This document shows, piece by piece, positions 1-64,000 of a stretch of 64,000 bases of DNA; position 1 is the first letter of the stretch, and every line of letters begins with the position of its first letter. The notes under the pieces were generated by a model. That model saw only the letters and a program-made list of their open reading frames with translations, made no database searches and was not told the DNA's origin. Made by a program: the position numbers and the translations under genes. Source of the DNA: Candidatus Oxydemutatoraceae bacterium (GTDB lineage Bacteria; Pseudomonadota; Gammaproteobacteria; Poriferisulfidales; Oxydemutatoraceae). Where the stretch lies: the NCBI GenBank assembly GCA_965218975.1, contig OZ244717.1, forward strand, positions 338,347 to 402,346. The letters run 5' to 3'.

Positions 1-2
1 AT

Positions 3-1043
3 CAGGATAAAGCTAAGGCAGCTTATCCTGACGATCTGCTTGACTGCTTGCAGAAAGATACGACATGGGTGCGCTCTCACGGTTGGAATCGGCCGCCCGG
101 CAGTCGGCGTGTCTTCTATTGGCGACCATCCAATGCCATATCGGTTGGTGCCCCGAAGGCAAGAACAGCAGCTCGACGCCAGCCACGGGTTGAAGCCATG
201 CTTCTATCTCTCACGAATACCAGCCGCAACGACCACGCGTTGCCGCCGGTGACCAGAACTTTGCCACAGGCAGAATTGCTGCATCGCAATCTCGTCGGTA
301 TTGCAGCTAAGATGCTGAAAGCTCAGCAACAAGAAAAGCATGAGGAATTGCTATCACCTGAACTGACCGGGCGCGACGACAACCGCCGACCGCTTCGAGG
401 ACCGCATGAACACGCACACATCAATCCTCTTGATCTCGACGGCGACGGGCACCTGGACCACATTCTCGTCTGGGCGCCGGGGGGACTCGGTGCCGAAGCC
501 CAGGCGGCCATTCGCGCGGCACGGACAACTTACACCAAGGGCAGCGGCGAACCGCTGCGCCTGGCACCGGCCGTAACAGGTGACCTGCAAAATTTGGCTC
601 GGTTGCCTCTGGAATACGGACAACGTGTCATCCGTCTTGTTTCCCGTTCGGTTTCTTCGGATGGCGCGACGGTTTGGGAATCCCTGACGCCCTTCGTTCC
701 TCCAAGGTATCTCAAACTGCGTGGCAAAAACACATTGGAAGGACAAATACACGCCGAGCTTCAATCGAGAGGATATCCTGAACCAGCCTCGGTGCATCCA
801 TTCGCGCCAATGTTCCGGAATCAAAATGATGCCGTGTCGGCAGGTAGCGCTGCCGGCGAACGAAGCAAAACGACCTGGAGCCGTTTCCGCCATTTCAAGA
901 TCATGCGTCAACGCGGACCGACGCCACCGGTCGTATGCTGGTTTGGCATCCGGCTGGAGTTTGATCGTCCGGTCCGAGGTCCCATAGCGCTTGGATACGC
1001 CTCGCATTTTGGTCTAGGGCTGTTCACTGCTGTTGACCCATAA
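3..1043 (+). CDS. Csb2-family (type I-G/I-U Cas5-Cas6-like RAMP) protein, 5'-truncated by the window edge
   Basis: The frame is open from nt 3 to the stop at 1041-1043, with no stop upstream of the listed TTG at 48. The C-terminal half aligns by eye with the C-terminal half of the Csb2 at 5847-8036: HxH..DxDxDG..V.AP; VWES.[ST]P[FY].P.R; G[YL]P.P; RL.F....V.GPI.LG...H.G.GLF.AV. Confidence 0.6.
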   Translation, partial: QDKAKAAYPDDLLDCLQKDTTWVRSHGWNRPPGSRRVFYWRPSNAISVGAPKARTAARRQPRVEAMLLSLTNTSRNDHALPPVTRTLPQAELLHRNLVGIAAKMLKAQQQEKHEELLSPELTGRDDNRRPLRGPHEHAHINPLDLDGDGHLDHILVWAPGGLGAEAQAAIRAARTTYTKGSGEPLRLAPAVTGDLQNLARLPLEYGQRVIRLVSRSVSSDGATVWESLTPFVPPRYLKLRGKNTLEGQIHAELQSRGYPEPASVHPFAPMFRNQNDAVSAGSAAGERSKTTWSRFRHFKIMRQRGPTPPVVCWFGIRLEFDRPVRGPIALGYASHFGLGLFTAVDP

Positions 1044-1086
1044 ACAGCAGCGTTGAATAGCATTTGACGTATATACTTATCGGAAT

Positions 1087-3839
1087 ATGAAAGATAGTTT
1101 TGAGAAAGATTTCAAAGAGCTGACAGGATTTCCTCCGTTCAAATGGCAGAAACGCCTTTTCTATGAGCGTTTCGCCAAAGGTGATATTCCTTCTGCGCTC
1201 GACATCCCGACAGGTCTCGGCAAGACTTCGGTGATGGTAATCTGGTATTTGGCCCGGAAGGCCAAAGCTGCATTGCCCCGGCGTTTAGTTTATGTGGTTG
1301 ATAGACGGGCAGTCGTTGATCAGGCGACAACTGTGGCCGATGAAATTAAAAAGAAATCAAAGGACGATACATTGCGGGTGAGCACGCTGCGCGGTCAACA
1401 TGTGGATAATCGGGAATGGCTTGCGGACCCAGTTGCGCCGGCCATTATTGTCGGCACCGTTGATATGATCGGCTCACGGCTGTTGTTCTCGGGTTACGGC
1501 GTATCACGCAAGATGCGCCCCTATCATGCGGGTCTGCTCGGAGCGGATACGCTCGTCGTGCTTGACGAAGCGCATTTGGTTCCACCGTTTGAAAAACTTC
1601 TCGAAAAGATTGCGAAGATTGTGAACGGAGCCAACGTATTCGGTCCGCGCGAGCAAGAGGACCGAAGAATAACGCCGCCCCTCAAGTTGCTTTCGCTGTC
1701 GGCTACAGGACGTGAAAATGATCAAAGCAGAAAAGGAGGATTCTCGCTTCTTCGCGAAGACTGGGAAGATGAAGTTGTTAAGAAGCGTCTGGAAGCACGA
1801 AAACGACTTACGATCCAAGTGCTCAATGATGCAGAAAAGCTGGCACAGGAGCTGGCCGAGCGGGCATGGAAACTTGGAGAGAAGCCGGCACGTGTGCTCG
1901 TTTATTGCGATCGCAGAAAAGATGCTGTGGAAGTAAAGAATAAAATTGATAAGAAGTTTGAGAAAGGAACCCCCGAACCTGTTTCCGAACTTTTGGTCGG
2001 CGGGCGGCGTGTGTTTGAGCGGCAAACGCTTTCTGACTGGTTGAAAGAGTACGGTTTCTTTGGCGATGCCAAAGGATCGCCAAAGCAGCCGACTTTTCTG
2101 ATTGCGACCTCAGCCGGTGAAGTAGGCGTTGATCTTGATGCGGACCACATGGTGTGCGATTTGGTCGAGTGGGAGCGCATGGTGCAGCGCCTTGGCCGTG
2201 TGAATCGGCGCGGCAACGGGGATGCCCGTATTGAGGTCGTTGCCGCGCCCCGCACGGAAAAGCCCAGCAATCAAAAAAAGGCCAAAGAGTGGGAGAAACT
2301 CTTGGCCTGTTTCCGCAAGCCGCTGGACAGCCTGCGTTGTGTCGGCGTACAGGACGAACGGGACGCGAGCCCGGGTGCGCTCCTGGAACTCAAAGAACGC
2401 GCGGAAAATCATTCGGAACTACGAAACGCGATTGAAGCGGCAACAACACCGGTCCCGTTGCGGCCGGCATTGACTCGTGCCCTCGTTGATGCGTGGTCTA
2501 TGACCTCGTTGGACGAGCATACGGGGCGACCGGACGATATTCAGCCGTGGCTGCGCGGATGGGAGGAAGATCCACAACCGCAAACTACGGTTGTCTGGCG
2601 CAAGTATCTGCCGGTACGCGCAAATGGGACCGAGACGGAGGCAACGAAGAAAGAAATTGAAGCATTTTTTGAAGCAGCGCCTCCGCATACGAGCGAGAAA
2701 CTTGAAATCGAGACTGGTAAAATTGTTGGATGGTTTTCCGAACGTGCCGAGAAACAATTCCAAATAAAGAAAACCGTCGACTCGGCGGCAGAACCAAGCG
2801 AATCCGACGACAACTCCATCGCAGATATTCAACCGTTACTGAAGAAAGATATTTGTGCCTATGTCCTGTCGCCTGCTCACGATTTGCTCTCTATACTTAA
2901 AGGGCATGACTGCGATAATAATACGAAGGTTAAAGAATACATTCTTCCCGGTTCCACGCTCATAGTGGACGCGCGCTTTGGTGGTCTTTCAGAAGAAGGG
3001 ATGCTTGCAGAAGAGGGGATGCTTGATGAGAATGCTAGCGGTCCGCCGCGCACGATTGACGACGATGAAAATTGGCTGCCTGACGATGGAGAGGGCAAGC
3101 CAACCATAAGGTTCCGTGTGCGACACGTTACTGGCGTTACTGAAAGTGACAGCACCGAGTCAAAACCAGACTCAGGTTGGCGGGAGCGGCTGAGGTTTGA
3201 TCTTAAACGTAGCGAGGAAGGCGAAGCTACCAAGTGGCTGCTCGTTGAGAAATGGCGCGACGACTCCGAAACCGGGGACGACCGTTCCATAGGTAGGTTG
3301 CAAGAATTGTGTGAGCATCACGCCTGGACGGAAGCCAAGGCGCGTAAAATAGCCAACGCTTTAGATCTGCCTGACTCCCACATTGAATTGCTAGCCGTTG
3401 CGGCACGACTGCACGATAAAGGAAAGCAACACTCATTGTGGCAACGGGCTGCCAAGGCCCCGCAGGACGGTAAAATTTATGCAAAGACGGATAAACGGAT
3501 GAATGTTAATTTGCTGAATAAATATCGTCATGAATTCGGCTCGCTTCCGTTCGCTAAAGAAGATGCAGATTTTAAGGCTTTGCCTGCTGACTTGCAGGAA
3601 CTTTCTCTGCATTTGATCGCGACACATCACGGTTATGCGCGGCCTGTCATTTCTACTAGCGGTTGCGACGACCCTCCTTCTGTTCTTGAAAAACGCGCCC
3701 GCGATGTTGCACTACGATTCGCCCAAATGCAGAAGCGATGGGGGCCTTGGGGATTGGCCTGGTGGGAATCATTGTTGCGCGCCGCAGACCAACAAGCCTC
3801 ACGCGATAATGATGACCCCAATCGAAAGAAGGATAACTA

Positions 3840-3840
<1 letters not shown>
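1087..3840 (+). CDS. cas3: Cas3 helicase-nuclease, type I-G/I-U architecture (SF2 helicase N-terminal, HD nuclease C-terminal)
   Basis: Walker A DIPTGLGKTS and DEAH box VLDEAH lie in the N-terminal half. The C-terminal HD-domain signature is LHDKGK...RHEFGS...ATHHGYARP. The gene sits at the head of a cas operon, and its stop overlaps the next start by 1 nt. Confidence 0.9.
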
Positions 3841-5814
<1,974 letters not shown>

Positions 5815-5846
5815 CAAGAATCTCATTTAAGTTTCTTGAGTTAACT

Positions 5847-8036
5847 ATGAATCGGACACTTCTCCTCTCGGCTTATTTTCATGACGGTCGCTATCACGGT
5901 GAATGTGGGCATGGCAGCAGCGAGTGGCCTCCAGCACCGGCGAGACTATTTCAGGCGCTGGTTGCCGGTGCCGCAAGAGGTGCCGAATTAGCTGGCAGGG
6001 ACGAAACGGCGCTTGAATGGCTTGAGAAGCTTGGAGCACCGGTGATTGCCGCACCAACCGTTCGCCGGGGCCAACTCTACAAAATCTATGTGCCGAATAA
6101 CGATCTCGACGCGGTCGGCGGTGACCCGAGGAAAATCAACCAGATTCGAGTCGGGAAGTACGTACATCCACATATTTTCGATGCGAGAATACCACTACTC
6201 TTCGTCTGGACATTCAATAGCGGTGCATTCAGCGAAGATCATGCTCAAGCCGTCTGCCAAATCGCGGAGCAACTCTATCAATTGGGGCGAGGCATTGACA
6301 TGGCTTGGGCTTCGGCAGAGCTTCTGGACGCAGGCGAAGTTGAAACACGCCTCAATCGTCATGGCGGTGTTGTGTATCGGCCGAGCAAAGCTGGAGTCGG
6401 CAAGATGTTGTTGTTCTGTCCAAAGAAAGGATCATTTGCGAGCCTCAAAGAGCGATACGATGCGAACAGGAAACGCTTCACCTATATAAGAAAGGGTAGG
6501 GGGTTTCAGCAACTTTTCTCTCAGCCACCTAAGCCACGGTTTGCCAGGGTCGCGTATAACGCTCCACCTCAGCGTTTTCTATTTGAGCTACGTGCAGCTA
6601 CGCACAATGAATCTTTTGTGACATGGCCATCCGCTCGAACGGTTGAGCTCGTTGTAGCTTTGCGGGATAAAGCAGCTGATAAATTGAAAGACAAACTACC
6701 CGAAGAGGCTGGAAAGATTGACCGCGTATTTATAGGCTGTGAGGCAACGGAGGCAGACAAAGCTGCCCGGATACGGATTTTACCGCTTCCTTCTATTGGT
6801 CATATCCATGCGGATCGTGCGATTCGCCGGGTACTGGTTGAAGTACCGCCAAATTGCCCGCTACGCTCGGATGACGTAGCTTGGACATTTTCCGGCCTTC
6901 CTGAGGTTGACCGAACGACCAGAGAAATCCTATGGAATCTTGTGCAGACACAAGAACGGATGATGCTCAAACACTATGGAATTAATAGCAGTAAACAACA
7001 GAGCTTCCGTGTCTGGCATACGGTTACTCCCGCGGCTCTGCCGGTCATGCGGACAGGACGCAGAAATTCCGGAGCCAAACGTGTTGCAAGGGAAGCGAAA
7101 GTAACTCGCGCTGTTATGCAAGCGCTACGTCATGCCGGAGTGACAGAACCGGTAGAGTCTGTTCGCGTGCAACGCGAACCGTTTGATCGCAATGGTTCCC
7201 GGGCAGAAGAGTTTGCGATACCCGAGCGATTTGTCGCACGTGGTCTACATCACGTGGAGATTACTTTTGCGCGAGCCATACGCGGTCCTCTTATTATCGG
7301 GAACGGCCGCTATCTTGGGCTAGGGCTGATGGCGCCGCGAGAGATCGTCGTGCGTGACGCGCTGGCTTTTCCAATAACGCCAAATATCGCTGTCGCCGAT
7401 ACTGCGCTGTTGTTACGTTCGGTCAGGCGCGCATTGATGGCATTGTCGCGAGACGGTGCTAATGGGCATGTCCCTCGACTTTTCTCCGGGCATGAGCCCG
7501 ATGGCGCACCGGCAAAATCCGGTGGACATGATCATATTTTTCTTGCCGCGGATGACGTTGACAGAGACGGACTCATTGAGCGGTTGATTGTTGCTGCGCC
7601 ATGGGTTTGCGACCACACCACCAAGGAAACTCTTAAGGATCGCACTTGCTTTGATAGAGTATCCAGGCAGTTAACCAACGTTCGAGCCGGCAGACTCGGC
7701 ATTCTTACTATTGGTCCCGCACAGACTCTGACGGTCGGCGACCCACTTGTCGGGCCTGCCTGCGTATGGGAAAGTCGTAGCCCTTATCGCCCGACACGCC
7801 ATGCCGGGCGAGGCAAAGATTTAGATGCTGCTGTCGCACGCGACATAATCGCCGAATGCGAACGTCGCGGCTTGCCTAAGCCTGAAGTCGAATTGTTAGA
7901 GCTCAACGCCGGTCCAAACGGCGGCAATCTAACTGCTCGCGCACGTCTTCGTTTTGCTGTAGCAGTTACGAAACCGATCATGCTCGGATGTGACAGCCAC
8001 AGAGGCGGAGGCCTTTTTTCCGCCGTGAGCGGATAA
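5847..8036 (+). CDS. csb2: Csb2 (Cas5-Cas6 fusion RAMP of type I-G/I-U)
   Basis: The N-terminus MNRTLLLSAYFHDGRYHG....EWPPAPARLFQALVAGA matches my recollection of the Csb2 (GSU0054) family N-terminal signature. Glycine-rich RAMP loops are GNGRYLGLGLMAP and HRGGGLFSAV. The listed ORF starts at 5811. Confidence 0.8.
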   Translation: MNRTLLLSAYFHDGRYHGECGHGSSEWPPAPARLFQALVAGAARGAELAGRDETALEWLEKLGAPVIAAPTVRRGQLYKIYVPNNDLDAVGGDPRKINQIRVGKYVHPHIFDARIPLLFVWTFNSGAFSEDHAQAVCQIAEQLYQLGRGIDMAWASAELLDAGEVETRLNRHGGVVYRPSKAGVGKMLLFCPKKGSFASLKERYDANRKRFTYIRKGRGFQQLFSQPPKPRFARVAYNAPPQRFLFELRAATHNESFVTWPSARTVELVVALRDKAADKLKDKLPEEAGKIDRVFIGCEATEADKAARIRILPLPSIGHIHADRAIRRVLVEVPPNCPLRSDDVAWTFSGLPEVDRTTREILWNLVQTQERMMLKHYGINSSKQQSFRVWHTVTPAALPVMRTGRRNSGAKRVAREAKVTRAVMQALRHAGVTEPVESVRVQREPFDRNGSRAEEFAIPERFVARGLHHVEITFARAIRGPLIIGNGRYLGLGLMAPREIVVRDALAFPITPNIAVADTALLLRSVRRALMALSRDGANGHVPRLFSGHEPDGAPAKSGGHDHIFLAADDVDRDGLIERLIVAAPWVCDHTTKETLKDRTCFDRVSRQLTNVRAGRLGILTIGPAQTLTVGDPLVGPACVWESRSPYRPTRHAGRGKDLDAAVARDIIAECERRGLPKPEVELLELNAGPNGGNLTARARLRFAVAVTKPIMLGCDSHRGGGLFSAVSG

Positions 8037-8521
8037 GCGCATAGAACTGTTGCCGAGACGAGCGTGTGAACACCTGCTATGGTGGCGCCCTAATTTGATT
8101 TTCCCTTTACAGGTTCCAAAACCCCTTTTGGCTATAATAGATACTATTATTAACGTATTAACGGCATCCTCGCGAGGACGATTATGGTCGGAGCTATCAA
8201 GCTCGGATCAGTTGGTTATGGACGCAACCAAGTAAACCGGAGTGTTTTTGTCGTTTGCCACCGAAACAGACTGATCATTGGACAACAATCGGAAAATCTG
8301 GTGAAAAAATATTGATTTACCAACAGGATATTGTGAAATATATACTAATTAGATTAGAAGAGGGGAATTTCGGCAATTCTTATCTAGTATCGGCTCGGGC
8401 GAAAATGATTCAGAGCGATGTCTTTTACGGAGTAATGAAAAGCCTTGCGAGAAAGAAAAAAGGTTGCCGGTCACGCTATCGTGATTGGTCGAAATAAAAC
8501 CCGTCGATTGCGCTTAGCGCA

Positions 8522-10243
8522 ATGCTCATGCCAAGACAAGTGATCCAACAGGAATTACCCCTGCCTTTTCCAAAGCTTGGCGCAGACATGCCATTATTGC
8601 CGGCGCGTATGGTGAATGAGTACGAATATTGCCCGCGTCTCGCTTATCTGGAGTGGGTACAAAAAGAATGGGCAGATTCGTCGGATACCGTCGAGGGCAA
8701 GTATCGGCATCGTCGCGTCGATAGATTCGGGGGCAATTTGCCGGACCCGGAGCAGGTGGCGGCAGACGAAACATTTCACGCGCGTTCGATTACTTTGTCC
8801 TCGAATCAACTCGGGGTTATTGCAAAACTTGATTTGGTGGAAGGGGAAGGCAATGCCGTTATCCCTGTAGATTATAAAAAGGGGAAACGCCCCCATGTGG
8901 CACGAGGTGCATACGATCCCGAACGTGTTCAACTATGCCTGCAGGGCATGTTGTTGGAAGAGCACGGTTATGAATGTGCGGAGGGGATCTTGTATTACGC
9001 GGAATCGAAGGAACGGATACGTGTGATCTTTGATAAAGAATTGAAAAACAAAACCCTGTCCGCAGTCTCTAGCCTGCGCCTCATGGCTGCCGGCAAAAAA
9101 ATGCCGCCGCCTTTGGAAGACAGCCCTAAATGCCCGCGTTGTTCTTTGGTTGGCATCTGCCTTCCGGATGAAGTTAACTTTTTGAAGTATATGAAAACAC
9201 CGCCGAGACCTCTAAGTGTCGCGCAGGACGACAGCCTTCCGGTATATGTGCAGGCCAACCGCGCCTCTGTCAAAAAGGCAGGAGAGACTCTGGAAATCCT
9301 GGTTGAGGATAAGTTAGTCAAGAAAGCCCGTTTGCCGGAGGTTTCGCAAGTAGTCTTAATGGGCAATGTATATCTCACCACTCCCGCTTTGTGCGAACTC
9401 ATGCGCCGGGAAATTCCGATCACTTGGCATTCCTTTGGCGGCTGGTTTCTGGGGCATACCATTGGCACCGGACACAAAAATGTCGAGCTGCGCACGGCAC
9501 AGTTCAAGGCCAGTTTTGATGAACAGGTGTGTCTGACTTTGTCTAAAGGGTTCGTGCGCGCCAAGATTCAGAATTGTCGCATCATGATGCGGAGAAACTG
9601 GAAGCTGAAAGATAAGCCTGCCAGACTGTACCGTGCATTTCACCAAGATGCTAACCGGTCTGACCGTGTGTCTTCAATAACCGAATTATTGGGTGTGGAG
9701 GGTAATGCGGCAGCGCGATATTTCGGTGAATTTCAAAATTTGATCAAGCGGGAAAAGGACACGGATCAATTTATTTTTGAGTTTGAGAAGCGCAACCGTC
9801 GTCCGCCGGCAGACCCAGTCAATGCTTTATTGTCATACGCTTATAGCCTTTTAACACGTACCTGGACGGTTACCCTTACTGCGGTAGGGTTTGATGCATA
9901 CCGTGGATTTTTTCATCAGCCCCGCTATGGCCGTCCGGCGCTGGCGCTGGATATGATGGAACCCTTTCGTCCTTTGGTTGCCGATTCCACAGTGTTGATG
10001 GCAATTAACAACGGTGAAGTTCGTCCGGGCGATTTCATATCTGCGGCTGGTAGCTTCAATCTGACGCCTGCAGGAAGAAAACGGTTTATCGGAACATTTG
10101 AACGGCGACTGAGTCAGGAAATTATTCACCCGCTGTTCGGCTATAAAATCAGTTACCGCCGCCTGTTTGAGGTGCAAGCCAGACTGTTGGCTCGATTCCT
10201 TCTTGGCGAGTTGATTGAGTTTCCCCAATTTACCACGCGGTGA
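8522..10243 (+). CDS. cas4/cas1: Cas4-Cas1 fusion protein
   Basis: The N-terminal Cas4 part has EYCPRLAYLEW and the C-terminal cysteine cluster CPRCSLVGIC (RecB-like nuclease with an Fe-S cluster). The following ~340 aa are a Cas1-like integrase part (NALLSYAYSLL..., EPFRPLVAD). This fusion is typical of type I-U/I-G. Confidence 0.9.
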   Translation: MLMPRQVIQQELPLPFPKLGADMPLLPARMVNEYEYCPRLAYLEWVQKEWADSSDTVEGKYRHRRVDRFGGNLPDPEQVAADETFHARSITLSSNQLGVIAKLDLVEGEGNAVIPVDYKKGKRPHVARGAYDPERVQLCLQGMLLEEHGYECAEGILYYAESKERIRVIFDKELKNKTLSAVSSLRLMAAGKKMPPPLEDSPKCPRCSLVGICLPDEVNFLKYMKTPPRPLSVAQDDSLPVYVQANRASVKKAGETLEILVEDKLVKKARLPEVSQVVLMGNVYLTTPALCELMRREIPITWHSFGGWFLGHTIGTGHKNVELRTAQFKASFDEQVCLTLSKGFVRAKIQNCRIMMRRNWKLKDKPARLYRAFHQDANRSDRVSSITELLGVEGNAAARYFGEFQNLIKREKDTDQFIFEFEKRNRRPPADPVNALLSYAYSLLTRTWTVTLTAVGFDAYRGFFHQPRYGRPALALDMMEPFRPLVADSTVLMAINNGEVRPGDFISAAGSFNLTPAGRKRFIGTFERRLSQEIIHPLFGYKISYRRLFEVQARLLARFLLGELIEFPQFTTR

Positions 10244-10247
10244 GACA

Positions 10248-10538
10248 TTGGAAGAACATCTTTATGTCATTGCTTATGACATTTCCGATCAAGCAAGGGG
10301 GCGCCTGATATTCAAACTGCTGCATGGTTATGGGGAATGGTTGCAAATGTCTGTCTTTCAATGCCGGCTATCCCGTCGTCGTCATGCGGAATTGATTGCC
10401 ATGCTGGACGAAATTATCCACCACACGGAAGATCATGTTATGCTGATGGACCTGGGATTAGCGGATTCGGTTAAACCGAAAATTGTAAGTCTAGGCAAAG
10501 GTTTTCAACCGGTGGAAAGGGAACCGATTATTGTCTGA
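10248..10538 (+). CDS. cas2: Cas2
   Basis: LYVIAYDISD....R......L..YGEWLQMSVFQCRL is the Cas2 beta1/ferredoxin-fold signature. The likely TTG start at 10248 lies just after the cas1 stop (10241-10243); the listed ORF starts at 10215. Confidence 0.85.
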   Translation: MEEHLYVIAYDISDQARGRLIFKLLHGYGEWLQMSVFQCRLSRRRHAELIAMLDEIIHHTEDHVMLMDLGLADSVKPKIVSLGKGFQPVEREPIIV

Positions 10539-10749
10539 TGTTCTTCCGTTCTTCATAACTCCCGCGAGAGCCTAGGTGATGAACGTTTGTCCGGGCAGTG
10601 CTCGCATAAAAATGTTCTTTGACAATCAGTATCTTACAGGTGACATCTTGCAAAAAAAATACAAGAAACACGACAGTGTTATGATGCATTTAGACCTCTC
10701 GAAATGGCTTTCTATAATCTTTGCCAAACAATAGGTTATGGGATGTGCT
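10539..10749 (+). promoter_or_regulatory. CRISPR leader with a candidate promoter (TTAGAC 10690-10695, 17 nt spacer, TATAAT 10713-10718)
   Basis: An AT-rich 211 bp non-coding stretch lies between cas2 and the first repeat. A perfect -10 hexamer sits 32 bp upstream of repeat 1, with a weak -35 at 17 bp spacing. Confidence 0.5.
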
Positions 10750-13700
10750 GTATTCCGTAGCTATATGCTACGGCCTCATTGAAGCATCTCCATTTTATAC
10801 GCGGCAGAATTACCGCGTGATGTATTCCGTAGCTATATGCTACGGCCTCATTGAAGCGATATGGCCACATTCGGCGATGAGGACGATGACATCAGTATTC
10901 CGTAGCTATATGCTACGGCCTCATTGAAGCTAGAAGTAGTGGTTTTATACCTTGATAGAAGTTTTGTTGTATTCCGTAGCTATATGCTACGGCCTCATTG
11001 AAGCCGACACTGTATGTGATCGCGAGCTACTCTGTGACACGTATTCCGTAGCTATATGCTACGGCCTCATTGAAGCGAGAATAATGAAAAGTAAGATGAA
11101 AACACCTGCTTATGTATTCCGTAGCTATATGCTACGGCCTCATTGAAGCTTTTGCAGCAAGCTGCTAAAATTATGATAACAGATTGTATTCCGTAGCTAT
11201 ATGCTACGGCCTCATTGAAGCTTCTAAGTTCGGCTTCCATCATTTGTTGAGCACCTGGTATTCCGTAGCTATATGCTACGGCCTCATTGAAGCATCTACA
11301 AGTCGCTCGCATCTCCGCACGTCATCGGCGTATTCCGTAGCTATATGCTACGGCCTCATTGAAGCAGCACCGGTAGTTTCTGTTGAAGAACTTGCTATGA
11401 AGTATTCCGTAGCTATATGCTACGGCCTCATTGAAGCCAATGCCAAAGACCTAATGCACCATGTCATTAGATGTATTCCGTAGCTATATGCTACGGCCTC
11501 ATTGAAGCATCGACCAGCCGCTCGCATTTCTGCACGTCATCGGCGTATTCCGTAGCTATATGCTACGGCCTCATTGAAGCGAGATAACCGTCAGTAATTC
11601 CGCAAAGAATTTTGTGGTATTCCGTAGCTATATGCTACGGCCTCATTGAAGCGATTACTTGGGCACAAGAAACGAAAGCAGCATATCGTATTCCGTAGCT
11701 ATATGCTACGGCCTCATTGAAGCGAATTTTCAAGCGTTTGCGTGTACCAGATATGCCGGGTATTCCGTAGCTATATGCTACGGCCTCATTGAAGCCGTAC
11801 AGGCAGTCACGCATCGGAGATCGGCATCGCGGTATTCCGTAGCTATATGCTACGGCCTCATTGAAGCGAGAGGTTAGCTGCACCTGCCGACTGGAAAGAA
11901 TCAAGTATTCCGTAGCTATATGCTACGGCCTCATTGAAGCTCGAGTTATCTTCGCGTTAGTCGGGTCAAAAAATAGTATTCCGTAGCTATATGCTACGGC
12001 CTCATTGAAGCCTGCAATTCAACCTGCAAACCGTTTTTTACAATGCGGTATTCCGTAGCTATATGCTACGGCCTCATTGAAGCTGCCGCAAGTGTCGGGT
12101 TGCCGAAGTCGTTAAATGCGTATTCCGTAGCTATATGCTACGGCCTCATTGAAGCTTTACCCCGCTCCACAATGGCCATGATTGCTGCGTAGTATTCCGT
12201 AGCTATATGCTACGGCCTCATTGAAGCTGCGGGTCGCCGACGCAAGAAAAAAGGTTGCATTAGGTATTCCGTAGCTATATGCTACGGCCTCATTGAAGCT
12301 TGGCGGGACGCAACTAAGTCGACCGAAGGGTTAGGTATTCCGTAGCTATATGCTACGGCCTCATTGAAGCTGGGCTGTACCCTGACGACTCCTGCGAATT
12401 TGATGATGTATTCCGTAGCTATATGCTACGGCCTCATTGAAGCGCGGTAAACGCTAACTCCATGTTCAGCTAATCGGCTGCGTATTCCGTAGCTATATGC
12501 TACGGCCTCATTGAAGCCTCACTGCCTTCGTTTCCTTCCAGCATAATTACAGCGTATTCCGTAGCTATATGCTACGGCCTCATTGAAGCTATATTTTTTT
12601 TCTACATCTTCCATGTTTTATCTCCGTATTCCGTAGCTATATGCTACGGCCTCATTGAAGCCCACGATTATCTTTGTGTTGCGAATGATTGCCGAGGTAT
12701 TCCGTAGCTATATGCTACGGCCTCATTGAAGCCGGTGTAAAATCATCCATCAAAATAACGGTCTTGCTGTATTCCGTAGCTATATGCTACGGCCTCATTG
12801 AAGCAAGAAATTGAACATCGGCTACAGCTATGATACCTGACGTATTCCGTAGCTATATGCTACGGCCTCATTGAAGCTGTTTTGTAGTAGTGCATTGTTA
12901 GCAGTTCGTTTGTGTATTCCGTAGCTATATGCTACGGCCTCATTGAAGCTTCTCCAATAACTGTTGGGTCAGGCACAAGGCCTGCGTATTCCGTAGCTAT
13001 ATGCTACGGCCTCATTGAAGCTAGTAAGATCATTAGTTCTGCTGTTTTGAGATTCCGGTATTCCGTAGCTATATGCTACGGCCTCATTGAAGCTGCAAGA
13101 GCTAATTGAAGGTGGAAAAAATGGCAGGTGTATTCCGTAGCTATATGCTACGGCCTCATTGAAGCAACGTTACACAGAATTAGTTGTATAGACTTATTAG
13201 GGTATTCCGTAGCTATATGCTACGGCCTCATTGAAGCCCACGATTATCTTTGTGTTGCGAATGATTGCCGAGGTATTCCGTAGCTATATGCTACGGCCTC
13301 ATTGAAGCCGGTGTAAAATCATCCATCAAAATAACGGTCTTGCTGTATTCCGTAGCTATATGCTACGGCCTCATTGAAGCTCATTGACTCGGGATATGGA
13401 CGTCCTCGATTCTTTAGTATTCCGTAGCTATATGCTACGGCCTCATTGAAGCTATGCAAAAGATACCGAAGAATACAATAATTTGAAGTATTCCGTAGCT
13501 ATATGCTACGGCCTCATTGAAGCTTTGAAGATCAATATGTATTCAATCGTTAAGTTGGGGTATTCCGTAGCTATATGCTACGGCCTCATTGAAGCACATT
13601 GGATAGTGCTGCGATTGAGCCTTTTATGAGAGGTATTCCGTAGCTATATGCTACGGCCTCATTGAAGCCCATTCTCCAAAGCTGCCGCGAGAAACCCGTT

Positions 13701-15981
13701 CCCGCGTATTCCGTAGCTATATGCTACGGCCTCATTGAAGCTCTACGGTGATCTGACCGAGCACTTCCAACTCAGCGTATTCCGTAGCTATATGCTACGG
13801 CCTCATTGAAGCTACGCAGCGGTACGGCGTCTCGGAGCCGCACACTTGGGTATTCCGTAGCTATATGCTACGGCCTCATTGAAGCGAGGCAGCTTTGTCC
13901 ATTTGCTGGAGCCGCACGCGGTATTCCGTAGCTATATGCTACGGCCTCATTGAAGCCGGTGTAAAATCATCCATCAAAATAACGGTCTTGCTGTATTCCG
14001 TAGCTATATGCTACGGCCTCATTGAAGCTCATTGACTCGGGATATGGACGTCCTCGATTCTTTAGTATTCCGTAGCTATATGCTACGGCCTCATTGAAGC
14101 TATGCAAAAGATACCGAAGAATACAATAATTTGAAGTATTCCGTAGCTATATGCTACGGCCTCATTGAAGCTTTGAAGATCAATATGTATTCAATCGTTA
14201 AGTTGGGGTATTCCGTAGCTATATGCTACGGCCTCATTGAAGCACATTGGATAGTGCTGCGATTGAGCCTTTTATGAGAGGTATTCCGTAGCTATATGCT
14301 ACGGCCTCATTGAAGCCCATTCTCCAAAGCTGCCGCGAGAAACCCGTTCCCGCGTATTCCGTAGCTATATGCTACGGCCTCATTGAAGCCTCACTGCCTT
14401 CGTTTCCTTCCAGCATAATTACAGCGTATTCCGTAGCTATATGCTACGGCCTCATTGAAGCTATATTTTTTTTCTACATCTTCCATGTTTTATCTCCGTA
14501 TTCCGTAGCTATATGCTACGGCCTCATTGAAGCGCGGATGATAATTTGTGCAATTCCCTCATTTGCCTTAAGTATTCCGTAGCTATATGCTACGGCCTCA
14601 TTGAAGCCCGGAAGTTAAAGTCCCCATGTCCGCAGTTAAAGCGGAGTATTCCGTAGCTATATGCTACGGCCTCATTGAAGCGGCTCGGCAATTTCAGTCA
14701 TCAAATCTTTATAACTCGTATTCCGTAGCTATATGCTACGGCCTCATTGAAGCATGATGGTGTTTTAGCACCGTCATGAATGATGTTAAGTATTCCGTAG
14801 CTATATGCTACGGCCTCATTGAAGCTTGTTGCAGTATTTATTTTTATCTCGCTTGTCATGTTGTATTCCGTAGCTATATGCTACGGCCTCATTGAAGCTG
14901 GTAAGCACATTCGACTCAACCATGGCTTTCCTCACGTATTCCGTAGCTATATGCTACGGCCTCATTGAAGCTGTGTGGCGGAATGTCCCTTTTGGGTATA
15001 GTTTATCCGTATTCCGTAGCTATATGCTACGGCCTCATTGAAGCAGCGAAGAAGCCGATGAGGCAGGCGTATATATAGTGTATTCCGTAGCTATATGCTA
15101 CGGCCTCATTGAAGCGACCGCTGTAACTACGACCTGTCACATTACATAATGTATTCCGTAGCTATATGCTACGGCCTCATTGAAGCGGTGCTTTACTCAC
15201 GCATTCAAGGAATCCGGCGCATGTATTCCGTAGCTATATGCTACGGCCTCATTGAAGCAAATCTCCGTTGTTGTGGTGCCGGCAAGAGCGCCGGGTATTC
15301 CGTAGCTATATGCTACGGCCTCATTGAAGCAACCTTTGCATCTGGGGATAAAAAACAGTACTGGAATGTATTCCGTAGCTATATGCTACGGCCTTATTGA
15401 AGCATTGCAAATCATCCATATACGGATAAGGAAACAAAGTATTCCGTAGCTATATGCTACGGCCTCATTGAAGCTTTGGCTTCTATTGTTCTGCGCGGTT
15501 CGGGTACGCATGTATTCCGTAGCTATATGCTACGGCCTCATTGAAGCCCAACTATTTGGTCAACACCTATCAACCCAGAAATAAGTATTCCGTAGCTATA
15601 TGCTACGGCCTCATTGAAGCGACTCAACGCTAATGACGCATACGGCAAAGCCGGATGTATTCCGTAGCTATATGCTACGGCCTCATTGAAGCGGCGTTGG
15701 GTAAATCTCAGCTAGTGCGTAAAGTGCACGTATTCCGTAGCTATATGCTACGGCCTCATTGAAGCGATTTTCTAAGTCAGGAAGCTCCAACCCGCAACAT
15801 AGGTATTCCGTAGCTATATGCTACGGCCTCATTGAAGCAAGCCGCTGTTATATCGAGTGGTCAAGGAGTGAGTGGTATTCCGTAGCTATATGCTACGGCC
15901 TCATTGAAGCTTTTCGTTATTGGGACGCAAGTCATTCCAGGAGACGTATTCCGTAGCTATATGCTACGGCCTCATTGAAGC
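10750..15981 (+). CRISPR. CRISPR array: 73 copies of the 36 bp repeat GTATTCCGTAGCTATATGCTACGGCCTCATTGAAGC and 72 spacers of 35-38 bp
   Basis: I located every repeat start by hand: first at 10750, last at 15946, with periods of 71-74 bp. The repeat has an internal hairpin, CCGTAGC-TATAT-GCTACGG, and ends in ATTGAAGC. One variant repeat at 15368-15403 has C>T at 15395. The leader and cas2 lie at the 5' side. Confidence 0.97.
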
Positions 15982-16010
15982 GCGATTAAATGTTTTTCGT
16001 AAATTTATGC

Positions 16011-16901
16011 TCAACGTTCACCACTGAATAAAGCCTCTTGAATGTCGCCTTGAATACAATTCTTCACGCCATTCGCATTTCTTTGTTTTGTATTTTTAAC
16101 AGGTTTCCTAAGTGGTTGCCCATTATGTTCAAGATACCCAAGAACTCTCCGCAAGCCAATTTCAACATGCTTTTGTGATCTTTCAATACCGATGCTTTTT
16201 CTACCTAATGTTCGTGCAACTGCATTAGTAGTAAATGCTCCTGCAAACGGGTCAAGAATTATATCTTCTTTATTTGAACTTGCTTGAACAATTCTTTGAA
16301 GAAGCGTTTCAGGTTTTTGGGATGGATGATCTTCATATTCATCCATCTTGTAACGTACTCGAGGAAAATACCAAACATTTCCTGGAACTTTTTTCGTATT
16401 ATAAATCGTTGGAATCTTTTTTCTGTAGTCAATAAGTTTACGTTTAGCCCCCGTTTTAGCTTCTATAGCAATTGTGTCAGCGTTAAAAGTGTAATTATCA
16501 AGATCTTTCACACAGAAAAGAATCGGTTCATACATGGAACCATAATATTTTTTCGCTTGCACCCCCGAACTATCATATGACCAAATAATTCTGCTAAGTA
16601 TGTTTATTCTCTTTCTCAATATAATATCTATGTAGGGCATAGCTTGGGTGCTTGTCATCACATACATAGAGCCTTGAGATGAAAGTTTATCAATACAAAG
16701 AGTTAACCATTTCTCACACCATTCAGCATACGCTTCATCAGAAGGCCATTTGTCATCAAATCCATCAAAGCGTTTCCCAATGTTGTAAGGGGGATCAGCA
16801 AATATCAAATCAATTGAATTATTAGCAATTTTATCGCGTAATACTTCTATTGCATCGCCTTGGTAAATGGCATGATTTTTTATTTCGTATTTTTTAATCA
16901 T
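16011..16901 (-). CDS. DNA methyltransferase, beta-class N6-adenine/N4-cytosine type (DPPY)
   Basis: Motif IV, IFADPPYNIG, lies near the N-terminus. Motif I, LDPFAGAFTTNAVA, lies near the C-terminus, giving the beta-class order. The start is 4 nt downstream of the IS1595 transposase stop. Confidence 0.8.
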   Translation of the reverse strand: MIKKYEIKNHAIYQGDAIEVLRDKIANNSIDLIFADPPYNIGKRFDGFDDKWPSDEAYAEWCEKWLTLCIDKLSSQGSMYVMTSTQAMPYIDIILRKRINILSRIIWSYDSSGVQAKKYYGSMYEPILFCVKDLDNYTFNADTIAIEAKTGAKRKLIDYRKKIPTIYNTKKVPGNVWYFPRVRYKMDEYEDHPSQKPETLLQRIVQASSNKEDIILDPFAGAFTTNAVARTLGRKSIGIERSQKHVEIGLRRVLGYLEHNGQPLRKPVKNTKQRNANGVKNCIQGDIQEALFSGER

Positions 16902-16905
16902 TAAA

Positions 16906-17826
16906 TCAAGCTACCAATTGTTCATAAGTAATCGTCTTCCCAACCATGGCCTTAAAGAGATCATCAAGTCTGTCCTGTGTATCACGTTTCACATTGCCTT
17001 CATTAAGTCTGAATGTAAACTCATTTACATATTGTTGACAATGCTTCTTGCTCCAATTGTGGTAAACACCATTGAAGCCACGTTTAATCACTGACCATAC
17101 AGATTCAACTCCATTAGTATGCGCCATCCCGTTAACATATTCTCTTGCTGAATGTTTTACGCTTTCATGCTGATAATAGTCGCCTCCAATATCTTTATAA
17201 CCCTTGTGGTCATCCGTATAAATGGTGGTACCCACTTCAATGTTAGCAAGAACAGCACTATGAATAGTAGCCTTGTCTTCACCTTCAACTGGCATAGCTT
17301 TTACACGGCCTTCCCGTTCTCTCATACCCAGCACAGCCTGCTTTCCCACAGTACCGCGTCCGGCCTTGAGTTTCTTATGAGAGTGTTTATTCTTTTCAGC
17401 CCTACCAATATAGGTGGCGTCCATTTCCACTTCACCACTCAAGGCTTCAAGATTGTTGCCGCAAGCTAAACGTAGCCTATGCAGCATGTACCAGGCTGTC
17501 GGATAGCTAACGTCCAGTTCCTTGCTTAATTGCATGGCGGAAATACCTTTACGGGCGGTCATAAGCAGATACGCTGCAAATAGCCACATACGGGCATCAC
17601 GCACCCTGTTATGTTCAAGTGGGGTTTCTGTGAAAGCATTGAAATATCCGCGACAATCGCCGCACCAATAACCTTTCTTGTAGTTCTTTTGCTTGGTGAT
17701 TCTGCCGGTACAGCCGCATTTGACACATACAGGCTTAGTTCCCCATCTAAGCTGCTCAAGCTTCGGCAAAAATGTTTTCAAGGGCAATTTCATAATTGGA
17801 CTCTTTTGGCGATAGACCCCGTTCAA
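16906..17826 (-). mobile_element. IS1595-family transposase gene (intact)
   Basis: The N-terminal zinc ribbon is CVKCGC....WCGDCRGYF. The ISXO2-like DDE core is TIYTDDHKGYKDI...HESVKHSAREYVNGMAHTNGVESVWSVIKRG..GVYHNWSKKHCQQYVNEF.FR. The probable start is MKLPLKTF at 17793. I could not define terminal inverted repeats confidently. Confidence 0.8.
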
Positions 17827-18193
17827 TTGATTTATTGCGGGTCACGCCCCGTGCCTTTAGGCAGGCAACTTTTAGGAGCCACTCATCAACATCCGGAATC
17901 CATTGTTCCTTTGTATCCGAAGGCAGCAGAAAAAGTCTTTGCTTCCCACCTTCGAGAAAGGGACTTTGTAAATTGTCACGTATATTTTTTAAAAGTATAT
18001 CGCTTGCTACAGAATCATCATAAATTTTATGGCACCAATTCCAAATCGGACCAAGTTTATCGGCCTTATCAACCACTTCCCCTGTTTCATCAAGGAGGAT
18101 ACTAACAGGAATTAGCTTCTTGTCGAACGCCTTCTTAGGATCAACAAGAGATTTACCGATTTTGGAATTTCGGTAACGTAATTCTTCCTTCAT
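17756..18193 (-). CDS. Hypothetical protein (145 aa); its 3' end runs into the IS1595 upstream region and is possibly IS-truncated
   Basis: The ORF lies on the same strand as the upstream operon, 105 nt after the 300 aa gene. No recognisable motifs were seen. The last ~13-25 codons overlap the transposase start region. Confidence 0.4.
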   Translation of the reverse strand: MKEELRYRNSKIGKSLVDPKKAFDKKLIPVSILLDETGEVVDKADKLGPIWNWCHKIYDDSVASDILLKNIRDNLQSPFLEGGKQRLFLLPSDTKEQWIPDVDEWLLKVACLKARGVTRNKSIERGLSPKESNYEIALENIFAEA

Positions 18194-18298
18194 CTACCAA
18201 TTTAATCCAATCATGAATTGAGCGTTCTTTATAGATTGTTTCCATAGTCTGTTGTCCTCCTTATCGGAAATACAACCTCTGCATCGACAATTGCAGCT

Positions 18299-19201
18299 TC
18301 AATTCTTTCCATCTTCAGCGGCTTTGACTGCATCAACAACGTCATCAGCAAGTCGACGAAGTTCAACATATTCAAGCACTGCTAGTTCTCGAGAACCGCC
18401 GATAAAGCAAATCTCCCGGCATACATCTAGCACTTTGCCGGCAGGCGGCAGTTTGCCGCTACTTTCATTGTCGTCGGGAAGAAATCTTGTGAGACTCGCC
18501 GCCACGGCTTCTTGGACCGAAGCTATTCCAAAAACGGGATTCCTGGATACCATTGCAGATACAAACCATTCCCAGTGGGCTTTTGTTTGCCGAAGTATTT
18601 TTCCTATCCGGTCTTTCGCTATCCCGGATTGTATCTCGGCTCGCCGAACTAGCCGCTCCCGCCACCAAGCTCTCGCAAACGGACAATCAACAAGAACACT
18701 TTTGTTCCCCCGAACATGAGGCAATCCACCCAGTTGGCGTAGAACCGAACGCACGCAGTTGTCCGTTTGCTCTTTTCTTTTAGGGTTCTCGTTGGCCATT
18801 ATCCTGTCAATACGCTCTGCGCCTGTTTGTGATGCGATCCCATTACTTGCGAGGAAACTCGGTTCGATTCGACCTTCCCGAACGTGGCACATAGTGACAT
18901 GAGTCCAAAATAATGTGCTTGAGGCAATCGACAAAGAAAGGTTATTCCAGAGATCGTACATCTTGGATTCAGTGCTAGCTGGGGGATCCTTGAATTGCGC
19001 CTCGCTCATCTTGACCTGATACAGATCGGGATCAATCAAACCAGAAACCGGAATCTGCTCCATAGTTTTGATGAATGCTTCCCCGTCTCTGATCTCTTGA
19101 AGAAATGCCTCTTGTTTTTCGCTACCTTTCTCGCTAAGCAAATTCGCCCGGAATTTGGCCCACTCTTTGTCGTCAAGACATTTCCAATCAAGTTCACTCA
19201 T
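18299..19201 (-). CDS. Hypothetical protein (300 aa), operon partner of the sulfur-modification module
   Basis: An 8 nt overlap with the upstream gene indicates translational coupling. I cannot assign a family. The conserved-looking core is FWTHVTMCHVREGRI ... RQLGGLPHVRGNKSVLVDCPFARAWW. Confidence 0.6.
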   Translation of the reverse strand: MSELDWKCLDDKEWAKFRANLLSEKGSEKQEAFLQEIRDGEAFIKTMEQIPVSGLIDPDLYQVKMSEAQFKDPPASTESKMYDLWNNLSLSIASSTLFWTHVTMCHVREGRIEPSFLASNGIASQTGAERIDRIMANENPKRKEQTDNCVRSVLRQLGGLPHVRGNKSVLVDCPFARAWWRERLVRRAEIQSGIAKDRIGKILRQTKAHWEWFVSAMVSRNPVFGIASVQEAVAASLTRFLPDDNESSGKLPPAGKVLDVCREICFIGGSRELAVLEYVELRRLADDVVDAVKAAEDGKN

Positions 19202-20087
19202 CTTCGTGCCTCAATGGTGGGGGTACATCATGCGGATAAAGCAGCGTTGCAGCCTCCTCAGGTCTGAAATCCGGATCTTCCCAATTACAATTAGTGCAGC
19301 CTTTCGTTTCCAGATCATTGGCAAGCGATTCTAGAGCTTTGTAACTGCACCATCCTTCTTCACTATCTCCGTCGGAATCCTTGTATTTCCGTTGCAGTGC
19401 AGAAAAGCACGAAGTCACGACATGAGTCATAATGTCCTTGCGTTTATCCGAATAGTGCCCTTTGTCTTGAAGAAAAGTATAAAGAGCTGGACCACAATGT
19501 ACTACGAAGCGGAACGTGTCTCCATCAACAGCCTCTGTATAAAATTGGCCTTGCTTTAAGCTTTCGTCCGACCAAATAGAAATGAGTCCTTGAAGACCTG
19601 ATGCCCCAAGATTAAATACCGGCCCCTGCGCAAGCCAAGCACCCTTCGGAAATATTACTTCCAAACCATTCCAGTCGGGATGTACATCATCCTTTTCAGA
19701 ATCCAGAGTACAGAATATTTCCCGGATGCATACAATTACTGGAGTGAAGTACGGAGGCTCACCAAAGTTTGTGTTATTCCAAGCAATTTCCTGGGTCGGA
19801 TCTTGAGAACACTGAAGTTCCCGATACGCCGAGCGAGGCGCGGCCAAAGAACAAGCATACCGGGCATGTTTTTGCGCAATCAGTCGCTCGACCAGACGGG
19901 CACCCGTCACCGAATGCGTTAGCAAGAAGCGGCTTTTGTCGGAACTAAACCTATGTTGAACCTGACTATGTTGAACCTGATAATTGCCATTCGGGAAGGC
20001 ATCATTGCCTTCCTCAATTGCCGGATAATTACGCGCCAGAATCGCGTTCGCCCCGGGGGCGCTCTTGGCGTTGATGTCGGTATTCAT
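19194..20087 (-). CDS. Hypothetical protein (297 aa), operon partner of the sulfur-modification module
   Basis: There is a 4 nt start/stop overlap with the GHKL ATPase gene. No recognisable catalytic motif was seen. Confidence 0.6.
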   Translation of the reverse strand: MNTDINAKSAPGANAILARNYPAIEEGNDAFPNGNYQVQHSQVQHRFSSDKSRFLLTHSVTGARLVERLIAQKHARYACSLAAPRSAYRELQCSQDPTQEIAWNNTNFGEPPYFTPVIVCIREIFCTLDSEKDDVHPDWNGLEVIFPKGAWLAQGPVFNLGASGLQGLISIWSDESLKQGQFYTEAVDGDTFRFVVHCGPALYTFLQDKGHYSDKRKDIMTHVVTSCFSALQRKYKDSDGDSEEGWCSYKALESLANDLETKGCTNCNWEDPDFRPEEAATLLYPHDVPPPLRHEDE

Positions 20088-22051
20088 TCTGAAGTGCTTA
20101 TGGTGGGCTTAGTATCATCGGAGGGTCTCTTGCCAATCTCCACTCGGAGACTTGCTCCGGATTGGATAGGGACACCATCGGCTGCCAGTTTATATTCGGC
20201 CTCTACTTCGGTCGTAGTATTCTTTCCAAGATTGCCCAGCAAAATAGCAGGATAGGGTTTGGTAATTATTCTATCCGGCTGAATCGTTTTTCCATTGACC
20301 TTCGCCGCGGTGATTGCGGCAACACGATCAGTCCATATACGCTCAGTCGTTACATCCGAATGATCATCAACAACGAGACGGAGTTCCAGATCTTCACAAG
20401 GCTCAATGCAATGGATCCGGATTTTCCGGCGATTTGAAGCCGATGGAGTAACAACGATCTTAAAATATTGCGGCAAGGTCGGCCTTTCCCGAGAGCCGCT
20501 CCGGCTACTTTGCCGTCTTTTCCCGGTATTCTTGCTTCGGCCCTTGTTCCTGCCACCTGTCGTTCCCCCGGGCCCTGTTTCATGTGGTCGCCGTGAGGAT
20601 ATCCGTCTCTTAATCAGCGCGATTGTGCCCTGATATTCCCGACCGGCTTTTTTTCCTTGTCGGCTTCCGGCGGTGCTATCAGGGAAGACCAAGAAGTCGT
20701 CAGGGCTATACTCGTCAGAAGTAAGTTTTGGTATTACCTCTTCGATTTTCTTTTTAATCACATTAAATGCCTGACGTAGCTGCTTCCAGTCCTCGTTGCT
20801 GATAGCCTTCTTATCAAGCCGATTGTGTAGAGGCCCCTCAGCTTTTCCAATAAGATCGTGGAACCGGCGGGGCGCGCTCTTTGCGGAAACCAGAACCAAA
20901 CCTTCAAAGGCCTCATAGTCTGCAAAGTTAAAACCGGGAATGTTGCCGGTAATCCACATACCGTTCCTGCAAAGATTTACTCGCGTTCGCCCTGAAGGCG
21001 CCGGATGCTGAACGAAAAGTCTTACCGAGCCATCCAGGACCTCAACTTCATGGCGATAACCTCCTCGGTAGGCTTGATAGGCAAAAAATGCCTGTTCGCC
21101 CGGGAGATAGTCCTTTTTCCGTTTTTGTTCCCGATATTTCTCCAGAACAGTCTGCAACTGCTCACTCGTAAGTTCCCGCTGGGGCTTATTGCCCTCGCCT
21201 TCAATAACCACCTCGAGCTGCCCATCAGCTATTGCGACAAAAAAACTACAGGCAATAGCCTCCGGTACGGTATCAGATAGAAAATCCTTATCCTTACTAC
21301 GAAAACGGTTGAATGCAGGAACGATAACGGCAGTCCCATGTCCGGAATCCTTCTCAATATCCGCCAAAGCGTTTTTAATCAATATCGGAAGGTCATTTCC
21401 CCACGGGTATATGTATTCTCTTTTTTTGCGATCAACCAAGTAATAACCGTTAGCGCTCCGCCCTGTGTCGTCGCTCTGGTTAGCATAATGGGATGCGAGA
21501 ATTGCGTGGCCGCTTGCAATCCGTTTCCCGTTGCAAATACCACCGTAGAGTACATACCTGAGATCTGAGGCGGGAAATAACGAAAAATGCCCAACGCCGA
21601 AGGTACCGGACGCTCCACTTTCCTTGCGACTTCTGCCGTCCGACAATAATGCCGTCATTCTGTCTTTGTCGAGGCCAATACCATTGTCCGAAACAATAAG
21701 TGCCTGCTGCCAATCTTGTGATAGCGCTTCAGAGATTCTGTCAGCCACAATTTGCTCCTGATCATTGAGCGAACCGTTGTTTTCCTCCTCACGCCTTTTC
21801 ACTGCTTTCTTAAAAGCGGATTTATAACTCTCAATTCCAGGTATATCTTCGGTTTTTACCTCCGTAGTAGAAAAACGTACTATAGCCCTAGCCTCACGAA
21901 CCCCAGTGTAATGGAGGGCGGCGGCGGCATCCAGAGAATTTTGGATCAGCTCGCGCACAATTGCGAACGAACTCATCTCTCGGAAGCTGCTAATGCTAGC
22001 AGCCGTAAATCCGTAAGAGTCACTCGATTTGAAAAAATAAAGATCTGTCAT
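20084..22051 (-). CDS. GHKL-superfamily (sacsin/Hsp90-like, HATPase_c_3-type) ATPase with a basic low-complexity linker
   Basis: Bergerat-fold motifs are present: N-box FAIVRELIQNSLDA, G1 box VSDNGIGL and G2 box GASGTFGVGHFS. The C-terminal third contains an R/K/S/G-rich stretch (RNKGRSKNTGKRRQSSRSGSRER). A 4 nt overlap with the desulfurase gene stop indicates coupling. Confidence 0.75.
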   Translation of the reverse strand: MTDLYFFKSSDSYGFTAASISSFREMSSFAIVRELIQNSLDAAAALHYTGVREARAIVRFSTTEVKTEDIPGIESYKSAFKKAVKRREEENNGSLNDQEQIVADRISEALSQDWQQALIVSDNGIGLDKDRMTALLSDGRSRKESGASGTFGVGHFSLFPASDLRYVLYGGICNGKRIASGHAILASHYANQSDDTGRSANGYYLVDRKKREYIYPWGNDLPILIKNALADIEKDSGHGTAVIVPAFNRFRSKDKDFLSDTVPEAIACSFFVAIADGQLEVVIEGEGNKPQRELTSEQLQTVLEKYREQKRKKDYLPGEQAFFAYQAYRGGYRHEVEVLDGSVRLFVQHPAPSGRTRVNLCRNGMWITGNIPGFNFADYEAFEGLVLVSAKSAPRRFHDLIGKAEGPLHNRLDKKAISNEDWKQLRQAFNVIKKKIEEVIPKLTSDEYSPDDFLVFPDSTAGSRQGKKAGREYQGTIALIKRRISSRRPHETGPGGTTGGRNKGRSKNTGKRRQSSRSGSRERPTLPQYFKIVVTPSASNRRKIRIHCIEPCEDLELRLVVDDHSDVTTERIWTDRVAAITAAKVNGKTIQPDRIITKPYPAILLGNLGKNTTTEVEAEYKLAADGVPIQSGASLRVEIGKRPSDDTKPTISTSE

Positions 22052-23202
22052 GCTACTGCTACTCCTTCACCAAACTGCCGTTCAAACGCAAGAGCGGCAA
22101 GCATAATATCCTCCTCTGTGGTAAACCGGCCTAGGCTAATACGGACCGCCTGAAGCGCCGACAAAGGCGGTTGTCCGAGGGCCGTTAAAACATGAGACGG
22201 TTCAACCCCTCGTGACGAACAGGCAGAACCCGTTGAAATCGCCACGCTCCCTTCAAGCCCGGCAATTACTTCATCTCCGGATATCCCCGGAAACGACACA
22301 TTTAAACTTCCCGGTACACGTTGATATTTGTGCCCGTTCAGTTGAAGCCCTGGCGCGCTTTTCTGCAGTAACTGCCATAGCCGGGAAGTCAGTTTCCTGA
22401 TACGTAACGAATCCTTTTCTGTCTCATTCAACGCAATTTCACATGCCGCACCAAAGCCAACAACGAGATGTACGGGCAAGGTGCCGGGACGTAAGCCGCG
22501 CTCCTGACCACCTCCTGTAGCAACCGGCCCGATGCGATCAAAAGTATCGTTGTGGACATAGAGGACCCCAATCCCCATCGGGCCATATACTTTGTGCGAG
22601 GATAACGACAACAGGTCGATTCCAAGCGAATCGACATCAATTCCTATTTTTCCGGCGGCTTGGGTTGCATCCGTATGCATTAACGCACCATGCTCATGGG
22701 CAATCGACGCAATCTCGGCAACCGGATGAACAACTCCAATTTCGTTATTAACCAGCATAGCGGATACTATCGCAGTCTTATCGCTGATCGCATCTTGCAT
22801 TTCGTCCATATCCATAATGCCGTCCGGATTCACCCCGATCTTGCGGATAGGAACTCCATCCAAACCCAATGCTCGAACTGTTTCCAAAACTGCCGGGTGC
22901 TCGGTAGCTACAGTAATAATCTCGTTACGGCCAGTGCTTCTCTTGATCGTGCCTCGAAGCGCAATGTTGCAGGATTCCGTTGCGCCGGAAGCAAAAATAA
23001 TTTCTTGGTCGTCTGCGCCTAACAGGGCAGCTACCTGAGCACGACCTTCAGCTACGGCCCGCGCCGCATTCCATCCATAGGCATGATGGATTGCATGGGG
23101 ATTCCCAAAACGCTCTTGCAGAAAAGGCTGCATGGCATCTCGAACCCGGGGGTCAAGCGGAGTGGTGGCCTGGTAGTCCAGATACACCGGTGCAGAAGCC
23201 AT
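22048..23202 (-). CDS. Cysteine desulfurase (NifS/IscS/DndA class, PLP-dependent)
   Basis: VYLDYQATTPLDPRV is at the N-terminus. The PLP-lysine motif is SSHKVYGPMGIGVLYV and the active-site cysteine loop is STGSACSS. The probable start is the ATG at 23202 (MASAPVYLDY), 4 nt after the upstream stop; the listed ORF extends to 23274. Confidence 0.9.
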   Translation of the reverse strand: MASAPVYLDYQATTPLDPRVRDAMQPFLQERFGNPHAIHHAYGWNAARAVAEGRAQVAALLGADDQEIIFASGATESCNIALRGTIKRSTGRNEIITVATEHPAVLETVRALGLDGVPIRKIGVNPDGIMDMDEMQDAISDKTAIVSAMLVNNEIGVVHPVAEIASIAHEHGALMHTDATQAAGKIGIDVDSLGIDLLSLSSHKVYGPMGIGVLYVHNDTFDRIGPVATGGGQERGLRPGTLPVHLVVGFGAACEIALNETEKDSLRIRKLTSRLWQLLQKSAPGLQLNGHKYQRVPGSLNVSFPGISGDEVIAGLEGSVAISTGSACSSRGVEPSHVLTALGQPPLSALQAVRISLGRFTTEEDIMLAALAFERQFGEGVAVA

Positions 23203-23206
23203 ATGT

Positions 23207-24568
23207 TTAGTCAGTGCAATCACATGGCAACATGGCCTTGGTTTCAGTGAGCGCTTGGACTCCGCGGTCCGCAATGTTTCGGTAAGTCATCTTGCTGTTC
23301 GTTCCAAAGAAACCGACTGTACCGTCAATGCCTCGTTGTTCTGCTGTCAAATCCCGAGTGTAGGTATCCTCTATACGAGCCCACCAAGCGACATCCATCG
23401 GTGTGTTCTGCTGACTGTTAGGTAAATCTGCCTCGCATTCCGAATGAATACTCTCATAAACCTTAGTCAGGTTTGATGTTCCCTTGAGAAAACAGTAAAC
23501 ACAATTGGACAGATGCCCGGTCGCGGGGAGTTTCAATTCAAAATCCTTGTTTTTCCGCCAGAATGCCTTAACGTCTTCTTTTTTTACACACATGTCTGAA
23601 AGCGGCATATAGACATGTTCTCCTTCATACTCCCGAACCTCAGAACTGCCCGAGATTCTCGCTTCGACACGTTGCACACGTGCCTCTTCATCTCCCCTCA
23701 ACCCGATAAAAGCGACATATTGCACTCCACCCTCGCCAAATACAGCATTCCCCCCATACGCTTTCCCATCCAAGAGCTTACTGTCCATGGCGTCTGATGC
23801 TGTCGAAAAATCCTTATAACGTTGCTCCGGACGACATACCGGCTGTGACATCACAAATTTCTTCTTGGCCAGAAAAATATCTCTTGGGACCCCGCCATTA
23901 TTGCGACGGTGGCGTTGATAAAGCGTTTCCTCATCAACCTGGGGCTTATTCTCCCAATGGCCAAGACGAGGAATGATTTTTTTGCAGGCCAGCCAGTCGC
24001 GCAGAAACATTCGTGTTGTCTCAAGTTTCAGAGTTGCTGTGCAGGTCCGGCGGAACTGGTTGGGAACATACCCTGACCACGACAACATCTCCTCAAAGAC
24101 CTCGCCCCTCCAGCAGTAACCATCCGGGTTATTTTCCGAACGAGGCTTGGCATTCACTAGCCGATAGGAAGGCAAACGAGTCCAGTCGCCGTTGCGCACA
24201 TCTTCATAGGTTTGATACTCGATCAGAAAAAATGGAATTCCGTAGCAAGATTCTGCTCGTTTCTTGCATTGGGCTACAAAGTCATAGGTGGCCGGATGTT
24301 CGGCAGCAGTATTGTTAAAGAGTATGACATCACCGCGCTCGGCCTTTAGTACACGGTTTTCCAGCAGAGTAAACAAAAGCATTCCGCTGGATCGACCGCC
24401 GGAGAATTTGACAACGTGAGGAAAATTCTCGTGCCTTTTAGACCGATATCGAAACTGATACTCGAACTCCGGATCGTATTTTTTTGGTTTGCGAAGGCGT
24501 TTCGAAACTACTAGCTTGGGAATTCCTTTTACAGAATGTTTAACAAGATTTTCTACAACGGTCTGCAT
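23207..24568 (-). CDS. PAPS-reductase-fold PP-loop ATP pyrophosphatase (DndC/SspD-like class)
   Basis: The PP-loop is VVKFSGGRSSGMLLF, followed by LFNNTAAEHPATYDF, the CysH/PAPS_reduct pattern SGGxxS...NT..E.P.T..F. C-terminal cysteines are NCVYCFLKG and a terminal LPCDCTD. The gene sits directly upstream of a cysteine desulfurase. Confidence 0.75.
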   Translation of the reverse strand: MQTVVENLVKHSVKGIPKLVVSKRLRKPKKYDPEFEYQFRYRSKRHENFPHVVKFSGGRSSGMLLFTLLENRVLKAERGDVILFNNTAAEHPATYDFVAQCKKRAESCYGIPFFLIEYQTYEDVRNGDWTRLPSYRLVNAKPRSENNPDGYCWRGEVFEEMLSWSGYVPNQFRRTCTATLKLETTRMFLRDWLACKKIIPRLGHWENKPQVDEETLYQRHRRNNGGVPRDIFLAKKKFVMSQPVCRPEQRYKDFSTASDAMDSKLLDGKAYGGNAVFGEGGVQYVAFIGLRGDEEARVQRVEARISGSSEVREYEGEHVYMPLSDMCVKKEDVKAFWRKNKDFELKLPATGHLSNCVYCFLKGTSNLTKVYESIHSECEADLPNSQQNTPMDVAWWARIEDTYTRDLTAEQRGIDGTVGFFGTNSKMTYRNIADRGVQALTETKAMLPCDCTD

Positions 24569-24623
24569 TACGGCCTGCCTCCAAAAATCCGGGAATTATT
24601 AAGATTCGTTGACAAGGACTGAC

Positions 24624-24968
24624 TTATTCAACCTCTTCCATGATTGGTTTTCCCTTGCGACCTACCCGCATTCTAAACTTTCTTTGCAAGTCTTTCTTGA
24701 AAACATAGGTTCGATTAAGAGGGTAAAACTCGTTCATCATCGAAAGTTTAGACATGACAAAAGAGTCTTTATCGTAATTTTCATCAAAATCGCAACCCCA
24801 TCCAAAGCAAACAAACGGCGTCAGAGCCTCATGGTTCATCGCTGCCCTGATGCCTATCAGATTCTTGCCAAGTCGTTCTATAGCGTTTCCTTGTGCCTGT
24901 TTTTTCTTTCCTTCCTGTTCACGTTCCCTATTCGTTCCCTGTTTCTTTATTTCTGAAACAACAATCAA
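24624..24968 (-). CDS. Hypothetical small protein (up to 114 aa)
   Basis: The ORF is on the operon strand between the NPPF methyltransferase and the PP-loop gene. It has a lysine/glutamate-rich N-terminus and no motif. An equally long ORF exists on the opposite strand, so coding status is uncertain. Confidence 0.3.
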   Translation of the reverse strand: MIVVSEIKKQGTNREREQEGKKKQAQGNAIERLGKNLIGIRAAMNHEALTPFVCFGWGCDFDENYDKDSFVMSKLSMMNEFYPLNRTYVFKKDLQRKFRMRVGRKGKPIMEEVE

Positions 24969-25031
24969 TTTGCGGTAGTTGGCATCATTTTCCTTTCTCA
25001 GCCAGATTACCCCGCCATCGGGTATTATTGT

Positions 25032-25781
25032 TCAATCAGTAAACACCAAATCAAACTCATGTCTCTGGCCGGCCCCTTTGATTATAGATGGCTTTGTCGC
25101 TCCGTTTGGAGTCTTTATTCTTGACCTTGTGTTGCGCCGTGTTTTGGCGCAGATCCTCTGCTCTAGCCACTGTAGAAATAATGCCCCTTTTAGCCCATGA
25201 ATATTGAAAATCAAAACTTCACTATGGAATAGAACATCGTTGTATATGTCTTTCGGCAAGGCCACTATAGACGTGATTTCAGGGTAGGTTCCATCTACAA
25301 AACGCATCCAACGCTTGCTATTCAGAGTCTGGTTAAGACGTAACCCATAAGGCGCAAACAAAACAATCGGGATGTTTTTACCAAATAACTCTATCGTTTT
25401 ACGCAACCAGACTTCAAGTAAAAGCGGACGTCTGCCGAATGTTTCCGATACCAACTGTTTTGTTTTTTCTTCAATATTAAAAGGCGGGTTCGCAATGACA
25501 AGTGCGGGTTTTTCCACTTCACCTCTTGAAAGGGAAATAAAATCCCTGACAATCGTGTCGGGAAATCCTTGATCCTCTATGTCAACCCCTTTTGTTTTGA
25601 ACCCCGCTTGCTTAAAAGGGATAAGAAGCGAACCCTTACCTACACACGGGTCAAATACGATTCTGTCGGATTTGATTTTCTTATGAACAATACTAAACAG
25701 GAATTGGCTTAATTCCGGCGGGGTGTAGACTGTGGAGTTCTTTTGCTCCTTGTAAAAGTCGTTGCGGTCAACGCGATACAT
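25032..25781 (-). CDS. N6-adenine DNA methyltransferase, gamma-class (NPPF), compact form
   Basis: Motif I is VFDPCVGKGSLL. About 55 aa later comes motif IV, VIANPPFN. The ATG abuts the stop of the decayed IS1595 transposase (TGAATG). Confidence 0.7.
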   Translation of the reverse strand: MYRVDRNDFYKEQKNSTVYTPPELSQFLFSIVHKKIKSDRIVFDPCVGKGSLLIPFKQAGFKTKGVDIEDQGFPDTIVRDFISLSRGEVEKPALVIANPPFNIEEKTKQLVSETFGRRPLLLEVWLRKTIELFGKNIPIVLFAPYGLRLNQTLNSKRWMRFVDGTYPEITSIVALPKDIYNDVLFHSEVLIFNIHGLKGALFLQWLEQRICAKTRRNTRSRIKTPNGATKPSIIKGAGQRHEFDLVFTD

Positions 25782-26275
25782 TCATGCTACCAGTTTCTCA
25801 AACGTTACGGTCTTCCCAACCATGGCCTTAAACAGGTCATCCGGTTTGTCTTGTGTATCACGAGCAACATTGTCTTCATTCAGGCGAAAGGTGAACTCGT
25901 TGACGTACTGCCGGCAATGCTTCTTGCTCCAATTGTGGTAAACACCATTGAAGCTGCGTTTGATGAGCAACCATACAGACTCGACCCCGTTTGGTATGAG
26001 CCGTCCCGTTCACATACTCTCTGGCCGAATGGTTGACCTTTGCCTTTATACCCCCTGTAATCATCGGTGTAAGGAGTAGAGCCAAGCTCAATGTGCTCGC
26101 GGAATGGCATTGCTGGTCGTTTCATGGTCCTCGGCCCGTATCGGCATGGCCTTTATATGGCCGCCACGCTCCTGCATCCCCAGCACGGCCCGTTCGTCTA
26201 CCGATCCTCGTCCAGCTTTCAGCTTCTTGTCCATGTGCTTGTTCTTTCATTTACGGGCATCCATGAGCTTGTTGT
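25782..26275 (-). pseudogene. IS1595-family transposase remnant (5'-truncated, multiple frameshifts)
   Basis: Pieces in three frames match the C-terminal ~160 aa of the transposase at 16906-17826. Examples are KKLKAGRGS..AVLGM, PYTDDYRGYKG, HSAREYVNG and SFNGVYHNWSKKHCRQYVNEFTFRLNEDNV....DDLFKAMVGKT.T.E.LVA. The DNA is clearly diverged from the intact copy. Confidence 0.8.
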
Positions 26276-26560
26276 GCTCAAAAAGACTTAGCGTTTTAGC
26301 GTGTTTTCTAGACATCTTTCTTGTTCCTACAGAATATGAATTAATGCCTTTGAAGCCCCGCAACTTTGAAGAATATGGGCTAGTGATTATACACGCTTCG
26401 CTTCTGCTCTCCCGCTTCTCTCCTTACCTTTCTGCACAGGAGGCATGTCAACAGATGAGCCAACGACATGCCCTTCAAACTACCTCAATCGGTCGCAAGG
26501 CAGTGCCTTATTGGTCGTTCCCCCGTTCGCGGGTGCATAAGCTCAGAAACATTTGAAACC

Positions 26561-27040
26561 GTTTTGTGTTTGGTGGCAGATTGTCGGCGGATTGTGCCGG
26601 ATTATTGGTGGATTGTTGGTAGGTTGTGCCGGATTATTAGCAAAGTGCATGTCGTCCATGACGCGACTGGGTTCTGTCAACAAGCCCCAGCCCCGACATC
26701 CTTGTCGGGTCGTTCGCCGCTGAAAACCGTTCGGTTTTCCGGGCGCGGCTTACCCATGACGCGACTGGGTTCTGTCAACAAGCCCCAGCCCCGACATCCT
26801 TGTCGGGTCGTTCGCCGCTGAAAACCGATCGGTTTTCCGGGCGCGGCTTACCCATGACGAGACTGGGTTCTGTCAACAAGCCCCAGCCCCGACATCCCTG
26901 TCGGGTCGTTCGCCGCTGAAAACCGTTCGGTTTTCCGGGCGCGTCTCACCCGACAACGGACAGAAAGCACCGATCCGAATGTTGCTGCCGAATGCTTCCC
27001 CGGAAGCCCTTCAAGAATCCCATTTAGGGTGGCATCGTAC
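26561..27040 (+). repeat. Mosaic intergenic repeat cluster, copy 1: G/T-rich head, three ~97 bp units, conserved tail
   Basis: The head (26561-26657) has GGATTGT/GGATTAT motifs every 9-12 bp. Units start at 26658, 26755 and 26853. Each contains the hairpins CCCGACA-TCCT-TGTCGGG and GAAAACCG-TT-CGGTTTTC. The tail AAAGCACCGATCCGAATGTT...CCCATTTAGGGTGGCATCGTAC runs 26964-27040. Confidence 0.9.
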
Positions 27041-27166
27041 ATTCTTGACAAGCCCGCCGCTTTCCCCTAACCTGAGCTTAAGTTACGAGGCGCAGGCCTT
27101 ATTCTTTACTCGCCCGCGGGGAGGATCCTCGCGGGGACCTTCCAGCGGTAACAACAGGAGACTATT

Positions 27167-27376
27167 ATGGAAATTACTGCTGAGAAATTTGAGCAGGAGC
27201 TTCAAAAGCTTGAACAGAGGCTTGAGCGAAAGTTTGATACGAAGCTTGATACGAAGTTTGATAAGCTCGAAGCCAAACTCGACTCGGTGAAGACTTGGTT
27301 TGTCGGTTTAATGGTCACTACCGTTTTAGTCGTGACCGCGTTGATGACAACATTCGTCAACATTAACATGAACTAA
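27167..27376 (+). CDS. Small coiled-coil protein with a C-terminal transmembrane anchor (69 aa; DUF1640-like pattern by recollection)
   Basis: An AGGAG RBS lies 7-8 nt upstream. A heptad-like region, EQELQKLEQRLERKFDTKLDTKFDKLEAKLDS, is followed by the hydrophobic helix WFVGLMVTTVLVVTALMTTFV. The gene is flanked on both sides by the mosaic repeat clusters. Confidence 0.6.
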   Translation: MEITAEKFEQELQKLEQRLERKFDTKLDTKFDKLEAKLDSVKTWFVGLMVTTVLVVTALMTTFVNINMN

Positions 27377-27487
27377 CCCGGGCATCACCGCCTATTCTTA
27401 AAACTTGGTTTCGCGTCTGCTCGCGAAATCCTACTCTAAATTGATGATACAAACCATGGGTTTTTATCCTTAGCCTGCCTATCAGCA

Positions 27488-27851
27488 TCGTTCGCCGCTG
27501 AAAACCGTTCGGTTTTCCGGGCGCGGCTCACCTGTTTTGTGTTTGGTGGTAGATTGTCGGCGGATTGTGCCGGGTTGTTGGTGGATTGTTGGTAGGTTGT
27601 GCCGGATTATTAGCAAAGTGCATGTCGTCCATGACGAGACTTCGTGCTGTTAATGAACCCCAGCCCCGACATCCTTGTCGGGTCGTTCGCCGCCCGCTAA
27701 AAAAGGTGGCACCGTTCGGTTTTCCGGGGCGCGGCTCACCCATGACGAGACTTGGTTCTGTCAATGAGCCCCAGCCCCGACATCCCTGTCGGGTCGTTCG
27801 CCGCTGAAAACCCCGCTGAAAACCGTTCAGTTTTCCGGGCGCAGCTCACCC
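27488..27851 (+). repeat. Mosaic intergenic repeat cluster, copy 2: partial unit, head, two units, no tail
   Basis: The family and orientation match 26561-27040. The head sequence TGTTTTGTGTTTGGTGGTAGATTGTCGGCGGATTGTGCCGGGTTGTTGG... is followed by CATGACGAGACTT...CCCCGACATCCTTGTCGGG...TTCGGTTTTCCGGG units. Confidence 0.9.
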
Positions 27852-28044
27852 TGCGGCGTCAGGGTGGGCCTTATCCGCACGTAGCGGTCAACCGTATATA
27901 GCGTCAGGCATGCGAGCCGAAATCGGACAGCGCCGGCAACCGATATATCCTCGCATCCCGGTAACATTGCCTGCGCGGACCGCGCAGCTCATTGGGTTAC
28001 AATACCCCGTAGCTAAAAATAAAAAAGGTCTGACTGACAACTAC

Positions 28045-29661
28045 ATGTTTTACCTAGATACGACAACGCCTTTATTTCAAGACAAAGAGAATCAAGACCT
28101 GATTACCATATATCAGGCGAGTGTTTGGATATCAAAGCACCTAAACAAAGAAGTAACCTCCTCCAATATCTCGTATCTAATCCAATACGGAAGGATTGCC
28201 AAATATTCGGAGAACGGGACAACCGCGGTCAGTAAAAACGAGCTGGTCAATTACTATAAAGGCTTTCTTCAGGACCGGGAAAGTGTTTGGAAGAATAAGC
28301 TCGGGGACGACCTAAACTGGAATCTTTCATTCGACTTCCTCAGAGAGAAAGACACAACGAAGCATGTGCATCGATTTCATCCCTACAAGGGGAAGTTTAT
28401 CCCTCAATTAGTTGAGTATTTCTTGGATGGCCACACGGATGAGTTTAAAAAAGAGGCCTTTTTCCAAACCGGGGATATTGTTTTAGACCCGTTCTGCGGC
28501 AGCGGAACAACGCTGGTGCAAGCAAACGAACTCGGAATGCACGCCGTCGGCGTTGACATTTCAGCTTTCAATACTTTGATTGCCAACGTAAAAATAGCGA
28601 AGTATGACCTCAACGAGCTGCGCAACGAACTGAGATGCATAGGCCTTTTACTTCGGCGGAAAACATACGATTCTCCGAATATTGAGTTTGAAAGAGAATT
28701 GTCGGAAGCGTTAAACGTCTTTAATAAAAACAACTTTCCGACACCGGATTTCAAAAGAAAGCTTCGGGTAAAGGAAATAGATGAAAAAACTTATGCCTGC
28801 GAAAAAGAGAAGGAATTTATGCCTGCTTATGACAAATTGGTTAAGAGGCATCGTATTCAAATTAAGCAGACTAAAACCGGCCGTTTTACGGACAAGTGGT
28901 TTTTGAGGCCCGTAAAGGATGAGATAGAGTTGTTGCTCAAACAAATCAGGGAAGTCAAGAATGAGCGCATCAGAAAAATCTTGGAAATCGTTTTAAGCAG
29001 AACCGTTCGGTCGTGCCGAGCTACGACCCATGCCGACCTGGCCACCTTGAAAGAGCCCGTAACAAAACCGTATTACTGCAAAAAACACGGCAAGATTTGC
29101 AAGCCCTTGTTTTCTGTCCGGTCGTGGTGGAAGAGATACGGTGAGGACACTTTAATCAGGATTCAGGCATTTAATACTCTGCGCACTGAAACCAAACAAA
29201 TCTGCCTGCAGGGAGATTCGAGAACAATAAACTTGATTGATCGCCTGCCGGGGAAAGAGAAGCGCCTTGCGGGACTTATAAAAAGCAAAGGAATAAACGG
29301 CATATTTACCAGTCCTCCTTATGTCGGACTGATTGACTACCACGAACAGCACGCCTACGCATACGACCTATTTGGCTACAAAAGAAACGACCGGCTTGAA
29401 ATAGGCCCCCTGTCCGAAGGGCAAGGCGCTATAGCAAGACAAACTTACTCGGAGTCAATTGCCGAAGTGCTACGAAATTGCAGAAAATACCTTGCGAAGG
29501 ACTTTAATGTTTTTCTTGTCGCGAATGATAAATACAACTTGTATCCATCAATCGCCAAACTTGCCGATATGCGCATAGCGAATACGTATAAGCGACCGGT
29601 TCTTAACCGAACGGAAAGGGATAAAGGGGCTTATTCGGAGATGATATTTCACTTGAAATAA
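28045..29661 (+). CDS. DNA methyltransferase, N4-cytosine/N6-adenine type (SPPY), alpha-class motif order
   Basis: Motif I, LDPFCGSGTTLVQA, lies ~270 aa upstream of motif IV, FTSPPYVGLIDY. The probable start is the ATG at 28045 (MFYLDTTTPLF); the listed ORF starts at 27910 in GC-rich repeat-flanking sequence. The gene is AT-rich. Confidence 0.8.
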   Translation: MFYLDTTTPLFQDKENQDLITIYQASVWISKHLNKEVTSSNISYLIQYGRIAKYSENGTTAVSKNELVNYYKGFLQDRESVWKNKLGDDLNWNLSFDFLREKDTTKHVHRFHPYKGKFIPQLVEYFLDGHTDEFKKEAFFQTGDIVLDPFCGSGTTLVQANELGMHAVGVDISAFNTLIANVKIAKYDLNELRNELRCIGLLLRRKTYDSPNIEFERELSEALNVFNKNNFPTPDFKRKLRVKEIDEKTYACEKEKEFMPAYDKLVKRHRIQIKQTKTGRFTDKWFLRPVKDEIELLLKQIREVKNERIRKILEIVLSRTVRSCRATTHADLATLKEPVTKPYYCKKHGKICKPLFSVRSWWKRYGEDTLIRIQAFNTLRTETKQICLQGDSRTINLIDRLPGKEKRLAGLIKSKGINGIFTSPPYVGLIDYHEQHAYAYDLFGYKRNDRLEIGPLSEGQGAIARQTYSESIAEVLRNCRKYLAKDFNVFLVANDKYNLYPSIAKLADMRIANTYKRPVLNRTERDKGAYSEMIFHLK

Positions 29662-29669
29662 AAAACAGA

Positions 29670-30455
29670 ATGGCACTTGATGAACGACAAATAACAGGAA
29701 TCGGGGGCACTATAAGGGAAAGCCTAAGGAATAAGCTCAGCAATTATAAACCCGAGACAAACCACATGCCCTTTCACTACAGATTGATCGGTAAAGACAG
29801 AATGGCGTTGTTTTCTTTTATTCACTCTCTGAATACAACCTTCGGAACTTCTATCTTTGAACCTGCGGCAGAAGCTTTGGCGAAACCGAACTTCCGGTCC
29901 GTAAACAAACAATACGAAGTCGGCAATAAAATCAGCAAACGGTCCCAGTCCGAAATTCAGAGCATTATCAATGATCTTACAACCGGAAAAGACCCGGATA
30001 AAAAAGCAGAGAGCGAAAGAATAAGAAAAGTATGTAACAGCGGCAGTATGGAAGAACTACAAACTGTAAAAGTAGATTTATACGCTCAAAGTTTTGACGG
30101 AGTAGTCCATTTGTTCAACCTGAAACCCGCCAAACCGAACATTAGCGACTTCAAAGACTTTAAAAGAACCCTGTTAGAGTGGACTGCAATTTTTCTGGCC
30201 AACAATCCACAAGCAAGAGTAAATTCATATATTGCCATCCCCTACAATCCTTATGAACCGAAACCTTACGAGAGATGGACCTTAAAAGGAATGCTAGACT
30301 TGGAAAATGAACTGAAGGTTGCGGAAGAGTTCTGGGATTTTTTAGGCAGCGAAGGCACTTACGAGGACTTGCTCGGATGCTTTGAAAAAGTGGGAGTCGG
30401 AATGAAGGAAGAGATAAGCGATTATTTCCAGAGATTTAATCAGGTTTTAATATGA
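29670..30455 (+). CDS. Probable type II restriction endonuclease partner (TdeIII-like by recollection)
   Basis: A 261 aa ORF starts 9 nt after the methyltransferase stop and has the same AT-rich composition. It has an acidic/lysine pattern (VKVDLY...FNLKPAKPN). The family call rests on memory of TdeIII-family annotations and was not verified. Confidence 0.5.
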   Translation: MALDERQITGIGGTIRESLRNKLSNYKPETNHMPFHYRLIGKDRMALFSFIHSLNTTFGTSIFEPAAEALAKPNFRSVNKQYEVGNKISKRSQSEIQSIINDLTTGKDPDKKAESERIRKVCNSGSMEELQTVKVDLYAQSFDGVVHLFNLKPAKPNISDFKDFKRTLLEWTAIFLANNPQARVNSYIAIPYNPYEPKPYERWTLKGMLDLENELKVAEEFWDFLGSEGTYEDLLGCFEKVGVGMKEEISDYFQRFNQVLI

Positions 30456-30701
30456 AAAGGCCAAACCAAAGCGGCCTTGCGGGTAGCCGCCGAAGAATAT
30501 CCCGCATACCCGGGATACACCGCCGCTTAGTCCATCATGCTAGGAAAGTGCGCATAAGGCAAAAATTGCCATTCAAAGATTGCATGGGGCTGTCATAATT
30601 TACACACTTGATGTCGCGCGGGTGTCCTCCGCGGGATTGATCCGACCGCGAGGCAAAGTCAGGCTCCTGCGGGAGCTTCAAAGCAGCCGAGACACAACGG
30701 A

Positions 30702-31295
30702 TCAGCAATTCTTAAAGTTCTTCTTAATACATTCGCGAGCAAGGTCTTGCGCTTTAGAGATATCGGCAGAGGTCATTTTTTTTGCCATCGTCTCTCTTAA
30801 TTTTCTTCCGTCCTCAGCCCCGTTTGCGGAAGCGATGTTCGCCCACATATGGGCATAAACATTATCCTTTATTAACCCCCGACCTAAAGCATACATCAAA
30901 CCCAGATTATTTTGCGCGGACGCATGTCTCTGTCCGGCGGCGAGCCTGTACCATTTCACTGCCTCGCGATAATCTTGAGGAACACCGTCTCCGTTGCGAT
31001 ACATCACACCCAGACTGTGCTGCGCGTCCGCATGTCCCTGTTCGGCGGCGAGCCTGTACCATTTCACTGCTTGCCGACCGTCTTGAGGAACACCGTGTCC
31101 GTTGTCATACATCACACCCAGATTGTACTGCGCGGACGCATGTCCCTGTTCGGCGAGAGGCATCCACTTTTGCAGGGCGGTCGCAAAGTCTCGTTTTAGA
31201 GCGACATCCAACCCTTTCTGAAAATCAGCAGAATAGGCAAACGACCCGAATAAGAGTGCGAACAGTAAAATAGAAATGATAGACAGAGTTCTCAT
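30702..31295 (-). CDS. Sel1-repeat (TPR-like) protein with signal peptide
   Basis: The N-terminal hydrophobic leader is MRTLSIISILLFALLFGSFAYSA. It is followed by Sel1 units of the form AQ.NLG.MY.NG.GVPQD...AVKWYRLAAEQGHA.AQ. Confidence 0.85.
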   Translation of the reverse strand: MRTLSIISILLFALLFGSFAYSADFQKGLDVALKRDFATALQKWMPLAEQGHASAQYNLGVMYDNGHGVPQDGRQAVKWYRLAAEQGHADAQHSLGVMYRNGDGVPQDYREAVKWYRLAAGQRHASAQNNLGLMYALGRGLIKDNVYAHMWANIASANGAEDGRKLRETMAKKMTSADISKAQDLARECIKKNFKNC

Positions 31296-31456
31296 CCTTG
31301 GATTGTAATCCGAATAATGTTAACGGCGAAAAGATTGTATGGAGCCGCTGTAGTTTACACACTCGGTGTTGCGCGGGTGTCCTCTGCGGGATTGACCCGC
31401 CCGCGAGGCAAAGTCAGGCTCCTGCGGGAGCTTCAAAGCAGCCGAGACACAACGGG

Positions 31457-32374
31457 TCAACAATTCTCAAAGTTCTTTACGATGCATTCGCGAGCAAGGT
31501 CTTGCGCTTTGGAGATATCGGCAGGGATCATTTGTTCCGCCATTATCTCTTTTAATTTTTCGCCGCTTTCATCGCCGTTGATGGAGCCGATGCTTCCCCA
31601 CATATAAGCATAAATATTATCTTTTGATAACCCTTTACCCAGAGCGTACATCAGGCCAAGTTTGGTCTGTGCTCTCGCATCCCCCTGTTCGGCAGCGAGT
31701 TGGTACCACTTTACCGCTTGCCGATTATCTTGGGGAATGCCGTCTCCGTTATAGTACATTGATGCAATATTGTACTGTGCCTTTGCATGCCCCTGTTCGG
31801 CGGCAAGTTGGTACCACTTTGCTGCTTGCCGACTGTCTTGAGAAATGCCGTCGCCGTTGTGATACATCACTGCCAGATTGGTCTGTGCGGTAACTCGTCC
31901 CTGTTCGGCGGCTAACCTGTACCATTTCACTGCTTGTCGACTGTCTTGAGGAATGCCGTCGCCGTTGTCGTACATCAACGCCAGATTAGTCTGTGCTAGC
32001 CCTTCTCCTTGTTCAGCAGCTCGCTCGTACCACCTCATCGCCTCGCGATAATCTTGAGGAACACCGTCGCCGTTGTAGTACATCCATGCCAGATTGGTCT
32101 GCGCTTTTACGTCTCCTTGTTCGGCGGCGAGCCTGTACCATTTCACTGCTTGCCGATCGTCTTGAGGAACGCCGTCGCCGTTGTCGTACATCACGCCCAG
32201 ATTGCACTGAGCCCTTGCATCTCCCTGCTCGGCGAGAGGCATCCACTCTTGCAGGGCGGTCGCAAAGTCTCGTTTTAGAGCGGCATCCAACCCTTTCTGA
32301 AAATCAGCGGAGTAAGCGGACACACCAAACAGGAGCGTATGCAGTAAAACAGAAACGACAAACAGAGATTTCAT
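31457..32374 (-). CDS. Sel1-repeat (TPR-like) protein with signal peptide, longer paralog
   Basis: The leader and Sel1 unit consensus match 30702-31295, with about seven units. The N-terminal 40 aa are nearly identical to the neighbouring paralog. Confidence 0.85.
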   Translation of the reverse strand: MKSLFVVSVLLHTLLFGVSAYSADFQKGLDAALKRDFATALQEWMPLAEQGDARAQCNLGVMYDNGDGVPQDDRQAVKWYRLAAEQGDVKAQTNLAWMYYNGDGVPQDYREAMRWYERAAEQGEGLAQTNLALMYDNGDGIPQDSRQAVKWYRLAAEQGRVTAQTNLAVMYHNGDGISQDSRQAAKWYQLAAEQGHAKAQYNIASMYYNGDGIPQDNRQAVKWYQLAAEQGDARAQTKLGLMYALGKGLSKDNIYAYMWGSIGSINGDESGEKLKEIMAEQMIPADISKAQDLARECIVKNFENC

Positions 32375-32725
32375 ACTCGCATTGTAATCAAATAATTTTT
32401 GAACTGTAAAGAAATTGTATAGGCCCGCTATATATCACGCTTAAGTGAATTTTTTTTATCAATGACACGATATGAATTTGAATTTATACACCTTTTTCTA
32501 ATAATACGGCCTTTTTCATATAAAAATGATTGACATCAGGAATAGCGGCTTCCGGAAAAATGAGTCGCTTTCATCGCCAACATGAGCCGTCTAAGAAAGC
32601 CGGAACTTGAACGACGTCAGAGCGGCGACGCCCTTACAAACACCGAAGAGTTTGTAGACTTGATATATAGCAATTCCATCAAACAGATCGTTAAATTTCG
32701 TTGATAAGCGACCTGGTTTCTATAA

Positions 32726-35700
32726 TCACCTTTCCCCGATACGCAATAAACAGGGTAACAGCACTAGCGTAAATAAAGTGCTCAGCAGCAATCCGCCCAC
32801 AATCACCGTCGCTAACCCGCGATAGAGTTCGGCGCCGGCGCCGAATGCCATCAGCAATGGGAGCATGCCGAATAAACTGGTCAATGTGCTCATTAGAATA
32901 GGGCGCAGACGCAAACGAATCGCCTGCCGTACCGCATCGCAACGATTGCAACCGCCGCGTTCCGCCTGACGTGTTTGATGCACTAGCAAAATGGCATTAT
33001 TCACAACCAAACCCAACAGGATGATAAGACCGATCATCGTCAACAAATCCATCGGCTGAAATGTGATGAAATTGACAATTCTTAACAAAATCACACCGCC
33101 GACAGTTGCCAGCGGTAAAACAATCACTACGAATAAGCTATCGCGGAAAGAACGGAATAACACCGCCATCAGCAAATACAGAATTAAGACCGCCAGTGCA
33201 AATGCTTGCGACATACCGGATAGGGCCACTTTTAATTTATCTGCGCTTCCGGTATATGTAATTTCCCCGTCCTCAGGCAATTGTTCGCGCAGAATCGGCT
33301 CGACTCTTTCGCGCAACAATTTCGCCGTTACTTCAAGCGGTAAAAACGGCGGCGAAATCACTTCCAATGTAACGGTGCGACGTCGGTCAAGGCGACGAAT
33401 GCGATTGGGGCCTGCGGTTCGGCTGATTGTAACCAGCTCGCCAAGCGGTACGGTCCCGGCATTTGGCGTCGCCAACGGAACTGCTGCCAATTCCTCAGGA
33501 GTTTTCCAACCGCTGATTCTACCGATAACATCAATCTTCTTGTCGCCGTCAAAGTAATCGGTAATAAACAAACCGTCGCCGATCATACGAGTGAGCAGTC
33601 CCATTGTCGTATAATCCCACCCCACCTCGACAATCCGCTCTTCGCGGGGAAGCAGCGAAATCTGAGATTCCGCCAGTTCGAGTCCCGGTTTCGGGTTGAC
33701 TCTTGCACCGGGGACCTCGCGCATGATTAGACCATAACCGGTATATGCGGCTTGCAATAAACTCTCAATATCGCGCGTTTGTAAGTTCACCTCAACGCTA
33801 CGAGTGTTCCCTTGACTGAATAAAGATGCGATTCGCGCAAATGAGAATGTGTCAGGGAAATCACGAAATACATTCCCGATAATTGATGATAGTTGTTTCA
33901 CTTGACTCGGTATTCGCGCGACCGCGCCCATGAATGCCCCATTGGCAAAGGCGACAAAAAAATAATGTCGTATCGCGGGTTGTTTGTCGCCGATAACATG
34001 CGGCTGTAATTGTTGCGTAACAACCTCCCCCATTTCTTTTTCCAGCGTTGCAAGATTCATCCCCGGTGGCGTCAGTAGAAATGCAAAAACCAAATTGCGA
34101 TTACCCGCGGGCAAATAATCAGCTTTAGGCAGCAATAACCCCGTCAGAACGACCGGCATTAGAAATAACCCGGCAATTAAAATATGTCTGTGTGTCTTCG
34201 CCGCGGTCAAGCGCATCAAGTGTTCCGTAATTCGGTCCCAAACTTTTGCGAATAAATCCGTATTGCACTCTTTATGCAACCACTCCTTGCTCATCGCCGG
34301 AACTAAAATCAGTGCAGCAACCATTGAAGCGGTGACCGCTGCCGACAGCCCGACGGCAAGATCGGCAAACAATTGCCCGGCCTCGTCCTCCAACAAAATA
34401 ATCGGCAGAAAAACCGCCACAGTGGTAATGGTTGATGCGATCAACGCAACCTTGATTTGATCGCTGCCTTCAACCGCCGCTTCGCGCAAGCCACGCCCCG
34501 CTTCACGCAAACGCAAAATATTTTCAATCGCAATAATTGACGCATCCAGCACCATGCCGACTGCTAACGCCAATGCCGCCAGCGAAATCACATTGAGCGT
34601 GCGTCCGGTAATTTGTAATACAATCAATGCGGCAAATAGCGAGATAGGAATGCTAACGGCAACGATCAAAACCGTACGCACACGGCGGGTGAACCACCAC
34701 AATATCGCACCGGCGAGCACAATGCCAAGCAACAAGTTCGTCAATAACACTTCAATCGACTTCTCGATATAAATCGTCTCGTCGTACACTTGCTCCATTT
34801 CGAGTCCGACACGTTTGAGCGGGCCTTCTGCCAATGCGTTTGCCACCTCCCGCAAACGCGCCATCACCTCGATGACATTCACACCGACTTCACGGTACGC
34901 ATTGACCGCTAACGACCCCTCGCCATTGTTGATTACAAATGATTGACGGTCTTCATAATCCGGACGAATATCGGCTATATCGCGTAAACGTACGGGTCTT
35001 CCGTCGCGCCATTCCAGAATCATTTCCGATAAACCGACGATATCAAACGCGCCTTCAAAGCGAATCGTATAACTCCGCCTGCCGATATCTTCCGTTCCGC
35101 CGGAAATATTTTCTTGTCCGGTAATCATCCGTGCCGCCCGCGGTAGGTCTATACCCAAACCGGCCGCTTTATAAGGGTCCACGGAGATTCGAATTTCCTG
35201 CTCCAAACCGCCGCGCACTTCAGATTGCGAAATTCCCCATACCCGTTCAAACCGAGATTGCACCACTTCTTCGACAAATCGTTTGTACTCCGCAATGTTT
35301 TTGTCGTTACCGTGTATCGGCTTGATAATAAACCAAGCGATCGGACGTGCCGCTTCGCCGACAGTGCTTAATATCGGTTCGTCGGCATCAACCGGATAGT
35401 CCGCCACTCGATTCAAGCGATTGAGCACTTCAATCAACGCACGTTCGATGCTGTAACCTAAATCAAATGTCAAAGTAACAGAACCTTGACCACGGCTTGC
35501 TTCCGAAAGCATCGATACGACTCCCGGCAGTCCTTTTAACGCATCTTCTTGCGGCTCAATAATTTCAGACTCGATTTCTTCAGGCGCCGCCGCGCGCCAA
35601 GTCGTTGTAATAGTAATCTCAGGCTTAATAATTTCCGGAGTGAGCTGAATCGGTAATTTAAGCAACATTACAATCCCAAAGGTCATCACTAACAAGAGGA

Positions 35701-35749
35701 TGACATATCCCATAATCGGATTGTCTATTACCGTACGCGTCAGCTTCAT
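32726..35749 (-). CDS. RND efflux transporter, inner-membrane permease subunit (AcrB/CzcA superfamily)
   Basis: The 1007 aa protein has a 12-TM-type organisation with two large periplasmic loops. Typical segments are present (VLDASIIAIENI, LGLVVNNAILLV). A 4 nt overlap links it to the adaptor gene. Confidence 0.85.
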   Translation of the reverse strand: MKLTRTVIDNPIMGYVILLLVMTFGIVMLLKLPIQLTPEIIKPEITITTTWRAAAPEEIESEIIEPQEDALKGLPGVVSMLSEASRGQGSVTLTFDLGYSIERALIEVLNRLNRVADYPVDADEPILSTVGEAARPIAWFIIKPIHGNDKNIAEYKRFVEEVVQSRFERVWGISQSEVRGGLEQEIRISVDPYKAAGLGIDLPRAARMITGQENISGGTEDIGRRSYTIRFEGAFDIVGLSEMILEWRDGRPVRLRDIADIRPDYEDRQSFVINNGEGSLAVNAYREVGVNVIEVMARLREVANALAEGPLKRVGLEMEQVYDETIYIEKSIEVLLTNLLLGIVLAGAILWWFTRRVRTVLIVAVSIPISLFAALIVLQITGRTLNVISLAALALAVGMVLDASIIAIENILRLREAGRGLREAAVEGSDQIKVALIASTITTVAVFLPIILLEDEAGQLFADLAVGLSAAVTASMVAALILVPAMSKEWLHKECNTDLFAKVWDRITEHLMRLTAAKTHRHILIAGLFLMPVVLTGLLLPKADYLPAGNRNLVFAFLLTPPGMNLATLEKEMGEVVTQQLQPHVIGDKQPAIRHYFFVAFANGAFMGAVARIPSQVKQLSSIIGNVFRDFPDTFSFARIASLFSQGNTRSVEVNLQTRDIESLLQAAYTGYGLIMREVPGARVNPKPGLELAESQISLLPREERIVEVGWDYTTMGLLTRMIGDGLFITDYFDGDKKIDVIGRISGWKTPEELAAVPLATPNAGTVPLGELVTISRTAGPNRIRRLDRRRTVTLEVISPPFLPLEVTAKLLRERVEPILREQLPEDGEITYTGSADKLKVALSGMSQAFALAVLILYLLMAVLFRSFRDSLFVVIVLPLATVGGVILLRIVNFITFQPMDLLTMIGLIILLGLVVNNAILLVHQTRQAERGGCNRCDAVRQAIRLRLRPILMSTLTSLFGMLPLLMAFGAGAELYRGLATVIVGGLLLSTLFTLVLLPCLLRIGER

Positions 35750-36882
35750 TGACGTGACTTCAAAGATGGCTGGGAATCGCCTTGCGGCGCATGAAGCGGC
35801 CGTACCGACATCCCTTCGCGTACCCGCTCGGCGCCGCGAATAATCACTTGGTCGCCGATTTTTAATGTGCTGTTGCGCACTTCAATCAAACCATCGCTGG
35901 TGGATACTCCGACTTGTACCGGCACACGTTGCGCCATCTGATCACGAGTCACTCTCATCACGCTCATCCCGGTGTTGCGAATAACCAATGCATCTTCCGG
36001 TACTACCAAACTATTGCGCGGCGATGAAATCGGTACTGCAACGCGCACCAACTGCCGAGCATAACCCGTCGGTATTATCCAATCCAAACGCAACTCAAAC
36101 AGCCGCGATACGCTGTCGGCAACCGGCACAACGGTGCGCAGATTTGCTTGTTGAGCTTGCCCGTTGACCTCGATTATCAACAGGTCGCCTACGGCAACTT
36201 GCGATAGGATGTAGGCAGGGACCGATGTTGTAATTTCCAAACTCTGCGGGTCTGTCAATGCGACAATTTCATCTCCCGCCGACACCCATTCGCCTTCTTC
36301 CGCGTGCCTTTCGTTAATCACTCCGTCAAACGGCGCAACAATGCTCATCCGGCGAAGTAATTCATCCGTCCGTGCCACTCTTGCTTGGTTTGCCGCATAC
36401 ATTGCTCTAGTCGCATCCAAATCGGCCTGCATCTGTTCAAGCCGGCTTAAAGCCGCATTGTTATTTTTCGCAAGTTCGTTAAGACGCCCAACTTCCCTAT
36501 TCAGAAATCCGATGCTTGCTTGCAGGCTAACACTTTCCGCTTTCTGCGCGATCAATTCTTGTTGCAACAATGCATCGTCAAGCCGCACGATGACTTCACC
36601 GCGCTTAAAGTAATCGCCAACTTCCGGTACCGCGATAATCCGCCCGGCATTTTCAGCAGCGATGTCAGCGTGATTGCGACTTATCACACTGCCGCTAAAC
36701 CATAATTGTTCGCGTAATTCCTGCTGTTGCACCGGAGCAAGAATTACCGGCATTGAGGGGACTGCCCCGCCGGGCGGTCCTCCCGGCAGTTGCGCGACAC
36801 TCGACGCTACCGTAAACAACAGCGCCACACAAATCATGCCTGCTGCCGACACACTCAACTTTACTTTTAATATTATTGACAA
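35746..36882 (-). CDS. RND efflux periplasmic adaptor (membrane fusion protein, HlyD family)
   Basis: It has an N-terminal anchor, a coiled-coil hairpin region (LQASIGFLNREVGRLNELAKNNNAALSRLEQMQADLDATRA) and beta-barrel segments. It lies directly upstream of the RND permease. Confidence 0.8.
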   Translation of the reverse strand: MSIILKVKLSVSAAGMICVALLFTVASSVAQLPGGPPGGAVPSMPVILAPVQQQELREQLWFSGSVISRNHADIAAENAGRIIAVPEVGDYFKRGEVIVRLDDALLQQELIAQKAESVSLQASIGFLNREVGRLNELAKNNNAALSRLEQMQADLDATRAMYAANQARVARTDELLRRMSIVAPFDGVINERHAEEGEWVSAGDEIVALTDPQSLEITTSVPAYILSQVAVGDLLIIEVNGQAQQANLRTVVPVADSVSRLFELRLDWIIPTGYARQLVRVAVPISSPRNSLVVPEDALVIRNTGMSVMRVTRDQMAQRVPVQVGVSTSDGLIEVRNSTLKIGDQVIIRGAERVREGMSVRPLHAPQGDSQPSLKSRQ

Positions 36883-37001
36883 CTTACCCTTTGCGTTATT
36901 TGCTTATAGTTTAAACCAAGATCGGACTGTACTCGTTCCTTAGCGGAAGAATAAAATTTTCGACTTAGAATCGGGGCGCTGCCGCCGCAATCCGCGCACT
37001 T

Positions 37002-37751
37002 TTACCAGTAAGCTTCAACCGTGATGTGTCCTGGCGTGCGTCGCCGATTTCTCTCTAACCCCTTCTTGCGCAGAACAGTCATGGTGTCTTTTACCATATC
37101 CGGATTGCCGCAAAGCATCACCTGCGAATCTGCCGTATTGAACCGGCAGCCGGTTCCCGCTTCCAGCGAACCATTCCGAATCGCCGCGGGGATTCTTCCC
37201 GGCAAAGCGAAGTCGCTTTGTTCACGACTAACAAAATGTACCAATGTGAACTGATTCGGGTGTTGCGCGGCAAACTGCCGAAGAATGTCGCGGTAAGAGG
37301 CTTCTTTAATCATTCTTACCGCATGGATAAGAATCACTTTCTCAAACCTTTGCCATGGCGTTGCAGTTTTGAGTATGGATAAAAATGGCCCTATTCCCGT
37401 GCCGGTCGAAATTAACCAAAGATGCTTGCCGTGCGGAATTTCATCAAGAACTAAAAAACCGACGGGCGATTTCGCGACCAAGACCGAATCGCCGGATTGT
37501 AATTCGGCAAGCTTTGAAGACAAGCGGCCGGCGGAAACGACAATGGAATAAAACTCTTTGATCGGATCGCCCGGTGCATTGACATATGAATAGGGGCGAG
37601 CCACCTGCTCTCCGTCAATCATCAACGCCAATTTGCCGAACTGTCCCGCTTGGAACAGATCGGTTTCCACATCCACACGCAGCGAATACAACCGATTTGT
37701 CCAGTGTTTATTCTCGACAACTGTTCCTTCCGCATACTTTGCATTGACCAT
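37002..37751 (-). CDS. fpr: Ferredoxin-NADP+ reductase (Fpr type)
   Basis: The FAD-binding motif is RPYSYVNAP and the NADP-binding motif is WLISTGTGIGPFLSIL. The C-terminal ...HITVEAYW ending and the ~249 aa size fit bacterial Fpr. Confidence 0.85.
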   Translation of the reverse strand: MVNAKYAEGTVVENKHWTNRLYSLRVDVETDLFQAGQFGKLALMIDGEQVARPYSYVNAPGDPIKEFYSIVVSAGRLSSKLAELQSGDSVLVAKSPVGFLVLDEIPHGKHLWLISTGTGIGPFLSILKTATPWQRFEKVILIHAVRMIKEASYRDILRQFAAQHPNQFTLVHFVSREQSDFALPGRIPAAIRNGSLEAGTGCRFNTADSQVMLCGNPDMVKDTMTVLRKKGLERNRRRTPGHITVEAYW

Positions 37752-38136
37752 TTCTTTGTACCGATATTTTTTAAAAACGCATTGTAGTGCAGAATAAATT
37801 ACCTGTCTTTATTACTTAAGGATGAACATACGTTATAGATCAATCGGGTGGATACGGCGTTAGTTGCCGAGCATAATAATCATTGATTGACGTAGAGATT
37901 TTTTCTATAGTACCCGTTACGATTACAATTGTTTGCAAAGGAGAAACGAATGGATATCTATCGCATCACCGCTATTATCGTTGGTCTGTTTATAATGGGC
38001 CTTGCGGTGTATATGGGCATGCACTAAACGCCGCGCTTAATCAATCGCAACCCAATCGCGACCGCTGGTTACCTGCTTCGCAACCGTTTATCGGTTGAGC
38101 TGCCGTCTGTTCCGCCATCTCTGGTAAAACACCCGA

Positions 38137-38673
38137 ATGATGGCATGGCGGCACGCAACACTTGGCTTCACTCTGGTAGAACTATTAATTACATTGACTC
38201 TGATCGCAATTGCATTAAACGGTGCGGTATACGGCTACCGTGACTGGCAGAAACGCACTTTGATTAGCGAACACTTAAACTTGTGGGTCAAGACTTTGCG
38301 CTTTGCTCGCAATTATGCGTTAATTTCAGGTAACGCAACGGTTCTTTGTCCGAGCTCAAGCATTGTCGGATGTAATGGGAACGATTATGCAAAAGGCTGG
38401 TTGGTCTTTGCAGAAAATTCTCATGGCGACGCGGGACGCTACGACAGCGAAGATCGCATCATTGCTCGCTCGGATGCTTGGCATTCCTCGCTAACATTAC
38501 ATAGCAATTTTAAAACGCCGGTGCGGTTTAACTCTTCGGGCAGAACCAATGCCAACGGGCGGTTTGTCCTCTGCATTGATCATGACCCCGGATTAATGCG
38601 CGGAATCTTTTTGATTCGTTCCGGACGGCTGCGTTTGACACGAAGCGGCGAACTCAACGAGTGTTTATCGTGA
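38137..38673 (+). CDS. fimT: Type IV pilus minor pilin, FimT/GspH family
   Basis: The prepilin N-terminus is GFTLVELLITLTLIAIAL. It is the first gene of a minor-pilin operon. ~178 aa. Confidence 0.7.
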   Translation: MMAWRHATLGFTLVELLITLTLIAIALNGAVYGYRDWQKRTLISEHLNLWVKTLRFARNYALISGNATVLCPSSSIVGCNGNDYAKGWLVFAENSHGDAGRYDSEDRIIARSDAWHSSLTLHSNFKTPVRFNSSGRTNANGRFVLCIDHDPGLMRGIFLIRSGRLRLTRSGELNECLS

Positions 38674-39176
38674 CGAACACGGCAAACCGCTTGCAGAAAT
38701 CAACATGCGGATTTGCTTTAGTGGAATTGCTGATCACTATTTTACTGCTAACGGTCGGTGTACTCGGCACTTTACATTTGCAACAATACGCCGCCATGAT
38801 AGAGCGTGATCTGCAATATCGCATTCGCGCAAGCGCCTTAATCGAAGACATCGTCCGCAAGATGGATGCGGCAGAACATCATGCCGATAATTTTTTAACC
38901 GGTTTCGGCGCACCGCCCGCAACTACTAATTGCTGGCAAACAAACTGCGGAGAAACTCAACGTCACCGCTTTCATCTCGCTCATTGGAAATGCCGCTTAG
39001 GGAGATGGCAAAATACAAGCGTTTGCCGCACCCGACTTCGCACTCGCGGATTACTGCCTTACGGTGACGGTGAAATTCAACGCGGCCATCAAACCTTGCG
39101 CATTGCCGTGCGCTGGCATGACAGTCGCCAACAGATACAAACACTGACCCACCATTATGTTCCGTTACATCCTTAG
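38661..39176 (+). CDS. pilV: Type IV pilus minor pilin PilV
   Basis: The prepilin N-terminus is GFALVELLITILLLTVGVLG. It lies between fimT and the pilW-like gene, with overlapping gene boundaries. Confidence 0.7.
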   Translation: MFIVTNTANRLQKSTCGFALVELLITILLLTVGVLGTLHLQQYAAMIERDLQYRIRASALIEDIVRKMDAAEHHADNFLTGFGAPPATTNCWQTNCGETQRHRFHLAHWKCRLGRWQNTSVCRTRLRTRGLLPYGDGEIQRGHQTLRIAVRWHDSRQQIQTLTHHYVPLHP

Positions 39177-40179
39177 CGCCAACAATCCTAAATTCTTAAG
39201 CATTGCGGGCACAGCTCTTCTCGAATGGATACTTGCCTCATTACTCGGGATTTTTCTGATAGTCGCATTAGAACGATTGTTTCAGACGATCGCTACCGAT
39301 CATAGCTTTAGGGAGGCACAATCCGCCGCGATAATAACGTTGGCAGTAACCGAGCAAACCGTCAGTAAACGCTTGCACCTTAGTACCGCGCTTCCTTGCG
39401 GTAACACCCCGGGACAAATCAACCTTGTGAACGACGGAAGCGCTCTCTATTGGCTTGACCTGTTTGCAAGTGCAAAACAAATACATCCCTACGATAGCGA
39501 GGAAGCATCAGCGATTCGTCGCCTCGGCACTGCTGCGGGCGAACGCGCCGCCGGCAGCGATGTATTAGTGATTCTCGCCGCACAACAACCGATTCGGGTT
39601 GTCACACACAATGTTGAAGAGGGCATATTAGTTTTAGCCGAAGCTTCCTTATTGCGGCCCGGTGAATTTGCGATCGTCTGCGACCCGCAAGTAACCGCGT
39701 TATTCCAAATCACCCGGCAATTTGATCAAGGGCAGCGATTGGCATATCGTGGTGGCGGCGTGTCGCCGGGCAATTGTGCAAACGATTTTGATATAAATCG
39801 GCCGTGTGCCCCGAACACTGCTTACATATTTTCCGACCACGCCTTGCTCACGGTGTTTGAACCGGCTGTTCTGTTTGTCGGGCAATCGCATCATCCCGGT
39901 CGTCGTTCACTTTATCGCGAACGGCTCAGTCTGACTCAATCCGGCGATGGCAACATTCGTGCCGGCATGCGCCGCGAGGAAATTATTGAAGGTGTTGAAA
40001 TTCTGCGTGCCCGCTCGCTAAGCGATAACGTGGTTGATTTTGGAATTGTCGCCGCCGCTCCATTACCGGTTGCCGACCTAACGCCCGCTTCCGTTCATTT
40101 GCTTGGCAGGGATGTTACATCATGGCTATCCGACCACGGAAGCTTATATGACGTAACGGAGTTCAGCGTTGCACTATAA
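39157..40179 (+). CDS. pilW: Type IV pilus assembly protein PilW-like
   Basis: The 340 aa protein has an N-terminal hydrophobic segment (TALLEWILASLLGIFLIVAL). The call rests on its position and size in the pilV-pilW-pilX order. Confidence 0.55.
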   Translation: MFRYILSANNPKFLSIAGTALLEWILASLLGIFLIVALERLFQTIATDHSFREAQSAAIITLAVTEQTVSKRLHLSTALPCGNTPGQINLVNDGSALYWLDLFASAKQIHPYDSEEASAIRRLGTAAGERAAGSDVLVILAAQQPIRVVTHNVEEGILVLAEASLLRPGEFAIVCDPQVTALFQITRQFDQGQRLAYRGGGVSPGNCANDFDINRPCAPNTAYIFSDHALLTVFEPAVLFVGQSHHPGRRSLYRERLSLTQSGDGNIRAGMRREEIIEGVEILRARSLSDNVVDFGIVAAAPLPVADLTPASVHLLGRDVTSWLSDHGSLYDVTEFSVAL

Positions 40180-40591
40180 ATATTTCATTGACCAATGTTT
40201 GGCGTATCCTCATTCGAAAACTCGTGGCAGTAGCCTGATTATTACTTTAGCATTACTGTTGATTTTGACACCTTTAGCGCTCGGCAGCATGTACCGATTG
40301 CAATATCAGTCTCAAACCTTATATGCGCTAGACAACAAACGCCGCCTGCAAACCGAAGTCAGGCAGCAACTCGTTCTAGCCGCCGCAATTGCGCAGACGC
40401 TGCCGGCAAATATCTCAGTAGCCAATTCAAATTGGCAAATCACCGCCTTAGCCAATACCGCCTCAACTCAAACCATCAGTTATTTTCAGCTCAGCGGGCA
40501 AGTTGAAAATGCTTCCGGTCGCGTTACCGCTCACGCCCTGTACCGACGCGGCATTGATCCGGCAATACGGATGTTTCAGTTTGCTCAATAG
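40169..40591 (+). CDS. PilX-like minor pilin (by position)
   Basis: The 140 aa protein has an N-terminal hydrophobic helix (SSLIITLALLLILTPLALG). It overlaps the pilW stop. Confidence 0.45.
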   Translation: MHYKYFIDQCLAYPHSKTRGSSLIITLALLLILTPLALGSMYRLQYQSQTLYALDNKRRLQTEVRQQLVLAAAIAQTLPANISVANSNWQITALANTASTQTISYFQLSGQVENASGRVTAHALYRRGIDPAIRMFQFAQ

Positions 40592-41006
40592 CTCGAATAA
40601 CGCGAAATACGGTTGCCGTATTGCAGCCTTCTCTTTGCTTGAACTGCTGTTTGCAATGGTCATCAGCGCCATTATTTTATCGTTGGCGATCAACACTTAT
40701 GATCGTTATCAAATAAAAATTCAATATTTAGACGGGCGCAATAAACTGCTTGAAATCATGCAGAAACAGCATCACCATTTTGCCGAACATTTAACTTTCA
40801 CCGACCAACTCGAATCTCTAGGGTTTTCCTCGATTGATCATGCCGTCTTATCCGATCACCAACATTTTCGCATCCGTGCCGCACCTTGCCAAACCGTGAT
40901 TGCTCAATGTGTCCGCTTAACCGCAACTGCAACCGATCCCACAAACGATGTTGACACTTTAACTTTGGACTCCATGGGGCGCCGAACTCCAGCAGATATC
41001 TGGTAG
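40581..41006 (+). CDS. Minor pilin, PilE/FimU-like
   Basis: The prepilin-like N-terminus is AAFSLLELLFAMVISAIILSLAI. The likely TTG start at 40581 is in frame with the listed ORF 40503-41006. Confidence 0.55.
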   Translation: MLNSSNNAKYGCRIAAFSLLELLFAMVISAIILSLAINTYDRYQIKIQYLDGRNKLLEIMQKQHHHFAEHLTFTDQLESLGFSSIDHAVLSDHQHFRIRAAPCQTVIAQCVRLTATATDPTNDVDTLTLDSMGRRTPADIW

Positions 41007-41070
41007 ATTGAACAAGTGAAAACAGGATTTATTAGTTTAAGGTAATTGCTTAATTTTTTATATATTTTGC

Positions 41071-41144
41071 ACGATGCCACCCTAAATGGGATTCTTGAAT
41101 AGCTTCGGGGGAAGCGTTCGGCAGAAAGCACCGATCCGAATGTT
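41071..41144 (+). repeat. Solo fragment of the mosaic-repeat tail: the arm is inverted relative to loci 26964-27040 and 52470-52546, and the core is in the same orientation
   Basis: ACGATGCCACCCTAAATGGGATTCTTGAA..GCTTCGGGGGAAGCGTTCGGCAG is the reverse complement of the tail arm. It is followed by the shared core AAAGCACCGATCCGAATGTT. Confidence 0.85.
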
Positions 41145-41162
41145 ATGGTCCTATACATATTG

Positions 41163-41191
41163 TTGACATGCTGTTGTAAAGTCAATATACT
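41163..41191 (+). promoter_or_regulatory. Sigma70-type promoter (TTGACA, 17 nt spacer, TATACT) upstream of the lipoprotein gene
   Basis: A perfect -35 lies at 41163-41168 and a near-consensus -10 at 41186-41191 with exactly 17 nt between them. The element is 85 nt upstream of the ATG at 41277. Confidence 0.6.
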
Positions 41192-41276
41192 TTGACGCAA
41201 ACCAAACAAGATGGCGCAACGCTTAGTGGCGTTACGGCGTTTAATAAAATACCCCGAATTCGAAGGAATGTAAGAT

Positions 41277-42803
41277 ATGAAAGAAATAACCCCGCGTCGT
41301 TTCCAGCGTGCCAGATTAACCGCCTTTCTCCTAATCAGCGGCTTTGCGTTAAGCGGTTGTTTTGATTCGGGCGGAAGCGGTTCAAGCGGCGCTTCGGTTG
41401 AGCGGTTTTTATACACGAGTAGCAATAGCAGTAGCGGGAATGAAATTATACGGATGGGTATTGCTTCCGACGGCACACTCAGTAGTAGCACCGTAACTCG
41501 AATACCGACCCATGGTTTTGGCGATGCCGACGATGACGACTTTGACGGGCAACATTCGTTGCATATCGTGCATAATTATCTGCTTGCCGTCAATGCCGGG
41601 GAAGATCCTGCATTTTCGGACATGAAATTTAATGGCGAGTTTGCCGCTCGCACCAGCGGCAACGGAACTATATCGGTATTTCGTTTTGAAGATGACGCTT
41701 TAACCCAAGTGCCGCAGGGAGAGGATTCTGCAAGCAGTAATGTGGAGTCGCACGGAATCAGACCGGTGAGTCTGACATCGGCAATAATCGACGATGTAAC
41801 ATGGGTATTAGTCGCAAACCAATACGACAATCCATTTTGTAAGTGGTTTGACGGCAAGGAGCCGCAATGTCCTGCTATTCCGTCGCCGCGTGAGGATGAC
41901 AAACCGAGTATTGATGCGTTTAAATTCAATCCCGAGGACGGACAATTGACTTATTCCGGCGAAATGGACCTTTTTAATTTCGGCGACAACGGCGGGCCGT
42001 CACAAGTTTCTTTTAGTCCGGACCGGAGCAAAGTTGCGGCAACGATGTGGGGAATACCGTTTCTAAGTTCCACAGGAGTGGAAACGATAGATATATTGCG
42101 GAGTACAACTGTCAATACTTTCCGTGAAGGTGGGGTGTTCGTATGGGATGTGGAAGTACAGGATTCCACTCAGGGTTCCAATTTGATGCTTATCAAGCGC
42201 CGCTTTTGGTTTGAACCGGGGGTTTCGGGTAGTATCGGGTTTGTTTGGAGTCCGGATAGCCGGTATCTTTATGTAACAAACTTCAATGTCCCGATCAACG
42301 GGGATAGGAACTTCAGCGTAGTTTCGTTGGAAGATACGTCTTCGGAACTGACTCCTGTCGATCAGTCGGGAACACGCGACAATGACGGCGCGATGCAGGT
42401 GCGACATGCCGATGAGGCCTGTTGGGCATGGCTTGAACCCGACGGGAGCAGGCTTTATACGGCAAGTTTTAGCGGAAACATCGTGTCGTTCTTTGACGTG
42501 ACACCCGAGACCGGCATGATTGATCACAATTCGTATTATCCTCGTCGTGACCAAGCGCTCCCATTTCCGATCGCTCCTTCTTTAAGAATATCCGAAGCTC
42601 CGGATACAAAGGATATTTACGTTTTATCGAACGGAACATTTCTCTATGTTTCCGGCGCATTAAATTCGCACACGATTTCAATTTATGCGGTGAACAGCAA
42701 GGGAACTTTAGTGGAAATAAATTCCTCGCCGTTTAGCGTCCCGTTTCCGGATGCAAGGACGGATAAGCGCGAAGAAGCATTTTTGGGTCTTGTCGGCTAC
42801 TAA
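41277..42803 (+). CDS. Lipoprotein with a beta-propeller (lactonase-like 7-bladed) repeat pattern
   Basis: The lipobox is LISGFALSGC. Recurrent blade-like segments are present (TISVFRFEDD, VSFSPDRSKV, VWSPDSRYLYVTNF, DGSRLYTASFSGNIVSFFDV, FLYVSGALNSHTISIYAV). Confidence 0.65.
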   Translation: MKEITPRRFQRARLTAFLLISGFALSGCFDSGGSGSSGASVERFLYTSSNSSSGNEIIRMGIASDGTLSSSTVTRIPTHGFGDADDDDFDGQHSLHIVHNYLLAVNAGEDPAFSDMKFNGEFAARTSGNGTISVFRFEDDALTQVPQGEDSASSNVESHGIRPVSLTSAIIDDVTWVLVANQYDNPFCKWFDGKEPQCPAIPSPREDDKPSIDAFKFNPEDGQLTYSGEMDLFNFGDNGGPSQVSFSPDRSKVAATMWGIPFLSSTGVETIDILRSTTVNTFREGGVFVWDVEVQDSTQGSNLMLIKRRFWFEPGVSGSIGFVWSPDSRYLYVTNFNVPINGDRNFSVVSLEDTSSELTPVDQSGTRDNDGAMQVRHADEACWAWLEPDGSRLYTASFSGNIVSFFDVTPETGMIDHNSYYPRRDQALPFPIAPSLRISEAPDTKDIYVLSNGTFLYVSGALNSHTISIYAVNSKGTLVEINSSPFSVPFPDARTDKREEAFLGLVGY

Positions 42804-42844
42804 AAGTGAGTCTTTTCGGAAGAAAAGATATAACTTAATAGGCA

Positions 42845-43585
42845 ATGCGCAACGCATTATTTTTGCTCGGTGTGGTACTGATGCTCGCGTTCGTTTGGAA
42901 TCGGATGCTACCCTCCGCATCTGAAAGTGGTGCGGAGAAAAACGGGCACAACCACGCGACAGCAAAAATGTCCGCTCCCACTATGATTCTTACGGCATCG
43001 GATGAAAAAGTGTCCGATTTGTCCGATGCAAAAGCGGTTCCGTCGCGGCAACTATTCCCTCGTTCAATGATTGAAGCTGAATGGCAAATTTCCGAGGAGA
43101 TTATTCCTTGGCTTGGCACTTTCGGCCCTTTCTCCAGAGAAGAACTCCGACAGTTTGCTTCAAACCCAAGCTTTATTCCGCGTTTTCTCGAGATTGGGCT
43201 TTCGGACAAGGAGGTACGCCCTGCAGATATCGGTCAAGGAGCAGAACAAAGAAGAAAAGTTCATTTTCGACACAACGCTTTACCGCAGTCTCGGGACGCT
43301 GCGATACCGCCTGATTTTCCAATCGATCAAAAAAGAATTTATGCTCACTTTACATATCACAACCTCCCGCATGATCAGGTGCTGGTCAAATGGAGCGAGT
43401 CGGCGGAAAATGGGGAAGTGTTGTTGTTTAAGCGATATCCGCTGATTACTTCAAATCAGCATCATTATGTTTGGTTTGATAAAGACGCTCCATGGGACCC
43501 GGGCGTTTATCGCGTTGAGATATTTTCCGCAGATGCCGACCTAACGGCGCTTGCGGCAGGAACTTATACGGTAAACGTTAATTAG
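42845..43585 (+). CDS. Hypothetical membrane-anchored protein
   Basis: It has an N-terminal TM helix (ALFLLGVVLMLAFVW). No recognisable motifs were seen. Confidence 0.5.
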   Translation: MRNALFLLGVVLMLAFVWNRMLPSASESGAEKNGHNHATAKMSAPTMILTASDEKVSDLSDAKAVPSRQLFPRSMIEAEWQISEEIIPWLGTFGPFSREELRQFASNPSFIPRFLEIGLSDKEVRPADIGQGAEQRRKVHFRHNALPQSRDAAIPPDFPIDQKRIYAHFTYHNLPHDQVLVKWSESAENGEVLLFKRYPLITSNQHHYVWFDKDAPWDPGVYRVEIFSADADLTALAAGTYTVNVN

Positions 43586-43682
43586 TTAATTGCATAGATC
43601 ACTTATCCTGTCGGACCCCATGAAGAAACCTGCATACTAGTGAAAAACTTTACATCGCTATAGAATGCTTGTCGGAGGCACC

Positions 43683-44420
43683 ATGAAACGTACGCTCATA
43701 CTCTTATTTATATTGCTTGTTTCGTCCGTCGCTTACGCGAAGGGAAGCGCCGTGCTTTACAAGGTTAACGGACAGTCTTATGAAGGCTATTTCGTGATGC
43801 CGTCTCCCGGCGCGCCGCTGGTGTTGCTCATCCACGATTGGGACGGTTTGACCGATTATGAAATCCGTCGTGCCGAGATGCTTGCCGGGATGGGGTATGC
43901 AGTGTTTGCAGCCGACCTGTTCGGGGCAGGAGTACGACCGTCCGAACTTGCCGATAAACGCCGGCACACCGGCGAGTTGTACGCAGACCGCAAGAAAATG
44001 CGTGCTGTACTACAAGGCGCGCTCAACACCGCCCAAGCGAAAGGCGCCAGCGTTCGCAACGCTGTGGCAATAGGCTACTGTTTCGGCGGGGCTGCCGTGC
44101 TTGAGCTGGCAAGATCAGGCGCGGCGCTCAAGGGATTTGTTACTTTCCACGGCGGCTTGAGCACCCCGCCTGGGCAAGGGTATGCCGACACTAAGGGAAA
44201 GCTGCTGATCCTGCACGGCACAGCAGATACTATCATCACGATGGATCAGTTTGCCGCACTCGGTAGCGAGCTGGAAAAAGCGAACGTTGACCACGAAATG
44301 ATCACGTACGGCGGCGCGCCGCATGGGTTTACTGTATTCGGCTCAAATAACTATCGGGAAGACGCCGATAGAAAGTCATGGCGACGGTTTTCGAAGTTTT
44401 TGGTTGATACGCTGGGATGA
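43683..44420 (+). CDS. Dienelactone hydrolase family protein (secreted)
   Basis: A signal peptide is followed by LLIHDWDGLTDY, the nucleophile motif GYCFGG, and a late HG..D / APHGF pattern. A GGAGG RBS precedes the ATG at 43683; the listed ORF starts at 43665. Confidence 0.8.
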   Translation: MKRTLILLFILLVSSVAYAKGSAVLYKVNGQSYEGYFVMPSPGAPLVLLIHDWDGLTDYEIRRAEMLAGMGYAVFAADLFGAGVRPSELADKRRHTGELYADRKKMRAVLQGALNTAQAKGASVRNAVAIGYCFGGAAVLELARSGAALKGFVTFHGGLSTPPGQGYADTKGKLLILHGTADTIITMDQFAALGSELEKANVDHEMITYGGAPHGFTVFGSNNYREDADRKSWRRFSKFLVDTLG

Positions 44421-44844
44421 CGAACGTACTAGATATTTAAAAATATACACCGAGAGAATCTAAAATATATTAAATGGCGTCGTGCCGGTTCCGTCCGAAG
44501 AAATAACGGATGCCAATCTCGGTTATTCACCGTCTTTGGACTTCGTTTTTATCCCACGGCACATCGGAGAGGAAATAACGGATGCCAAGCTCGGTGATTC
44601 ACCGGGAATACGGTAATGATAGATTGGCTTACATTAGAGTCACCACAGAGTCACCACTAACTCATGGAGGGGCATTTTCCTTGTCGCAGGCTGCACAATT
44701 CACTAAGAATGCCGTCGCCGGATTGTGGCTGATCTTCTCCCACAAATTGAACACTATGCGAAGGGAAGCTCGGTGCAAAATAGCTCCGGAGGAAACGAAC
44801 CTCCCGAATAATCGGCCGTGTCTCCTTGAAGTTCAAATCAGAAA

Positions 44845-47433
44845 ATGCCGCACCTTTTTGAAGCATTAGAACATTCTGCTGCCAGCTGGCGTAAGAAGGG
44901 TTATCCTTGTGACGCCTATCCGCTCATAGGCGAAATTCTTGCTTACCAAACGGAAAAGCAGGAGGACAGGTCAACCCCGAAGTTTCTGCGCGAACCCCAA
45001 TTCCTTGCCTTGGAGGTTTACTGGTATATCCGCCTTATACGGGAAACCCCTCATATCATAGACCTTTACAAGCATTATCACGGCAGCAATAAAGAAGATT
45101 TTTTTGATGCGCTTGGAATCTCAGTATCAAGAGATGCTTTGGAGTTTGCAGAAATAGACGGAATGATTGAAAAAATTAAAAGGGATGAGGGTTTTGTCAA
45201 AGACAAAAGAATTCAAGCGTTGCACGAAGCCGTCAAATTAGACTATCCGAGCTACATTTTTGCTTTGGCTATGGGTGCGGGCAAAACCGTTCTGATAGGG
45301 ACGATTATCGCAACCGAGTTTGCAATGTCGCTGCGTTATCCCAAAGATAGATTTATGAAAAATGCCCTCGTTTTTGCTCCGGGCACGACAATCATAGAAA
45401 GTTTGCGCGAACTCAGCGATATATCTTATGAGCAGATTTTGCCGCCCGGCCTTAACCGCGATTTCCTTGCTAATTTGAAGATTGAATTTCCGGGCAAGGA
45501 AAAAGACATACAGGCGCAGAGAAACAGCAGTTATAACTTGATTGTTACCAATGTTGAAAAAATCAACCTGCGTGCCAGGCAGCGGGAGAATCAAACACAA
45601 TTATCTTTTGAACACGAAGAAGCACAGGCGAATCTACGGCTTCAAAAGATCGCAAGCCTGCCCGGCCTCGGGGTTTTTTCAGATGAAGCGCACCACACAT
45701 ACGGAAACACCTTTGACAAACTCAAACGCGTGAGGGAAACCATCAACTACATACACGAGCAGACTGAAATAGTGGCGGTGATCAACACCACCGGAACGCC
45801 TTACTATAAAAAGCAACCCTTAAAGGAGGTGGTTGTCTGGTACGGGCTTGGCGACGGCATCAAAGATAATATCCTCAAAGGCCTCAATAACGGCATTCAT
45901 CTATACGATATCGGAGAGCAGCCGGAGGAAGAGGTTTTTAGGGACATCATTCGAGAATTTTGGGAGGGCTACGGAAATGTTTCTCTTCCCAACGGCGCAC
46001 CGGCAAAGATTGCCTTTTATTTCAAAACGCAACAGCATCTGGTAAGTTCAAAACAACAAATAGAGAAGGCGATGACGGAAATCGGGCAACCTGTTTCCCA
46101 TATATTAGTTAATACACAACAATCCGATGCAGCGCAGATCGACGAGTTTAAGCGTCTCAATAATCCCGAAACCCAGAAGCGAGTTATTCTGTTGATCGGC
46201 AAAGGGGTTGAAGGTTGGAACTGCCCCAGCCTGTTTTCCTGCGCACTGATAAAGGAGCAGACGAGTAAGAATTACGTTTTGCAAGCATCAACGAGATGTT
46301 TGCGGCAGGTTCCGGGCAATAGCCTTCCGGCGAAGATATTTCTAGATTCCGTCAACGCAACGATTCTAGACAAAGAATTACAAAATAACTTCGGCACCGA
46401 TCTTGATAGACTTAGCGGGGAAACGGGAGACAAAGAAACCATCACTCTGCGTATTCTTAAAACAGAACTGCCGAAACTGGAAATCACCCGCACTGTTAAA
46501 AGAGCTATAAGAAAAGGGGAAATAAACAGAAATATACGTTTGGAGAAACCGAAGGCGCAAAAACTGCCCGTTGTATTGCGCAGCATTTGCACCCCTGATT
46601 TCAGCGGTCCAAAGGAAATATTAATGCCGACAGGACAAACGAAGGAGCTACCGGCGGGAAGACGTGTTACCGGTTGCCATACTGCCGCTTGGAGAATCGC
46701 TTCACGATACCATGTACCGGTTCTACCGATCTTGAAAAAACTCAAAAGCTTTTATCCGAAAGGAGTAATGCCGGATAGTCATTTATACGGGCTTTTTCAG
46801 CAGGTTGAACGGCAACAAACAAGTTACACAACGGTTGAAGAAAAAGTAACCGAGGCGATGGCGTTGATCCGAGTTCAGGATGAGAACGGAGAAGGCATCT
46901 TTGATAAGGATGAAAAGGGGGTTTTTGTTCACCGTTTGCGGTTGCTTAAAAGGACTGTTGAACGTATGGAAGAAGGCGGATTGTTTGCAGAGAGGGAAAA
47001 TTATGAGGACCAGCACGAGTTGAGTTTTCACTATACCCCCTACAACTTTGACAGCAAACCGGAACGTTCCCTGTTCCGAAGGATTTTATCCATGTTGAAT
47101 ACAGAACCTTATGACGTGGAAGTGTTTCTGTTCACCGGTGGGCTAACAGACCCGAAGAAAACTGATTTCCATTTTGAATATCTGGGCGAAGACAAGCGGT
47201 ATCATCGCTACTTTCCGGATTTTGTGATTGCCAAAAAGACCGGTGAGTTTTATATTGTCGAGGTGAAAGAAGATAAGCGCGAGGATAAAACTGTGGAGGC
47301 CAAGAAAAAGGCAGTTGAGAAACTGCAGAATTTGCCAACGAACAAGTTCGGATACCATATTATCTATGCTTCTACAGCGACGCTAGGCGTGAGAGAAACC
47401 ACGCCGATTCAGAATTGGATACAAAAAAACTAA
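44845..47433 (+). CDS. Type III restriction enzyme Res-like subunit (SF2 DEAH helicase plus C-terminal PD-(D/E)xK nuclease)
   Basis: Walker A is ALAMGAGKTVLIG and the DEAH box is VFSDEAHHTYG. The helicase C-terminal part includes QASTRCLR. The C-terminal nuclease motif is YFPDFVIAKKTGEFYIVEVKEDK. Confidence 0.8.
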   Translation: MPHLFEALEHSAASWRKKGYPCDAYPLIGEILAYQTEKQEDRSTPKFLREPQFLALEVYWYIRLIRETPHIIDLYKHYHGSNKEDFFDALGISVSRDALEFAEIDGMIEKIKRDEGFVKDKRIQALHEAVKLDYPSYIFALAMGAGKTVLIGTIIATEFAMSLRYPKDRFMKNALVFAPGTTIIESLRELSDISYEQILPPGLNRDFLANLKIEFPGKEKDIQAQRNSSYNLIVTNVEKINLRARQRENQTQLSFEHEEAQANLRLQKIASLPGLGVFSDEAHHTYGNTFDKLKRVRETINYIHEQTEIVAVINTTGTPYYKKQPLKEVVVWYGLGDGIKDNILKGLNNGIHLYDIGEQPEEEVFRDIIREFWEGYGNVSLPNGAPAKIAFYFKTQQHLVSSKQQIEKAMTEIGQPVSHILVNTQQSDAAQIDEFKRLNNPETQKRVILLIGKGVEGWNCPSLFSCALIKEQTSKNYVLQASTRCLRQVPGNSLPAKIFLDSVNATILDKELQNNFGTDLDRLSGETGDKETITLRILKTELPKLEITRTVKRAIRKGEINRNIRLEKPKAQKLPVVLRSICTPDFSGPKEILMPTGQTKELPAGRRVTGCHTAAWRIASRYHVPVLPILKKLKSFYPKGVMPDSHLYGLFQQVERQQTSYTTVEEKVTEAMALIRVQDENGEGIFDKDEKGVFVHRLRLLKRTVERMEEGGLFAERENYEDQHELSFHYTPYNFDSKPERSLFRRILSMLNTEPYDVEVFLFTGGLTDPKKTDFHFEYLGEDKRYHRYFPDFVIAKKTGEFYIVEVKEDKREDKTVEAKKKAVEKLQNLPTNKFGYHIIYASTATLGVRETTPIQNWIQKN

Positions 47434-48389
47434 TGGAACGCCACTCATTCTCGCCCGACAACCGAACAGGCCGGAAAGTTTTCCATGGACTGTATTACCG
47501 CAGGCGCATCCTGCTTGCCATTCTGGCGCAAAGAAAGAGGCGCATAGAGAAACTGCGTTTGCAGAAGCTGCTCTTCCTTTTCACTCAACAGCAAGAAAAG
47601 CCGGCATACTATTTTCTTCCTTATAAATATGGAAGCTACTCATTTCAGGCCTCCGAAGACGCAAGAATACTCGCTTGCCATTACGGTTTGATAATAAATA
47701 GCCGGGACGACTCTTATTCCTTGAACAAAAAAAACGTTAAAGAAGAATATTTTGCACTAAAAGACACGGACCACGATCGGCTGGCACATGTATATAAGCA
47801 ATACGGACCTCTCTCAACAAAGGAGTTAATTTACCAAGTTTACAAACAGTATCCGTACTATGCGGTCAGAAGTGAAATAATTGGTGAGCAGCGCTTCAAG
47901 GCGTTACATAAGAGCATAAAGAAAGAGCAGCTACAATTCCAAACAAGCAACGGTCGCCGTTGTCTCTACACAATCGGTTATGAAGGCATAAGCATAGAGC
48001 AATATATTTCCCGCCTGATGAGAAACGGCATATCCGCTCTGGTGGATGTCAGACGCAACCCCTTCAGCATGAAGTACGGATTTTCCAAAACTCAGTTACG
48101 GCGTATCACTAAAAAATTTGACATAGAGTATTACCACATACCTGAGCTCGGGGTCGAAAGCGACCGTCGCGTGAACTTGACGACCCGCGCCGACTATAAT
48201 CAACTCTTCAGAATGTATCGTAGATCATTGCGGCAAGAGGAGGAAAGTCTGCAATGTATTCAAACTATTTTGCGTGAACATTTGCGTACGGCGCTGACGT
48301 GCTTTGAAAAAAAACACGAGTGGTACCATAGAGGAATTTTATCCGAAGCAATTCATGCTCAATGCGGTATAACCGTAAAGCACTTTTGA
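47415..48389 (+). CDS. DUF488-domain protein with an uncharacterised ~170 aa N-terminal extension
   Basis: The C-terminal half is YTIGYEGISIEQYISRLMRNGISALVDVRRNPFS.KYGFSK..L........IEYYHIPELG ... ALTCFEKKHEWYHRGIL, the DUF488 pattern with W-Y-HR in place of the usual C-HR. The N-terminal part (LQKLLFLF...PYKYGSYS) is unassigned. The gene overlaps the res stop. Confidence 0.65.
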   Translation: MDTKKLMERHSFSPDNRTGRKVFHGLYYRRRILLAILAQRKRRIEKLRLQKLLFLFTQQQEKPAYYFLPYKYGSYSFQASEDARILACHYGLIINSRDDSYSLNKKNVKEEYFALKDTDHDRLAHVYKQYGPLSTKELIYQVYKQYPYYAVRSEIIGEQRFKALHKSIKKEQLQFQTSNGRRCLYTIGYEGISIEQYISRLMRNGISALVDVRRNPFSMKYGFSKTQLRRITKKFDIEYYHIPELGVESDRRVNLTTRADYNQLFRMYRRSLRQEEESLQCIQTILREHLRTALTCFEKKHEWYHRGILSEAIHAQCGITVKHF

Positions 48390-49007
48390 AAGGCGTGGGA
48401 ATCCAAAAAATAAAGGCAAAACAGTTTACAGATTTTTCTCATGCGCCTATTCCAAACCCGGAACGTCAAAAATACCAAGCAAAGAGAGAGAACATTCTGA
48501 ATAGTCGGAAGCAGGGGTCGCTGATAGATGATGGCCTGAGAGATGCCGAGCTGGTATCTGCCCCCGACTATCGTTTCTACTATCACTTTGACGATCTAAA
48601 CGGCAAAAACAGTAAAATGATGATAGCAGATTGGGAAATACAAGCGTTATACAGAAATTGTTTGCGAGGGAAAAATAAGCAACAAGCGCTTGAGGATGTG
48701 CGCAAAAAATACTCTGGCGGGCCGACAGACTCGAACAAAACCGATTTCCATTTTTGAATATCTAGGCGAAGACAAGCAGGATCATCGCTACTTTCCGGAT
48801 TTTGTGATTGTCAAAAAGACCGGCGAGTTTTATATTGTCGAGGTGAAATCGAAAGATGAGCGCGGGGATGAAACCGTAGAAGCAAAGAAGAAAGCGGTGG
48901 AAAAGTTACAAAATCTACAAGCTGATAAGGTTAAATATAATATCATTTACACAAAGACGAACACAATAGGGGTTGAGGACATTGACATCAATACGATTGT
49001 GGATTAG
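48362..49007 (+). pseudogene. Frameshifted gene whose 3' part duplicates the Res C-terminal PD-(D/E)xK domain
   Basis: ORFs 48362-48757 and 48690-49007 join if one T of the T5 run at 48751-48755 is removed. The paralogous site at ~47170 has T4. The joined product ...GGPTDSNKTDFHFEYLGEDKQDHRYFPDFVIVKKTGEFYIVEVK...VEAKKKAVEKLQNL parallels Res ...GGLTDPKKTDFHFEYLGEDKRYHRYFPDFVIAKKTGEFYIVEVK...VEAKKKAVEKLQNL. Confidence 0.7.
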
Positions 49008-49022
49008 GTAGGAGTCGGATGA

Positions 49023-49893
49023 ATGCGACCACTTGATGAGTATATCAAATCTCACCTGAATGATTACATTAAAGAAATCGGTGAGGCATTGGGAGGGGTT
49101 GACACAATGTCAATAGTTAGCCCGATTATTCCCGGTGTTGATCAAAAAGTTAGAAATGTTATTGATATGAAGCAAGAGAAAAAATCCGCAATCGCTGTGG
49201 TTCTACAGACTCCTGGTGGCGTAGTTGAAATTGTTGAAAGGATGGTTGAAGTAATCAGAAATTTTTATACTGAAGTAAGTAGTAGTGATAGTACCAGACC
49301 GGGCAATGTCTGCCGGAACTGTTTTTACGTTGAGTGCAGACAGAATAATGATGGACTATTTTTCTCGATTGGGTCCGATTGACCCACAAATTGTTAAAGA
49401 CGAAAAACTTGTACCCGCTCTCTCTTACTTGAATCAGTATGAAATTTTGAATAAAAAAGCTAAACAGGGCCAACTCACCACGGCAGAGTATGCCATGCTT
49501 GACAAACTTGATTTGGGTGAATTGTATCGATTTGAGCAAGCCCGCGAACTCTCCATAGAACTTCTCAAGAAGTGGCTTTTTACATACAAATTTAAAGATT
49601 GGAGAAAGACAGAGAGTAGAAAACAGGCGGTTACAGAAGAAATGAAAGAGGAGCGTGCCGAAGAGATTGCTCAAAAATTAAATGATACAAACAGATGGCA
49701 TTCGCACGGACGAGGAATAGATATTTTCACTTTAAGGGAAGAATTAAATTTGAGAATTGAAGACTATTCGGAAAACAAAAAATTAAGCAAATATATACAG
49801 AATTACTATAATCTTCTAATTGATTATTTGGAACGAGAGAGGGTGGGTTCTTTCGTTCACACGGAGGAATATTTCTCGGAGGGATATTTTTAG
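49023..49893 (+). pseudogene. ClpP/SppA-fold serine protease (SDH_sah-like), split by a 1 nt frameshift
   Basis: ORF 49023-49382 (..VLQTPGGVVEIVERMVEVIRNFYTEV) and ORF 49285-49893 (VVIVPDRAMSAGTVFTLSADRIMMDYFSRLGPIDPQI..) join if one A at 49277-49278 (GAAGTAAGTAGTAGTG) is deleted. The MSAGT...LGPIDPQ pattern fits that family by recollection. Confidence 0.6.
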
Positions 49894-50088
49894 ACATGGG
49901 GGAAAAATAAATCGACTGGAGAAAATTCCATTTAGTCAGTTGTCCAAAAACAATCCGAAAATATCAACATCTGTTGTTACCCAACATCGTGAGTTGGAGG
50001 AAAAATTGAAAAACATAGGTGTGCGTAAAAAAGCTCGCTACACGCTTTCTCCCCCACTTGGCGAGACCATTAATCTATCAAAAATAGT

Positions 50089-51810
50089 TTGAAGTCTCTA
50101 AAAATCACCCCAGTTAAAGGTCGCCCGATGCTACACTGGATCGGTAAGAAGCCGCTGGATGTTGTCCGCCATTTTCCGGCGCAGTTATGCGAGAGTATCG
50201 GCATTGAAAACCCGCCTGTTGAGCCGTCGCACAAGAAATTTATTAAAAGCGATTACAACCTGCTCTTTCACGGCGACAACAAAGAAGTTCTTTCCTCTCT
50301 TTTGATTGCCGGGTTTCGGGGCAAGATAGATCTGATTTACATTGACCCGCCGTTTGATTCCGGCGCGGATTATGTCCGCAAGGTGACGTTGCGCGGGCAG
50401 TCTGCGAAACTTGCGGGTGAGGGGCATACTTTTATTGAGCAGGTGCAATACGAAGACATTTGGGCCAATGATAACTATTTGCAGTTTATGTATGAACGAC
50501 TGATTCTGATGCGCGAGTTGTTGAGTGATAAGGGAAGTATTTATCTGCATTGCGATTGGCACAAAAGCCACCATCTGCGGTTTTTATTGGATGAAGTATT
50601 TGGTGCGGAAAACTTTATAAATGAGATTGTTTGGTATTACAAAGATGCATCGGGAATTCTTAAGAAAGGTTTTAGAAAAAAGCACGACGGCATTTTTATT
50701 TATTCTAAGAGTACAGATTTTTATTTTGACGTAGATTCTGTTCGTCAGGAGTATGGAGATTCAACGAAAAAAGCGGCAGAAACAGGAACATTTTCTTTTG
50801 GCAGACCTACAAGGATTAATCCTTTGGGGAAGTATCCCGATGATGTTTGGGAAATAGCTATAATTAACAGTCAAGCAAAAGAAAGACTCAATTTCCCCAC
50901 CCAAAAACCCGAAGCACTTTTAGAGCGTATTATCAAAGCCTCCAGCAACGAAGGTTCCATCGTCTTGGACTGCTTTTGCGGCAGCGGCACAACCGCCGCA
51001 GTCGCCGAAAAGCTGGGACGGCGCTGGATTATGGCGGACTTGAACAAAGGCGCGATTCAAACGACCATCAAGCGATTGCAAAGTGTTATCAAAGAAAAGA
51101 ATGGCGACCTTGCGGAAAAAAACGGACGCGGGTTGATTCATTATCGGGTCAACAACTACGATTTCGCAAAGCAGGCCGAACTCAAGAAAATCATCGTCTC
51201 TAAATACGGTATTCAAACAGACCACAAGGATTTGTTCTTTGACGGAACGGCCGACGGCCGGTTGGCAAAGATTACCGATTTGGACAAGCCGCTGACGCGG
51301 TTGGATATTCAGATTATCAAAGACGAAATTGCCGATAACCGGCCGGACGAAACACGACACATCATCGTTTTCTGTAATGGTTCCGAGTTGGAATTGATCA
51401 AAGAGCTTAACGAAGAAATAAGACCGATCAATAAAATTAGCATCTGCGATATCCGGCAGGACGGAATGATTACCGATCAGCTGGCGCAAGCGGAGATTAA
51501 AATTACGAAAAGAGGCAAAAAGGCGATTATCAAAATTGAAGATTACATCAGCCCTACGATACTTGCCCGACTGGAGATTGACCGCAGTTTGTTTAATGAG
51601 CAGGTCGAAGATTTCCGATCGCAAATAGATTGCGTATTGATTGATACCAATTACAACGGCAAGGATTTCAGAATAACGGAAAGCGACTTGCCTGAGAAAA
51701 AGACCGGTCTCATCAGAGGGGAATACACACTGAACTTGCCCCGAGCAGGCGTCAAAGTGGCGGTAAAAATCGTGGATATGCTCGGAGAGGAAGTTTTGGC
51801 GATTAAGTAG
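50089..51810 (+). CDS. Adenine-specific DNA methyltransferase, beta-class (type III Mod-like)
   Basis: Motif [16 protein letters not shown], precedes motif [38 protein letters not shown] lies between them. The 573 aa protein has a C-terminal extension. Confidence 0.8.
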
Positions 51811-51911
51811 AAGGGTTATATACCTGACTTCGCGTACCGCCGGCGTCGGCGGATCTGGCCGCAGGCGATCCGCCATAGAATCAAACGCCTGCGTCGGGTG
51901 AATCTCGGTAG

Positions 51912-52546
51912 CTTTGTGTTCGGTGTGGGGTTGTCGGTGGATTGTGCCGGATTGTCGGCGGATTGTTGGCGGATTGTTGGCAAAGTGCCTGTCGTCCATG
52001 ACGCGACTTAGTTCTGTCAACAAGCCCCAGCCCCGACGTCCTTGTCGGGTCGTTCGCCGCTGAAAACCGTTCGGTTTTCCGGGCGCGTCTCACCCTGTCG
52101 TCCATGGCGAGACTTGGTTCTGTCAATGAACCCCAGCCCCGACGTCCTTGTCGGGTCGTTCGCCGCTGAAAACCGTTCGGTTTTCCGGGCGCGTCTCACC
52201 CGTTTTGTGTTTGGTAGCAGATTATTGGCAAAGTGCTTGGTGCAGGTTTGTCGGCGGATTGTGCCGGGTTGTTGGCAAAGTGCCTGTCGTCCATGACGAA
52301 ACTTAGTTCTGTCAATAAACTCCAGCCCCGACATCCTTGTCGAGTCGTTCGCCGCTGAAAACCAGTAGGTTTTCCGGGCGCGGCTCACCCAGCCCCGACA
52401 TCCTTGTCGGGTCGTTCGCCGCTGAAAACCGATCGGTTTTCCGGGCACGTCTCACCCGGCAACGGACAGAAAGCACCGATCCGAATGCTACTGCCGCACG
52501 CTTCCCCAGAAGCTCTTCAAAAATCCCATTTAGGGTGGCATCGTAC
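51912..52546 (+). repeat. Mosaic intergenic repeat cluster, copy 3: head, two units, second head, full and truncated units, tail
   Basis: The family and orientation match 26561-27040. The tail AAAGCACCGATCCGAATGCT...CCCATTTAGGGTGGCATCGTAC runs 52470-52546. It is followed by TTGGCA (52553-52558), a 17 nt spacer and TATATT (52576-52581). Confidence 0.9.
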
Positions 52547-52745
52547 ACGGTGTTGGCAAGTGTTGTCGTTTAATGTATATTAGCAACCTGCTACAGCACT
52601 ACGTGTCCGCCCTGTCGGGCGGCCCGTGAATATAAAACCGTTCGAAAATAAGCGGGAATACTTCTTTACGTAGTGTTTGTAGCAATCGCCTGACTCCTTA
52701 AGTCAGGCGATTAAGCAGATTTAATTTAATCTATGGAGAAATATA

Positions 52746-54761
52746 ATGAAACTATTAATTCGAACGGCTACTCTTTTAATGGCCTTTGCTTTTATTCTCA
52801 CCTCGACAACGCAAGCGCAAAACGCCCCGGCGGATCAAGCGGAGTTCGAGAGGCTGGTTGCAGGTATGCAGATAGAGGCTGCTGTTGGTAGCACCATGAC
52901 CACACTGCAATTCCCGAATCCAGGGCGTATCCTAGAAATTAGTGAAGAAGGAAACTTCCTTGGTAATTATCAGTACACAAATACCGGCGACAATACGGGA
53001 ATGCTCACTTACACCTACGACGCGAGCGGTAACAATGCGGCTATGGAGCAAACCGAGGGTACACTCACGTTCACTTCGGCGACAATGGGAACATTCGAGA
53101 GTACCTATTTCTATGTCACAGCGAGCGAACCCCGTGTGATGAGCAGTGGCACATTTGAAATCGTCGACGCCGAACCTCCAGCTGTGTTTGCCCCACTGGA
53201 TCAAGCGGAGTTCGAGAGGCTGGTTGCAGGTATGCAGATAGAGGGGATTGATGCTCGCGGCAGCATGGGCACACTGCAATTCCCGAATCCAGGGCGTATC
53301 CTGGAAATTGTGGAAGAAGGAAACTTCTTTGGTGATTATCAGTACACAAATACCGGCGACAATACGGGAATGCTCACTTACACCTACGACGCGAGCGGTA
53401 ACAATGCGGCTATGGAGCAAACCGAGGGTACACTCACGTTCACTTCGGCGACAATGGGAACATTCGAGAGTACCTATTTCTATGTCACAGCGAGCGAACC
53501 CCGTGTGATGAGCAGTGGCACATTTGAAATCGTCGACGCCGAACCTCCAGCTGTGTTTGCCCCACTGGATCAAGCGGAGTTCGAGAGGCTGGTTGCAGGT
53601 ATGCAGATAGAGGCTGCTGTTGGTAGCACCATGACCACACTGCGATTCCCGGACTCGGGCCGTATCCTAGAAATTAGTGAAGAAGGAAACTTCCTTGGTA
53701 ATTATCAGTACACAAATACCGGCGACAATACGGGAATGCTCACTTACACCTACGACGCGAGCGGTAACAATGCGGCTATGGAGCAAACCGAGGGTACACT
53801 CACGTTCACTTCGGCGACAATGGGAACATTCGAGAGTACCTATTTCTATGTCACAGCGAGCGAACCCCGTGTGATGAGCAGTGGCACATTTGAAATCGTC
53901 GACGCCGAACCTCCAGCTGGGTTCGCCCCGCAGGATCAAGCGGAGTTCGAGAGGCTGGTTGCAGGTATGCAGATAGAGGGGATTGATGCTCGCGGCAGCA
54001 TGGGCACACTGCAATTCCCGAATCCAGGGCGTATCCTGGAAATTGAAGAAGAAGGAATCTTCCTTGGTAATTATCAGTACACAAATACCGGCGGCAATAC
54101 GGGAATGCTCACTTACACCTACGACGCGACCGGTAACAATGCGGCTATGGAGCAAACCGAGACTATACTCACGTTCACTTCGGCGACAATGGGAACATTC
54201 GAGAGTACCTATTTCTATGTTGAAGCAAGCGAAACCCCCGAGGTGAACACAGGTACATTTGAAATCGTTGCTGCTCCGGTCGCCCCGGCGACTCAAGCGG
54301 AGTTCGAGAGGCTGGTTACAGGTATGCAGATAGAGGCTGCTGTTGGTAGCACCATGACCACACTGCGATTCCCGGACTCGGGCCGTATCCTAGAAATTAG
54401 TGAAGAAGGAAACTTCCTTGGTAATTATCAGTACACAAATACTACCGCCGTTTCCACCAGTGTAGGAAGCCTCACTTACACCTACGACGCGAGCGGTAAC
54501 GATCCGGCTATGGAGTACGTCACGGTCAACCTCGTGTTCACTTCGGCGACAATGGGAGCATTCGAGAGTACCTATTTCTATGTTGAAGCAAGCGAACCCC
54601 GTGTGATGAGCAGTGGCACATTTGAAATCGTCCCTATTCCTGGTAGCAGCGGTGGCGGTGGCGGCAGCGGCAGCGCGGGTTTGTGGCTGTTATTGCTACT
54701 GCTTGCATCAGTTGTCGGCAATCGCTGTGCTCCTGTCATTTTTCGGACCGGATCATCCTAG
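52746..54761 (+). CDS. Secreted tandem-repeat protein (five ~122 aa repeats) with a glycine-rich plus hydrophobic C-terminal sorting-like tail
   Basis: The signal peptide is MKLLIRTATLLMAFAFILTSTTQA. Repeat starts (DQAEFERLVAGMQIE) lie at nt 52833, 53199, 53568, 53934 and 54291. The C-terminus is GSSGGGGGSGSAGLWLLLLLLASVVGNR..., which looks GlyGly-CTERM-like. Confidence 0.85.
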   Translation: MKLLIRTATLLMAFAFILTSTTQAQNAPADQAEFERLVAGMQIEAAVGSTMTTLQFPNPGRILEISEEGNFLGNYQYTNTGDNTGMLTYTYDASGNNAAMEQTEGTLTFTSATMGTFESTYFYVTASEPRVMSSGTFEIVDAEPPAVFAPLDQAEFERLVAGMQIEGIDARGSMGTLQFPNPGRILEIVEEGNFFGDYQYTNTGDNTGMLTYTYDASGNNAAMEQTEGTLTFTSATMGTFESTYFYVTASEPRVMSSGTFEIVDAEPPAVFAPLDQAEFERLVAGMQIEAAVGSTMTTLRFPDSGRILEISEEGNFLGNYQYTNTGDNTGMLTYTYDASGNNAAMEQTEGTLTFTSATMGTFESTYFYVTASEPRVMSSGTFEIVDAEPPAGFAPQDQAEFERLVAGMQIEGIDARGSMGTLQFPNPGRILEIEEEGIFLGNYQYTNTGGNTGMLTYTYDATGNNAAMEQTETILTFTSATMGTFESTYFYVEASETPEVNTGTFEIVAAPVAPATQAEFERLVTGMQIEAAVGSTMTTLRFPDSGRILEISEEGNFLGNYQYTNTTAVSTSVGSLTYTYDASGNDPAMEYVTVNLVFTSATMGAFESTYFYVEASEPRVMSSGTFEIVPIPGSSGGGGGSGSAGLWLLLLLLASVVGNRCAPVIFRTGSS

Positions 54762-54786
54762 AAGGTTGAGATATAGCGCATAAAAT

Positions 54787-54824
54787 CCGTATTGTCGCCT
54801 AGAAATAGGCGGCAATACGGTTTA
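54787..54824 (+). terminator. Rho-independent terminator candidate after the repeat-protein gene
   Basis: The hairpin CCGTATTGTCGCC-TAGAAATA-GGCGGCAATACGG is followed by TTTA, 26 nt after the stop codon. Confidence 0.6.
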
Positions 54825-54860
54825 TCAGTGTATGCTGCTTTAAGAGAGACCTGCGCAAGT

Positions 54861-55119
54861 GTTTTTGTGTGGGTCACTCTCGGCCGGAGGCAAAGTGCTT
54901 AGTCCAGGTTTGTCGGCGGGTTGTGCCGGGTTGTTGGCAAAGTACATGTCGTCCTTGACGAGACTTGGTGCTGTCAATGAACTCCAGCCCCGACGTCCTT
55001 GTCGAGTCGTTCGCCGCTGAAAACCAGTAGGTTTTCCGGGCGCGTCTCACCCAGCCCCGACGTCCTTGTCGAGTCGTTCGCCGCTGAAAACCAGTAGGTT
55101 TTCCGGGCGCGTCTCACCC
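54861..55119 (+). repeat. Mosaic intergenic repeat cluster, copy 4: head, one full and one truncated unit, no tail
   Basis: The family and orientation are the same. The CAGCCCCGACGTCCTTGTCGAGTCGTTCGCCGCTGAAAACCAGTAGGTTTTCCGGGCGCGTCTCACCC sequence is present twice. Confidence 0.9.
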
Positions 55120-55180
55120 TTACAAAATTTTGCGAGTCGGGTATGATTAGCATATTGTTAAACTCGTTAGGTGAAATATT

Positions 55181-55948
55181 GTGATTGCCGTTATTTCTCC
55201 CGCAAAAACTTTAGACTTTAAAACACCTCCTTCAACCAAGATATATTCGGAACCGATCTTTTTGGATGATAGCGCCAAGCTGATACGGAGGTTGAAAAAA
55301 ATGACTGTGGAAGACTTATCCGGTTTGATGGATGTAAGCGAACGAATCGCGCAGTTGAATTATGCGCGGTATCGATCATGGAACAAGCCTTTCACACCGA
55401 ATAATGCAAAGCAGGCAATCCTTGCTTTCAAAGGCGACGTTTATGCCGGGCTTGATGCTGAAAGTTTCACCAATGCCGATTTCAAGTTTGCGCAAAAACA
55501 CTTGTGTATCTTGTCGGGCCTTTACGGCATTTTGCGCTCATTGGATTTAATTCAGCCGTACCGTTTGGAAATGGGAACACGTTTGGATGTCGACGGTAAT
55601 AGGAATTTGTATCAATTTTGGGACAATCGTGCTACCGATTGGCTGAACGGTCTTCTGCATGTCGAGAGAAGCCCGGCGCTGATTAATCTTGCTTCCAATG
55701 AATACTTCAAATCAATTAAACTTGATAGAATCAACGCAAGAGTTGTGACTCCGGTGTTTAAGGAGCGTAGGAAAGGAGTATTCAAGGTGATTAGCTTTTC
55801 TGCGAAAAAAGCGCGCGGGATGATGAGCCGCTATATCATCAGAAATCGGCTCCGCAACATTACCGCGATTAAACAATTCTGTGAAGCAGGTTATTGCTAT
55901 CACAAAAATTTATCCGGTCATGATACATGGGTATTTGCTCGCGGTTAA
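55181..55948 (+). CDS. yaaA: Peroxide stress protein YaaA (UPF0246/DUF328)
   Basis: It has a GTG start with an AGGTGA RBS. The N-terminus IAVISPAKTLDF and the ~255 aa size are typical of YaaA. Confidence 0.85.
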   Translation: MIAVISPAKTLDFKTPPSTKIYSEPIFLDDSAKLIRRLKKMTVEDLSGLMDVSERIAQLNYARYRSWNKPFTPNNAKQAILAFKGDVYAGLDAESFTNADFKFAQKHLCILSGLYGILRSLDLIQPYRLEMGTRLDVDGNRNLYQFWDNRATDWLNGLLHVERSPALINLASNEYFKSIKLDRINARVVTPVFKERRKGVFKVISFSAKKARGMMSRYIIRNRLRNITAIKQFCEAGYCYHKNLSGHDTWVFARG

Positions 55949-56002
55949 TTGATCGGAGCTTGCTAATTAGCTAATCGTAACTTTTGGGCGTCAAGCACGC
56001 AT

Positions 56003-57377
56003 GTGAAAATTTATCTGGCAGGTATTTGCGGTGCTTTTATGGCAGGGCTTGCGCGTCTAGGGCAAGAGATGGGACATATTGTCGGAGGTTGCGATGTTGC
56101 CGCTTGGCCGCCGATGAGCACCCAACTTGAGCAAATCGGTATTATTCCCGATCAAGGTTGGGATCAGGTGGAACCGGAGCAAGGTTTGGGACTGCATCAT
56201 TATAGGAAATGCGTTACCGCGCGGCAATCCTTTGGTTGAAAAAGTCCTAACCGAACGTTTGCCTTTTACTTCGGGCCCGCAATGGCTGCGCGATGAAGTT
56301 CTTACCCAACGCGAAGTTATCGCTATTTCCGGCACTCACGGCAAGACAACGACAACCGGCATGTTAGCGTGGATTTTAGAAAACGCAGCGCTATTTCCAG
56401 GATTTTTACTCGGCGGACTAGCAAAAAAATTTTCAGCCTCGGCACGATTCGGTAAAACATCGGCGCCTTTTGTAATTGAGGCCGATGAATACGACACAGC
56501 TTTTTTCGATAAACGGCCGAAGTTTATTCATTACTACCCGCGTGTTGCGGTTTTGAATAATCTTGAGTTTGATCATGCTGATATCTACCCGGATATTCGG
56601 GCAGTTCAGCGTCAATTTCATTATTTTTTGCGTACCGTGCCGAGTGACGGGATGATACTATATCGTGCGGCTGATTCGGTTTTGCAAGAAGTTATTAATG
56701 AAGGTGTATGGACACCGATAGAAACCTTTGGTATTGATGGCGGCGGTCTGCGGGCGGATTGGACGGCACGTTTGATCCCCGATAAAGATAGTAACCGATT
56801 CGCTGTGTTTTATCGCGGGAAGGAGCAGGGAGTCTGTCGAATGAACGCTGTCGGAAAACACAATGTTGAAAATGCGCTGGCGGCAATTGCAGCGGCCTAT
56901 CACGCGCAAGTTGACGTTGCGTGTGCAATAAATGCGCTTGAGTTTTTTACCGGTGTCAGTCGCAGACTCGAAGTCGAGGCGGAAGTTTCCGGGGTCACCG
57001 TGTATAATGATTTTGCTCATCATCCGACAGCAATTGCGGCAAGTTTGCAGGCGTTAAAACAGTATGCGGCGAAAGGTCGTTTGCTTGCGGTGTTTGAACC
57101 GCGTTCCAATTCAATGAGAGCAGGTGCGCATCGTAAAGGATTAGTAACGGCGTTTGTCGATGCGGACCAGGTGTTTATGTATCAATCCGGGCGGTTAGAT
57201 TGGTCGCCGGCAGAGGTATTGCCTGCGGCGCAATGCTTCACCGATACCAAAATGCTATTGGAAAGCGTTTGCGCCGAAGCACGTGACGGAGATTGCATTA
57301 TTGTCATGTCAAATGGTGCTTTTGATAATTTGCCGACTCGTATCAGCGAGCGCTTATCGGCGCGAATGCCGCATTGA
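56003..57377 (+). CDS. mpl: UDP-N-acetylmuramate:L-alanyl-gamma-D-glutamyl-meso-DAP ligase (Mpl), interrupted by a 1 nt frameshift
   Basis: The N-terminal piece (56003-) is MKIYLAGICGAFMAGLA....GH.V.G.D....PPMSTQLE. The remainder (frame of 56127-57377) is DCIIIGNALPRGNP...SGPQWL...ISGTHGKTTT. Removing one G from the GGG run at 56187-56189 restores ..EQGLDCIIIGN.., colinear with E. coli Mpl as I recall it. Confidence 0.85.
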
Positions 57378-57394
57378 AAGGCGGAGACGCAAGC

Positions 57395-58324
57395 ATGTCT
57401 AAAATGTTTGGCGTATGGCTTTGGAAAAAGATTGCAAACTGGTTGTCTCAGATCACCATTGATGAGTTTTTATCGCCGAATGACATGAACTGTGTCATGC
57501 GGGAAATACGTGCGGGCGATGTGCTGTTGGTTGAAGGGCGCACGCGTATCGGTAACGTTATTAAAATTATTACACGCAGTTCGTGGAGTCATGCGGCAAT
57601 ATGTATCGGGCGACTCGAAGAAATAAAAGATGAGAAAACTCGCGCATTGATTTTACAGCATTATGACGGGGATACCTCAGTGCCGCTGATTATTGAAGCT
57701 GAGCTGAATAAAGGAACAGTGGTTGAACCGGTTACTTTTTATCTTTACCATCATGTGCGAATTTGCCGTCCGGCAGGGCTCTTAAAAGAAGATGCCGACA
57801 AAATTGTCGCCTATGTTGCATCGTATCTCGGCAGTCATTACGATGTTCAACAATTGTTTGACTTGGCGAGGTTTCTAATTCCGTGGTGGGTTGTTATTCC
57901 GCACCGTTGGCATTCGACGTTATTTGAACACAATGCCGGTATTCCGACGCGTACTGTCTGTTCAACGATGATTGCCAGCGCATTCCGGCATGTTGATTTT
58001 CCTATATTGCCGCTAATTGAGCGATGTCCCGACGGCGGATTTAGAATGCGCCGGCGTAACCCAAAAATTTTCACGCCGCGTGATTTTGACTATTCACCAT
58101 TTTTTCGTACGATCAAATGCCCGTTGTTGATAGATATGCATCACGGTTATTATCGTAAGTTACCATGGAACGATGAACAGAAAATGCATGATAAGATCAG
58201 CGATTATCTGGATTCGGCGGACGTTATTCATGTAAAAAGCGCTACCGATCCGAACGATGAAAAATTTGGGCGACAAGATCACTCCGCCGATACGGTGCAA
58301 TCCGATGAGAAACCAATCCGATGA
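57395..58324 (+). CDS. YiiX/YaeF-like permuted papain-fold (C92) hydrolase, putative
   Basis: AGDVLLVEGRTRIGNVIKIITRSSWSHAAICIG is followed later by a cysteine segment, TVCSTMIASAF. This is the permuted His-then-Cys order of that family by recollection. The listed ORF starts at 57374 (TTG). Confidence 0.5.
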   Translation: MSKMFGVWLWKKIANWLSQITIDEFLSPNDMNCVMREIRAGDVLLVEGRTRIGNVIKIITRSSWSHAAICIGRLEEIKDEKTRALILQHYDGDTSVPLIIEAELNKGTVVEPVTFYLYHHVRICRPAGLLKEDADKIVAYVASYLGSHYDVQQLFDLARFLIPWWVVIPHRWHSTLFEHNAGIPTRTVCSTMIASAFRHVDFPILPLIERCPDGGFRMRRRNPKIFTPRDFDYSPFFRTIKCPLLIDMHHGYYRKLPWNDEQKMHDKISDYLDSADVIHVKSATDPNDEKFGRQDHSADTVQSDEKPIR

Positions 58325-60783
58325 TATTTGATATCGTTTCCGAACTGATTCTACTTGTGCTGCTTGGTATTGCTTTGCTCGGAATCATTTATCTCAAAGC
58401 AAGGCTCCCGGTTGCAGTCGCTCTGACGGTTGTTACGGTAATCGCATATAAGGCTTATTCGATACTGCCGCTGTGGTTGCATCTGATATTGTGGTTATTG
58501 ATTATCGCCGGAATAACTCTATTCAACGTTCCGTTTTTGCGCCGCCAATGGGTTAGTCGATTTGTGCGTTTATATATGCAACGCAGACTCCCGCATATTT
58601 CAACCACTGAGCGTGAAGCGCTTGAGGCCGGCACGACTTGGTGGGATGCCGAACTGTTTTCGGGCAAACCGGATTGGAATATATTTCTTGCAGGACGGAA
58701 GCCTGAGTTAAACGATGAGGAGAAATTTTTTCTGGAAGAGACAACGCAGACTTTGTGTTCCATGATTGATGACTGGAAAGTAACGACAGAGCACTATGAT
58801 TTGTCGGAACCGGTGTGGGATTTTATAAAGCGGAATAAATTTTTTGGAATGGTTATACCCAAACAATACGGCGGACTTGGGTTTTCGGCTTATGCACATT
58901 CTTGTGTAGTGCAAAAAATCGCCAGCCGTTCGGTTACCGCTGCCGTAACCGTGATGGTGCCTAATTCTTTGGGACCCGGTATGCTGCTGCTGGAGTACGG
59001 CACCGACGAGCAGAAAAATCACTATCTACCACGTCTCGCGAGTGGTGAGGAGATACCATGTTTTGCATTAACAAGTGCACAATCAGGTTCGGATGCGGCA
59101 AGTATGATTGATACCGGGGTTGTATGTCGCGGAACATTTGTCGGTGAGGAGATGATCGGTATTCGTTTGAACTGGAGCAAACGGTACATCACACTGGCGC
59201 CGATTGCGACAGTGCTTGGAATTGCATTTCATTTGTACGACCCCGACGGTCTGTTGAGCGATCAGCAAGATGTCGGTATCACGTTGGCGTTGGTCCCGTC
59301 CGGAACTCCCGGTGTTGAGGTTGGTGATCGTCATATGCCGCTAAATACACCATTTATGAACGGACCGATACGTGGTAAGGATGTATTCATTCCGGTGGAT
59401 TGGCTCATCGGCGGAAAGAAATACGCAGGACAAGGATGGCGTATGTTAATGGAATGCTTGGCCGAAGGACGCGGTATTTCATTACCTGCCTTGGCCGCCG
59501 CCGCGGCAAAGTTTGCTTGCTTTAATACGGGCGCTTATGCGCGCGTACGGAATCAATTTAAGCTCCCGATTAGCGAATTTGAGGGGGTTGCCGAACCATT
59601 ATCACGAATTGCCGGAAATGCTTATTTGATGGAAGCGGTACGTAGTGTGACTGCGGCGGCGATTGATACGGGCGAGAAGCCGGCGGTTATTTCTGCAATT
59701 GCAAAATATCATTTGACCGAACGGATGCGTTCGGTTATCAACGATGCGATGGATGTCCATGGAGGCGCCGGCATCTGTATAGGGCCGCGTAACCATATTG
59801 CACGGCTTTATCAATCTGTTCCCATTGCAATTACCGTCGAAGGGGCAAACATTCTTACACGTAGTATGATTATCTTCGGGCAAGGTGCGGCACGTTGTCA
59901 TCCGTGGTTGAGTAAGGAAATGGCAGCCGCTTCGGATACCGAGAACTACACACTCGAAGATTTTGATGAAGTACTCTACGGACACATCCAAAGTATTTTA
60001 CGCAATACCGCAAGATGTTTGTTCTTAGCGCTTACGAATGGGCGTTTGGCAAAATACATTCCCTCGCATGTTCAGCTCAAAAATCATTTTCGGCAAATTT
60101 CCAGAATGTCGGCAGCGTTTGCTTTAGTATCCGACTATACCCTACTTAGGTTAAAAGGAGGTTTTAAGCGCAAGGAACATTTATCGGCTCTACTCGGCGA
60201 TATGTTGAGCGCCATGTACTTGGCATCATCAACACTTAAATATTTTCACGACAATAACTGCCTGAGCGAACAAATCGTGTTTGTTGATTGGGCAATGAAA
60301 GAATGCCGGAATTGTTTTCATGCCGCATTACTGAATTTGCTTGAAAATCTTCCTGGCGGATTGCTTAAAATAAAACTACGCTGGCTGATTTATCCGTATG
60401 GCAAGCCGAACATAACGCAGAATGAGCAGATGATCGCGCGAGTCGCCGACACAGTGAGCGAAGCATCGCCGGCACGTAAACATTTGATTAAGGGAATGTT
60501 TGTTCCGCAATCTGCCGACGAACCGCTGGCAAAATTAGAGGATGCTTTCTATAAAGTGCTTGCCGCCGAGCTGCCGGAGAAAAAATTGCGCCGAGTCCAA
60601 CGTGAGAAAAATATCAAAAGCCTCAATTATGAACATTTGCTGGATATTGCCGAGACACAAAATATTTTAACCGGTGAGGAGTTGAAGATTGTGCGTCAGG
60701 CACATCGAGCACGACTGGAAGTAATCGCGGTGGATCAATTCAATCCGGCTTACTGGCAACGTTCTTATTCGGTCAACGAATAA
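58321..60783 (+). CDS. fadE: Long-form acyl-CoA dehydrogenase FadE
   Basis: The 820 aa protein has N-terminal TM helices followed by an ACAD core (FGMVIPKQYGGLGFS, FALTSAQSGSDAAS, EGANILTRSMIIFGQGA) and a C-terminal extension. It lies upstream of fadIJ. Confidence 0.9.
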   Translation: MIFDIVSELILLVLLGIALLGIIYLKARLPVAVALTVVTVIAYKAYSILPLWLHLILWLLIIAGITLFNVPFLRRQWVSRFVRLYMQRRLPHISTTEREALEAGTTWWDAELFSGKPDWNIFLAGRKPELNDEEKFFLEETTQTLCSMIDDWKVTTEHYDLSEPVWDFIKRNKFFGMVIPKQYGGLGFSAYAHSCVVQKIASRSVTAAVTVMVPNSLGPGMLLLEYGTDEQKNHYLPRLASGEEIPCFALTSAQSGSDAASMIDTGVVCRGTFVGEEMIGIRLNWSKRYITLAPIATVLGIAFHLYDPDGLLSDQQDVGITLALVPSGTPGVEVGDRHMPLNTPFMNGPIRGKDVFIPVDWLIGGKKYAGQGWRMLMECLAEGRGISLPALAAAAAKFACFNTGAYARVRNQFKLPISEFEGVAEPLSRIAGNAYLMEAVRSVTAAAIDTGEKPAVISAIAKYHLTERMRSVINDAMDVHGGAGICIGPRNHIARLYQSVPIAITVEGANILTRSMIIFGQGAARCHPWLSKEMAAASDTENYTLEDFDEVLYGHIQSILRNTARCLFLALTNGRLAKYIPSHVQLKNHFRQISRMSAAFALVSDYTLLRLKGGFKRKEHLSALLGDMLSAMYLASSTLKYFHDNNCLSEQIVFVDWAMKECRNCFHAALLNLLENLPGGLLKIKLRWLIYPYGKPNITQNEQMIARVADTVSEASPARKHLIKGMFVPQSADEPLAKLEDAFYKVLAAELPEKKLRRVQREKNIKSLNYEHLLDIAETQNILTGEELKIVRQAHRARLEVIAVDQFNPAYWQRSYSVNE

Positions 60784-62084
60784 TGTCGCAAGATGAAACG
60801 CGCAGTGTCTATATCGTTGACGGCACTCGAACCCCGATACGAAAATTCCGCGGCAAACCGGGGGGTCTGACTGCGACAAACCTTGCGGTTTCAGCCGGTA
60901 ATGCATTATTGATTCGTCAAACTTTTGACATGAATGCGATTGATGAAGTAATTCTCGGGTGTGTGATGCCTTTACCTAAGGAGGCGAATATTGCCAGAGT
61001 CGCGGCATTGCGGCTGGGTTTGCCGGTGCATATTCCGGCATGGACGGTACAACGTAATTGCGCTTCGGGAATGCAAGCTTTAGATAGCGCAGCGGCTCGC
61101 ATCACACTCGGAGCATCGAATATCGTGCTTGCCGGCGGGGTGGAAGCGATGAGCCATGCGCCGTTGTTATTTGATTCTATGGCAGTGGCTTGGCTAGGGG
61201 AATGGCGCAACGCCCGCTCCGTTCGGCAGAAAATTCGGGCTCTTACTAAACTGCGCTTGCGATATTTCAAACCGGTTGTTTCATTATTGCGCGGACTCAC
61301 CGATCCTACGGTTAATTTGTCGATGGGGCAAACTGCAGAAAACATTGTGCACCGCTTTGGCATCACTCGCGAAGCGATGGACTTGTTTGCGTACGAGAGT
61401 CATAGTCGTTTGGCACGTGCTCAGGATGAAGATGTGTTTAGTGAGGAAATCAGTCCGATCTATGATGATCAAGGGAATGTGTTTATACATGATGATGGTT
61501 TGCGTCGTGATACCGATGCGGAAAAGTTATCTGCGTTACCGGCAGTGTTTGATCGTCGATTCGGTAACGTTACCGCCGGCAATAGCGCACAAATTAGCGA
61601 CGGTGCCGCTTGGTTAATCTTAGCTTCGCATGAAGCAGTGCGCAAGCATCGTCTGCCGGTGTTGGGGAAATTGTGCGCGACTCGTTGGGCGGGATTAGAT
61701 CCGGCACAGATGGGTTTGGGGCCGGCTTTTGCCGTTGCGGCATTATTGTGCGAACGGAAACTTTCACTGCAGGAAATTGACTACTGGGAGATTAATGAAG
61801 CATTTGCGGGGCAGGTGCTTGCCTGTCTTGCCGCTTGGGAAGACGAACGCTTTTGCTGCGAGCAGCTGCGGCTAACCTGCGCGCTAGGGCGATTGAATCG
61901 CACCCGCTTGAATGTTGACGGAGGAGCAATTGCCTGCGGTCATCCGGTGGGCATGAGCGGAGCGCGAATCGTTCTGCATCTACTGCATGTATTGCGTAGA
62001 AATCAGGTAAGGCAAGGCATTGCGACAATGTGCATCGGTGGCGGACAAGGCGGTGCAATGCTAATTGAGCAACCAAATGATTGA
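60783..62084 (+). CDS. fadI: 3-ketoacyl-CoA thiolase (FadI type)
   Basis: Thiolase motifs are VQRNCASGMQALDSAA (active-site Cys), NVDGGAIACGHPVGMSGARI and CIGGGQGGAMLIE. The 433 aa gene is followed by a FadJ-like gene (fadIJ order). The start overlaps the fadE stop by 1 nt. Confidence 0.85.
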   Translation: MSQDETRSVYIVDGTRTPIRKFRGKPGGLTATNLAVSAGNALLIRQTFDMNAIDEVILGCVMPLPKEANIARVAALRLGLPVHIPAWTVQRNCASGMQALDSAAARITLGASNIVLAGGVEAMSHAPLLFDSMAVAWLGEWRNARSVRQKIRALTKLRLRYFKPVVSLLRGLTDPTVNLSMGQTAENIVHRFGITREAMDLFAYESHSRLARAQDEDVFSEEISPIYDDQGNVFIHDDGLRRDTDAEKLSALPAVFDRRFGNVTAGNSAQISDGAAWLILASHEAVRKHRLPVLGKLCATRWAGLDPAQMGLGPAFAVAALLCERKLSLQEIDYWEINEAFAGQVLACLAAWEDERFCCEQLRLTCALGRLNRTRLNVDGGAIACGHPVGMSGARIVLHLLHVLRRNQVRQGIATMCIGGGQGGAMLIEQPND

Positions 62085-64000
62085 GCATGGTCGACAAAGT
62101 CATCGCCATTGGTCGCTTAATTACAATGCGGACGGGATCGGTCGTTTAACTTTGGATTATGCCGATGGCGCGGTAAATGTATTAAATGCCGCAGTGTTGG
62201 AAGAATTAGAAGCGGCATTAACGGACATTATGCAATCTGCTCCTCACGGCCTGATTATTGCGTCGGCAAAGCTTCGGGGATTTCTTGCCGGCGCCGATAT
62301 CGCCGAATTTATTAAATTGGAAAGTCGCCGGCAGGCGTTGGAAAAATTGCGTTACGGACAAGTATTATTTGAACGTATTACACAGCTGAAATGTCCGTCG
62401 GTCGCGATAATTCACGGTTATTGCCTCGGCGGCGGGTTGGAATTGGCGCTTGCTTGTGATTGGCGTGTTGCCGAAGATGCGTCGTCATGCCGTCTCGGCT
62501 TTCCCGAAGTGCGTTTGGGAATCCATCCGGGTTACGGCGGCACTGTTCGCTTACCGGAGTTAGTCGGTGATTTGCCGGCGATGTCTTTAATGTTGCGCGG
62601 ATGCCTAGTCCCTGCACGGCAGGCGCAAGCAATGGGGCTTGTTGACTATGTCGAACCGTTTAGACAATTGGATACTGCCGCAAATCAGCTTGCGGTCAAA
62701 ATATCGCAACGAAAGAAGCCCCGATTTCATGCAATCACACGGCTTTTTCCGGTGCGTCAGACGCTTGCAAAGATTATGCGTCATCAAATCGGGCGGCATG
62801 TACGCCGCGATCATTACCCGGCGCCATATCAGTTGATTAAGCATTGGCAAAGCGCACCTAAAAAAAGAGCGCTGCAACTTGAAGCGGAAGCGCAATCGGT
62901 CGCAACATTGTTTTTATCTCAAACCGCAAGAAATCTTGTACGAGTATTCTTTTTGCGTGAACAGCTTAAAGAGCAAGGAAAGAAACGCACGTTCGAGGCG
63001 CGTCATGTGCATGTGATCGGTGCCGGTGTTATGGGTGGCGACATCGCCGCATGGTGTGCGCTACAGGGGCTTAGGGTTACATTACAAGATCGTGAACCGC
63101 GATTGATTGCCCCGGCAATTGCTCGTGCATACGGCCTATTTCAAAAGAAACTCAAACAGCCGCATCGGCGAATTGCCGCTCGCGACCGTTTGATACCGGA
63201 CCCGAATGCGTGCGGACTTCGGCAAGCGGATGTGATTATTGAAGCGGTATCTGAAAATCTTGAGATTAAACGTGAGATTTTTGCCGCAATTGAACCGCAA
63301 ATTAAAGCGGATGCGATATTAGCGACGAACACTTCAAGTATACCGCTAAAACAGCTGGCGCAAGGGTTGAATCATCCCGAACGTATAGTGGGCTTACACT
63401 TCTTTAATCCGGTCGCTAAAATGGAATTGGTTGAAGTAGTGTACGATACGGCAACCGCTTCCACGCTTGTCGAACAAGCAGCGGCATTTGTTTCGGCAAT
63501 TCGTCGGCTGCCGTTATCGGTGCGGTCGGCGCCGGGGTTCGTCATCAATCGTATTCTGATGCCCTATCTGTCGGAAGCGATTTTATTGGTCGAAGAAGGT
63601 GTGCCGCCAGCTGCAATTGATCATGCGGCTGAGAGTTTCGGGATGCCGATGGGCCCAATTGCCTTAGCAGATACTGTCGGTTTGGATGTGTGTTTGTCGG
63701 TTGCGCAAGTGCTCGGGCAGGCATTTGATCGAATCATACCGGATTCTTTGATACGGCATGTAAACGCACAACGCTTAGGACGCAAAACCGGTCGCGGCTT
63801 TTATGTTTGGAAGAACGGCAAACCGAAACGTGCTCGTTTGCGGCGTTCGCGTCGGTTCGAATTTGATGTCACCGAGCGATTGACAATGACGTTGCTGAAG
63901 GAGTCTATGGCATGTTTAAGCGAGCGGTTAGTCGCTTCATCCGATTTGCTTGACGCCGGTATGATTTTCGGCACCGGTTTTGCGCCGTTTCGCGGCGGGC
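62077..64000 (+). CDS. fadJ: Enoyl-CoA hydratase/3-hydroxyacyl-CoA dehydrogenase FadJ, 3'-truncated by the window edge
   Basis: My own translation from the ATG at 62077 gives MIEHGRQSHRHWSLNYNADGIGRLTLDY.... The crotonase part is FLAGADI..., HGYCLGGGLELALACDWR and FPEVRLGIHPGYGGT. The 3HCDH part is IGAGVMGGDIAAW, ATNTSSIPL and GLHFFNPV. The frame is open to nt 64000. Confidence 0.85.
   Translation, partial: MIEHGRQSHRHWSLNYNADGIGRLTLDYADGAVNVLNAAVLEELEAALTDIMQSAPHGLIIASAKLRGFLAGADIAEFIKLESRRQALEKLRYGQVLFERITQLKCPSVAIIHGYCLGGGLELALACDWRVAEDASSCRLGFPEVRLGIHPGYGGTVRLPELVGDLPAMSLMLRGCLVPARQAQAMGLVDYVEPFRQLDTAANQLAVKISQRKKPRFHAITRLFPVRQTLAKIMRHQIGRHVRRDHYPAPYQLIKHWQSAPKKRALQLEAEAQSVATLFLSQTARNLVRVFFLREQLKEQGKKRTFEARHVHVIGAGVMGGDIAAWCALQGLRVTLQDREPRLIAPAIARAYGLFQKKLKQPHRRIAARDRLIPDPNACGLRQADVIIEAVSENLEIKREIFAAIEPQIKADAILATNTSSIPLKQLAQGLNHPERIVGLHFFNPVAKMELVEVVYDTATASTLVEQAAAFVSAIRRLPLSVRSAPGFVINRILMPYLSEAILLVEEGVPPAAIDHAAESFGMPMGPIALADTVGLDVCLSVAQVLGQAFDRIIPDSLIRHVNAQRLGRKTGRGFYVWKNGKPKRARLRRSRRFEFDVTERLTMTLLKESMACLSERLVASSDLLDAGMIFGTGFAPFRGG

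Follow-up and report, generated by a model that had tools for sequence, protein, structure and literature searches.

The csb2 gene that is cut by the left edge of the 64,000-nt stretch of DNA analyzed here (the window) is a genuine, intact second csb2 of the lineage that accompanies Csx17, not Csb3. Going by the loci of its relatives, it most likely ends a second type I-G interference module, one of the Csx17/Cas8g1 type. We consider it probable that the locus as a whole comprises an upstream Csx17-variant module abutting a complete Csb3-type locus, the two forming separate Cascades and drawing on one CRISPR array and one adaptation set. The locus is thus an uncommon arrangement of two known type I-G variants and not a new kind of system.

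The left-edge gene (positions 3..1043, + strand) is open at the window edge and runs to a stop at 1043. The 346 encoded residues are 100% identical to residues 224–569 of the 569-aa database protein P0001, so that the window holds the 3' two-thirds of the gene, corresponding to the linker and the Cas6-like C-terminal domain. The 346-aa ORF scored 78.1 bits against the NCBIfam model for type I-G Csb2 (TIGR02165, cut-off 45 bits), matching model positions 220–491 of 492, and full-length P0001 scored 174.6 bits over positions 4–491. As P0001 is full-length and matches the model across the whole of Csb2, the gene is split by the window edge rather than truncated, which rules out a truncated remnant. 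In P0001 a Cas5-like RAMP domain at the N-terminus is joined to a Cas6-like domain at the C-terminus, and all residues invariant across 63 homologues have been kept. A Pfam profile search reported no match to PF09609 for the left-edge ORF, and searches against the sequences of solved structures gave no match for either of the two Csb2 proteins.

Scoring both proteins with the Csb2 model had been proposed in the first-pass annotation as a check, and it placed both in the family, the downstream protein reaching 360.5 bits. The two were related at 25% identity over ~215 columns in pairwise BLASTP (E 6e-8) and in profile–profile comparison with hhalign (probability 99.6%, E 1.5e-24). The left fragment is 46–70% identical to the Csb2 of Csx17 modules and 25% identical to Csb3-type Csb2. 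The lengths also fall into two classes, Csx17-type Csb2 being two-domain proteins of 546–588 aa, among them the left protein, whereas the Csb3-type proteins have ~720–750 aa. The earlier view that the pair is strongly diverged and not the product of recent duplication holds, and at 25% identity the left csb2 is best described as an old, diverged paralogue of the downstream gene.

All three motif blocks that had been claimed as shared were located in both proteins. The first reads HEHAHINPLDLDGDGHLDHILVWAP in the left ORF (405..479, +) and HDHIFLAADDVDRDGLIERLIVAAP in the downstream Csb2 (7527–7601), the second VWESLTP (672–692) and VWESRSP (7764–7784), and the third, a glycine-rich loop, GPIALGYASHFGLGLFTAV (978..1034, +) and KPIMLGCDSHRGGGLFSAV (7971–8027). 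Residues H358/H360/H362, D367, D371, D375 and H376 of the first block and G549, P550, G554, Y555, S557, H558 and G562 of the loop (P0001 numbering) are invariant in 63 family members. H558 sits in the loop segment SHFGLGLF and pairs in hhalign with H718 of the downstream protein. Experiments have identified a catalytic histidine near the C-terminus in Csb2 of Thioalkalivibrio (H503; PMC9638904) and of B. animalis (H520; bioRxiv 2022.08.19.504415), and by their similar nearness to the C-terminus, H558 of the 569-aa protein and H718 of the 729-aa protein are candidate catalytic histidines.

The downstream csb2 (5847..8036, +) encodes a long form of 729 aa with a Cas5-like domain and two Cas6-like domains. 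Its start at 5847, as originally annotated, is confirmed by 100% identity to the database protein P0391 (729 aa); the longest ORF begins at 5811. The canonical Csb2 core, matched by TIGR02165 from end to end, occupies residues 4–497, and the blocks common to both proteins fall beyond it, at residues 561–727 of 729. The motifs described as C-terminal Csb2 signatures are accordingly present in both proteins, but in the downstream one they belong to an extra third domain, and their placement at the end of the canonical core was rejected on the basis of BLASTP, hhalign and TIGR02165. This third domain (7338..8036, +), a duplicated Cas6-like domain carrying the three shared blocks including H718, by itself matched TIGR02165 positions 240–491 with 55.4 bits and paired in hhalign with the C-terminal domain of Csx17-type Csb2. 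In the middle domain, the glycine-rich loop (GPLIIGNGRYLGLGLM; 7284..7331, +, register taken from the HMM alignment ends) has Tyr489 in place of the histidine found in the other loops, and R488 and Y489 are both conserved without exception among 62 close homologues. The long Csb2 may split the labour between its two Cas6-like domains, the histidine-less one serving RNA binding or assembly and the duplicated one catalysis. With 551 cluster representatives at E ≤ 1e-30, the long form is common in databases, and the idea of a locus-specific fusion was discarded. The three-domain form is not mentioned in the experimental papers PMC9638904 and bioRxiv 2022.08.19.504415. For annotation purposes, the standard TIGR02165 model spans just two of its three domains.

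The genomic context of the left csb2 lineage was strikingly constant. A scan of species-representative genomes yielded relatives, and a metagenome scan yielded one distant locus; the comparison covered 17 related loci encoding a Csb2 46–70% identical over the part of the protein visible in the window. In all of them (17/17) the gene for this Csb2 ended a csx17(cas8g1)/csb1/csb2 effector set, with csb1 adjoining it in every case. Every locus with sufficient flank had csx17 (16/16; TIGR04113, 564 bits in L001) and a long cas3g (14/14), and none of the 17 had this Csb2 outside a full module. Such constancy makes a Csx17-type module upstream very likely, and csb1, csx17 and cas3g are very likely to lie just upstream in the source genome. 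For annotation, a second csb2 at such a locus is a sign of a second module and not of gene duplication.

The first-pass annotation had suggested a Csx17-type effector module that shares the single cas3 of the window. The module fits the context of all 17 relatives, from which its upstream genes are predicted; the sharing of cas3 is unlikely. Csx17-type loci carry their own Cas3g of 1134–1231 aa, ~25–31% identical in the helicase region to the 917-aa Cas3g of the window, and in the closest relatives this protein exceeds the 854 positions of the TIGR02621 model by ~250–300 aa and has a Fic domain at its end. Since Cas3g binds Cascade via Cas8g (PMC9638904), one Cas3g per module is to be expected. 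No similarity between Cas8g1 and Cas8g2 was detectable by BLASTP (no match), and the two Cas7g lineages showed barely any (E 0.2 and 0.065).

Downstream of the left csb2, after a 43-nt spacer (1044..1086, +) in which a scan found no terminator-like hairpin or promoter-like site, begins the Csb3/Cas8g2-type locus, the content of which was confirmed with NCBIfam models as initially described. The cas3g gene (1087..3840, +; TIGR02621, 619 bits) encodes a protein of 917 aa with a C-terminal HD domain at residues 746–885, 64–65% identical to Cas3g of the Csb3-type loci L018 and L019 and 46% identical to the second Cas3g of L011. It is followed by cas8g2 (csb3), encoding the second module's large subunit (3840..4760, +; TIGR04106, 125.3 bits at a cut-off of 125), and by csb1/cas7g (4714..5814, +; TIGR02570, 139.6 bits; PF09617, 142.7 bits), for which the coordinates are those of the longest ORF and the real start is possibly further downstream. 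The long csb2 is succeeded by a cas4g-cas1g fusion (8522..10243, +; NF049935, 817 bits) and cas2 (10215..10538, +; TIGR01573, 35.5 bits; PF09827, 55.1 bits). All of these proteins scored above the NCBIfam cut-offs.

The CRISPR array (10750..15981, +) contains 73 copies of the 36-nt repeat GTATTCCGTAGCTATATGCTACGGCCTCATTGAAGC, all matched by Rfam CRISPR-DR16 (73 matches). Directly 5' of the first repeat lies a promoter-like leader site (10689..10718, +), TTTAGA-18-TATAAT, identified as a consensus match alone (10 of 12 positions). An IS1595 transposase gene is located directly 3' of the array. The repeat is predicted to fold into a 7-bp stem with a 5-nt loop and to end in a 12-nt tail, a geometry it has in common with the Thioalkalivibrio repeat, where Csb2 cuts 4 nt past the stem and leaves the 8-nt handle ATTGAAGC (PMC9638904). 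The 3' end CGGCCTCATTGAAGC is common to the window, the Csx17-only loci L001, L012 and L015 and the Csb3-only L018, and it also occurs six times just past the long csb2 of L019. The window repeat belongs to a 36-nt hairpin class used by both the Csx17 and the Csb3 variants. It agrees with the Thioalkalivibrio Cas8g1-type repeat in all of the last 14 nt, making it a predicted compatible substrate for the left Csb2.

These results suggest a model in which the left csb2 product would serve as the Cas5–Cas6 fusion subunit and pre-crRNA endonuclease of a Cas8g1/Csx17-variant module, with the expected upstream order cas3g (long, its product probably ending in a Fic domain), csx17, csb1 and csb2. The second module would follow 43 nt on, as cas3g, csb3, csb1, long csb2, cas4/cas1, cas2 and the 73-repeat array. 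The two modules would be old paralogues, and as their subunits appear too diverged for exchange, each most likely forms a separate Cascade and recruits a separate Cas3g. The Cas6-like C-terminal domain with the loop histidine is present in both Csb2 proteins, and the repeat class is common to both variants; the two Cascades therefore probably use the same array, their crRNAs being processed and loaded from a single array that would be filled by a single Cas4-Cas1/Cas2 set. That the adaptation genes and array are common to both modules is plausible. The affinity of Cas4-Cas1 was also considered as an indicator of which module owns the adaptation set and did not discriminate (38–63% to Csx17-type loci, 51–61% to L018).

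The same tandem was found once more, in a Gammaproteobacteria sponge MAG (L011), where a Csx17 module (601–9065) precedes cas3g-csb3-csb1-long csb2 (12087–18980). The L011 proteins are just 32–62% identical to those of the window, and the arrangement has therefore been either retained or recurrent. It was not found in ~10 other Csx17-type loci with adequate downstream flank, nor in the Csb3-type L019; L018 is a Csb3-type system alone, and its ~840 nt of upstream flank make it uninformative on the tandem. This rarity means that the adjacency of the modules may be incidental, and it would suit an explanation in which two independent I-G systems lie side by side, the Csx17-type one using adaptation genes and an array of its own, located further upstream, and not the array in the window. 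In keeping with that explanation, some relatives have cas4-cas1 ahead of the Csx17-type module (same strand in L007, opposite strand in L009 and L017), so that adaptation genes and an array could lie upstream here too. The recurrence in L011 at such low protein identity, the 43-nt distance and the lack of a terminator-like hairpin in the scanned spacer argue against independence, which we regard as unlikely. Furthermore, the repeat classes of the variants are indistinguishable in the part recognized by Csb2, so that cross-use would be expected even with two arrays.

Less probable still is that the upstream module is a decaying remnant, with csb2 intact, csx17, csb1 or cas3g disrupted, and the Csb3-type system alone at work. 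Signs of rearrangement do exist at such loci: L001 has a 60-residue fragment (2998–3177) resembling the N-terminus of window-type Cas3g and a duplicated piece of the C-terminal region of long Cas3g (2282–2680), cas4-cas1 of L018 is broken by inserted genes, and in the window the transposase gene borders the array. A complete 569-aa ORF with all invariant family residues would nevertheless be unexpected for a gene freed from selection, and the GC content of the left csb2 is in line with that of the neighbouring cas genes. The other alternative raised by the first-pass annotation, a stand-alone Csb2 that the Csb3-type system has taken up as an accessory RAMP for crRNA processing, is very improbable, for although isolated Csb2 cuts repeats without other subunits (PMC9638904; bioRxiv 2022.08.19.504415), 0 of the 17 related loci had this Csb2 lineage without csb1 and csx17.

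The preferred reading, a Csx17-variant module ahead of a complete Csb3-type locus, can be set against the characterized I-G systems. Like the Thioalkalivibrio sulfidiphilus Cascade (PMC9638904), it includes a two-domain (Cas5-like and Cas6-like) Csb2 of the Csx17-module lineage, whose conserved histidine in the C-terminal glycine-rich loop is a candidate counterpart of H503, and a 36-nt repeat with a 7-bp stem, a 5-nt loop and the identical 14-nt 3' end. The canonical Csx17-type order places cas4/cas1, cas2 and the array directly after csb2, as in L015 and in M. innocens (cas3-cas8u1-cas7-csb2-cas1-cas2; PMC10333696). In the window, by contrast, csb2 is followed not by its own cas4-cas1/cas2/array but by a second effector cassette, of the Csb3 type, which fills the interval between csb2 and cas4/cas1, and the adaptation set keeps its customary place. 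Compared with the Cas8g2/Csb3 variant, represented by the model families from Geobacter GSU0051-0054 and by B. animalis, the region 1087–15981 is complete and in standard order (cas3g, cas8g2, cas7g, csb2, cas4-cas1, cas2, array). It differs from the B. animalis I-G Cascade (bioRxiv 2022.08.19.504415) in its Csb2, which has 545 aa there and is the 729-aa three-domain form here, with a second Cas6-like domain and a tyrosine at the histidine position of the middle domain.

A further-reaching proposal, which we put forward tentatively, is that of a selected, co-transcribed dual-effector locus in which one array and adaptation set serve two non-interchangeable Cascades with their own Cas3g. Were this true, the host could gain two modes of PAM/target recognition or resistance to anti-CRISPRs directed against one large subunit, and the Fic domain of Cas8g1-type Cas3g may provide an additional, non-nucleolytic output. 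Linked to this proposal is the possible division of labour within the long Csb2 noted above. To our knowledge, type I-G has received less study than any other type I subtype, and its variants have so far been investigated singly. The locus provides a natural test case for whether crRNAs can be shared between variants of the same subtype whose Cascades and Cas3 stay separate, with PAM breadth and anti-CRISPR robustness as the possible host gain at issue. It does not overturn current understanding and is made up of members of known families that together form an unusual composite locus. Several effector modules served by one array and adaptation set are known, for example type III systems that use type I arrays, or Pyrococcus furiosus with its three effectors and one Cas6. 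The locus described here would resemble such systems in using one repeat class and one adaptation module for more than one effector complex. It would differ from them in that both effectors belong to one subtype, as variants of it, and in that neither the processing nuclease nor Cas3 is common to the two, while crRNAs probably are.

The first 16 kb of the window are taken up by a type I-G CRISPR-Cas locus, as judged by NCBIfam gene assignment. It comprises, all on the + strand, cas3g (1087-3840; TIGR02621, 619 bits), cas8g2/csb3 (3840-4760; TIGR04106, 125.3 bits, cut-off 125), csb1/cas7g (4714-5814; TIGR02570, 139.6 bits), a long form of csb2 (5811/5847-8036; TIGR02165, 360.5 bits), a cas4g-cas1g fusion (8522-10243; NF049935, 817 bits) and cas2 (10215-10538; TIGR01573, 35.5 bits). 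Downstream of cas2 lies an array (10750-15981) in which the 36-nt repeat GTATTCCGTAGCTATATGCTACGGCCTCATTGAAGC occurs 73 times, and 73/73 copies match Rfam CRISPR-DR16. The gene set and the array bear out the first-pass annotation, which regarded the locus as complete. An N6/N4 DNA methylase (16011-16901, - strand) directly follows the last repeat (15981), succeeded by an IS1595-family transposase (16906-17826, - strand), and the further methylases (27910-29661 and 50089-51810) and ResIII helicase (44845-47433) downstream make this neighbourhood look like a defence island. A family of ~67-111-nt repeats with internal hairpins, one unit of which includes ...CCCCAGCCCCGACATCCTTGTCGGGTCGTTCGCCGCTGAAAACCGTTCGGTTTTCCGGGCG..., has several copies, both tandem and dispersed, at 26656-27851 and 51931-55119, with no Rfam match at the gathering threshold. 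Tandem repeats of 369 nt (52832-54632; 4.9 copies, 88% matches) lie inside a 671-aa ORF (52746-54761), and 108-nt repeats (30890-32234; up to 5.5 copies) overlap a minus-strand ORF (31457-32374); both ORFs probably encode repeat-containing proteins.

The ORF at the left edge of the window (3-1043, translating to 346 aa) was likewise confirmed as a Csb2 by HMM scoring, reaching 78.1 bits against TIGR02165 (cut-off 45) and covering positions 220-491 of the 492 in the model. The fragment is 100% identical to residues 224-569 of the 569-aa protein P0001, which at full length covers model positions 4-491 (174.6 bits); the gene is thus cut by the window edge, and its reading as a truncated remnant was rejected. 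The three C-terminal motif blocks said to be common to both Csb2 proteins were located in each, at 405-479, 672-692 and 978-1034 in the left-edge ORF and at 7527-7601, 7764-7784 and 7971-8027 in the downstream protein. The likeness of the two proteins is well beyond chance, both by BLASTP (E 6e-8, 25% identity) and when the two families are compared profile against profile (probability 99.6%, E 1.5e-24).

Relatives of the left-edge Csb2 (46-70% identity) were found in 17 loci (L001-L017). The gene adjoins csb1 in 17/17 of these, and csx17/cas8g1 (TIGR04113, 564 bits in L001) and a long cas3g (TIGR02621, 736 bits) are present wherever the flank reaches. This is the context of the type I-G variant with Cas8g1, which has been studied biochemically in Thioalkalivibrio (PMC9638904) and has also been described in M. 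innocens (PMC10333696). From the gene context of the relatives, a Csx17-type effector module with its own Cas3g very likely lies upstream of the window, as the first-pass annotation had proposed in one of its two alternatives. Its further suggestion that this module shares the single cas3 is unlikely, given that every Csx17-type module with enough flank has its own Cas3g, which shares no more than ~25-31% identity with that of the window across the helicase part, that Cas8g holds Cas3g in the complex (PMC9638904) and that sequence comparison detected no similarity between Cas8g1 and Cas8g2; the two Cas7g lineages, too, show barely any detectable similarity. The other alternative, recruitment of a stand-alone RAMP, finds no support, as no relative in the 17 loci was found apart from the module and P0001 retains the Cas5-like domain, required only for complex assembly (PMC9638904).

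The bacterial loci read cas3g-csx17-csb1-csb2, and two Nitrosopumilaceae archaea have csb1-csb2-cas3g-csx17 instead. Modules with a Csb2 47-67% identical to P0001 (L001-L011, the archaea included) occur in MAGs labelled Nitrospirales, Gammaproteobacteria, Vicinamibacterales, Ca. Wallbacteria, Polyangiales and Pseudomonadales, a range that suggests wide horizontal spread; several of the MAGs appear sponge-associated. In the modules closest to the left-edge Csb2, Cas3g is 1134-1231 aa long with a Fic/DOC domain (PF02661, 34-42 bits) at its C-terminus, as in L001 (3200-6706), L004 (3235-6756), L009 (3182-6694), L011 (601-4119), L012 (3183-6680) and L014-L017. The Cas3g match ends at ~residue 917-941 in more distant modules (L007, L010, L013), which seem to be without the domain. 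A full-text literature search found no paper on a type I-G Cas3 with a Fic domain. In the Csb3-type locus L018, a minus-strand stretch just after csb2 (7682-8020) matches the part of the long Cas3g that connects its core with the Fic domain (residues 909-1018, 49% identity), and may be related to the NCBIfam 'Cas3-extension family' NF049934. Immediately upstream of the Csx17-type cas3g in L001, part of the C-terminal region of the long Cas3g is present as a duplicate (2282-2680, 52% identity), together with a fragment of 60 residues that matches the N-terminus of the Csb3-type Cas3g in the window at 67% identity (2998-3177), which may be debris of a former tandem or of a rearrangement.

The downstream Csb2 is 729 aa long, and a 100% identical database protein (P0391) confirms that it starts at 5847. 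Residues 4-497 span the whole TIGR02165 model (492 positions, 317 bits) and the last 232 residues alone (7338-8036) match positions 240-491 again (55.4 bits), so the predicted architecture is a Cas5-like domain followed by two Cas6-like domains; structure models back both folds in both Csb2 proteins. The three motif blocks in common with the left-edge ORF fall in this last domain, outside the canonical Csb2 core. The glycine-rich loop of the middle domain (7284-7331; GNGRYLGLGLM) carries an invariant Tyr489 at the position that, in a register derived from HMM alignment ends, corresponds to the invariant H558 of the left-edge lineage (SHFGLGLF) and H718 of the third domain (SHRGGGLF). Experiments have identified catalytic histidines near the Csb2 C-terminus in Thioalkalivibrio (H503; PMC9638904) and in the 545-aa protein of B. 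animalis (H520; bioRxiv 2022.08.19.504415). H558 and H718 would be the catalytic counterparts, an equivalence drawn from their position near the C-terminus, and the middle domain would be non-catalytic. Long forms of this kind are widespread: 551 cluster representatives reach E <= 1e-30, and the best 150 are mostly 700-760 aa long and aligned over their full length. The three-domain form is not mentioned in the experimental type I-G papers PMC9638904 and bioRxiv 2022.08.19.504415.

The window repeat and those of the Csx17-only loci L001 (CATTCCGAGGCCATACGGCCTCGGCCTCATTGAAGC), L012 (AATTCCGAGGCATATTTGCCTCGGCCTCATTGAAGC) and L015 (GGGTATCCGGGGCACGCGTGCCCCGGCCTCATTGAAGC as recovered, where the first bases may be flank) and the Csb3-only locus L018 (CATTTCCGGAGCATCCGTGCTCCGGCCTCATTGAAGC) all terminate in CGGCCTCATTGAAGC, and the terminal motif occurs six times just 3' of the long csb2 in the Csb3-type locus L019. 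The Thioalkalivibrio repeat GTCATCCGCGGCATTTAGCCGCGGCCTCATTGAAGC has its last 14 nt in common with the window repeat and the same predicted layout (5-nt lead, 7-bp stem, 5-nt loop, 12-nt tail); its Csb2 cleaves 4 nt past the stem, leaving the handle ATTGAAGC (PMC9638904). The common ends and layout indicate that a single repeat class serves both type I-G variants, and either Csb2 should accept the window array. Canonical Csx17-type loci have the order csb2 - cas4/cas1 - cas2 - array (PMC10333696), as does L015, whereas in the window a Csb3-type effector cassette stands between the upstream csb2 and cas4/cas1. Only 43 nt separate that csb2 from the cassette, and a scan of this spacer found no terminator-like hairpin. 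An adaptation set and array common to both modules would be a plausible and the simplest reading.

The same tandem was found in one further locus, L011, from a sponge Gammaproteobacteria MAG, where a Csx17 module (601-9065) is followed by small ORFs, read as HicA/HicB-like, and by cas3g-csb3-csb1-long csb2 (12087-18980). As its genes are 32-62% identical to those of the window, the arrangement is either ancient or of repeated origin. It is absent from ~10 other Csx17-type loci with adequate downstream flank and from L019; L018, with too short an upstream sequence, was left out of the count. The use of one array by several effectors is an established principle, and both families and both type I-G variants are already known; the window presents them as an uncommon composite locus.

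Follow-up and report, generated by a model that had tools for sequence, protein, structure and literature searches.

In the window analysed here (a 64,000-nt stretch of DNA from Candidatus Oxydemutatoraceae bacterium, GCA_965218975.1 OZ244717.1:338347-402346; module region 15982-26275), two transposase-methyltransferase gene pairs most likely represent, with a probability of about 80%, two separate insertions, since decayed, by members of a single clade of IS1595-family “transporter” insertion sequences (ISs) carrying restriction-modification cargo. Both IS copies are immobile in this genome, and the outcome is two orphan DNA methyltransferases that, from their predicted sequences, are apparently complete. 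The two pairs and everything between them are encoded on the minus strand (Table 1).

Table 1. Features of the module region, with positions counted from the first letter of the window.
Feature	Position	Strand	Basis
Junction (29 nt) between last CRISPR repeat and methyltransferase 1 stop	15982-16010		sequence reading
Methyltransferase 1, beta-class (DPPY) N6-adenine, YhdJ/PRK11524 type	16011-16901	-	Pfam, NCBIfam
IS1595-family transposase gene, copy 1	16906-17826	-	open ORF, DDE domain profiles
Internal fragment of GmrSD_N/DUF262 (SspE-like) sixth gene of sulfur cluster	17756-18193	-	tblastn of the sixth gene of L115 against the window
Five-gene sulfur cluster (context, not IS cargo)	18299-24568	-	profiles; gene order as in L114-L117
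Right terminal inverted repeat, copy 2, GGGAATTATTAAGATTCGTTGACA (written from its outer end towards the inside)	24591-24614	+	inverted-repeat pattern match
Final 24 codons (KKDLQRKFRMRVGRKGKPIMEEVE) of the small ORF (~52 aa) that this IS clade conserves at its right end	24627-24698	-	comparison with relatives
Restriction endonuclease fragment, EcoRI-like (weak assignment)	24786-24968	-	Pfam, PADLOC, PDB alignment
Methyltransferase 2, small gamma-class (NPPF)	25032-25781	-	motifs, profiles, homologue coverage
IS1595-family transposase pseudogene, copy 2	25782-26315	-	tblastn, nucleotide identity

Two remnants of IS1595-family elements

Both transposases belong to the IS1595 family, as a sequence-only reading had proposed, and have its ISXO2-like DDE catalytic domain. 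Copy 1 matches the corresponding Pfam profile (PF12762, 3.3e-43) and reaches 193 bits, against a cut-off of 75, with the NCBIfam profile transpos_IS1595 (NF033547); it has 5139 homologues at E ≤ 1e-20, those named in their source being called “IS1595 family transposase”. Copy 2 was matched by tblastn at 1e-49. The two copies are 79% identical over 260 nt, the similarity beginning exactly at both stop codons. No 8-bp target-site duplication was found and, since the right inverted repeat (IR) of copy 2 is the only terminal IR that remains, they are remnants and not complete ISs.

Copy 2 had been described as diverged, frameshifted and 5′-truncated. Divergence (79% identity) and frameshifts (at least two, plus in-frame stops) were confirmed, but the 5′ end is not truncated: the start codon and the first 13 codons are kept (the ATG at about 26315 reads MSRKHAKTLSLFE) and the sequence then jumps to MDA..KNKH at family residue ~135, revealing an internal deletion of codons ~14-134 (~120 codons) that includes the Zn-ribbon region. 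The 0-nt spacing (TGAATG) reported between this pseudogene and an NPPF methyltransferase gene can be read directly from the sequence. In methyltransferase 2, motif I (FDPCVGKG) precedes NPPF, as in the gamma class, and residues 1-~205 span full-length homologues (~210-230 aa), leaving a tail of ~45 residues unmatched. Beyond it are ~60 codons of a restriction endonuclease for which an EcoRI-like assignment is weak: the fragment aligns with EcoRI residues ~135-173, with a Pfam EcoRI score of 21.7 bits (1.2e-4), just below the cut-off of 22, a PADLOC REase_II match at 1.5e-5, and a GNAIER motif aligned with 1qps/1ckq (E 0.4). The fragment continues in frame into the small-ORF tail, the two making up a 114-aa ORF (24624-24968), and ~100 nt of the conserved right end of the clade, this tail included, are present. 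The IR consensus GGGAAYTATNNNGATTNGTTKACA matches the window only once, here and with 0 mismatches, whereas 0.02 chance matches would be expected even with 3 mismatches allowed; this IR, which precedes the opening start codon of the sulfur cluster by 22 nt, matches the IRs of the related elements L007 and L032 and the right ends of L001, L004, and L005. Because it lies beyond methyltransferase 2, the nuclease fragment, and the small-ORF tail, methyltransferase 2 is inside the element, so that copy 2 has passenger genes (methyltransferase 2 and the nuclease fragment) between transposase and right IR, as transporter ISs do. Upstream of 26315 no left IR was found (alignment scores at background), and the 8 bp outside the right IR (AAAAATCC) have no counterpart in 26300-27000 with 1 mismatch allowed.

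Copy 1 had been considered intact. Its ORF is indeed uninterrupted (295 aa from the ATG at 17793) and keeps all columns invariant in a 10-sequence alignment, but the gene starts ~26 codons into the family sequence, with neither the leader upstream nor a left IR. The family N-terminus (M.K.HAKTISLFEL..YPTE.DAI.YF) is absent and homology begins in the alignment with LEQLRWG near 17760; the Zn-ribbon (PF12760), present in relatives of this transposase, scores 21.6 bits, below the cut-off of 25.4; the CxxC…CxxC motifs are kept and the first ~26 family residues are missing. We detected no IR at either end of copy 1, where local alignment scores equal the background and the IR pattern is unmatched. 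Transposase codon ~27 is joined, at about 17755-17765, to the GmrSD_N/DUF262 fragment, which covers about residues 137-187 and 275-324 of ~605. The inner end of copy 1 is a deletion junction within a fragment of the sixth gene of the sulfur cluster. A shortened transposase whose frame stays unbroken over 295 aa with all those columns conserved, in a region (26.3 to 16.0 kb) whose genes all point the same way and are separated by short gaps, might instead have been retained by the host together with methyltransferase 1, for example as a DNA-binding regulator paired with an epigenetic methyltransferase and transcribed by read-through from the sulfur cluster. We regard such domestication as highly unlikely, since a recent deletion would equally leave an open frame and the arrangement is a single instance without orthologous copies.

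Methyltransferase 1 begins 4 nt after the transposase 1 stop codon, as previously noted, and is an N6_N4 methyltransferase (PF01555, 2e-54) in which DPPY precedes an FxGxG-type motif, confirming the beta class. It reaches 447 bits with the NCBIfam PRK11524/YhdJ equivalog (cut-off 292), and its PDB relatives are the MboIIA, CcrM, and RsrI methylases. The protein is full length, with homologues aligning up to residue ~295, and its gene is foreign in GC content (35.6% vs 48.2% for the window). A partner gene of ~380 aa lies downstream of the homologue in 63 of 80 loci; the window contains no trace of it, and this lost partner presumably is a nuclease. In this genome methyltransferase 1 has no nuclease partner and, more generally, neither methyltransferase is accompanied by the intact cognate nuclease of a Type II restriction-modification system. 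As copy 1 has no IR, its cargo can be assigned by analogy, on the 4-nt spacing, the architecture of the clade, and one locus (L068) with another IS1595 transposase directly upstream of a methyltransferase-1-type gene; on these grounds methyltransferase 1 would be the surviving cargo of copy 1, now an orphan.

Mobile relatives and their cargo

The same IS1595 clade occurs in related genomes, mostly metagenome-assembled genomes (MAGs) of sponge symbionts, as elements of 1.6-4.4 kb ending in GGGAAyTAT…GTTGACA inverted repeats and flanked by 8-bp target duplications, which we found in at least 10 relatives. One element of 3182 bp (L007/L008) is 100% identical at two sites, with 36-40-nt IRs and the duplications CTCGTTTT and AAAAAAAG; four copies within one MAG (L012-L015) each have their own duplication; IRs and 8-bp duplications also delimit L018, L019, L021, L024, L025, and L032 (the latter with AAAATTTG). 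Passenger genes are a feature of the ISNwi1 and ISPna2 subgroups of IS1595 (ISfinder subgroup table), and the ends and 8-bp duplications of the clade presumably resemble those of ISNwi1 (IR tips GGGAAtTAT vs consensus ggnnatTAT).

Within their IRs these relatives almost invariably carry a Type II methyltransferase, in most cases along with a nuclease, either separate or fused. The cargo includes N6_N4 methyltransferases fused to HNH (L001, L013, L017, and L027), T5orf172 (L004), or Mrr (L009), or accompanied by a PF09520 nuclease (L032, 86% transposase identity), methyltransferases with a BglII-type nuclease (L005 and L007), a D12 methyltransferase with a SacI-type nuclease (L006), C5 methyltransferases with HNH (L024) or a BsuBI/PstI-type nuclease (L033, 83% transposase identity), and an EcoRI methylase with an EcoRI nuclease fragment (L031). 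The intact layout consists of the left IR, with a TTGACA box and a -10-like hexamer ~17 nt later, the transposase, a cargo slot that opens at, or overlaps, the transposase stop codon, the conserved ~52-aa ORF, and the right IR; in most relatives the start of the cargo abuts or overlaps that stop. The whole unit transposes and generates the 8-bp target duplication. The IS promoter would drive the cargo via translational coupling, and the cargo would help to keep the element in place by restricting incoming DNA and by post-segregational killing.

These IRs and 8-bp duplications enclosing a transposase together with a methyltransferase support the earlier proposal that methyltransferases are IS cargo. 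In neither window pair did we find an IR between transposase and methyltransferase, and the methyltransferase lies inside the IRs on direct evidence in copy 2 (right IR beyond it) and by analogy only in copy 1. Could the methyltransferases be resident chromosomal genes, just upstream of which IS1595 elements inserted by chance or target preference? An IS inserted upstream would leave the small ORF and right IR between the two genes, yet 4 and 0 nt separate them; in copy 2, the small-ORF tail and right IR come after methyltransferase 2, and the same tight arrangement exists within the IRs of more than 12 mobile relatives. Points in favour are the lack of any copy 1 IR to place methyltransferase 1 inside an element and the fact that its homologues (at most 70% identical) are normally not linked to an IS: 79 of 80 loci have no IS1595 gene nearby. 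On balance, we consider residence very unlikely and IS-borne cargo the better explanation.

Such elements correspond to what Siguier, Gagnevin & Chandler 2009 (cited in PMC11891212 and PMC5704250) defined as transporter ISs (tIS) within the IS1595 family. Described examples are tISCpe8/MTnSag1, with lincomycin resistance and mobilisation functions as cargo, and ISNha5, which carries transcription regulators. The relatives share with them an ISXO2-like DDE transposase whose N-terminus carries a Zn-ribbon, IRs at the ends, 8-bp duplications, passengers between the IRs, and a length of 1.6-4.4 kb. The clade differs in carrying restriction-modification genes instead of resistance, mobilisation, or regulatory genes, and in that its cargo occupies a fixed slot bounded by the transposase stop codon and the ~52-aa ORF; both window copies, moreover, are non-mobile relics. 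Transposon-like restriction-modification units with imperfect IRs and an 8-bp target duplication were described by Furuta, Abe & Kobayashi 2010 (PMC2853133), one Neisseria unit including a COG3677 transposase-like gene; citing Siguier 2009, these authors also refer to IS-flanked restriction-modification systems and solitary methyltransferase genes. Restriction-modification genes between IRs with an 8-bp target duplication are common to both sets, but those units were isolated cases in which the acting transposase was left open, whereas here a single clade of transposases keeps reappearing with a wide variety of cassettes, and several of its elements exist in multiple copies. As for orphan enzymes such as E. 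coli YhdJ, methyltransferase 1 resembles them in exceeding the PRK11524 equivalog cut-off without a nuclease partner; unlike YhdJ, its orphan state may be traced to a decayed IS-borne restriction-modification module.

One IS1595 clade loading many Type II cassettes into one slot offers a concrete means by which restriction-modification systems could spread between sponge-associated bacteria. MAGs labelled Amylibacter and Ca. Poriferihabitaceae share one element at 99.9% identity, and Halioglobus has it at 96%. The chances seem even that the clade is a dedicated modular shuttle for restriction-modification systems, in which unrelated cassettes are exchanged in a fixed slot and transferred between distantly related sponge-associated bacteria, leaving orphan methyltransferases, the two in this window among them, as fossils. 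Sponge symbionts are well known to be rich in restriction-modification genes and transposases; if the shuttle exists, part of this abundance would come from this single vehicle.

The sulfur cluster between the two copies

The five genes between the two copies encode a PP-loop-like protein of 453 aa, a DndA/SspA-type cysteine desulfurase, a GHKL-like protein of 655 aa, and proteins of 297 and 300 aa. Their order is identical in four homologous clusters (L114-L117), three of which (gene tables of L114, L115, and L117) continue with a DUF262 SspE-like gene. The desulfurase (SspA/DndA, 1e-140) is shared with Dnd/Ssp phosphorothioation systems, but the full set is not present: a DndC/SspD-like protein has only weak matches (SspD, 4e-7, with no stretch passing), DndD, DndE, SspB, and SspC had no matches in the cluster (PADLOC, Pfam, and NCBIfam), and the ATPase is GHKL-like (PDC-M33A). 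The cluster as a whole is a conserved system that has no name.

This cluster lies between two related, directly oriented transposase genes, and the sequence-only reading had viewed the 16.0-26.3 kb segment as a composite, IS-bounded module in which the two copies mobilise everything between them, the sulfur operon included. This tempting inference is scarcely credible and can be set aside as wrong. A composite transposon has two ISs with intact, cooperating outer ends; here these ends are missing, with no IR either at 15982-16010 or upstream of 26315, and the one IR detected (24591) is an inner one, facing the cluster. Neither transposase is intact, the copies are only 79% identical in DNA and differ in cargo, a deletion joins copy 1 to a truncated remnant of this cluster's sixth gene, and the homologous clusters L114-L117 have no IS1595 flanks. 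Independent insertion of copy 2 so close to the cluster's first start codon may have rewired its transcription.

Proposed history and the CRISPR junction

In the history that we propose, copy 2 would have landed 22 nt in front of the sulfur cluster, after which its transposase decayed and the EcoRI-like nuclease was probably deleted down to the present ~60 codons, methyltransferase 2 and the right IR surviving. In copy 1, one deletion would have taken the left IR and 26 codons together with the 3′ half of the adjacent GmrSD/SspE-like gene, and a second one everything from the nuclease through the small ORF to the right IR, ending 29 nt from the last CRISPR repeat. This outcome would fit the expected order of restriction-modification decay, in which loss of the nuclease is harmless whereas loss of the methyltransferase is not, and would explain the two solitary methyltransferases beside the CRISPR array as leftovers of IS-borne systems that decayed nuclease first.

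The last CRISPR repeat ends at 15981 and the methyltransferase 1 stop codon occupies 16011-16013, in agreement with the 29-nt distance initially reported. An IS insertion had been suggested to have truncated the trailer of the array, but 15982-16010 contains no IS end (local alignment at background, IR pattern unmatched) and, because copy 1 has lost everything 3′ of methyltransferase 1, this junction looks like a deletion and not an insertion. The nearest cas1 relatives (84-87%) are not syntenic, and the terminal repeats are degenerate in one of their arrays and intact in the other. The neighbouring CRISPR array is large and of type I-G, and the methyltransferases sit in a defence island.

Two IS1595-type remnants around a sulfur gene cluster

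All genes between 26.3 kb and 16.0 kb are encoded on the minus strand, starting with copy 2 (a transposase pseudogene followed by methyltransferase 2) and ending with copy 1 (a transposase ORF followed by methyltransferase 1), with a cluster of sulfur-related genes between them (see table). The sequence-only reading had assigned both transposases to the IS1595 family, methyltransferase 1 to the beta-class DPPY enzymes and methyltransferase 2 to the gamma-class NPPF enzymes. These assignments were all borne out, methyltransferase 1 reaching the YhdJ/PRK11524 equivalog cut-off and methyltransferase 2 being a small enzyme, and the spacings it gave are exact (4 nt in copy 1, 0 nt in copy 2, as TGAATG, and 29 nt from methyltransferase 1 to the CRISPR array). 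The observation is thus real, with two corrections. Copy 1, described as intact, lacks the conserved first ~26 residues, with homology beginning at LEQLRWG in an alignment with nine close homologues. Copy 2, described as 5'-truncated, keeps the ATG and 13 codons, followed by an internal ~120-codon deletion, stops and frameshifts.

Features of the window and of the comparison loci from other genomes (L-numbers)
Feature	Locus	Coordinates	Strand	Remark
Degraded IS1595-type transposase gene, copy 2	Window	26315-25782	-	1st in transcription order
Methyltransferase 2	Window	25781-25032	-	2nd
114-aa ORF	Window	24968-24624	-	3rd
Sulfur cluster, five genes	Window	24568-18299	-	4th
145-aa ORF	Window	18193-17756	-	5th; fragment
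Transposase ORF, copy 1	Window	17826/17793-16906	-	6th
Methyltransferase 1	Window	16901-16011	-	Last, before array
CRISPR array	Window	10750-15981		73 repeats
Right IR of copy 2	Window	24591-24614
Right IR to sulfur cluster start	Window	24569-24590		22 nt
~52-aa small ORF	Window	24627-24698		Tail
~52-aa small ORF	L032	9060-9218
~52-aa small ORF	L001, L002, L004-L009, L016, L017, L033
IS-free methyltransferase-nuclease pair	Window	27910-30455	+	Apparently intact
ResIII helicase with DUF488 protein	Window	44845-48389
Fourth N6_N4 methyltransferase	Window	50089-51810	+	573 aa
~98-110-nt repeats	Window	26561-26951, 27488-27851, 41068-41127, 51913-52547, 54907-55119
Sulfur cluster relative	L114	10001-18178
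Sulfur cluster relative	L115	10001-18129
Sulfur cluster relative	L116	9001-15239
Sulfur cluster relative	L117	9001-19134
~2.7-kb IS	L013	5864-~8527
N6_N4 methyltransferase fused to HNH	L001, L013, L017, L027			Cargo
N6_N4 methyltransferase fused to T5orf172	L004			Cargo
N6_N4 methyltransferase fused to Mrr	L009			Cargo
Methyltransferase + BglII-type nuclease	L005, L007			Cargo
D12 methyltransferase + SacI-type nuclease	L006			Cargo
C5 methyltransferase + HNH	L024			Cargo
C5 methyltransferase + BsuBI/PstI-type nuclease	L033			Cargo
N6_N4 methyltransferase + PF09520 nuclease	L032			Cargo
EcoRI methylase + EcoRI nuclease fragment	L031			Cargo

Mobile relatives with a cargo slot

A scan of species-representative genomes yielded 31 loci, chiefly from MAGs of sponge-associated bacteria, to which two look-ups for closer homologues added L032 and L033 (transposase identity 86% and 83%, respectively). 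Several of these elements are demonstrably mobile. One of 3182 bp, with terminal inverted repeats (IRs) of 36-40 nt, occurs 100% identical at two sites of one genome (L007, positions 5844-9025, and L008) within different 8-bp target-site duplications, an Amylibacter-labelled MAG contains four copies with a separate duplication for each, and clean pairs of IRs and duplications are also found in L018, L019, L021, L024, L025, and L032 (element at ~5883-9250). The IR of these relatives reads GGGAAyTAT…GATTnGTTkACA. In most of them the cargo begins at the transposase stop codon or overlaps with it, and its first gene, as judged from Pfam domains, is nearly always a DNA methyltransferase with a nuclease fused to it or encoded next (see table), replaced in a few elements by Bro-N or KilA-N proteins. 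The closer clade also conserves, just inside the right IR, a ~52-aa ORF (MNQxKLDKA…PTKKDLERKFKMxVDRKGKP..EV) without any Pfam match, which in L003 and L009 directly follows the transposase. From the IRs, the cargo position and this right-end ORF, the layout of the element is IR, transposase, cargo slot, small ORF, IR. L003 was considered as a cargo-less intact IS and dropped, as the right IR is absent after its small ORF.

A single ~2.7-kb IS carrying a methyltransferase-HNH fusion (L010-L015) shows 99.9% identity between Amylibacter (four copies) and Ca. Poriferihabitaceae MAGs and is 96% identical in Halioglobus, which reflects either a very recent exchange between bacterial classes or contig mis-binning. 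Annotated plasmid homologues of the window transposase did not help to name the subgroup, being at most 43% identical and carrying other cargo (AAA ATPase, PIN-domain protein).

Siguier et al. 2009 used the IS1595 family to define passenger-carrying or "transporter" IS (a definition cited in PMC11891212 and PMC5704250). Restriction-modification units that have IRs and 8-bp duplications were reported by Furuta et al. 2010 (PMC2853133); one of these units contains a COG3677 transposase-like gene, and the authors refer to Siguier 2009 for IS-flanked restriction-modification systems and IS-flanked solitary methyltransferase genes. This kind of element is therefore already known, and the window holds a further, decayed member. 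A literature search that took in few subscription journals and lay outside ISfinder retrieved nothing on this recurrent clade with its slot for cargo and its small ORF, nor on how it has spread among sponge symbionts.

Copy 2, remnant of an element with a probable EcoRI-like pair

The IR consensus has a single match in the 64 kb, with 0 mismatches (0.02 expected at ≤3 mismatches), and its orientation is that of the right end of an element on the minus strand. Inside it, ~100 nt can be aligned to the right ends of L001, L002, and L017; this stretch contains the final 24 codons of the small ORF. Upstream of this tail, the 114-aa ORF aligns weakly with EcoRI residues ~135-173, including GNAIER (Pfam 1.2e-4, PADLOC REase_II 1.5e-5, PDB E 0.4, all weak matches), and methyltransferase 2 matches full-length homologues of ~210-230 aa over residues 1-205. 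These features indicate that copy 2 is an element that once carried an EcoRI-like restriction-modification pair, with the methyltransferase inside the IR, and of which the transposase is now dead and the nuclease reduced to ~60 codons. A search upstream of the pseudogene for the left IR and, over 26300-27000, for the target duplication gave nothing above background, and a candidate IR at 26446-26473 (GTTGACA) was rejected for its wrong spacing and background-level score.

The right IR comes to within 22 nt of the sulfur cluster's first start codon, on its upstream side, so that just a GGAGG ribosome-binding site remains where relatives have a native upstream region of ~180-220 nt. The IS remnant may now supply transcription of the cluster by read-through. 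In promoter and terminator scans of the two IS remnants, counts were no higher than the shuffled expectation.

Copy 1, probably bounded by deletions

No IR above background was detected on either side of copy 1. In 63 of 80 loci, metagenomic homologues of methyltransferase 1 have a conserved ~380-aa gene immediately downstream, presumably the cognate nuclease, which has left no trace within the 64-kb window; in L068, an IS1595 transposase lies directly upstream of a methyltransferase-1-type gene. On the other side, the 145-aa ORF corresponds to an internal stretch of a ~600-aa GmrSD_N/DUF262 gene that other genomes have after the sulfur cluster, and this fragment joins transposase codon ~27 directly, at about 17755-17765. 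The lack of IRs, the missing partner and the fusion of the DUF262 fragment to the transposase indicate that copy 1 is most probably bounded by two deletion junctions. One of these deletions would also have destroyed the restriction-type gene of the sulfur cluster, and the other would end 29 nt from the array. The GC content of methyltransferase 1 (35.6%, against 48.2% for the window) fits a foreign origin, and blastn matches of 15982-18300 to plasmids were confined to methyltransferase genes (67-72%).

The leader of the array adjoins cas2 of a type I-G/I-U operon (Cas3, GSU0053, GSU0054, Cas4-Cas1, Cas2), so that the methyltransferase side is the trailer end. An insertion had been proposed to have truncated it, but the junction carries no IS end and is thus not an insertion junction. 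All repeats, the terminal one included, are perfect except for a C>T variant at 15368-15403. In the nearest cas1 relatives (84-87%) flanks and repeat differ, and a degenerate repeat closes one array but not the other, so that a perfect last repeat in the window proves nothing. Nine of the spacers (72 in total, 62 unique) recur in blocks, for example 13381-13705 again at 14029-14353, which implies intra-array duplication and shows that repeat-mediated rearrangement has happened. The spacers match neither the window nor any fetched locus.

The sequence-only interpretation is accordingly only partly supported. That the methyltransferases are IS cargo is directly backed for copy 2 and, for copy 1, by architecture and precedent, and a search for an IR between transposase and methyltransferase found none. 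A composite IS-bounded module does not agree with the evidence: its outer ends are missing and the single remaining IR points inward, the copies share 79% identity and differ in cargo, one junction cuts a sulfur cluster gene, and four other genomes have the five- or six-gene cluster with no IS1595 genes beside it.

Mechanism and pattern of decay

The relatives show that these elements move as IR-to-IR units, with 8-bp duplications, and that their cargo sits at the stop codon of the transposase. Such cargo would be translationally coupled to the transposase and possibly driven by a promoter-like TTGACA-17-TATAAT in and beside the left IR. Restriction-modification cargo could stabilise the element through restriction and post-segregational killing, and decay would affect the nuclease first, leaving orphan methyltransferases. 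The window fits this order: methyltransferases 1 and 2 seem to be complete, as do the five modification-type genes of the sulfur cluster, whereas the nucleases of both methyltransferases, like the DUF262 gene, have been lost or survive as fragments. A pair free of IS, by contrast, is apparently intact, with a 583-aa N6_N4 methyltransferase (37% identity to the methyltransferase carried by the L032 IS) and, 8 nt on, a TdeIII-type nuclease (PF09520, 3.7e-87).

The sulfur cluster and the rest of the window

The conserved, unnamed sulfur cluster is a more unusual object than the IS remnants of the interval. It encodes a PP-loop-like 453-aa protein (SGGRSS motif), a DndA/SspA-type cysteine desulfurase, a ~650-aa GHKL-like protein (PADLOC PDC-M33A), and two proteins of ~290-300 aa, followed in three of four relatives by an SspE-like GmrSD_N/DUF262 gene of ~600 aa that survives in the window only as a fragment. 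Since DndD/DndE and SspB/SspC are absent from it, the cluster is neither a canonical Dnd nor an Ssp system. It may represent a third type of DNA modification-restriction system based on sulfur. The 453-aa protein has >1280 homologues without name or Pfam domain. Profile searches with four cluster proteins against PDB sequences gave no match, and Foldseek with the poor AlphaFold model of the 453-aa protein (pLDDT 54) retrieved nothing significant, PP-loop enzymes appearing weakly.

A fourth N6_N4 methyltransferase lies elsewhere, as does a ResIII helicase accompanied by a DUF488 protein. Taken as a whole, the window has the look of a defence island. It also contains a dispersed family of ~98-110-nt repeats with the palindrome GAAAACCGTTCGGTTTTC, absent from every fetched locus, whose members are intergenic and occur in tandem triplets or singly, in a REP/MITE-like manner.

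What the first reader, a model, noticed from the sequence alone, without database searches (positions are those of the whole stretch)
17756..25781. Dnd/Ssp-like sulfur-insertion operon with a non-canonical gene set, next to a CRISPR array
Eight co-directional minus-strand genes sit between two IS1595 transposase genes, inside a defence island (CRISPR-Cas on one side, type II R-M on the other). In order they are:
- an NPPF N6-methyltransferase (25032-25781);
- a small ORF;
- a PAPS-reductase-fold PP-loop enzyme (SGGRSS, NT..EHP.TY.F, C-terminal CxxC and CxC);
- a NifS/DndA-type cysteine desulfurase (SSHK, STGSACSS);
- a sacsin-like GHKL ATPase (ELIQNSLDA, DNGIGL, GTFGVGHFS) with a strongly basic linker;
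- proteins of 297, 300 and 145 aa without recognisable motifs.

The five central genes are joined by a 4 nt gap and by 4, 4 and 8 nt start/stop overlaps. This implies one translationally coupled unit.

In established DNA phosphorothioation systems, a cysteine desulfurase plus a PAPS-reductase-fold ATP pyrophosphatase plus an ATPase forms the core: DndA/DndC/DndD, or SspA/SspD/SspC. Here the gene order differs. No SMC-like DndD, DndE or DndB is visible. I cannot recognise an SspB (DUF4007) or any known PT-sensing restriction partner (DndFGH, SspE, SspFGH). My inference is that this is either a divergent Ssp-type module or an undescribed sulfur-based nucleic-acid modification/defence system in which the three unknown proteins supply the nicking and/or restriction functions.
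Basis: partly seen in the sequence, partly recalled or inferred. Interest (0 to 1): 0.85.

Follow-up and report, generated by a model that had tools for sequence, protein, structure and literature searches.

The report
GHKL-based DNA sulfur-modification gene cassette
Five of the eight flagged genes form a widely transferred, apparently undescribed cassette that most likely writes a sulfur mark on the cell's own DNA, using a different ATPase and two unknown proteins in place of the usual Dnd/Ssp partners; its restriction partner here has decayed.

Summary
C (PP-loop, 23207-24568), D (cysteine desulfurase, 22048-23202), E (GHKL ATPase, 20084-22051), F (19194-20087) and G (DUF6339, 18299-19201) recur in this order in about 74 of 80 genomes from at least 12 phyla, mostly sponge or coral symbiont MAGs.

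C-E-F-G persists in relatives only about 35% identical, sometimes reordered. D is optional.

The methyltransferase and small ORF are a decayed EcoRI-like R-M system. The 145-aa ORF is a fragment of a GmrSD/SspE-like (DUF262) gene. The second IS1595 is a fragment.

In 49 of 80 loci the cassette adjoins or encloses a GmrSD-like gene, PbeA/PbeC homologues or DndB. Three C relatives are fused to a C5 DNA methyltransferase, so the substrate is probably DNA.

C matches SspD, BrxP and DndC only weakly. No DndD, DndE, SspB, SspC or BrxC is present. G gives a confident model with no PDB relative.

Best reading: a new gene set for phosphorothioate-type DNA modification, with E-F-G as the targeting module. 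The chemistry is untested. No description was found in the searchable literature.

The parts
23207..24568 (-). C: 453-aa PP-loop (PAPS-reductase-fold) enzyme and candidate DNA sulfurtransferase. It has SGGRSS and six invariant cysteines, including CxxC and a C-terminal CDC.
   Evidence: More than 1280 homologues. Invariant residues are listed. All 22 aligned members give weak, partial hits to PADLOC SspD (best 6.6e-11) and BrxP (5.4e-7); 5 of 22 hit DndC (about 2e-3); 19 of 22 hit Pfam PAPS_reduct, best E 3.6e-4 (window protein 16.3 bits, below the 22.5-bit cut-off). No PDB sequence match. Three relatives are fused to a C5 DNA methyltransferase.
22048..23202 (-). D: 384-aa class-V PLP cysteine desulfurase (IscS/NifS/DndA/SspA type), the sulfur donor. 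It is an optional member of the cassette.
   Evidence: Pfam Aminotran_5 7.5e-82. PADLOC SspA 2.2e-140 and DndA 2.5e-140. NCBIfam IscS, DndA and NifS models all score below their equivalog cut-offs. Present in 73 of 80 loci. Absent in L084, L086 and L087.
20084..22051 (-). E: 655-aa GHKL (Bergerat-fold) ATPase with a basic low-complexity linker (about aa 470-530) and a conserved C-terminal domain.
   Evidence: PADLOC PDC-M33A 1.1e-36. NCBIfam sacsin-type domain 4.8e-8. Invariant E34/N38/D41, D122/G124/G126 and G149/G152 in 35 sequences. Profile search of the PDB gives only weak N-terminal matches to Hsp90, MutL, MORC3 and Topo VI-B.
19194..20087 (-). F: 297-aa protein of unknown function, with a beta-sandwich core followed by helices.
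18299..19201 (-). G: 300-aa all-alpha protein of the DUF6339 family, rich in invariant Arg and Trp (motif DCPFARAWWRER).
17756..18245 (-). Pseudogene of a GmrSD-family (DUF262, SspE-like architecture) modification-sensing restriction gene. The C-terminal half was lost at the IS1595 junction.
   Evidence: tblastn and BLAST against the roughly 600-aa GmrSD_N proteins that follow G in other loci and in L081. Sequence of the stub.
24624..25781 (-). Adjacent, NOT part of the cassette: a decayed EcoRI-like R-M system. An N6-methyltransferase N-terminal part is fused in frame to a mid-section of the restriction enzyme, interrupted by TGA at 25032-25034.
   Evidence: No counterpart in any of the 80 related loci.
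16906..17826 (-). Adjacent, NOT part of the cassette: an IS1595-family transposase gene whose 5' end abuts and overlaps the GmrSD-like remnant. It is followed by a YhdJ-like DNA methyltransferase gene (16011-16901).
   Evidence: Pfam DDE_Tnp_IS1595 3.3e-43, NCBIfam IS1595 4.8e-57, PRK11524 methyltransferase 2.3e-134. The GmrSD homology runs to 17759, past the putative ATG at 17793.

Best explanation
Genes C-D-E-F-G (18299-24568, minus strand) are the modification arm of a modification-dependent defence or epigenetic system. It most likely puts sulfur into the cell's own DNA as a phosphorothioate-type backbone mark.

Proposed mechanism, all steps inferred:
1. D strips sulfur from cysteine as a persulfide.
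2. D passes the persulfide to the cysteine-rich PP-loop enzyme C.
3. C uses ATP to adenylate the target oxygen on DNA and replaces it with sulfur. This is the chemistry of DndC, SspD, BrxP and TdpC.
4. E, F and G stand in for DndD/DndE or SspB/SspC. E is an ATP-driven dimerising clamp of the MutL/MORC/Hsp90 class. With F and G it finds and prepares the DNA target and recruits C.

The restriction arm is exchangeable between genomes: a GmrSD/SspE-like DUF262 enzyme, a cassette with PbeA/PbeC homologues, or others. In this window it was a GmrSD-like gene that has since decayed. A solitary modification module is left, sitting between IS1595 debris and a dead EcoRI-like R-M system.
For: Shown:
- The same five genes in the same order occur in about 74 of 80 genomes from at least 12 phyla.
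- Profile HMMs find E, F and G next to C in four relatives only 33-37% identical, in one case reordered (L084-L087).
- 49 of 80 loci carry a known modification-linked partner within 10 kb. GmrSD_N genes occur in 26 loci: 13 directly after G and 10 inserted inside the operon. PbeA (PADLOC 4.8e-151) occurs in 16 loci, 14 of them co-oriented within 4.5 kb. Its clustered partner, which matches PbeC (6.5e-45), was called in 9. DndB (Pfam 1.1e-32) occurs in 9 loci, all within 2.5 kb.
- Three C relatives are fused to a C5 cytosine DNA methyltransferase. P0324 has a full Dcm domain at 8-386 and a C-like domain at 394-801. P0324 stands alone in a mobile-element-like region without D, E, F or G. This points to a DNA substrate, with targeting supplied by whatever accompanies C.
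- C's only profile relatives are the known phosphorothioate writers SspD, BrxP and DndC, plus PAPS_reduct. No other PP-loop family was reported.
- D is equally DndA-like and SspA-like and is dispensable (7 of 80 loci, plus L084, L086, L087), as DndA/SspA are in known systems (PMC12914056).
- The GHKL catalytic residues of E are invariant.
- C and D are conserved (mean pairwise identity 57.6% and 57.0%). E, F and G diverge faster (39.9%, 42.2%, 45.6%).
- L066 has three E-F-G triplets and one F-G fusion around a single C. This fits a specificity or targeting role for E-F-G.
Against: - There is no chemical evidence that any DNA is modified, or that the mark is a phosphorothioate.
- C's matches to SspD, BrxP and DndC are weak and partial. 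In the window protein only profile positions 72-104 of 277 of SspD are matched.
- No nickase or nuclease fold was found in E, F or G. The known Dnd and Ssp systems include a nicking activity (DndD, SspB).
- F's model is only moderately confident (pLDDT 70).
- 31 of 80 loci have no recognised partner within 10 kb.
- GmrSD-type and DndB-like (ParB-fold) proteins are not specific to phosphorothioation.
- The small genes flanking the PbeA/PbeC homologues did not match PbeB or PbeD models, so a complete PbeABCD set is not shown.
- The Dcm fusions could equally point to modification of a flipped-out base.
- The roles assigned to E, F and G rest on analogy and evolutionary pattern only.
Confidence: 0.6

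Rival explanations
1. The same machine acts on DNA but with different chemistry. The PP-loop enzyme thiolates a DNA base (for example 2-thio-dC, or a thio-dT or thio-dG), as TtcA, TtuA and ThiI do on tRNA. No backbone phosphorothioate is made.
For: C relatives are fused to an intact-looking C5 cytosine methyltransferase (PCQ and ENV motifs in P0324). That domain flips cytosine out of the helix. The commonest partner is a GmrSD-family protein, a family known for sensing modified bases (own knowledge). C is not a member of any known phosphorothioate-writer family.
Against: C's only detectable profile relatives are SspD, BrxP, DndC and PAPS_reduct. No other PP-loop family was reported. PbeA/PbeC homologues, so far described only with phosphorothioate systems (PMC6459918), flank 16 of 80 loci. 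No natural thio-base in DNA is known (own knowledge).
Confidence: 0.15
2. It is merely a diverged member of a known phosphorothioate system (SspABCD, DndABCDE, BREX type 4 or Tdp). The 'unknown' proteins are unrecognisable SspB/SspC or DndD/DndE homologues.
For: D scores as SspA or DndA. C weakly hits SspD, BrxP and DndC. Partners such as DndB, PbeA/PbeC homologues and DUF262 proteins are shared with known systems.
Against: E is a GHKL ATPase with invariant Bergerat motifs. It is not a P-loop ATPase like DndD, SspC or BrxC. No PADLOC, Pfam or NCBIfam hit to DndD, DndE, SspB (DUF4007), SspC, BrxC or PglZ was found for any gene. G is DUF6339 with no PDB relative. F matches only Ig-like sandwiches. 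BLAST of C against 72,556 plasmids finds nothing. Tdp needs only TdpC (PMC12914056), whereas here C-E-F-G co-occur at deep divergence.
Confidence: 0.05
3. The cassette is a housekeeping or biosynthetic sulfur-insertion pathway: tRNA or rRNA thiolation, a thio-cofactor, or a sulfur-containing natural product of symbionts. It only happens to lie in a defence island here.
For: PP-loop enzyme plus cysteine desulfurase is also the core of tRNA thiolation and thio-cofactor pathways (own knowledge). Sponge symbionts are rich in natural-product genes. L085 lies among respiratory and housekeeping genes, with a TusA gene about 7 kb away.
Against: The distribution is patchy and horizontally transferred: about 55% identity across at least 12 phyla and about 200 of 185,579 species representatives. 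DNA-restriction-type genes are inserted inside the operon in 10 loci. C relatives are fused to a DNA methyltransferase. E and F match a PADLOC defence-candidate family.
Confidence: 0.08
4. It is a defence system that does not mark self DNA. For example, a GHKL sensor triggers C-dependent nucleotide depletion or adenylation as an abortive-infection effector.
For: E and F resemble PADLOC candidate PDC-M33, which is listed as a two-gene candidate without C or D. ATP-pyrophosphatase activity could in principle deplete ATP.
Against: A dedicated cysteine desulfurase is present in 73 of 80 loci. Six cysteines are invariant in C. The coupling to GmrSD-family, PbeA/PbeC-like and DndB genes and the Dcm fusions all point to a sulfur mark on DNA.
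Confidence: 0.04

Closest known systems
SspABCD with SspE (single-strand DNA phosphorothioation plus a phosphorothioate-sensing DUF262 nuclease)
   Same: Cysteine desulfurase plus PAPS-reductase-fold ATP pyrophosphatase plus an ATPase. A DUF262-family protein is the commonest downstream partner. C's best profile match is SspD.
   Different: No SspB (DUF4007) and no SspC P-loop ATPase. The ATPase is GHKL. There are two extra unrelated proteins (F, and G = DUF6339). The SspD match is weak and partial. The DUF262 partner scores better on PADLOC HEC-05 and Orf5 models than on SspE.
DndABCDE with DndFGH or PbeABCD (double-strand phosphorothioation R-M)
   Same: A DndA-type desulfurase. A PP-loop, cysteine-rich enzyme. 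PbeA/PbeC homologues co-oriented next to the modification genes in 14-16 loci, and DndB in 9 loci. The modification module often stands alone, as reported for dnd (PMC10853773).
   Different: No SMC-like DndD and no DndE. C reaches DndC models in only 5 of 22 members, at about 2e-3.
BREX type 4 (brxPCZL), shown in 2026 to write phosphorothioates (PMC12914056)
   Same: The PAPS-reductase-domain enzyme BrxP is C's second-best profile match. An accompanying cysteine desulfurase is described (PMC12839542).
   Different: No BrxC, PglZ or BrxL. C is not fused to DUF4007.
TdpABC (2025; TdpC alone writes phosphorothioates through an adenylated intermediate; cited in PMC12914056)
   Same: The Dcm-C fusions that stand alone (L082) suggest that C, like TdpC, may be the only dedicated catalytic enzyme.
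   Different: Stand-alone C relatives examined (unfused to Dcm) keep E, F and G nearby. No TdpA or TdpB. Sequence relation to TdpC could not be tested. No PDB chain matches C by sequence.
PADLOC candidate system PDC-M33 (uncharacterised two-gene defence candidate)
   Same: E matches PDC-M33A (1.1e-36, covering residues 11-520). F matches PDC-M33B (1.1e-6).
   Different: PDC-M33 as modelled has no PP-loop enzyme, no desulfurase and no DUF6339 component. It has no assigned function, and no paper mentioning it was found.
DNA-acting GHKL ATPases (MutL, MORC/paraMORC, Topo VI-B, Hsp90/sacsin class)
   Same: Invariant Bergerat ATP-binding motifs. Weak N-terminal profile matches to Hsp90, MutL, MORC3 and Topo VI-B.
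   Different: Only the N-terminal ~130 residues match. The remaining ~500 residues, including the basic linker and C-terminal domain, have no detected relative.

Membership tests
DndABCDE | DndA/IscS-type cysteine desulfurase | tested here: met
   D: PADLOC DndA 2.5e-140 and NCBIfam DndA model 3.4e-118. The NCBIfam score (395 bits) is below the 480-bit equivalog cut-off, and D scores equally well as IscS, NifS and SspA.
DndABCDE | DndC (PP-loop ATP pyrophosphatase of the DndC family) | tested here: not met
   The window C protein has no DndC hit at E <= 0.1. Only 5 of 22 family members reach DndC models, at about 2e-3.
DndABCDE | DndD (SMC-like ABC ATPase) and DndE | tested here: not met
   No Pfam, PADLOC or NCBIfam hit to DndD or DndE for any of the eight proteins. 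No further conserved ORF within the cassette in the 80 loci. DndE is short and could escape detection, but there is no unassigned conserved small ORF.
SspABCD | SspD (PAPS-reductase-fold ATP pyrophosphatase of the SspD family) | tested here: inconclusive
   All 22 members hit the SspD model (best 6.6e-11; window protein 4e-7). The match is partial, covering profile positions 72-104 of 277.
SspABCD | SspB (DUF4007 nickase) and SspC (P-loop ATPase) | tested here: not met
   No hit in Pfam, PADLOC or NCBIfam. E is a GHKL ATPase. G and F have unrelated folds.
BREX type 4 (brxPCZL) | BrxP together with BrxC, PglZ and BrxL | tested here: not met
   Only a weak BrxP match for C (1.1e-5; best in the family 5.4e-7). 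No BrxC, PglZ or BrxL hit.
TdpABC | TdpC as the sole modification gene, with a TdpAB restriction complex | not testable with these tools
   No Tdp profile is in the libraries and the paper (PMID 39820821) is not held. No PDB chain matches C by sequence.
PADLOC PDC-M33 | Proteins matching PDC-M33A and PDC-M33B, adjacent to each other | tested here: met
   E matches M33A at 1.1e-36. F matches M33B at 1.1e-6, weakly and only over its N-terminal half. The two genes are adjacent and overlap by 4 nt.
GHKL ATPase superfamily | Bergerat-fold motifs: N-box ExxxNxxD, DxGxG and a G-rich lid | tested here: met
   E34/N38/D41, D122/G124/G126 and G149/G152 are invariant in 35 sequences. Weak matches to Pfam HATPase_c_3 and NCBIfam sacsin/Hsp90 models.
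GmrSD / SspE-like (DUF262 + DUF1524) restriction enzymes (for the 145-aa ORF) | An intact DUF262 N-terminal domain with the DGQQR motif, plus a C-terminal His-Me nuclease domain | tested here: not met
   The window copy retains only a 30-codon N-terminal stub and residues ~128-318 with an internal deletion. Intact versions exist in L002, L008 and L084; L084 has GmrSD_N plus GmrSD_C.
PbeABCD (partner in related loci, not in the window) | PbeA helicase-nuclease and PbeC SMC-like ATPase adjacent to the modification genes | tested here: met
   In the related locus L005: PbeA 4.8e-151 and PbeC 6.5e-45. The PbeA-like gene is in 16 of 80 loci. The small PbeB- and PbeD-sized ORFs gave no PADLOC hit. 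No Pbe homologue is in the window.

The most novel reading that the evidence does not exclude
The cassette writes a DNA mark that is chemically new, made by a machine with no counterpart in known systems. Candidates are a thiolated base such as 2-thio-deoxycytidine, as hinted by the C5-methyltransferase fusions, or a sulfur adduct other than the Rp phosphorothioate. The machine would be a GHKL clamp plus a protein of a fold with no solved relative. It would have spread by horizontal transfer through the microbiomes of sponges and corals as a niche-specific epigenetic immune system.
Probability: 0.15. Interest if true: 0.95.

Novelty: new variant of a known kind. Interest (0 to 1): 0.78.

Why it matters
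A 2026 paper (PMC12914056) counts four gene families that write phosphorothioates into DNA: dnd, ssp, tdp and brxPCZL. That paper's survey for new ones required a P-loop NTPase next to a DndC or SspD homologue. By design it could not see a GHKL-based set.

If this cassette writes phosphorothioates, it is a fifth, mechanistically distinct solution. It uses a MutL/MORC-class clamp and two unknown proteins for target selection, which is the least understood step of phosphorothioate biology.

It would also explain an old observation. Phosphorothioate defence genes are enriched in sponge metagenomes 'even though not functionally complete' (PMC5099237). Cassettes with PbeA/PbeC homologues, DndB and DUF262 restriction genes sit here beside a writer that standard annotation does not recognise.

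The Dcm-C fusions offer a minimal one-protein version for biochemistry and possibly for programmable DNA sulfur labelling. G adds a confidently predicted fold with no solved relative.

Tried and rejected
- Eight-gene operon: rejected. A and B have no counterpart in the 80 loci and are a decayed EcoRI-like R-M system.
- F and G as paralogues: my single-linkage clustering merged them. BLASTP and hhalign show no similarity. The merge came from fused or over-long ORFs.
- D-C fusion as the explanation for the 820-850-aa C relatives: rejected. BLASTP against D was negative. The extra domain is a C5 DNA methyltransferase.
- Composite transposon bounded by two IS1595 copies: rejected.
- Sequence searches of C against the PDB, with the single sequence and with a profile: no hits.
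- C against 72,556 plasmids by tblastn: no match.
- C and E profiles against IMG/VR viral contigs: no relatives.
- Promoter and terminator scan of 17600-26000: counts no higher than in shuffles, so uninformative.
- Organism identification: exact-sequence look-ups gave only nameless singleton clusters on one 2.08-Mb contig. The host remains unidentified.
- afdb50 fold search for G: library not available.
- Literature: ten searches found no description. These covered PDC-M33, DUF6339, GHKL or MORC or HATPase with PAPS reductase or DndC, sponge with phosphorothioation, and Tdp. Subscription-only papers are not covered.
- E's structure and C's structure were not predicted.

Full report
**1. What is in the sequence**

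Eight minus-strand ORFs lie at the coordinates given. I label them A to H:
- A: 25032-25781
- B: 24624-24968
- C: 23207-24568
- D: 22048-23202 (ATG start; the listed ORF extends to an upstream TTG at 23274)
- E: 20084-22051
- F: 19194-20087
- G: 18299-19201
- H: 17756-18193

There is a 4-nt gap between C and D. D/E and E/F each overlap by ATGA. F/G overlap by 8 nt.

The island context is real:
- A 73-repeat CRISPR array lies at 10750-15981.
- Cas3, GSU0053, GSU0054 and Cas4-Cas1 genes lie upstream.
- A YhdJ-like methyltransferase gene lies at 16011-16901.
- A methyltransferase plus TdeIII restriction pair lies at 27910-30455.

**2. Which genes belong together**

A search of one genome per species with a profile of C returned 202 relatives. 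The best 80 loci (L001-L080) were kept with 10-kb flanks. tblastn of the window proteins against them gave C in 80, E in 78, F in 75, G in 74 and D in 73, always in the order C-D-E-F-G on one strand. A and B were found in none. H appeared only as short partial hits in 12.

The conserved unit is therefore five genes. The hosts span at least 12 phyla by record title:
- Alpha- and Gammaproteobacteria
- Binatia
- Latescibacterota
- Gemmatimonadota
- Chloroflexota
- Acidobacteriota
- Verrucomicrobiota
- Spirochaetota
- Rhodothermales
- Thermodesulfobacteriota
- Nitrospinota
- 'Entotheonella'

C is nevertheless 51-62% identical throughout, so the cassette moves horizontally. Many titles name sponge-specific taxa (Poriferihabitaceae, Porifericomitales, Entotheonella) or sponge and coral MAG series. 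The habitat enrichment is my inference from titles, not a test.

**3. The three genes that do not belong**

A and B are one reading frame interrupted by a single TGA. The 3' part carries the EcoRI catalytic and recognition motifs, PDGG...SEIKKQG and AQGNAIER (Pfam EcoRI 1.2e-4, PADLOC REase_II 1.5e-5, alignment to EcoRI chains). It is a dead EcoRI-like R-M system.

H is a pseudogene. In 26 of the 80 loci a roughly 600-aa GmrSD_N (DUF262) gene accompanies the cassette. In the closest relative, L081 (E, F and G 67-74% identical, D 78%), such a gene directly follows G.
- H aligns to residues 128-318 of that protein, with a ~57-residue internal deletion.
- A 30-codon N-terminal stub with its ribosome-binding site survives at 18153-18245.
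- The DGQQR region and the whole C-terminal half are gone.
- The homology runs right up to the IS1595 gene.

The second 'IS1595 gene' (25785-26264) is a frameshifted fragment.

**4. What the five proteins are**

- D is an ordinary class-V cysteine desulfurase. It scores equally as DndA, SspA, IscS and NifS.
- C has no Pfam hit at the default threshold (the best, PAPS_reduct at E 0.01, is below the cut-off) and no PDB sequence relative.
  - All 22 aligned members weakly match PADLOC SspD (best 6.6e-11) and BrxP (5.4e-7).
  - 5 of 22 match DndC (about 2e-3).
  - 19 of 22 match PAPS_reduct, best E 3.6e-4; the window protein scores 16.3 bits against a 22.5-bit cut-off.
  - SGGRSS and six cysteines (C101, C176, C356, C359, C449, C451) are invariant. 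This fits a PP-loop enzyme with an Fe-S or persulfide site, but that reading is inferred.
- E is a GHKL ATPase with invariant Bergerat motifs.
  - It matches PADLOC candidate PDC-M33A at 1.1e-36.
  - Only its first ~130 residues resemble Hsp90, MutL, MORC or Topo VI-B.
- F matches PDC-M33B weakly (1.1e-6). Its AlphaFold model (pLDDT 70) has a beta-sandwich core that matches only FN3/Ig-like domains.
- G belongs to Pfam DUF6339.
  - Its model is very confident (pLDDT 94.4, pTM 0.91).
- C, E, F and G show no similarity to each other.

**5. Evidence for function from neighbours**

Clustering all ORFs of the 80 loci and scanning representatives showed three recurrent partners:
- A GmrSD_N/DUF262 gene in 26 loci: 13 directly after G on the same strand, and 10 inserted inside the operon between C or D and E.
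- A cassette with PbeA (4.8e-151) and PbeC (6.5e-45) homologues. The PbeA-like gene is in 16 loci, 14 of them co-oriented within 4.5 kb. In L005, L021 and L040 the cassette lies directly upstream of C. The small genes in the PbeB and PbeD positions gave no PADLOC hit.
- DndB (Pfam 1.1e-32) in 9 loci, all within 2.5 kb.

Altogether 49 of 80 loci have at least one of these. A further divergent GmrSD_N gene follows G in L023.

PbeABCD and DndB are known companions of DndCDEA, and a DUF262 protein (SspE) is the phosphorothioate sensor of Ssp (PMC6459918, PMC9239217, PMC12914056). Restriction-type genes placed inside the operon argue for functional coupling, not mere island co-residence.

**6. Depth of the association, and a Rosetta stone**

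A profile of C searched against 1.84 billion representative proteins found 179 at E <= 1e-30 and 807 at E <= 1e-10.

Four divergent stand-alone relatives (33-37% identical to C) were looked up. Profile HMMs found E, F and G beside each:
- L084: C-E-F-G followed by a complete GmrSD_N + GmrSD_C gene
- L087: C-E-F-G
- L086: C-E(fragmented)-F-G
- L085: E..F..G-G-C-D, a different order

C-E-F-G is therefore the invariant core and D is optional, as DndA and SspA are in known systems.

Three other relatives are fused at the N-terminus to a C5 cytosine DNA methyltransferase. P0324 has a full Dcm domain with PCQ and ENV motifs at 8-386 and the C-like domain at 394-801. P0324 sits alone in a mobile-element-like region (ParA, Rep, pRha, topoisomerase, SSB, secretin and pilus genes) without D, E, F or G.

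This fusion is the best single argument that the C family works on DNA. It also suggests that target selection is supplied by whatever accompanies C: a methyltransferase domain in the fusions, and E-F-G elsewhere.

Two further observations fit that reading:
- C and D are conserved (mean pairwise identity 57.6% and 57.0%), while E, F and G diverge faster (39.9%, 42.2%, 45.6%).
- L066 carries three E-F-G triplets and one F-G fusion ORF around a single C.

**7. Most likely mechanism**

Shown:
- Gene content and conservation of the cassette.
- Catalytic motifs in C, D and E.
- Coupling to restriction-type partner genes.
- Fusions of C relatives to a DNA methyltransferase.

Inferred:
1. D makes a persulfide.
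2. C adenylates a DNA oxygen and substitutes sulfur.
3. E dimerises on ATP binding, as other GHKL proteins do. With F and G it locates or prepares the site and recruits C.
4. A partner (GmrSD-like, Pbe-type or other) reads the mark.

I favour a backbone phosphorothioate because C's only detectable relatives are phosphorothioate writers and because of the PbeA/PbeC homologues. Base thiolation cannot be excluded, and the Dcm fusions keep it alive.

That state is reported as common for dnd (PMC10853773).

**8. Comparison with known systems and novelty**

A 2026 paper lists four phosphorothioate-writing families: dnd, ssp, tdp and brxPCZL. Its neighbourhood survey required a P-loop NTPase (PMC12914056, section read), which excludes a GHKL-based set by design.

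Two comparative-genomic reappraisals, of Dnd (PMC10853773) and of BREX (PMC12839542), do not mention GHKL. Ten literature searches found no description of this gene set, of PDC-M33 or of DUF6339. Subscription-only literature was not searchable.

The membership tests fail for Dnd (no DndC-grade match, no DndD or DndE), Ssp (no SspB or SspC) and BREX type 4 (no BrxC, PglZ or BrxL). Tdp could not be tested.

I therefore file it as a new variant of a known kind: sulfur-based DNA modification linked to restriction. It is not a member of any named family.

**9. Caveats**

- Nothing here demonstrates chemistry.
- The host organism is unidentified.
- F's model is only moderately confident.
- The structures of E and C were not predicted.
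- 31 of 80 loci show no recognised partner within 10 kb.
- The habitat statement rests on record titles.

Noticed in passing
window 16011-17826 and 25032-26264; L028:6405-7420: Both IS1595-family transposase genes are followed within 3-5 nt, on the same strand, by a DNA methyltransferase gene. The pairs are tnp 16906-17826 with the YhdJ-like methyltransferase 16011-16901, and the tnp fragment 25785-26264 with the N6 methyltransferase at 25032-25781. L028 shows the same pairing. This may be an IS1595 element carrying a methyltransferase passenger gene.
   Followed up: partly
window 26656-26951, 27629-27851, 51988-52201, 52322-52457, 54984-55119: A family of ~67-110-nt repeats with an internal palindrome (CCAGCCCCGACATCCTTGTCGGGTCGTTCGCCGCTGAAAACCGTTCGGTTTTCCGGGCGCGGCTCAC), often in tandem pairs or triplets in intergenic DNA. 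They look like REP or MITE elements.
   Followed up: no
window 52746-54761: A 369-nt unit repeated 4.9 times (88% matches) inside a 671-aa ORF. The protein is therefore built of ~123-aa tandem domains.
   Followed up: no
window 30702-32374: Two adjacent genes built from 108-nt repeats. The second (31457-32374) encodes a Sel1-repeat protein (Pfam 2.4e-73). Eukaryote-like repeat proteins of this kind are typical of host-associated bacteria, which fits a symbiont origin for the window.
   Followed up: partly
L066:3875-19241 (Gammaproteobacteria MAG OZ244031.1): Three complete E-F-G triplets and one F-G fusion ORF (8157-9980) are arrayed around a single C gene, with no desulfurase. This looks like multiplied specificity modules sharing one catalytic enzyme.
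   Followed up: partly
L082:10001-12472 (P0324); also P0321 and P0314: These are fusion proteins of a C5 cytosine DNA methyltransferase and a C-family PP-loop domain. P0324 lies in a region with ParA, Rep3, pRha, topoisomerase, SSB, secretin and T2SSE genes on a 1.5-Mb circular contig. It looks like a mobile-element-borne, single-protein DNA modifier.
   Followed up: partly
window 24624-25781: A decayed EcoRI-like R-M system. A methyltransferase N-terminal part and a mid-section of the restriction enzyme are fused in one frame with one internal TGA. The EcoRI base-recognition motif GNAIER is preserved.
   Followed up: yes
window 15368-15403: One of the 73 CRISPR repeats is a variant. It scores 38.1 bits on RF01330, against 43.1 bits for all the others, and lies about eight repeats from the array's 3' end.
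   Followed up: no
L005, L010, L012, L015, L016, L033, L046, L079 and others: Two further unannotated families recur beside the cassette. One is a ~492-aa protein with a weak Methyltransf_23 match (13 loci), usually between G and the PbeA/PbeC-type genes. The other is a ~179-aa protein always paired with DndB (9 loci).
   Followed up: partly
literature: PMC5099237: Horn et al. 2016 reported that DNA phosphorothioation genes are enriched in sponge metagenomes 'even though not functionally complete'. Unrecognised writer cassettes like this one, sitting next to PbeA/PbeC-type, DndB or DUF262 genes, could account for that.
   Followed up: no

Follow-up and report, generated by a model that had tools for sequence, protein, structure and literature searches.

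Two conserved orphan proteins as probable core subunits of an apparently undescribed GHKL-type DNA sulfur-modification cassette, beside a nuclease remnant

Three open reading frames of 297, 300 and 145 aa follow a GHKL ATPase gene in the 64,000-nt stretch of DNA analyzed here (the window), and a first-pass annotation had proposed them as candidate effector or nicking components of a sulfur-based modification system. Do these proteins cut DNA, or do they belong to the machinery that marks it? With a probability that we put at roughly 0.55, the first two belong as subunits to the conserved core of a GHKL-type DNA sulfur-modification (phosphorothioation-like) cassette that appears to be undescribed, and the third is what remains of a nuclease gene. 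The 297-aa protein is called B297 below, and the genes are listed in Table 1.

Table 1. Genes and gene remnants of the cassette and its 3' flank (window positions).
Feature	Position	Strand	Remark
PP-loop / PAPS-reductase-like ATP pyrophosphatase, 453 aa	23207..24568	(-)	predicted sulfur-inserting enzyme; DndC/SspD/BrxP position
Cysteine desulfurase, DndA/SspA/IscS-like, 408 aa from TTG	22048..23274	(-)	
GHKL (Bergerat-fold) ATPase, 655 aa	20084..22051	(-)	predicted DNA-clamping motor of modification complex
B297, 297 aa, PDC-M33B-like	19194..20087	(-)	conserved GHKL ATPase partner
DUF6339-like all-alpha protein, 300 aa	18299..19201	(-)	last gene of conserved five-gene core
DUF262 (GmrSD_N) restriction gene, 5' stub, 30 codons + stop	18153..18245	(-)	frame differs from 145-aa ORF
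145-aa ORF, internal remnant of the DUF262 restriction gene	17756..18193	(-)	pseudogene fragment
IS1595-family transposase gene adjoining the DUF262 remnant	16906..17826	(-)	likely ATG at 17793
N6/N4 DNA methyltransferase, 296 aa	16011..16901	(-)	outside sulfur cassette

Recomputed coordinates bore out the spacings given by the annotation: the 297-aa ORF shares 4 nt with the 655-aa ORF and 8 nt with the 300-aa ORF, and the 145-aa ORF starts 105 nt past the stop codon of the 300-aa ORF. By ORF coordinates, overlapping stop and start codons run from the desulfurase gene to the DUF6339-like gene; the true start of the desulfurase is likely the ATG at 23202 (MASAPVYLDY). On balance, the interval 18299–24568 of the minus strand can be regarded as a DNA sulfur-modification cassette of five translationally coupled genes, its product being most probably phosphorothioation (PT). 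The locus lies within a defence island with CRISPR-Cas and restriction-modification (R-M) systems, not among translation genes.

Using motifs of the window's DUF6339 subfamily, we retrieved 80 related loci (79 distinct, one genome being present twice) from at least 10 phyla, a set that is uninformative on more distant DUF6339 proteins. Their gene order is fixed, running PP-loop/PAPS-reductase-like gene (present in 74/80), cysteine desulfurase (68/80), GHKL ATPase (79/80), B297 (78/80) and DUF6339 (80/80). The co-occurrence check suggested by the annotation therefore came out positive, with PP-loop, desulfurase and GHKL genes accompanying B297 and DUF6339 in 68–79 of the 80 loci, and its assignment of the ORFs to the operon of a sulfur module was borne out for these two proteins. 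In one locus (L074) the GHKL–B297–DUF6339 trio is present but neither a PP-loop nor a desulfurase gene lies within 10 kb of it, so the trio could have a function of its own, and in several loci a DUF262 gene is placed between the desulfurase and GHKL genes. Most of the related loci come from MAGs, apparently sponge- or marine-host-associated.

The desulfurase matched Pfam Aminotran_5 (7.5e-82) and the PADLOC models for SspA (2.2e-140, residues 31–396) and DndA (2.5e-140), and its PLP-lysine (SSHKVYGP) and cysteine-loop (STGSACSS) motifs could be read from the sequence; against the NCBIfam DndA model TIGR03235 it reached 3.4e-118 and 395 bits, under the 480-bit cut-off. Database matches of the PP-loop protein were weak (Pfam PAPS_reduct at E = 0.01, below cut-off; PADLOC BrxP at 1e-5; PADLOC SspD at 4e-7, with only the 33-residue stretch 163–195 aligned), and it failed the NCBIfam DndC model (TIGR03183). 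Its SGGxxS motif (S56, G58, S61) and five cysteines (C176, C356, C359, C449, C451) are invariant in 62 homologues. The GHKL ATPase matched PADLOC PDC-M33A (1.1e-36), the NCBIfam sacsin-type ATP-binding domain (4.8e-8) and, weakly, HATPase_c_3, and all three Bergerat motifs are invariant in 56 homologues: I (ExxxNxxD; E34/N38/D41), II (DxGxG; D122/G124/G126) and III (GxxGxG; G149/G152/G154). A very basic disordered linker (residues 470–545, pI 12) and a small C-terminal domain with a conserved acidic motif (R558/D562/D566) were also found in this protein.

None of the three ORFs matched Pfam or NCBIfam at E ≤ 0.1, and PADLOC returned nothing for the 300-aa or 145-aa ORF. The annotation, which had found no nameable motif in the three, was thus right as to Pfam and NCBIfam families, but the 145-aa ORF maps onto a DUF262 family (see below) and the N-terminal ∼140 residues of the window's B297 match the PADLOC candidate family PDC-M33B (1.1e-6). 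This family was matched by 32 of 33 B297 relatives (best 2.4e-11, PADLOC), and at E ≤ 0.01 the only other match among the 33 was a marginal one to DruH. Homologues of B297 fell into 578 cluster representatives (full HMM search; 50% identity clusters), and a word-indexed search gave 199 for the 300-aa protein; judged by conservation far beyond chance, both ORFs are real genes.

In the 300-aa protein, W99, R151, G159, R164, G165, R177, W179 and W180 do not vary among 62 homologues, and conservation reaches at least 90% at F98, H106, S168, C173, P174 and R181. The conserved-looking Cys/His/Arg-rich core noted by the annotation is thus truly conserved, but C105 and H101 within it are not, and a role as a zinc-binding or metal-cluster protein was rejected given that only C173 (≥90%) and H106 hold. 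The window protein gave no match to Pfam DUF6339 (PF19866) at E ≤ 0.1 and its closest relative 14.3 bits, while more distant homologues scored 24.3–29.6 bits (gathering threshold 23.2), mostly over the C-terminal ∼115 residues. By these profile scores it is probably a distant DUF6339 member and, since the model does not detect it, would represent a divergent, longer subfamily. No relatives turned up in viral contigs scanned with the DUF6339 alignment, and a literature search found nothing on DUF6339. We predict that the protein is a DNA-binding or target-recognition (possibly nicking) subunit.

Confident AlphaFold models were obtained for both proteins, that of B297 showing an N-terminal beta-sandwich and a helical C-terminal part. 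No nuclease fold (PD-(D/E)xK, HNH, PLD, HEPN) and no convincing PDB relative was found for either model, and PDB profile searches with the two alignments gave nothing, or noise at E ≥ 0.4; FN3/Ig matches of B297 were set aside as not useful. Assignment of B297 or DUF6339 as a HEPN or PD-(D/E)xK nuclease was rejected for lack of motif and fold support. Seven divergent natural B297::DUF6339 fusion proteins were identified, five with both proteins complete and two retaining just the N-terminal ∼145 aa of B297.

The 145-aa ORF, which the annotation had counted as a third orphan protein, proved to be part of a damaged GmrSD/SspE-type DUF262 restriction gene. Along the 585 positions of the DUF262-family HMM, the ORF matches 125–211 (3e-13) and 267–306 (2.4e-10), and the 5' stub, whose ATG lies at 18245 and whose translation reads METIYKERSIHDWIKLVDEGRITLPKFQNR up to the stop codon, matches 2–25 (2.4e-8); by tblastn, residues 9–32 of the intact 600-aa homologue from locus L001 align to the same stub. 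Absent from the window gene are positions 26–124 (including the invariant LDGQQR core), 212–266 and everything past 306, and with the last of these the C-terminal HH...N...H motif. A frameshift and two internal deletions have damaged the gene, which is also truncated at about residue 306/585, at the IS1595 transposase gene; about a quarter of it is left, with its NTPase core and nuclease end gone. A conceptual frameshift-repaired product of 165 aa had no Pfam match, and the DUF262 assignment came later from the family HMM. Intact homologues meet the Pfam threshold for GmrSD_N (8e-15 to 8e-23) and carry LPxFQR and LDGQQR motifs, and the best PDB match of the family is BrxU (7p9k, 3.7e-12). By homology, then, this DUF262 gene is the real candidate effector, and it is dead in the window genome. 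A different element, of the IS3 type, cuts this gene in the closest relative, L083, and in both genomes the gene is destroyed with all five core genes intact. Since its DUF262 restriction partner is destroyed, the window probably carries an orphan, modification-only module.

Elsewhere the core adjoins restriction genes of several kinds. Related loci encode PbeA/TIGR04095 (PLD+helicase; 28 loci, 1.7e-148), PbeC/DndD-like proteins (26 loci; PbeC 1.2e-41), the [quoted passage not shown] TIGR04096 (19 loci; 1.2e-183, above cut-off), the "phosphorothioated DNA-binding restriction endonuclease" NF045808, an SBD-HNH PT-reader (nine loci; 7.4e-75, above cut-off), DndB-like DGQHR proteins (eight loci; 1.2e-34) and a DUF262 (GmrSD_N) protein of ∼600 aa (22 loci). 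Their flanks held no conserved gene cluster besides the Pbe-like, TIGR04096, SBD-HNH, DndB-like and DUF262 genes, no second PP-loop gene was found in loci with a Pbe-like module, and the window contains no Pbe-like, TIGR04096, NF045808 or DndB-like genes. The adjoining restriction genes thus vary by locus (Pbe-like, DUF262, SBD-HNH or none) with B297 and DUF6339 constant, and because the core is invariant while restriction genes swap, these two proteins would sit on the modification/DNA-handling side. Together with the confident models without a nuclease fold, this speaks against the 297-aa and 300-aa proteins as effector components; nicking by B297 or DUF6339 is possible but unsupported. The cassette appears to behave like a PT modification module with interchangeable PT-type restriction modules.

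A PAPS-reductase-domain protein is common to the four recognised PT systems (dnd, ssp, BREX type 4, tdp), and a P-loop NTPase accompanies it in dnd, ssp and BREX type 4 (PMC12914056); in every known PT system, this protein works alongside an ATPase and a partner that binds or nicks DNA (PMC12914056, PMC12839542). The cassette resembles SspABCD-SspE in its SspA-like desulfurase, PAPS-reductase-like PP-loop enzyme, ATPase with accessory DNA-handling protein(s) and adjoining DUF262-type nuclease gene. It differs in that its ATPase is of the GHKL/Bergerat fold, whereas SspC is BrxC-like P-loop, and in that B297 and DUF6339 stand in the place of SspB (DUF4007); no operon protein matched SspB, DUF4007 or SspC in PADLOC, Pfam or NCBIfam at E ≤ 0.1, and the intact L001 DUF262 homologue does not match the PADLOC SspE model, being closer to BrxU/GmrSD. 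With DndABCDE it shares a DndA-like desulfurase and, in about 28 and 8 related loci, respectively, adjoining Pbe-like and DndB-like genes, but its core lacks a DndC equivalog match, DndD and DndE (no NCBIfam match to DndC, DndD or DndE among window proteins), and Pbe-like genes are missing from the window. By analogy, B297 and DUF6339 would stand where DndD/DndE or SspB/SspC stand. The GHKL (A) and B297 (B) genes match the pair of PDC-M33, a two-gene PADLOC candidate with no experimental validation, and because the PDC-M33A/B E-values are moderate, this suggests a sister lineage of PDC-M33; unlike PDC-M33, it has sulfur-transfer genes on one side and a DUF6339 gene on the other, and none of these flanking proteins matched a PDC-M33 model in our scans. 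As in the type IV enzymes GmrSD/BrxU (DUF262 + DUF1524), the gene from which the 145-aa ORF derives carries GmrSD_N, a conserved C-terminal HH...N...H and a BrxU match, but a C-terminal DUF1524 domain was not detected by Pfam in the DUF262 homologues.

From these comparisons we infer a PT chemistry and a division of labor. The cysteine desulfurase would mobilize sulfur from cysteine, and the PP-loop enzyme, of the Fe-S type, would activate the target with ATP and insert sulfur. Together with B297 and the DUF6339-like protein, the GHKL ATPase would make up a unit, driven by ATP, that locates and clamps the DNA site and prepares it, perhaps by nicking. Within it, B297 and DUF6339 would make one physical unit, with the N-terminal beta-sandwich of B297 tied to the GHKL partner and the Arg/Trp-rich helical DUF6339 the subunit more likely to contact DNA. 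The sixth gene, the ∼600-aa DUF262 protein with its HH...N...H motif, would be a modification-aware restriction nuclease, SspE- or GmrSD/BrxU-like, that is dead here.

It is conceivable, if improbable, that the trio of GHKL ATPase, B297 and DUF6339 is a defence or effector module in its own right, of the PDC-M33 type, that senses or restricts DNA, with the PP-loop enzyme and desulfurase alone writing the mark, essentially the view of the first-pass annotation. The PDC-M33A match of the ATPase and the PDC-M33B matches of 32 of 33 B297 relatives fit such a module, as do the L074 trio without sulfur genes, the DUF262 genes between desulfurase and GHKL in several loci, which could mark a seam between two sub-modules, and a report of a PT system needing a single modification gene, tdpC (PMC12914056). 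Yet the trio stays constant while Pbe-like, DUF262 and SBD-HNH genes swap, so that an additional restriction module that never changes would be superfluous; nuclease and toxin folds are missing from both confident models; the stop/start overlaps continue from the desulfurase into DUF6339; and loss of DUF262 beside an intact core, in the window as in L083, is expected of a harmless modification module and not of an unchecked effector.

Somewhat less probable again is a cassette that writes a non-PT sulfur mark, such as a thiolated base, or acts on RNA/tRNA, with B297 and DUF6339 recognizing the substrate. The PP-loop enzyme is very remote from DndC, SspD and BrxP, and the GmrSD/BrxU-type family to which the restriction partner belongs (7p9k match) is best known as a reader of modified bases. 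Fe-S PP-loop enzymes, moreover, thiolate tRNA too (ThiI, MnmA, Ncs6, TtcA; PMC12914056). Against this reading stand the PT-specific curated neighbors TIGR04095, TIGR04096 and NF045808, whose sulfur-binding domain recognizes PT, the DndB-like regulators, and the setting among CRISPR-Cas and R-M genes without translation-gene context. That the ORFs are spurious or decayed without function, a possibility raised by the annotation, has next to no likelihood: it fits the pseudogene fragment of 145 aa only, and for the 297-aa and 300-aa ORFs it is refuted by conservation, both being full length against hundreds of homologues, with many invariant residues and confident structure predictions.

A sulfur-modification cassette remains our preferred reading, and we see an even chance that it is a fifth family of systems for phosphorothioation, or a related sulfur modification, of DNA, spread horizontally across at least 10 bacterial phyla with interchangeable Pbe-like, SBD-HNH and GmrSD-like modules, in which GHKL and a B297/DUF6339 two-protein unit, in some lineages one polypeptide, replace the P-loop ATPase and DndE/SspB. 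A more extreme version, in which the mark is chemically different from PT, is unlikely. A P-loop NTPase in the gene neighborhood was a requirement in at least one published survey aimed at finding new PT systems (PMC12914056), and such a filter would have missed a GHKL cassette. Our literature search found no description of a GHKL + sulfur-module architecture or of phosphorothioation with GHKL and desulfurase, and nothing on PDC-M33; "GHKL" and "MORC" were absent from the comparative-genomics literature on PT and BREX that was searched. If GHKL–B297–DUF6339 supports sulfur modification, the mechanistic repertoire of DNA backbone modification would widen, DUF6339 and the PDC-M33B-like family with its 578 cluster representatives would gain a function, and GHKL/MORC-type DNA clamps would be tied to bacterial epigenetic marking.

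At the 3' end of the locus, the annotation's suspicion that the 145-aa ORF had lost its native C-terminus at the insertion sequence was well founded, its 3' end adjoining the IS1595 transposase gene (DDE_Tnp_IS1595, 3.3e-43; NF033547, 4.8e-57), which is apparently 5'-truncated. A simple IS1595 insertion was rejected: no plausible terminal inverted repeat was found, the left one included, and DUF262 homology reaches "...PKESNYEIALENIF" (to ∼17765), a stretch that coincides, in a different frame, with the first ∼10 codons of the transposase ORF. This overlap makes the junction look like the product of a deletion or fusion. The methyltransferase (N6_N4_Mtase, 2.2e-54; NF008572, 2.3e-134, above cut-off) starts 4 nt past the transposase stop codon, in a low-GC stretch (0.36).

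The 297-, 300- and 145-aa ORFs downstream of the 655-aa GHKL ATPase gene lie as the first-pass annotation had placed them, and its account of their spacing was essentially right: the 655- and 297-aa ORFs overlap by 4 nt, the 297- and 300-aa ORFs by 8 nt, and 105 nt separate the 300-aa stop codon from the 145-aa ORF start. Genes for a 453-aa PP-loop protein and a 408-aa cysteine desulfurase are packed just as tightly upstream of the GHKL gene, the desulfurase and GHKL genes overlapping by 4 nt and the gap after the PP-loop stop codon being only 4 nt if the desulfurase starts at ATG 23202. None of the three ORFs had a Pfam or NCBIfam match at E ≤ 0.1, and the sole PADLOC match among them was that of the 297-aa protein (hereafter B297) to candidate family PDC-M33B (1.1e-6). 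We read the locus as a probable phosphorothioate (PT)-type modification module in which B297 and the DUF6339 protein are DNA-handling candidates of the core and whose DUF262 effector has been wrecked; we give this model, of which both chemistry and mechanism are deduced, a probability of roughly 0.55.

Coordinates of the cassette ORFs and of other features in the window
Feature	Position	Strand
cas genes	1087-10243	
CRISPR array	10750-15981	+
Spacer-block copies, 182 nt (family D3)	12480 and 14352	
Spacer-block copies, 300 nt (family D4)	13269 and 13917	
145-aa ORF	17756-18193	-
DUF6339-like ORF, 300 aa	18299-19201	-
B297 ORF, 297 aa	19194-20087	-
GHKL ATPase ORF, 655 aa	20084-22051	-
Putative EcoRI-like endonuclease remnant	~24600-25030	-
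N6_Mtase-like gene, 249 aa	25032-25781	-
Second IS1595 transposase gene, decayed	25785-26264	-
Intergenic repeat clusters	26561-27880, 41068-41127, 51901-52550, 54858-55150	
Type II R-M pair	27910-30455	+
Sel1-repeat genes, 197 and 305 aa	30702-32374	-
Probable type III R-M system	44845-51810	+
97-nt segment and its repeat	47172-47268, 48752-48848	

Scanning one genome per GTDB species with an alignment of DUF6339, the family of which the 300-aa protein is a distant member, yielded 79 loci, nearly all in MAGs, many of which seem to come from long-read sequencing. Hosts include Alpha- and Gammaproteobacteria, Binatia, Spirochaetia, Verrucomicrobiae, several Acidobacteriota orders, Longimicrobiales, Dehalococcoidia, Rhodothermales, Latescibacterota, Entotheonella, and Porifericomitales; several of these names we take to be those of sponge-symbiont lineages (a deduced habitat). 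ORFs were called in 10-kb flanks, and core genes were sought by iterated phmmer/hmmsearch in 80 loci (the 79 plus L001, a duplicate of L004). The DUF6339 gene was found in all 80, the GHKL gene in 79, the B297 gene in 78, the PP-loop gene in 74 and the desulfurase gene in 68, almost universally in the order PP-loop, desulfurase, GHKL, B297, DUF6339; two contig-truncated loci, two fragmentary loci and one permuted locus (L040) are among the exceptions. Homologues of the 297- and 300-aa proteins thus do not stand mostly apart from the sulfur genes, the case that the first-pass annotation had named as counting against its reading. A few further exceptions lack a desulfurase gene, and in Dnd systems a housekeeping IscS can replace this enzyme (PMC10853773).

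The desulfurase matched PADLOC SspA and DndA at ∼1e-140 each and, as read from its sequence, retains the PLP-lysine motif and catalytic cysteine loop. Its PP-loop neighbor is highly divergent (PAPS_reduct, E = 0.01; SspD, 4e-7 over 33 residues; BrxP, 1e-5), with no DndC match in HMM scans. Even so, the SGGxxS loop persists throughout its family, as do five invariant cysteines, which would fit an Fe-S PP-loop sulfur-inserting enzyme. In the GHKL ATPase all three Bergerat motifs are invariant; the protein also has a disordered linker of pI 12 and ends in a small C-terminal domain whose acidic motif (R-L-x-V-D-E-x-x-D) is conserved. A PAPS-reductase-domain protein is common to all four known PT systems, and in dnd, ssp and BREX type 4 it is partnered by a P-loop NTPase, DndD or SspC/BrxC (PMC12914056); in the window cassette, by contrast, the partner would be the GHKL protein. 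The cassette resembles Ssp and Dnd in that it would work as a modification module, yet it is a member of neither, and SspB, SspC, DndC, DndD and DndE were absent by HMM scans.

It is also related to PDC-M33, an unvalidated PADLOC candidate, the GHKL ATPase matching PDC-M33A at 1.1e-36, and one locus, L074, carries only the GHKL, B297 and DUF6339 genes of the five. The main rival to our model is accordingly that these three form an independent PDC-M33-like effector trio, which we consider improbable. GHKL proteins go unmentioned in two recent papers on the comparative genomics of PT and BREX, and within our incomplete coverage of the literature we found no publication joining phosphorothioation with GHKL or naming DUF6339 or PDC-M33.

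The PT-type reading draws on what surrounds the core in other genomes, where the remaining flank ORFs were clustered and representatives scanned for families. Eight neighbors recur: a PbeA-like PLD and helicase protein (28 loci; PADLOC PbeA, 1.7e-148; TIGR04095, 3.1e-95), a PbeC/DndD-like SMC ATPase (26 loci; PADLOC PbeC, 1.2e-41), a Sigma-70-region-4 protein (24 loci; Sigma70_r4, 2.6e-9), a ∼600-aa DUF262/GmrSD_N protein (22 loci; Pfam, 8e-15 to 8e-23), the TIGR04096 [quoted passage not shown] (19 loci; 1.2e-183, above cut-off), a 172-aa protein with no family match (17 loci), the NF045808 "phosphorothioated DNA-binding restriction endonuclease" (nine loci; 7.4e-75, above cut-off), and a DndB-like DGQHR protein (eight loci; TIGR03187, 1.2e-34). 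The flanks held no further conserved gene cluster, and no second PP-loop gene was found in loci with the Pbe-like module. Dnd is partnered by DndFGH or PbeABCD, and Ssp by SspE or SspFGH (PMC9239217, PMC10853773). A constant core whose PT-annotated restriction and reader neighbors are exchanged from locus to locus thus looks, through guilt by association, like a module for PT modification.

Within that probable module, the 297- and 300-aa proteins are core DNA-handling candidates. Both ORFs are, judging by their sequence relatives, genuine, conserved genes: a word-indexed search gave 199 homologues of the 300-aa protein, in most of which Pfam DUF6339 is marginal (24–30 bits against a 23.2-bit cut-off), and the B297 profile, run as a full HMM search against 1.84 billion cluster representatives, gave 578 matches at E ≤ 1e-3, 122 of them at E ≤ 1e-30. 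The best-conserved stretch of the 300-aa family is the very block that had been singled out as a Cys/His-rich core. Its conservation held up across 62 sequences (W99, R151, G159, R164, G165, R177, W179 and W180 invariant; F98, H106, S168, C173, P174 and R181 conserved in at least 90%), but the Cys/His richness is only partly real, since C105 and H101 are not conserved. The B297 and DUF6339 sequence profiles had no PDB relative, and no nuclease fold was seen in either.

The strongest functional clue comes from natural fusions of B297 with DUF6339, which suggest to us that the two proteins make up a single unit. Five divergent proteins of 584–634 aa join full B297 to full DUF6339, and two shorter ones (444 and 471 aa) join to DUF6339 just the N-terminal ∼145 residues of B297, the region that also matches PDC-M33B. 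All are metagenomic gene calls; sequencing artefact is an unlikely origin for seven divergent fusions, two with a matching internal deletion. Coupling to the GHKL ATPase would fall to the N-terminal domain of B297, and DNA contact more probably to the helical DUF6339 part. In an alphaproteobacterial MAG (chromosome OZ251539.1; L001/L004:8452-10906) the cassette DUF6339 gene encodes 238 aa without the family N-terminal part, and an additional complete B297-DUF6339 gene pair past the DUF262 gene indicates local duplication of these two alone, as a unit. A Longimicrobiales MAG (L041:11585-19085) has a second cassette copy of PP-loop, GHKL and B297 genes without a desulfurase, followed by three consecutive DUF6339 paralogues.

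The 145-aa ORF is the wreck of what would be the actual effector gene. At its place relatives carry the ∼600-aa DUF262 gene (elsewhere this lies between the desulfurase and GHKL genes), of which tblastn and the family HMM found only pieces in the window: of 585 HMM positions, 2–25 persist in a frame of their own that opens at ATG 18245 and runs into a stop, and 125–211 and 267–306 within the 145-aa ORF, whereas 26–124 (with the invariant LDGQQR), 212–266 and 307–585 (with the conserved HH...N...H motif) are missing. The earlier view of three orphan effector or nicking candidates therefore survives in part, two being candidate DNA-handling proteins rather than restriction effectors and the third an effector remnant. 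In intact form the DUF262 family has BrxU, itself a DUF262 protein, as best PDB relative (7p9k, 3.7e-12); the single intact homologue scanned, from L001, did not match the PADLOC SspE model.

DUF262 homology extends through "...PKESNYEIALENIF" and there overlaps the IS1595 transposase ORF, in a different frame, over its first ∼10 codons; the conserved zinc-ribbon of the transposase starts almost directly after this stretch. Because of this overlap, and because no terminal inverted repeat was found for the element, a clean insertion is not favored and the junction looks like a deletion fusing a 5′-truncated IS copy to the DUF262 gene. In the closest relative (L083; DUF6339 protein 73% identical) the DUF262 gene is broken near residue 440 by an IS3-type element. 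The breaks differ, and the restriction partner was therefore lost independently in two related loci with all five core genes intact.

A second IS1595 transposase gene covers residues 135–306 only, has in-frame stops and is 55% identical to the first. The copies are not similar beyond the transposase stop codon, and each is followed after 0–4 nt by a different methyltransferase gene, the 249-aa N6_Mtase-like gene in the case of the second; since each copy adjoins such a gene, the sulfur operon is flanked by two same-orientation "transposase + methyltransferase" units. Reading directly on in frame past the stop codon of the 249-aa gene gives "...IIPDGGVIWLRKENDANYRKLIVVSEIKKQGTN...GNAIERLGKNLIG...", which resembles the EcoRI catalytic region (PD...E-x-K...GNAIER) and suggests the remnant of a putative EcoRI-like endonuclease truncated at its N-terminus.

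Further defense genes lie in the window. Cas3, GSU0053-family, GSU0054-family and Cas4-Cas1 fusion genes upstream of an array of 73 repeats (36 nt, GTATTCCGTAGCTATATGCTACGGCCTCATTGAAGC, matching Rfam CRISPR-DR16) look like a type I-U/I-G system; spacer blocks are duplicated within the array as 100%-identical copies. An apparently intact type II system pairs a 583-aa N6_N4 methyltransferase with a 261-aa TdeIII-family endonuclease (RE_TdeIII, 3.7e-87), and an 862-aa ResIII helicase-type protein with a 573-aa N6_N4 methyltransferase (5.6e-57) probably forms a type III system, across which a 97-nt segment is repeated at 95% identity. An intergenic family of ∼90–230 nt ("...CCCCAGCCCCGACATCCTTGTCGGGTCGTTCGCCGCTGAAAACC...") in tandem clusters looks like a REP/MITE-like element, a 57–60-nt piece of it being inverted at 41068. 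Two tandem secreted-protein genes with near-identical N-termini and 108-nt internal repeats were assigned to Sel1 (SLR) by eye, from repeated "GDGVPQD...AVKWYRLAAEQG" units.
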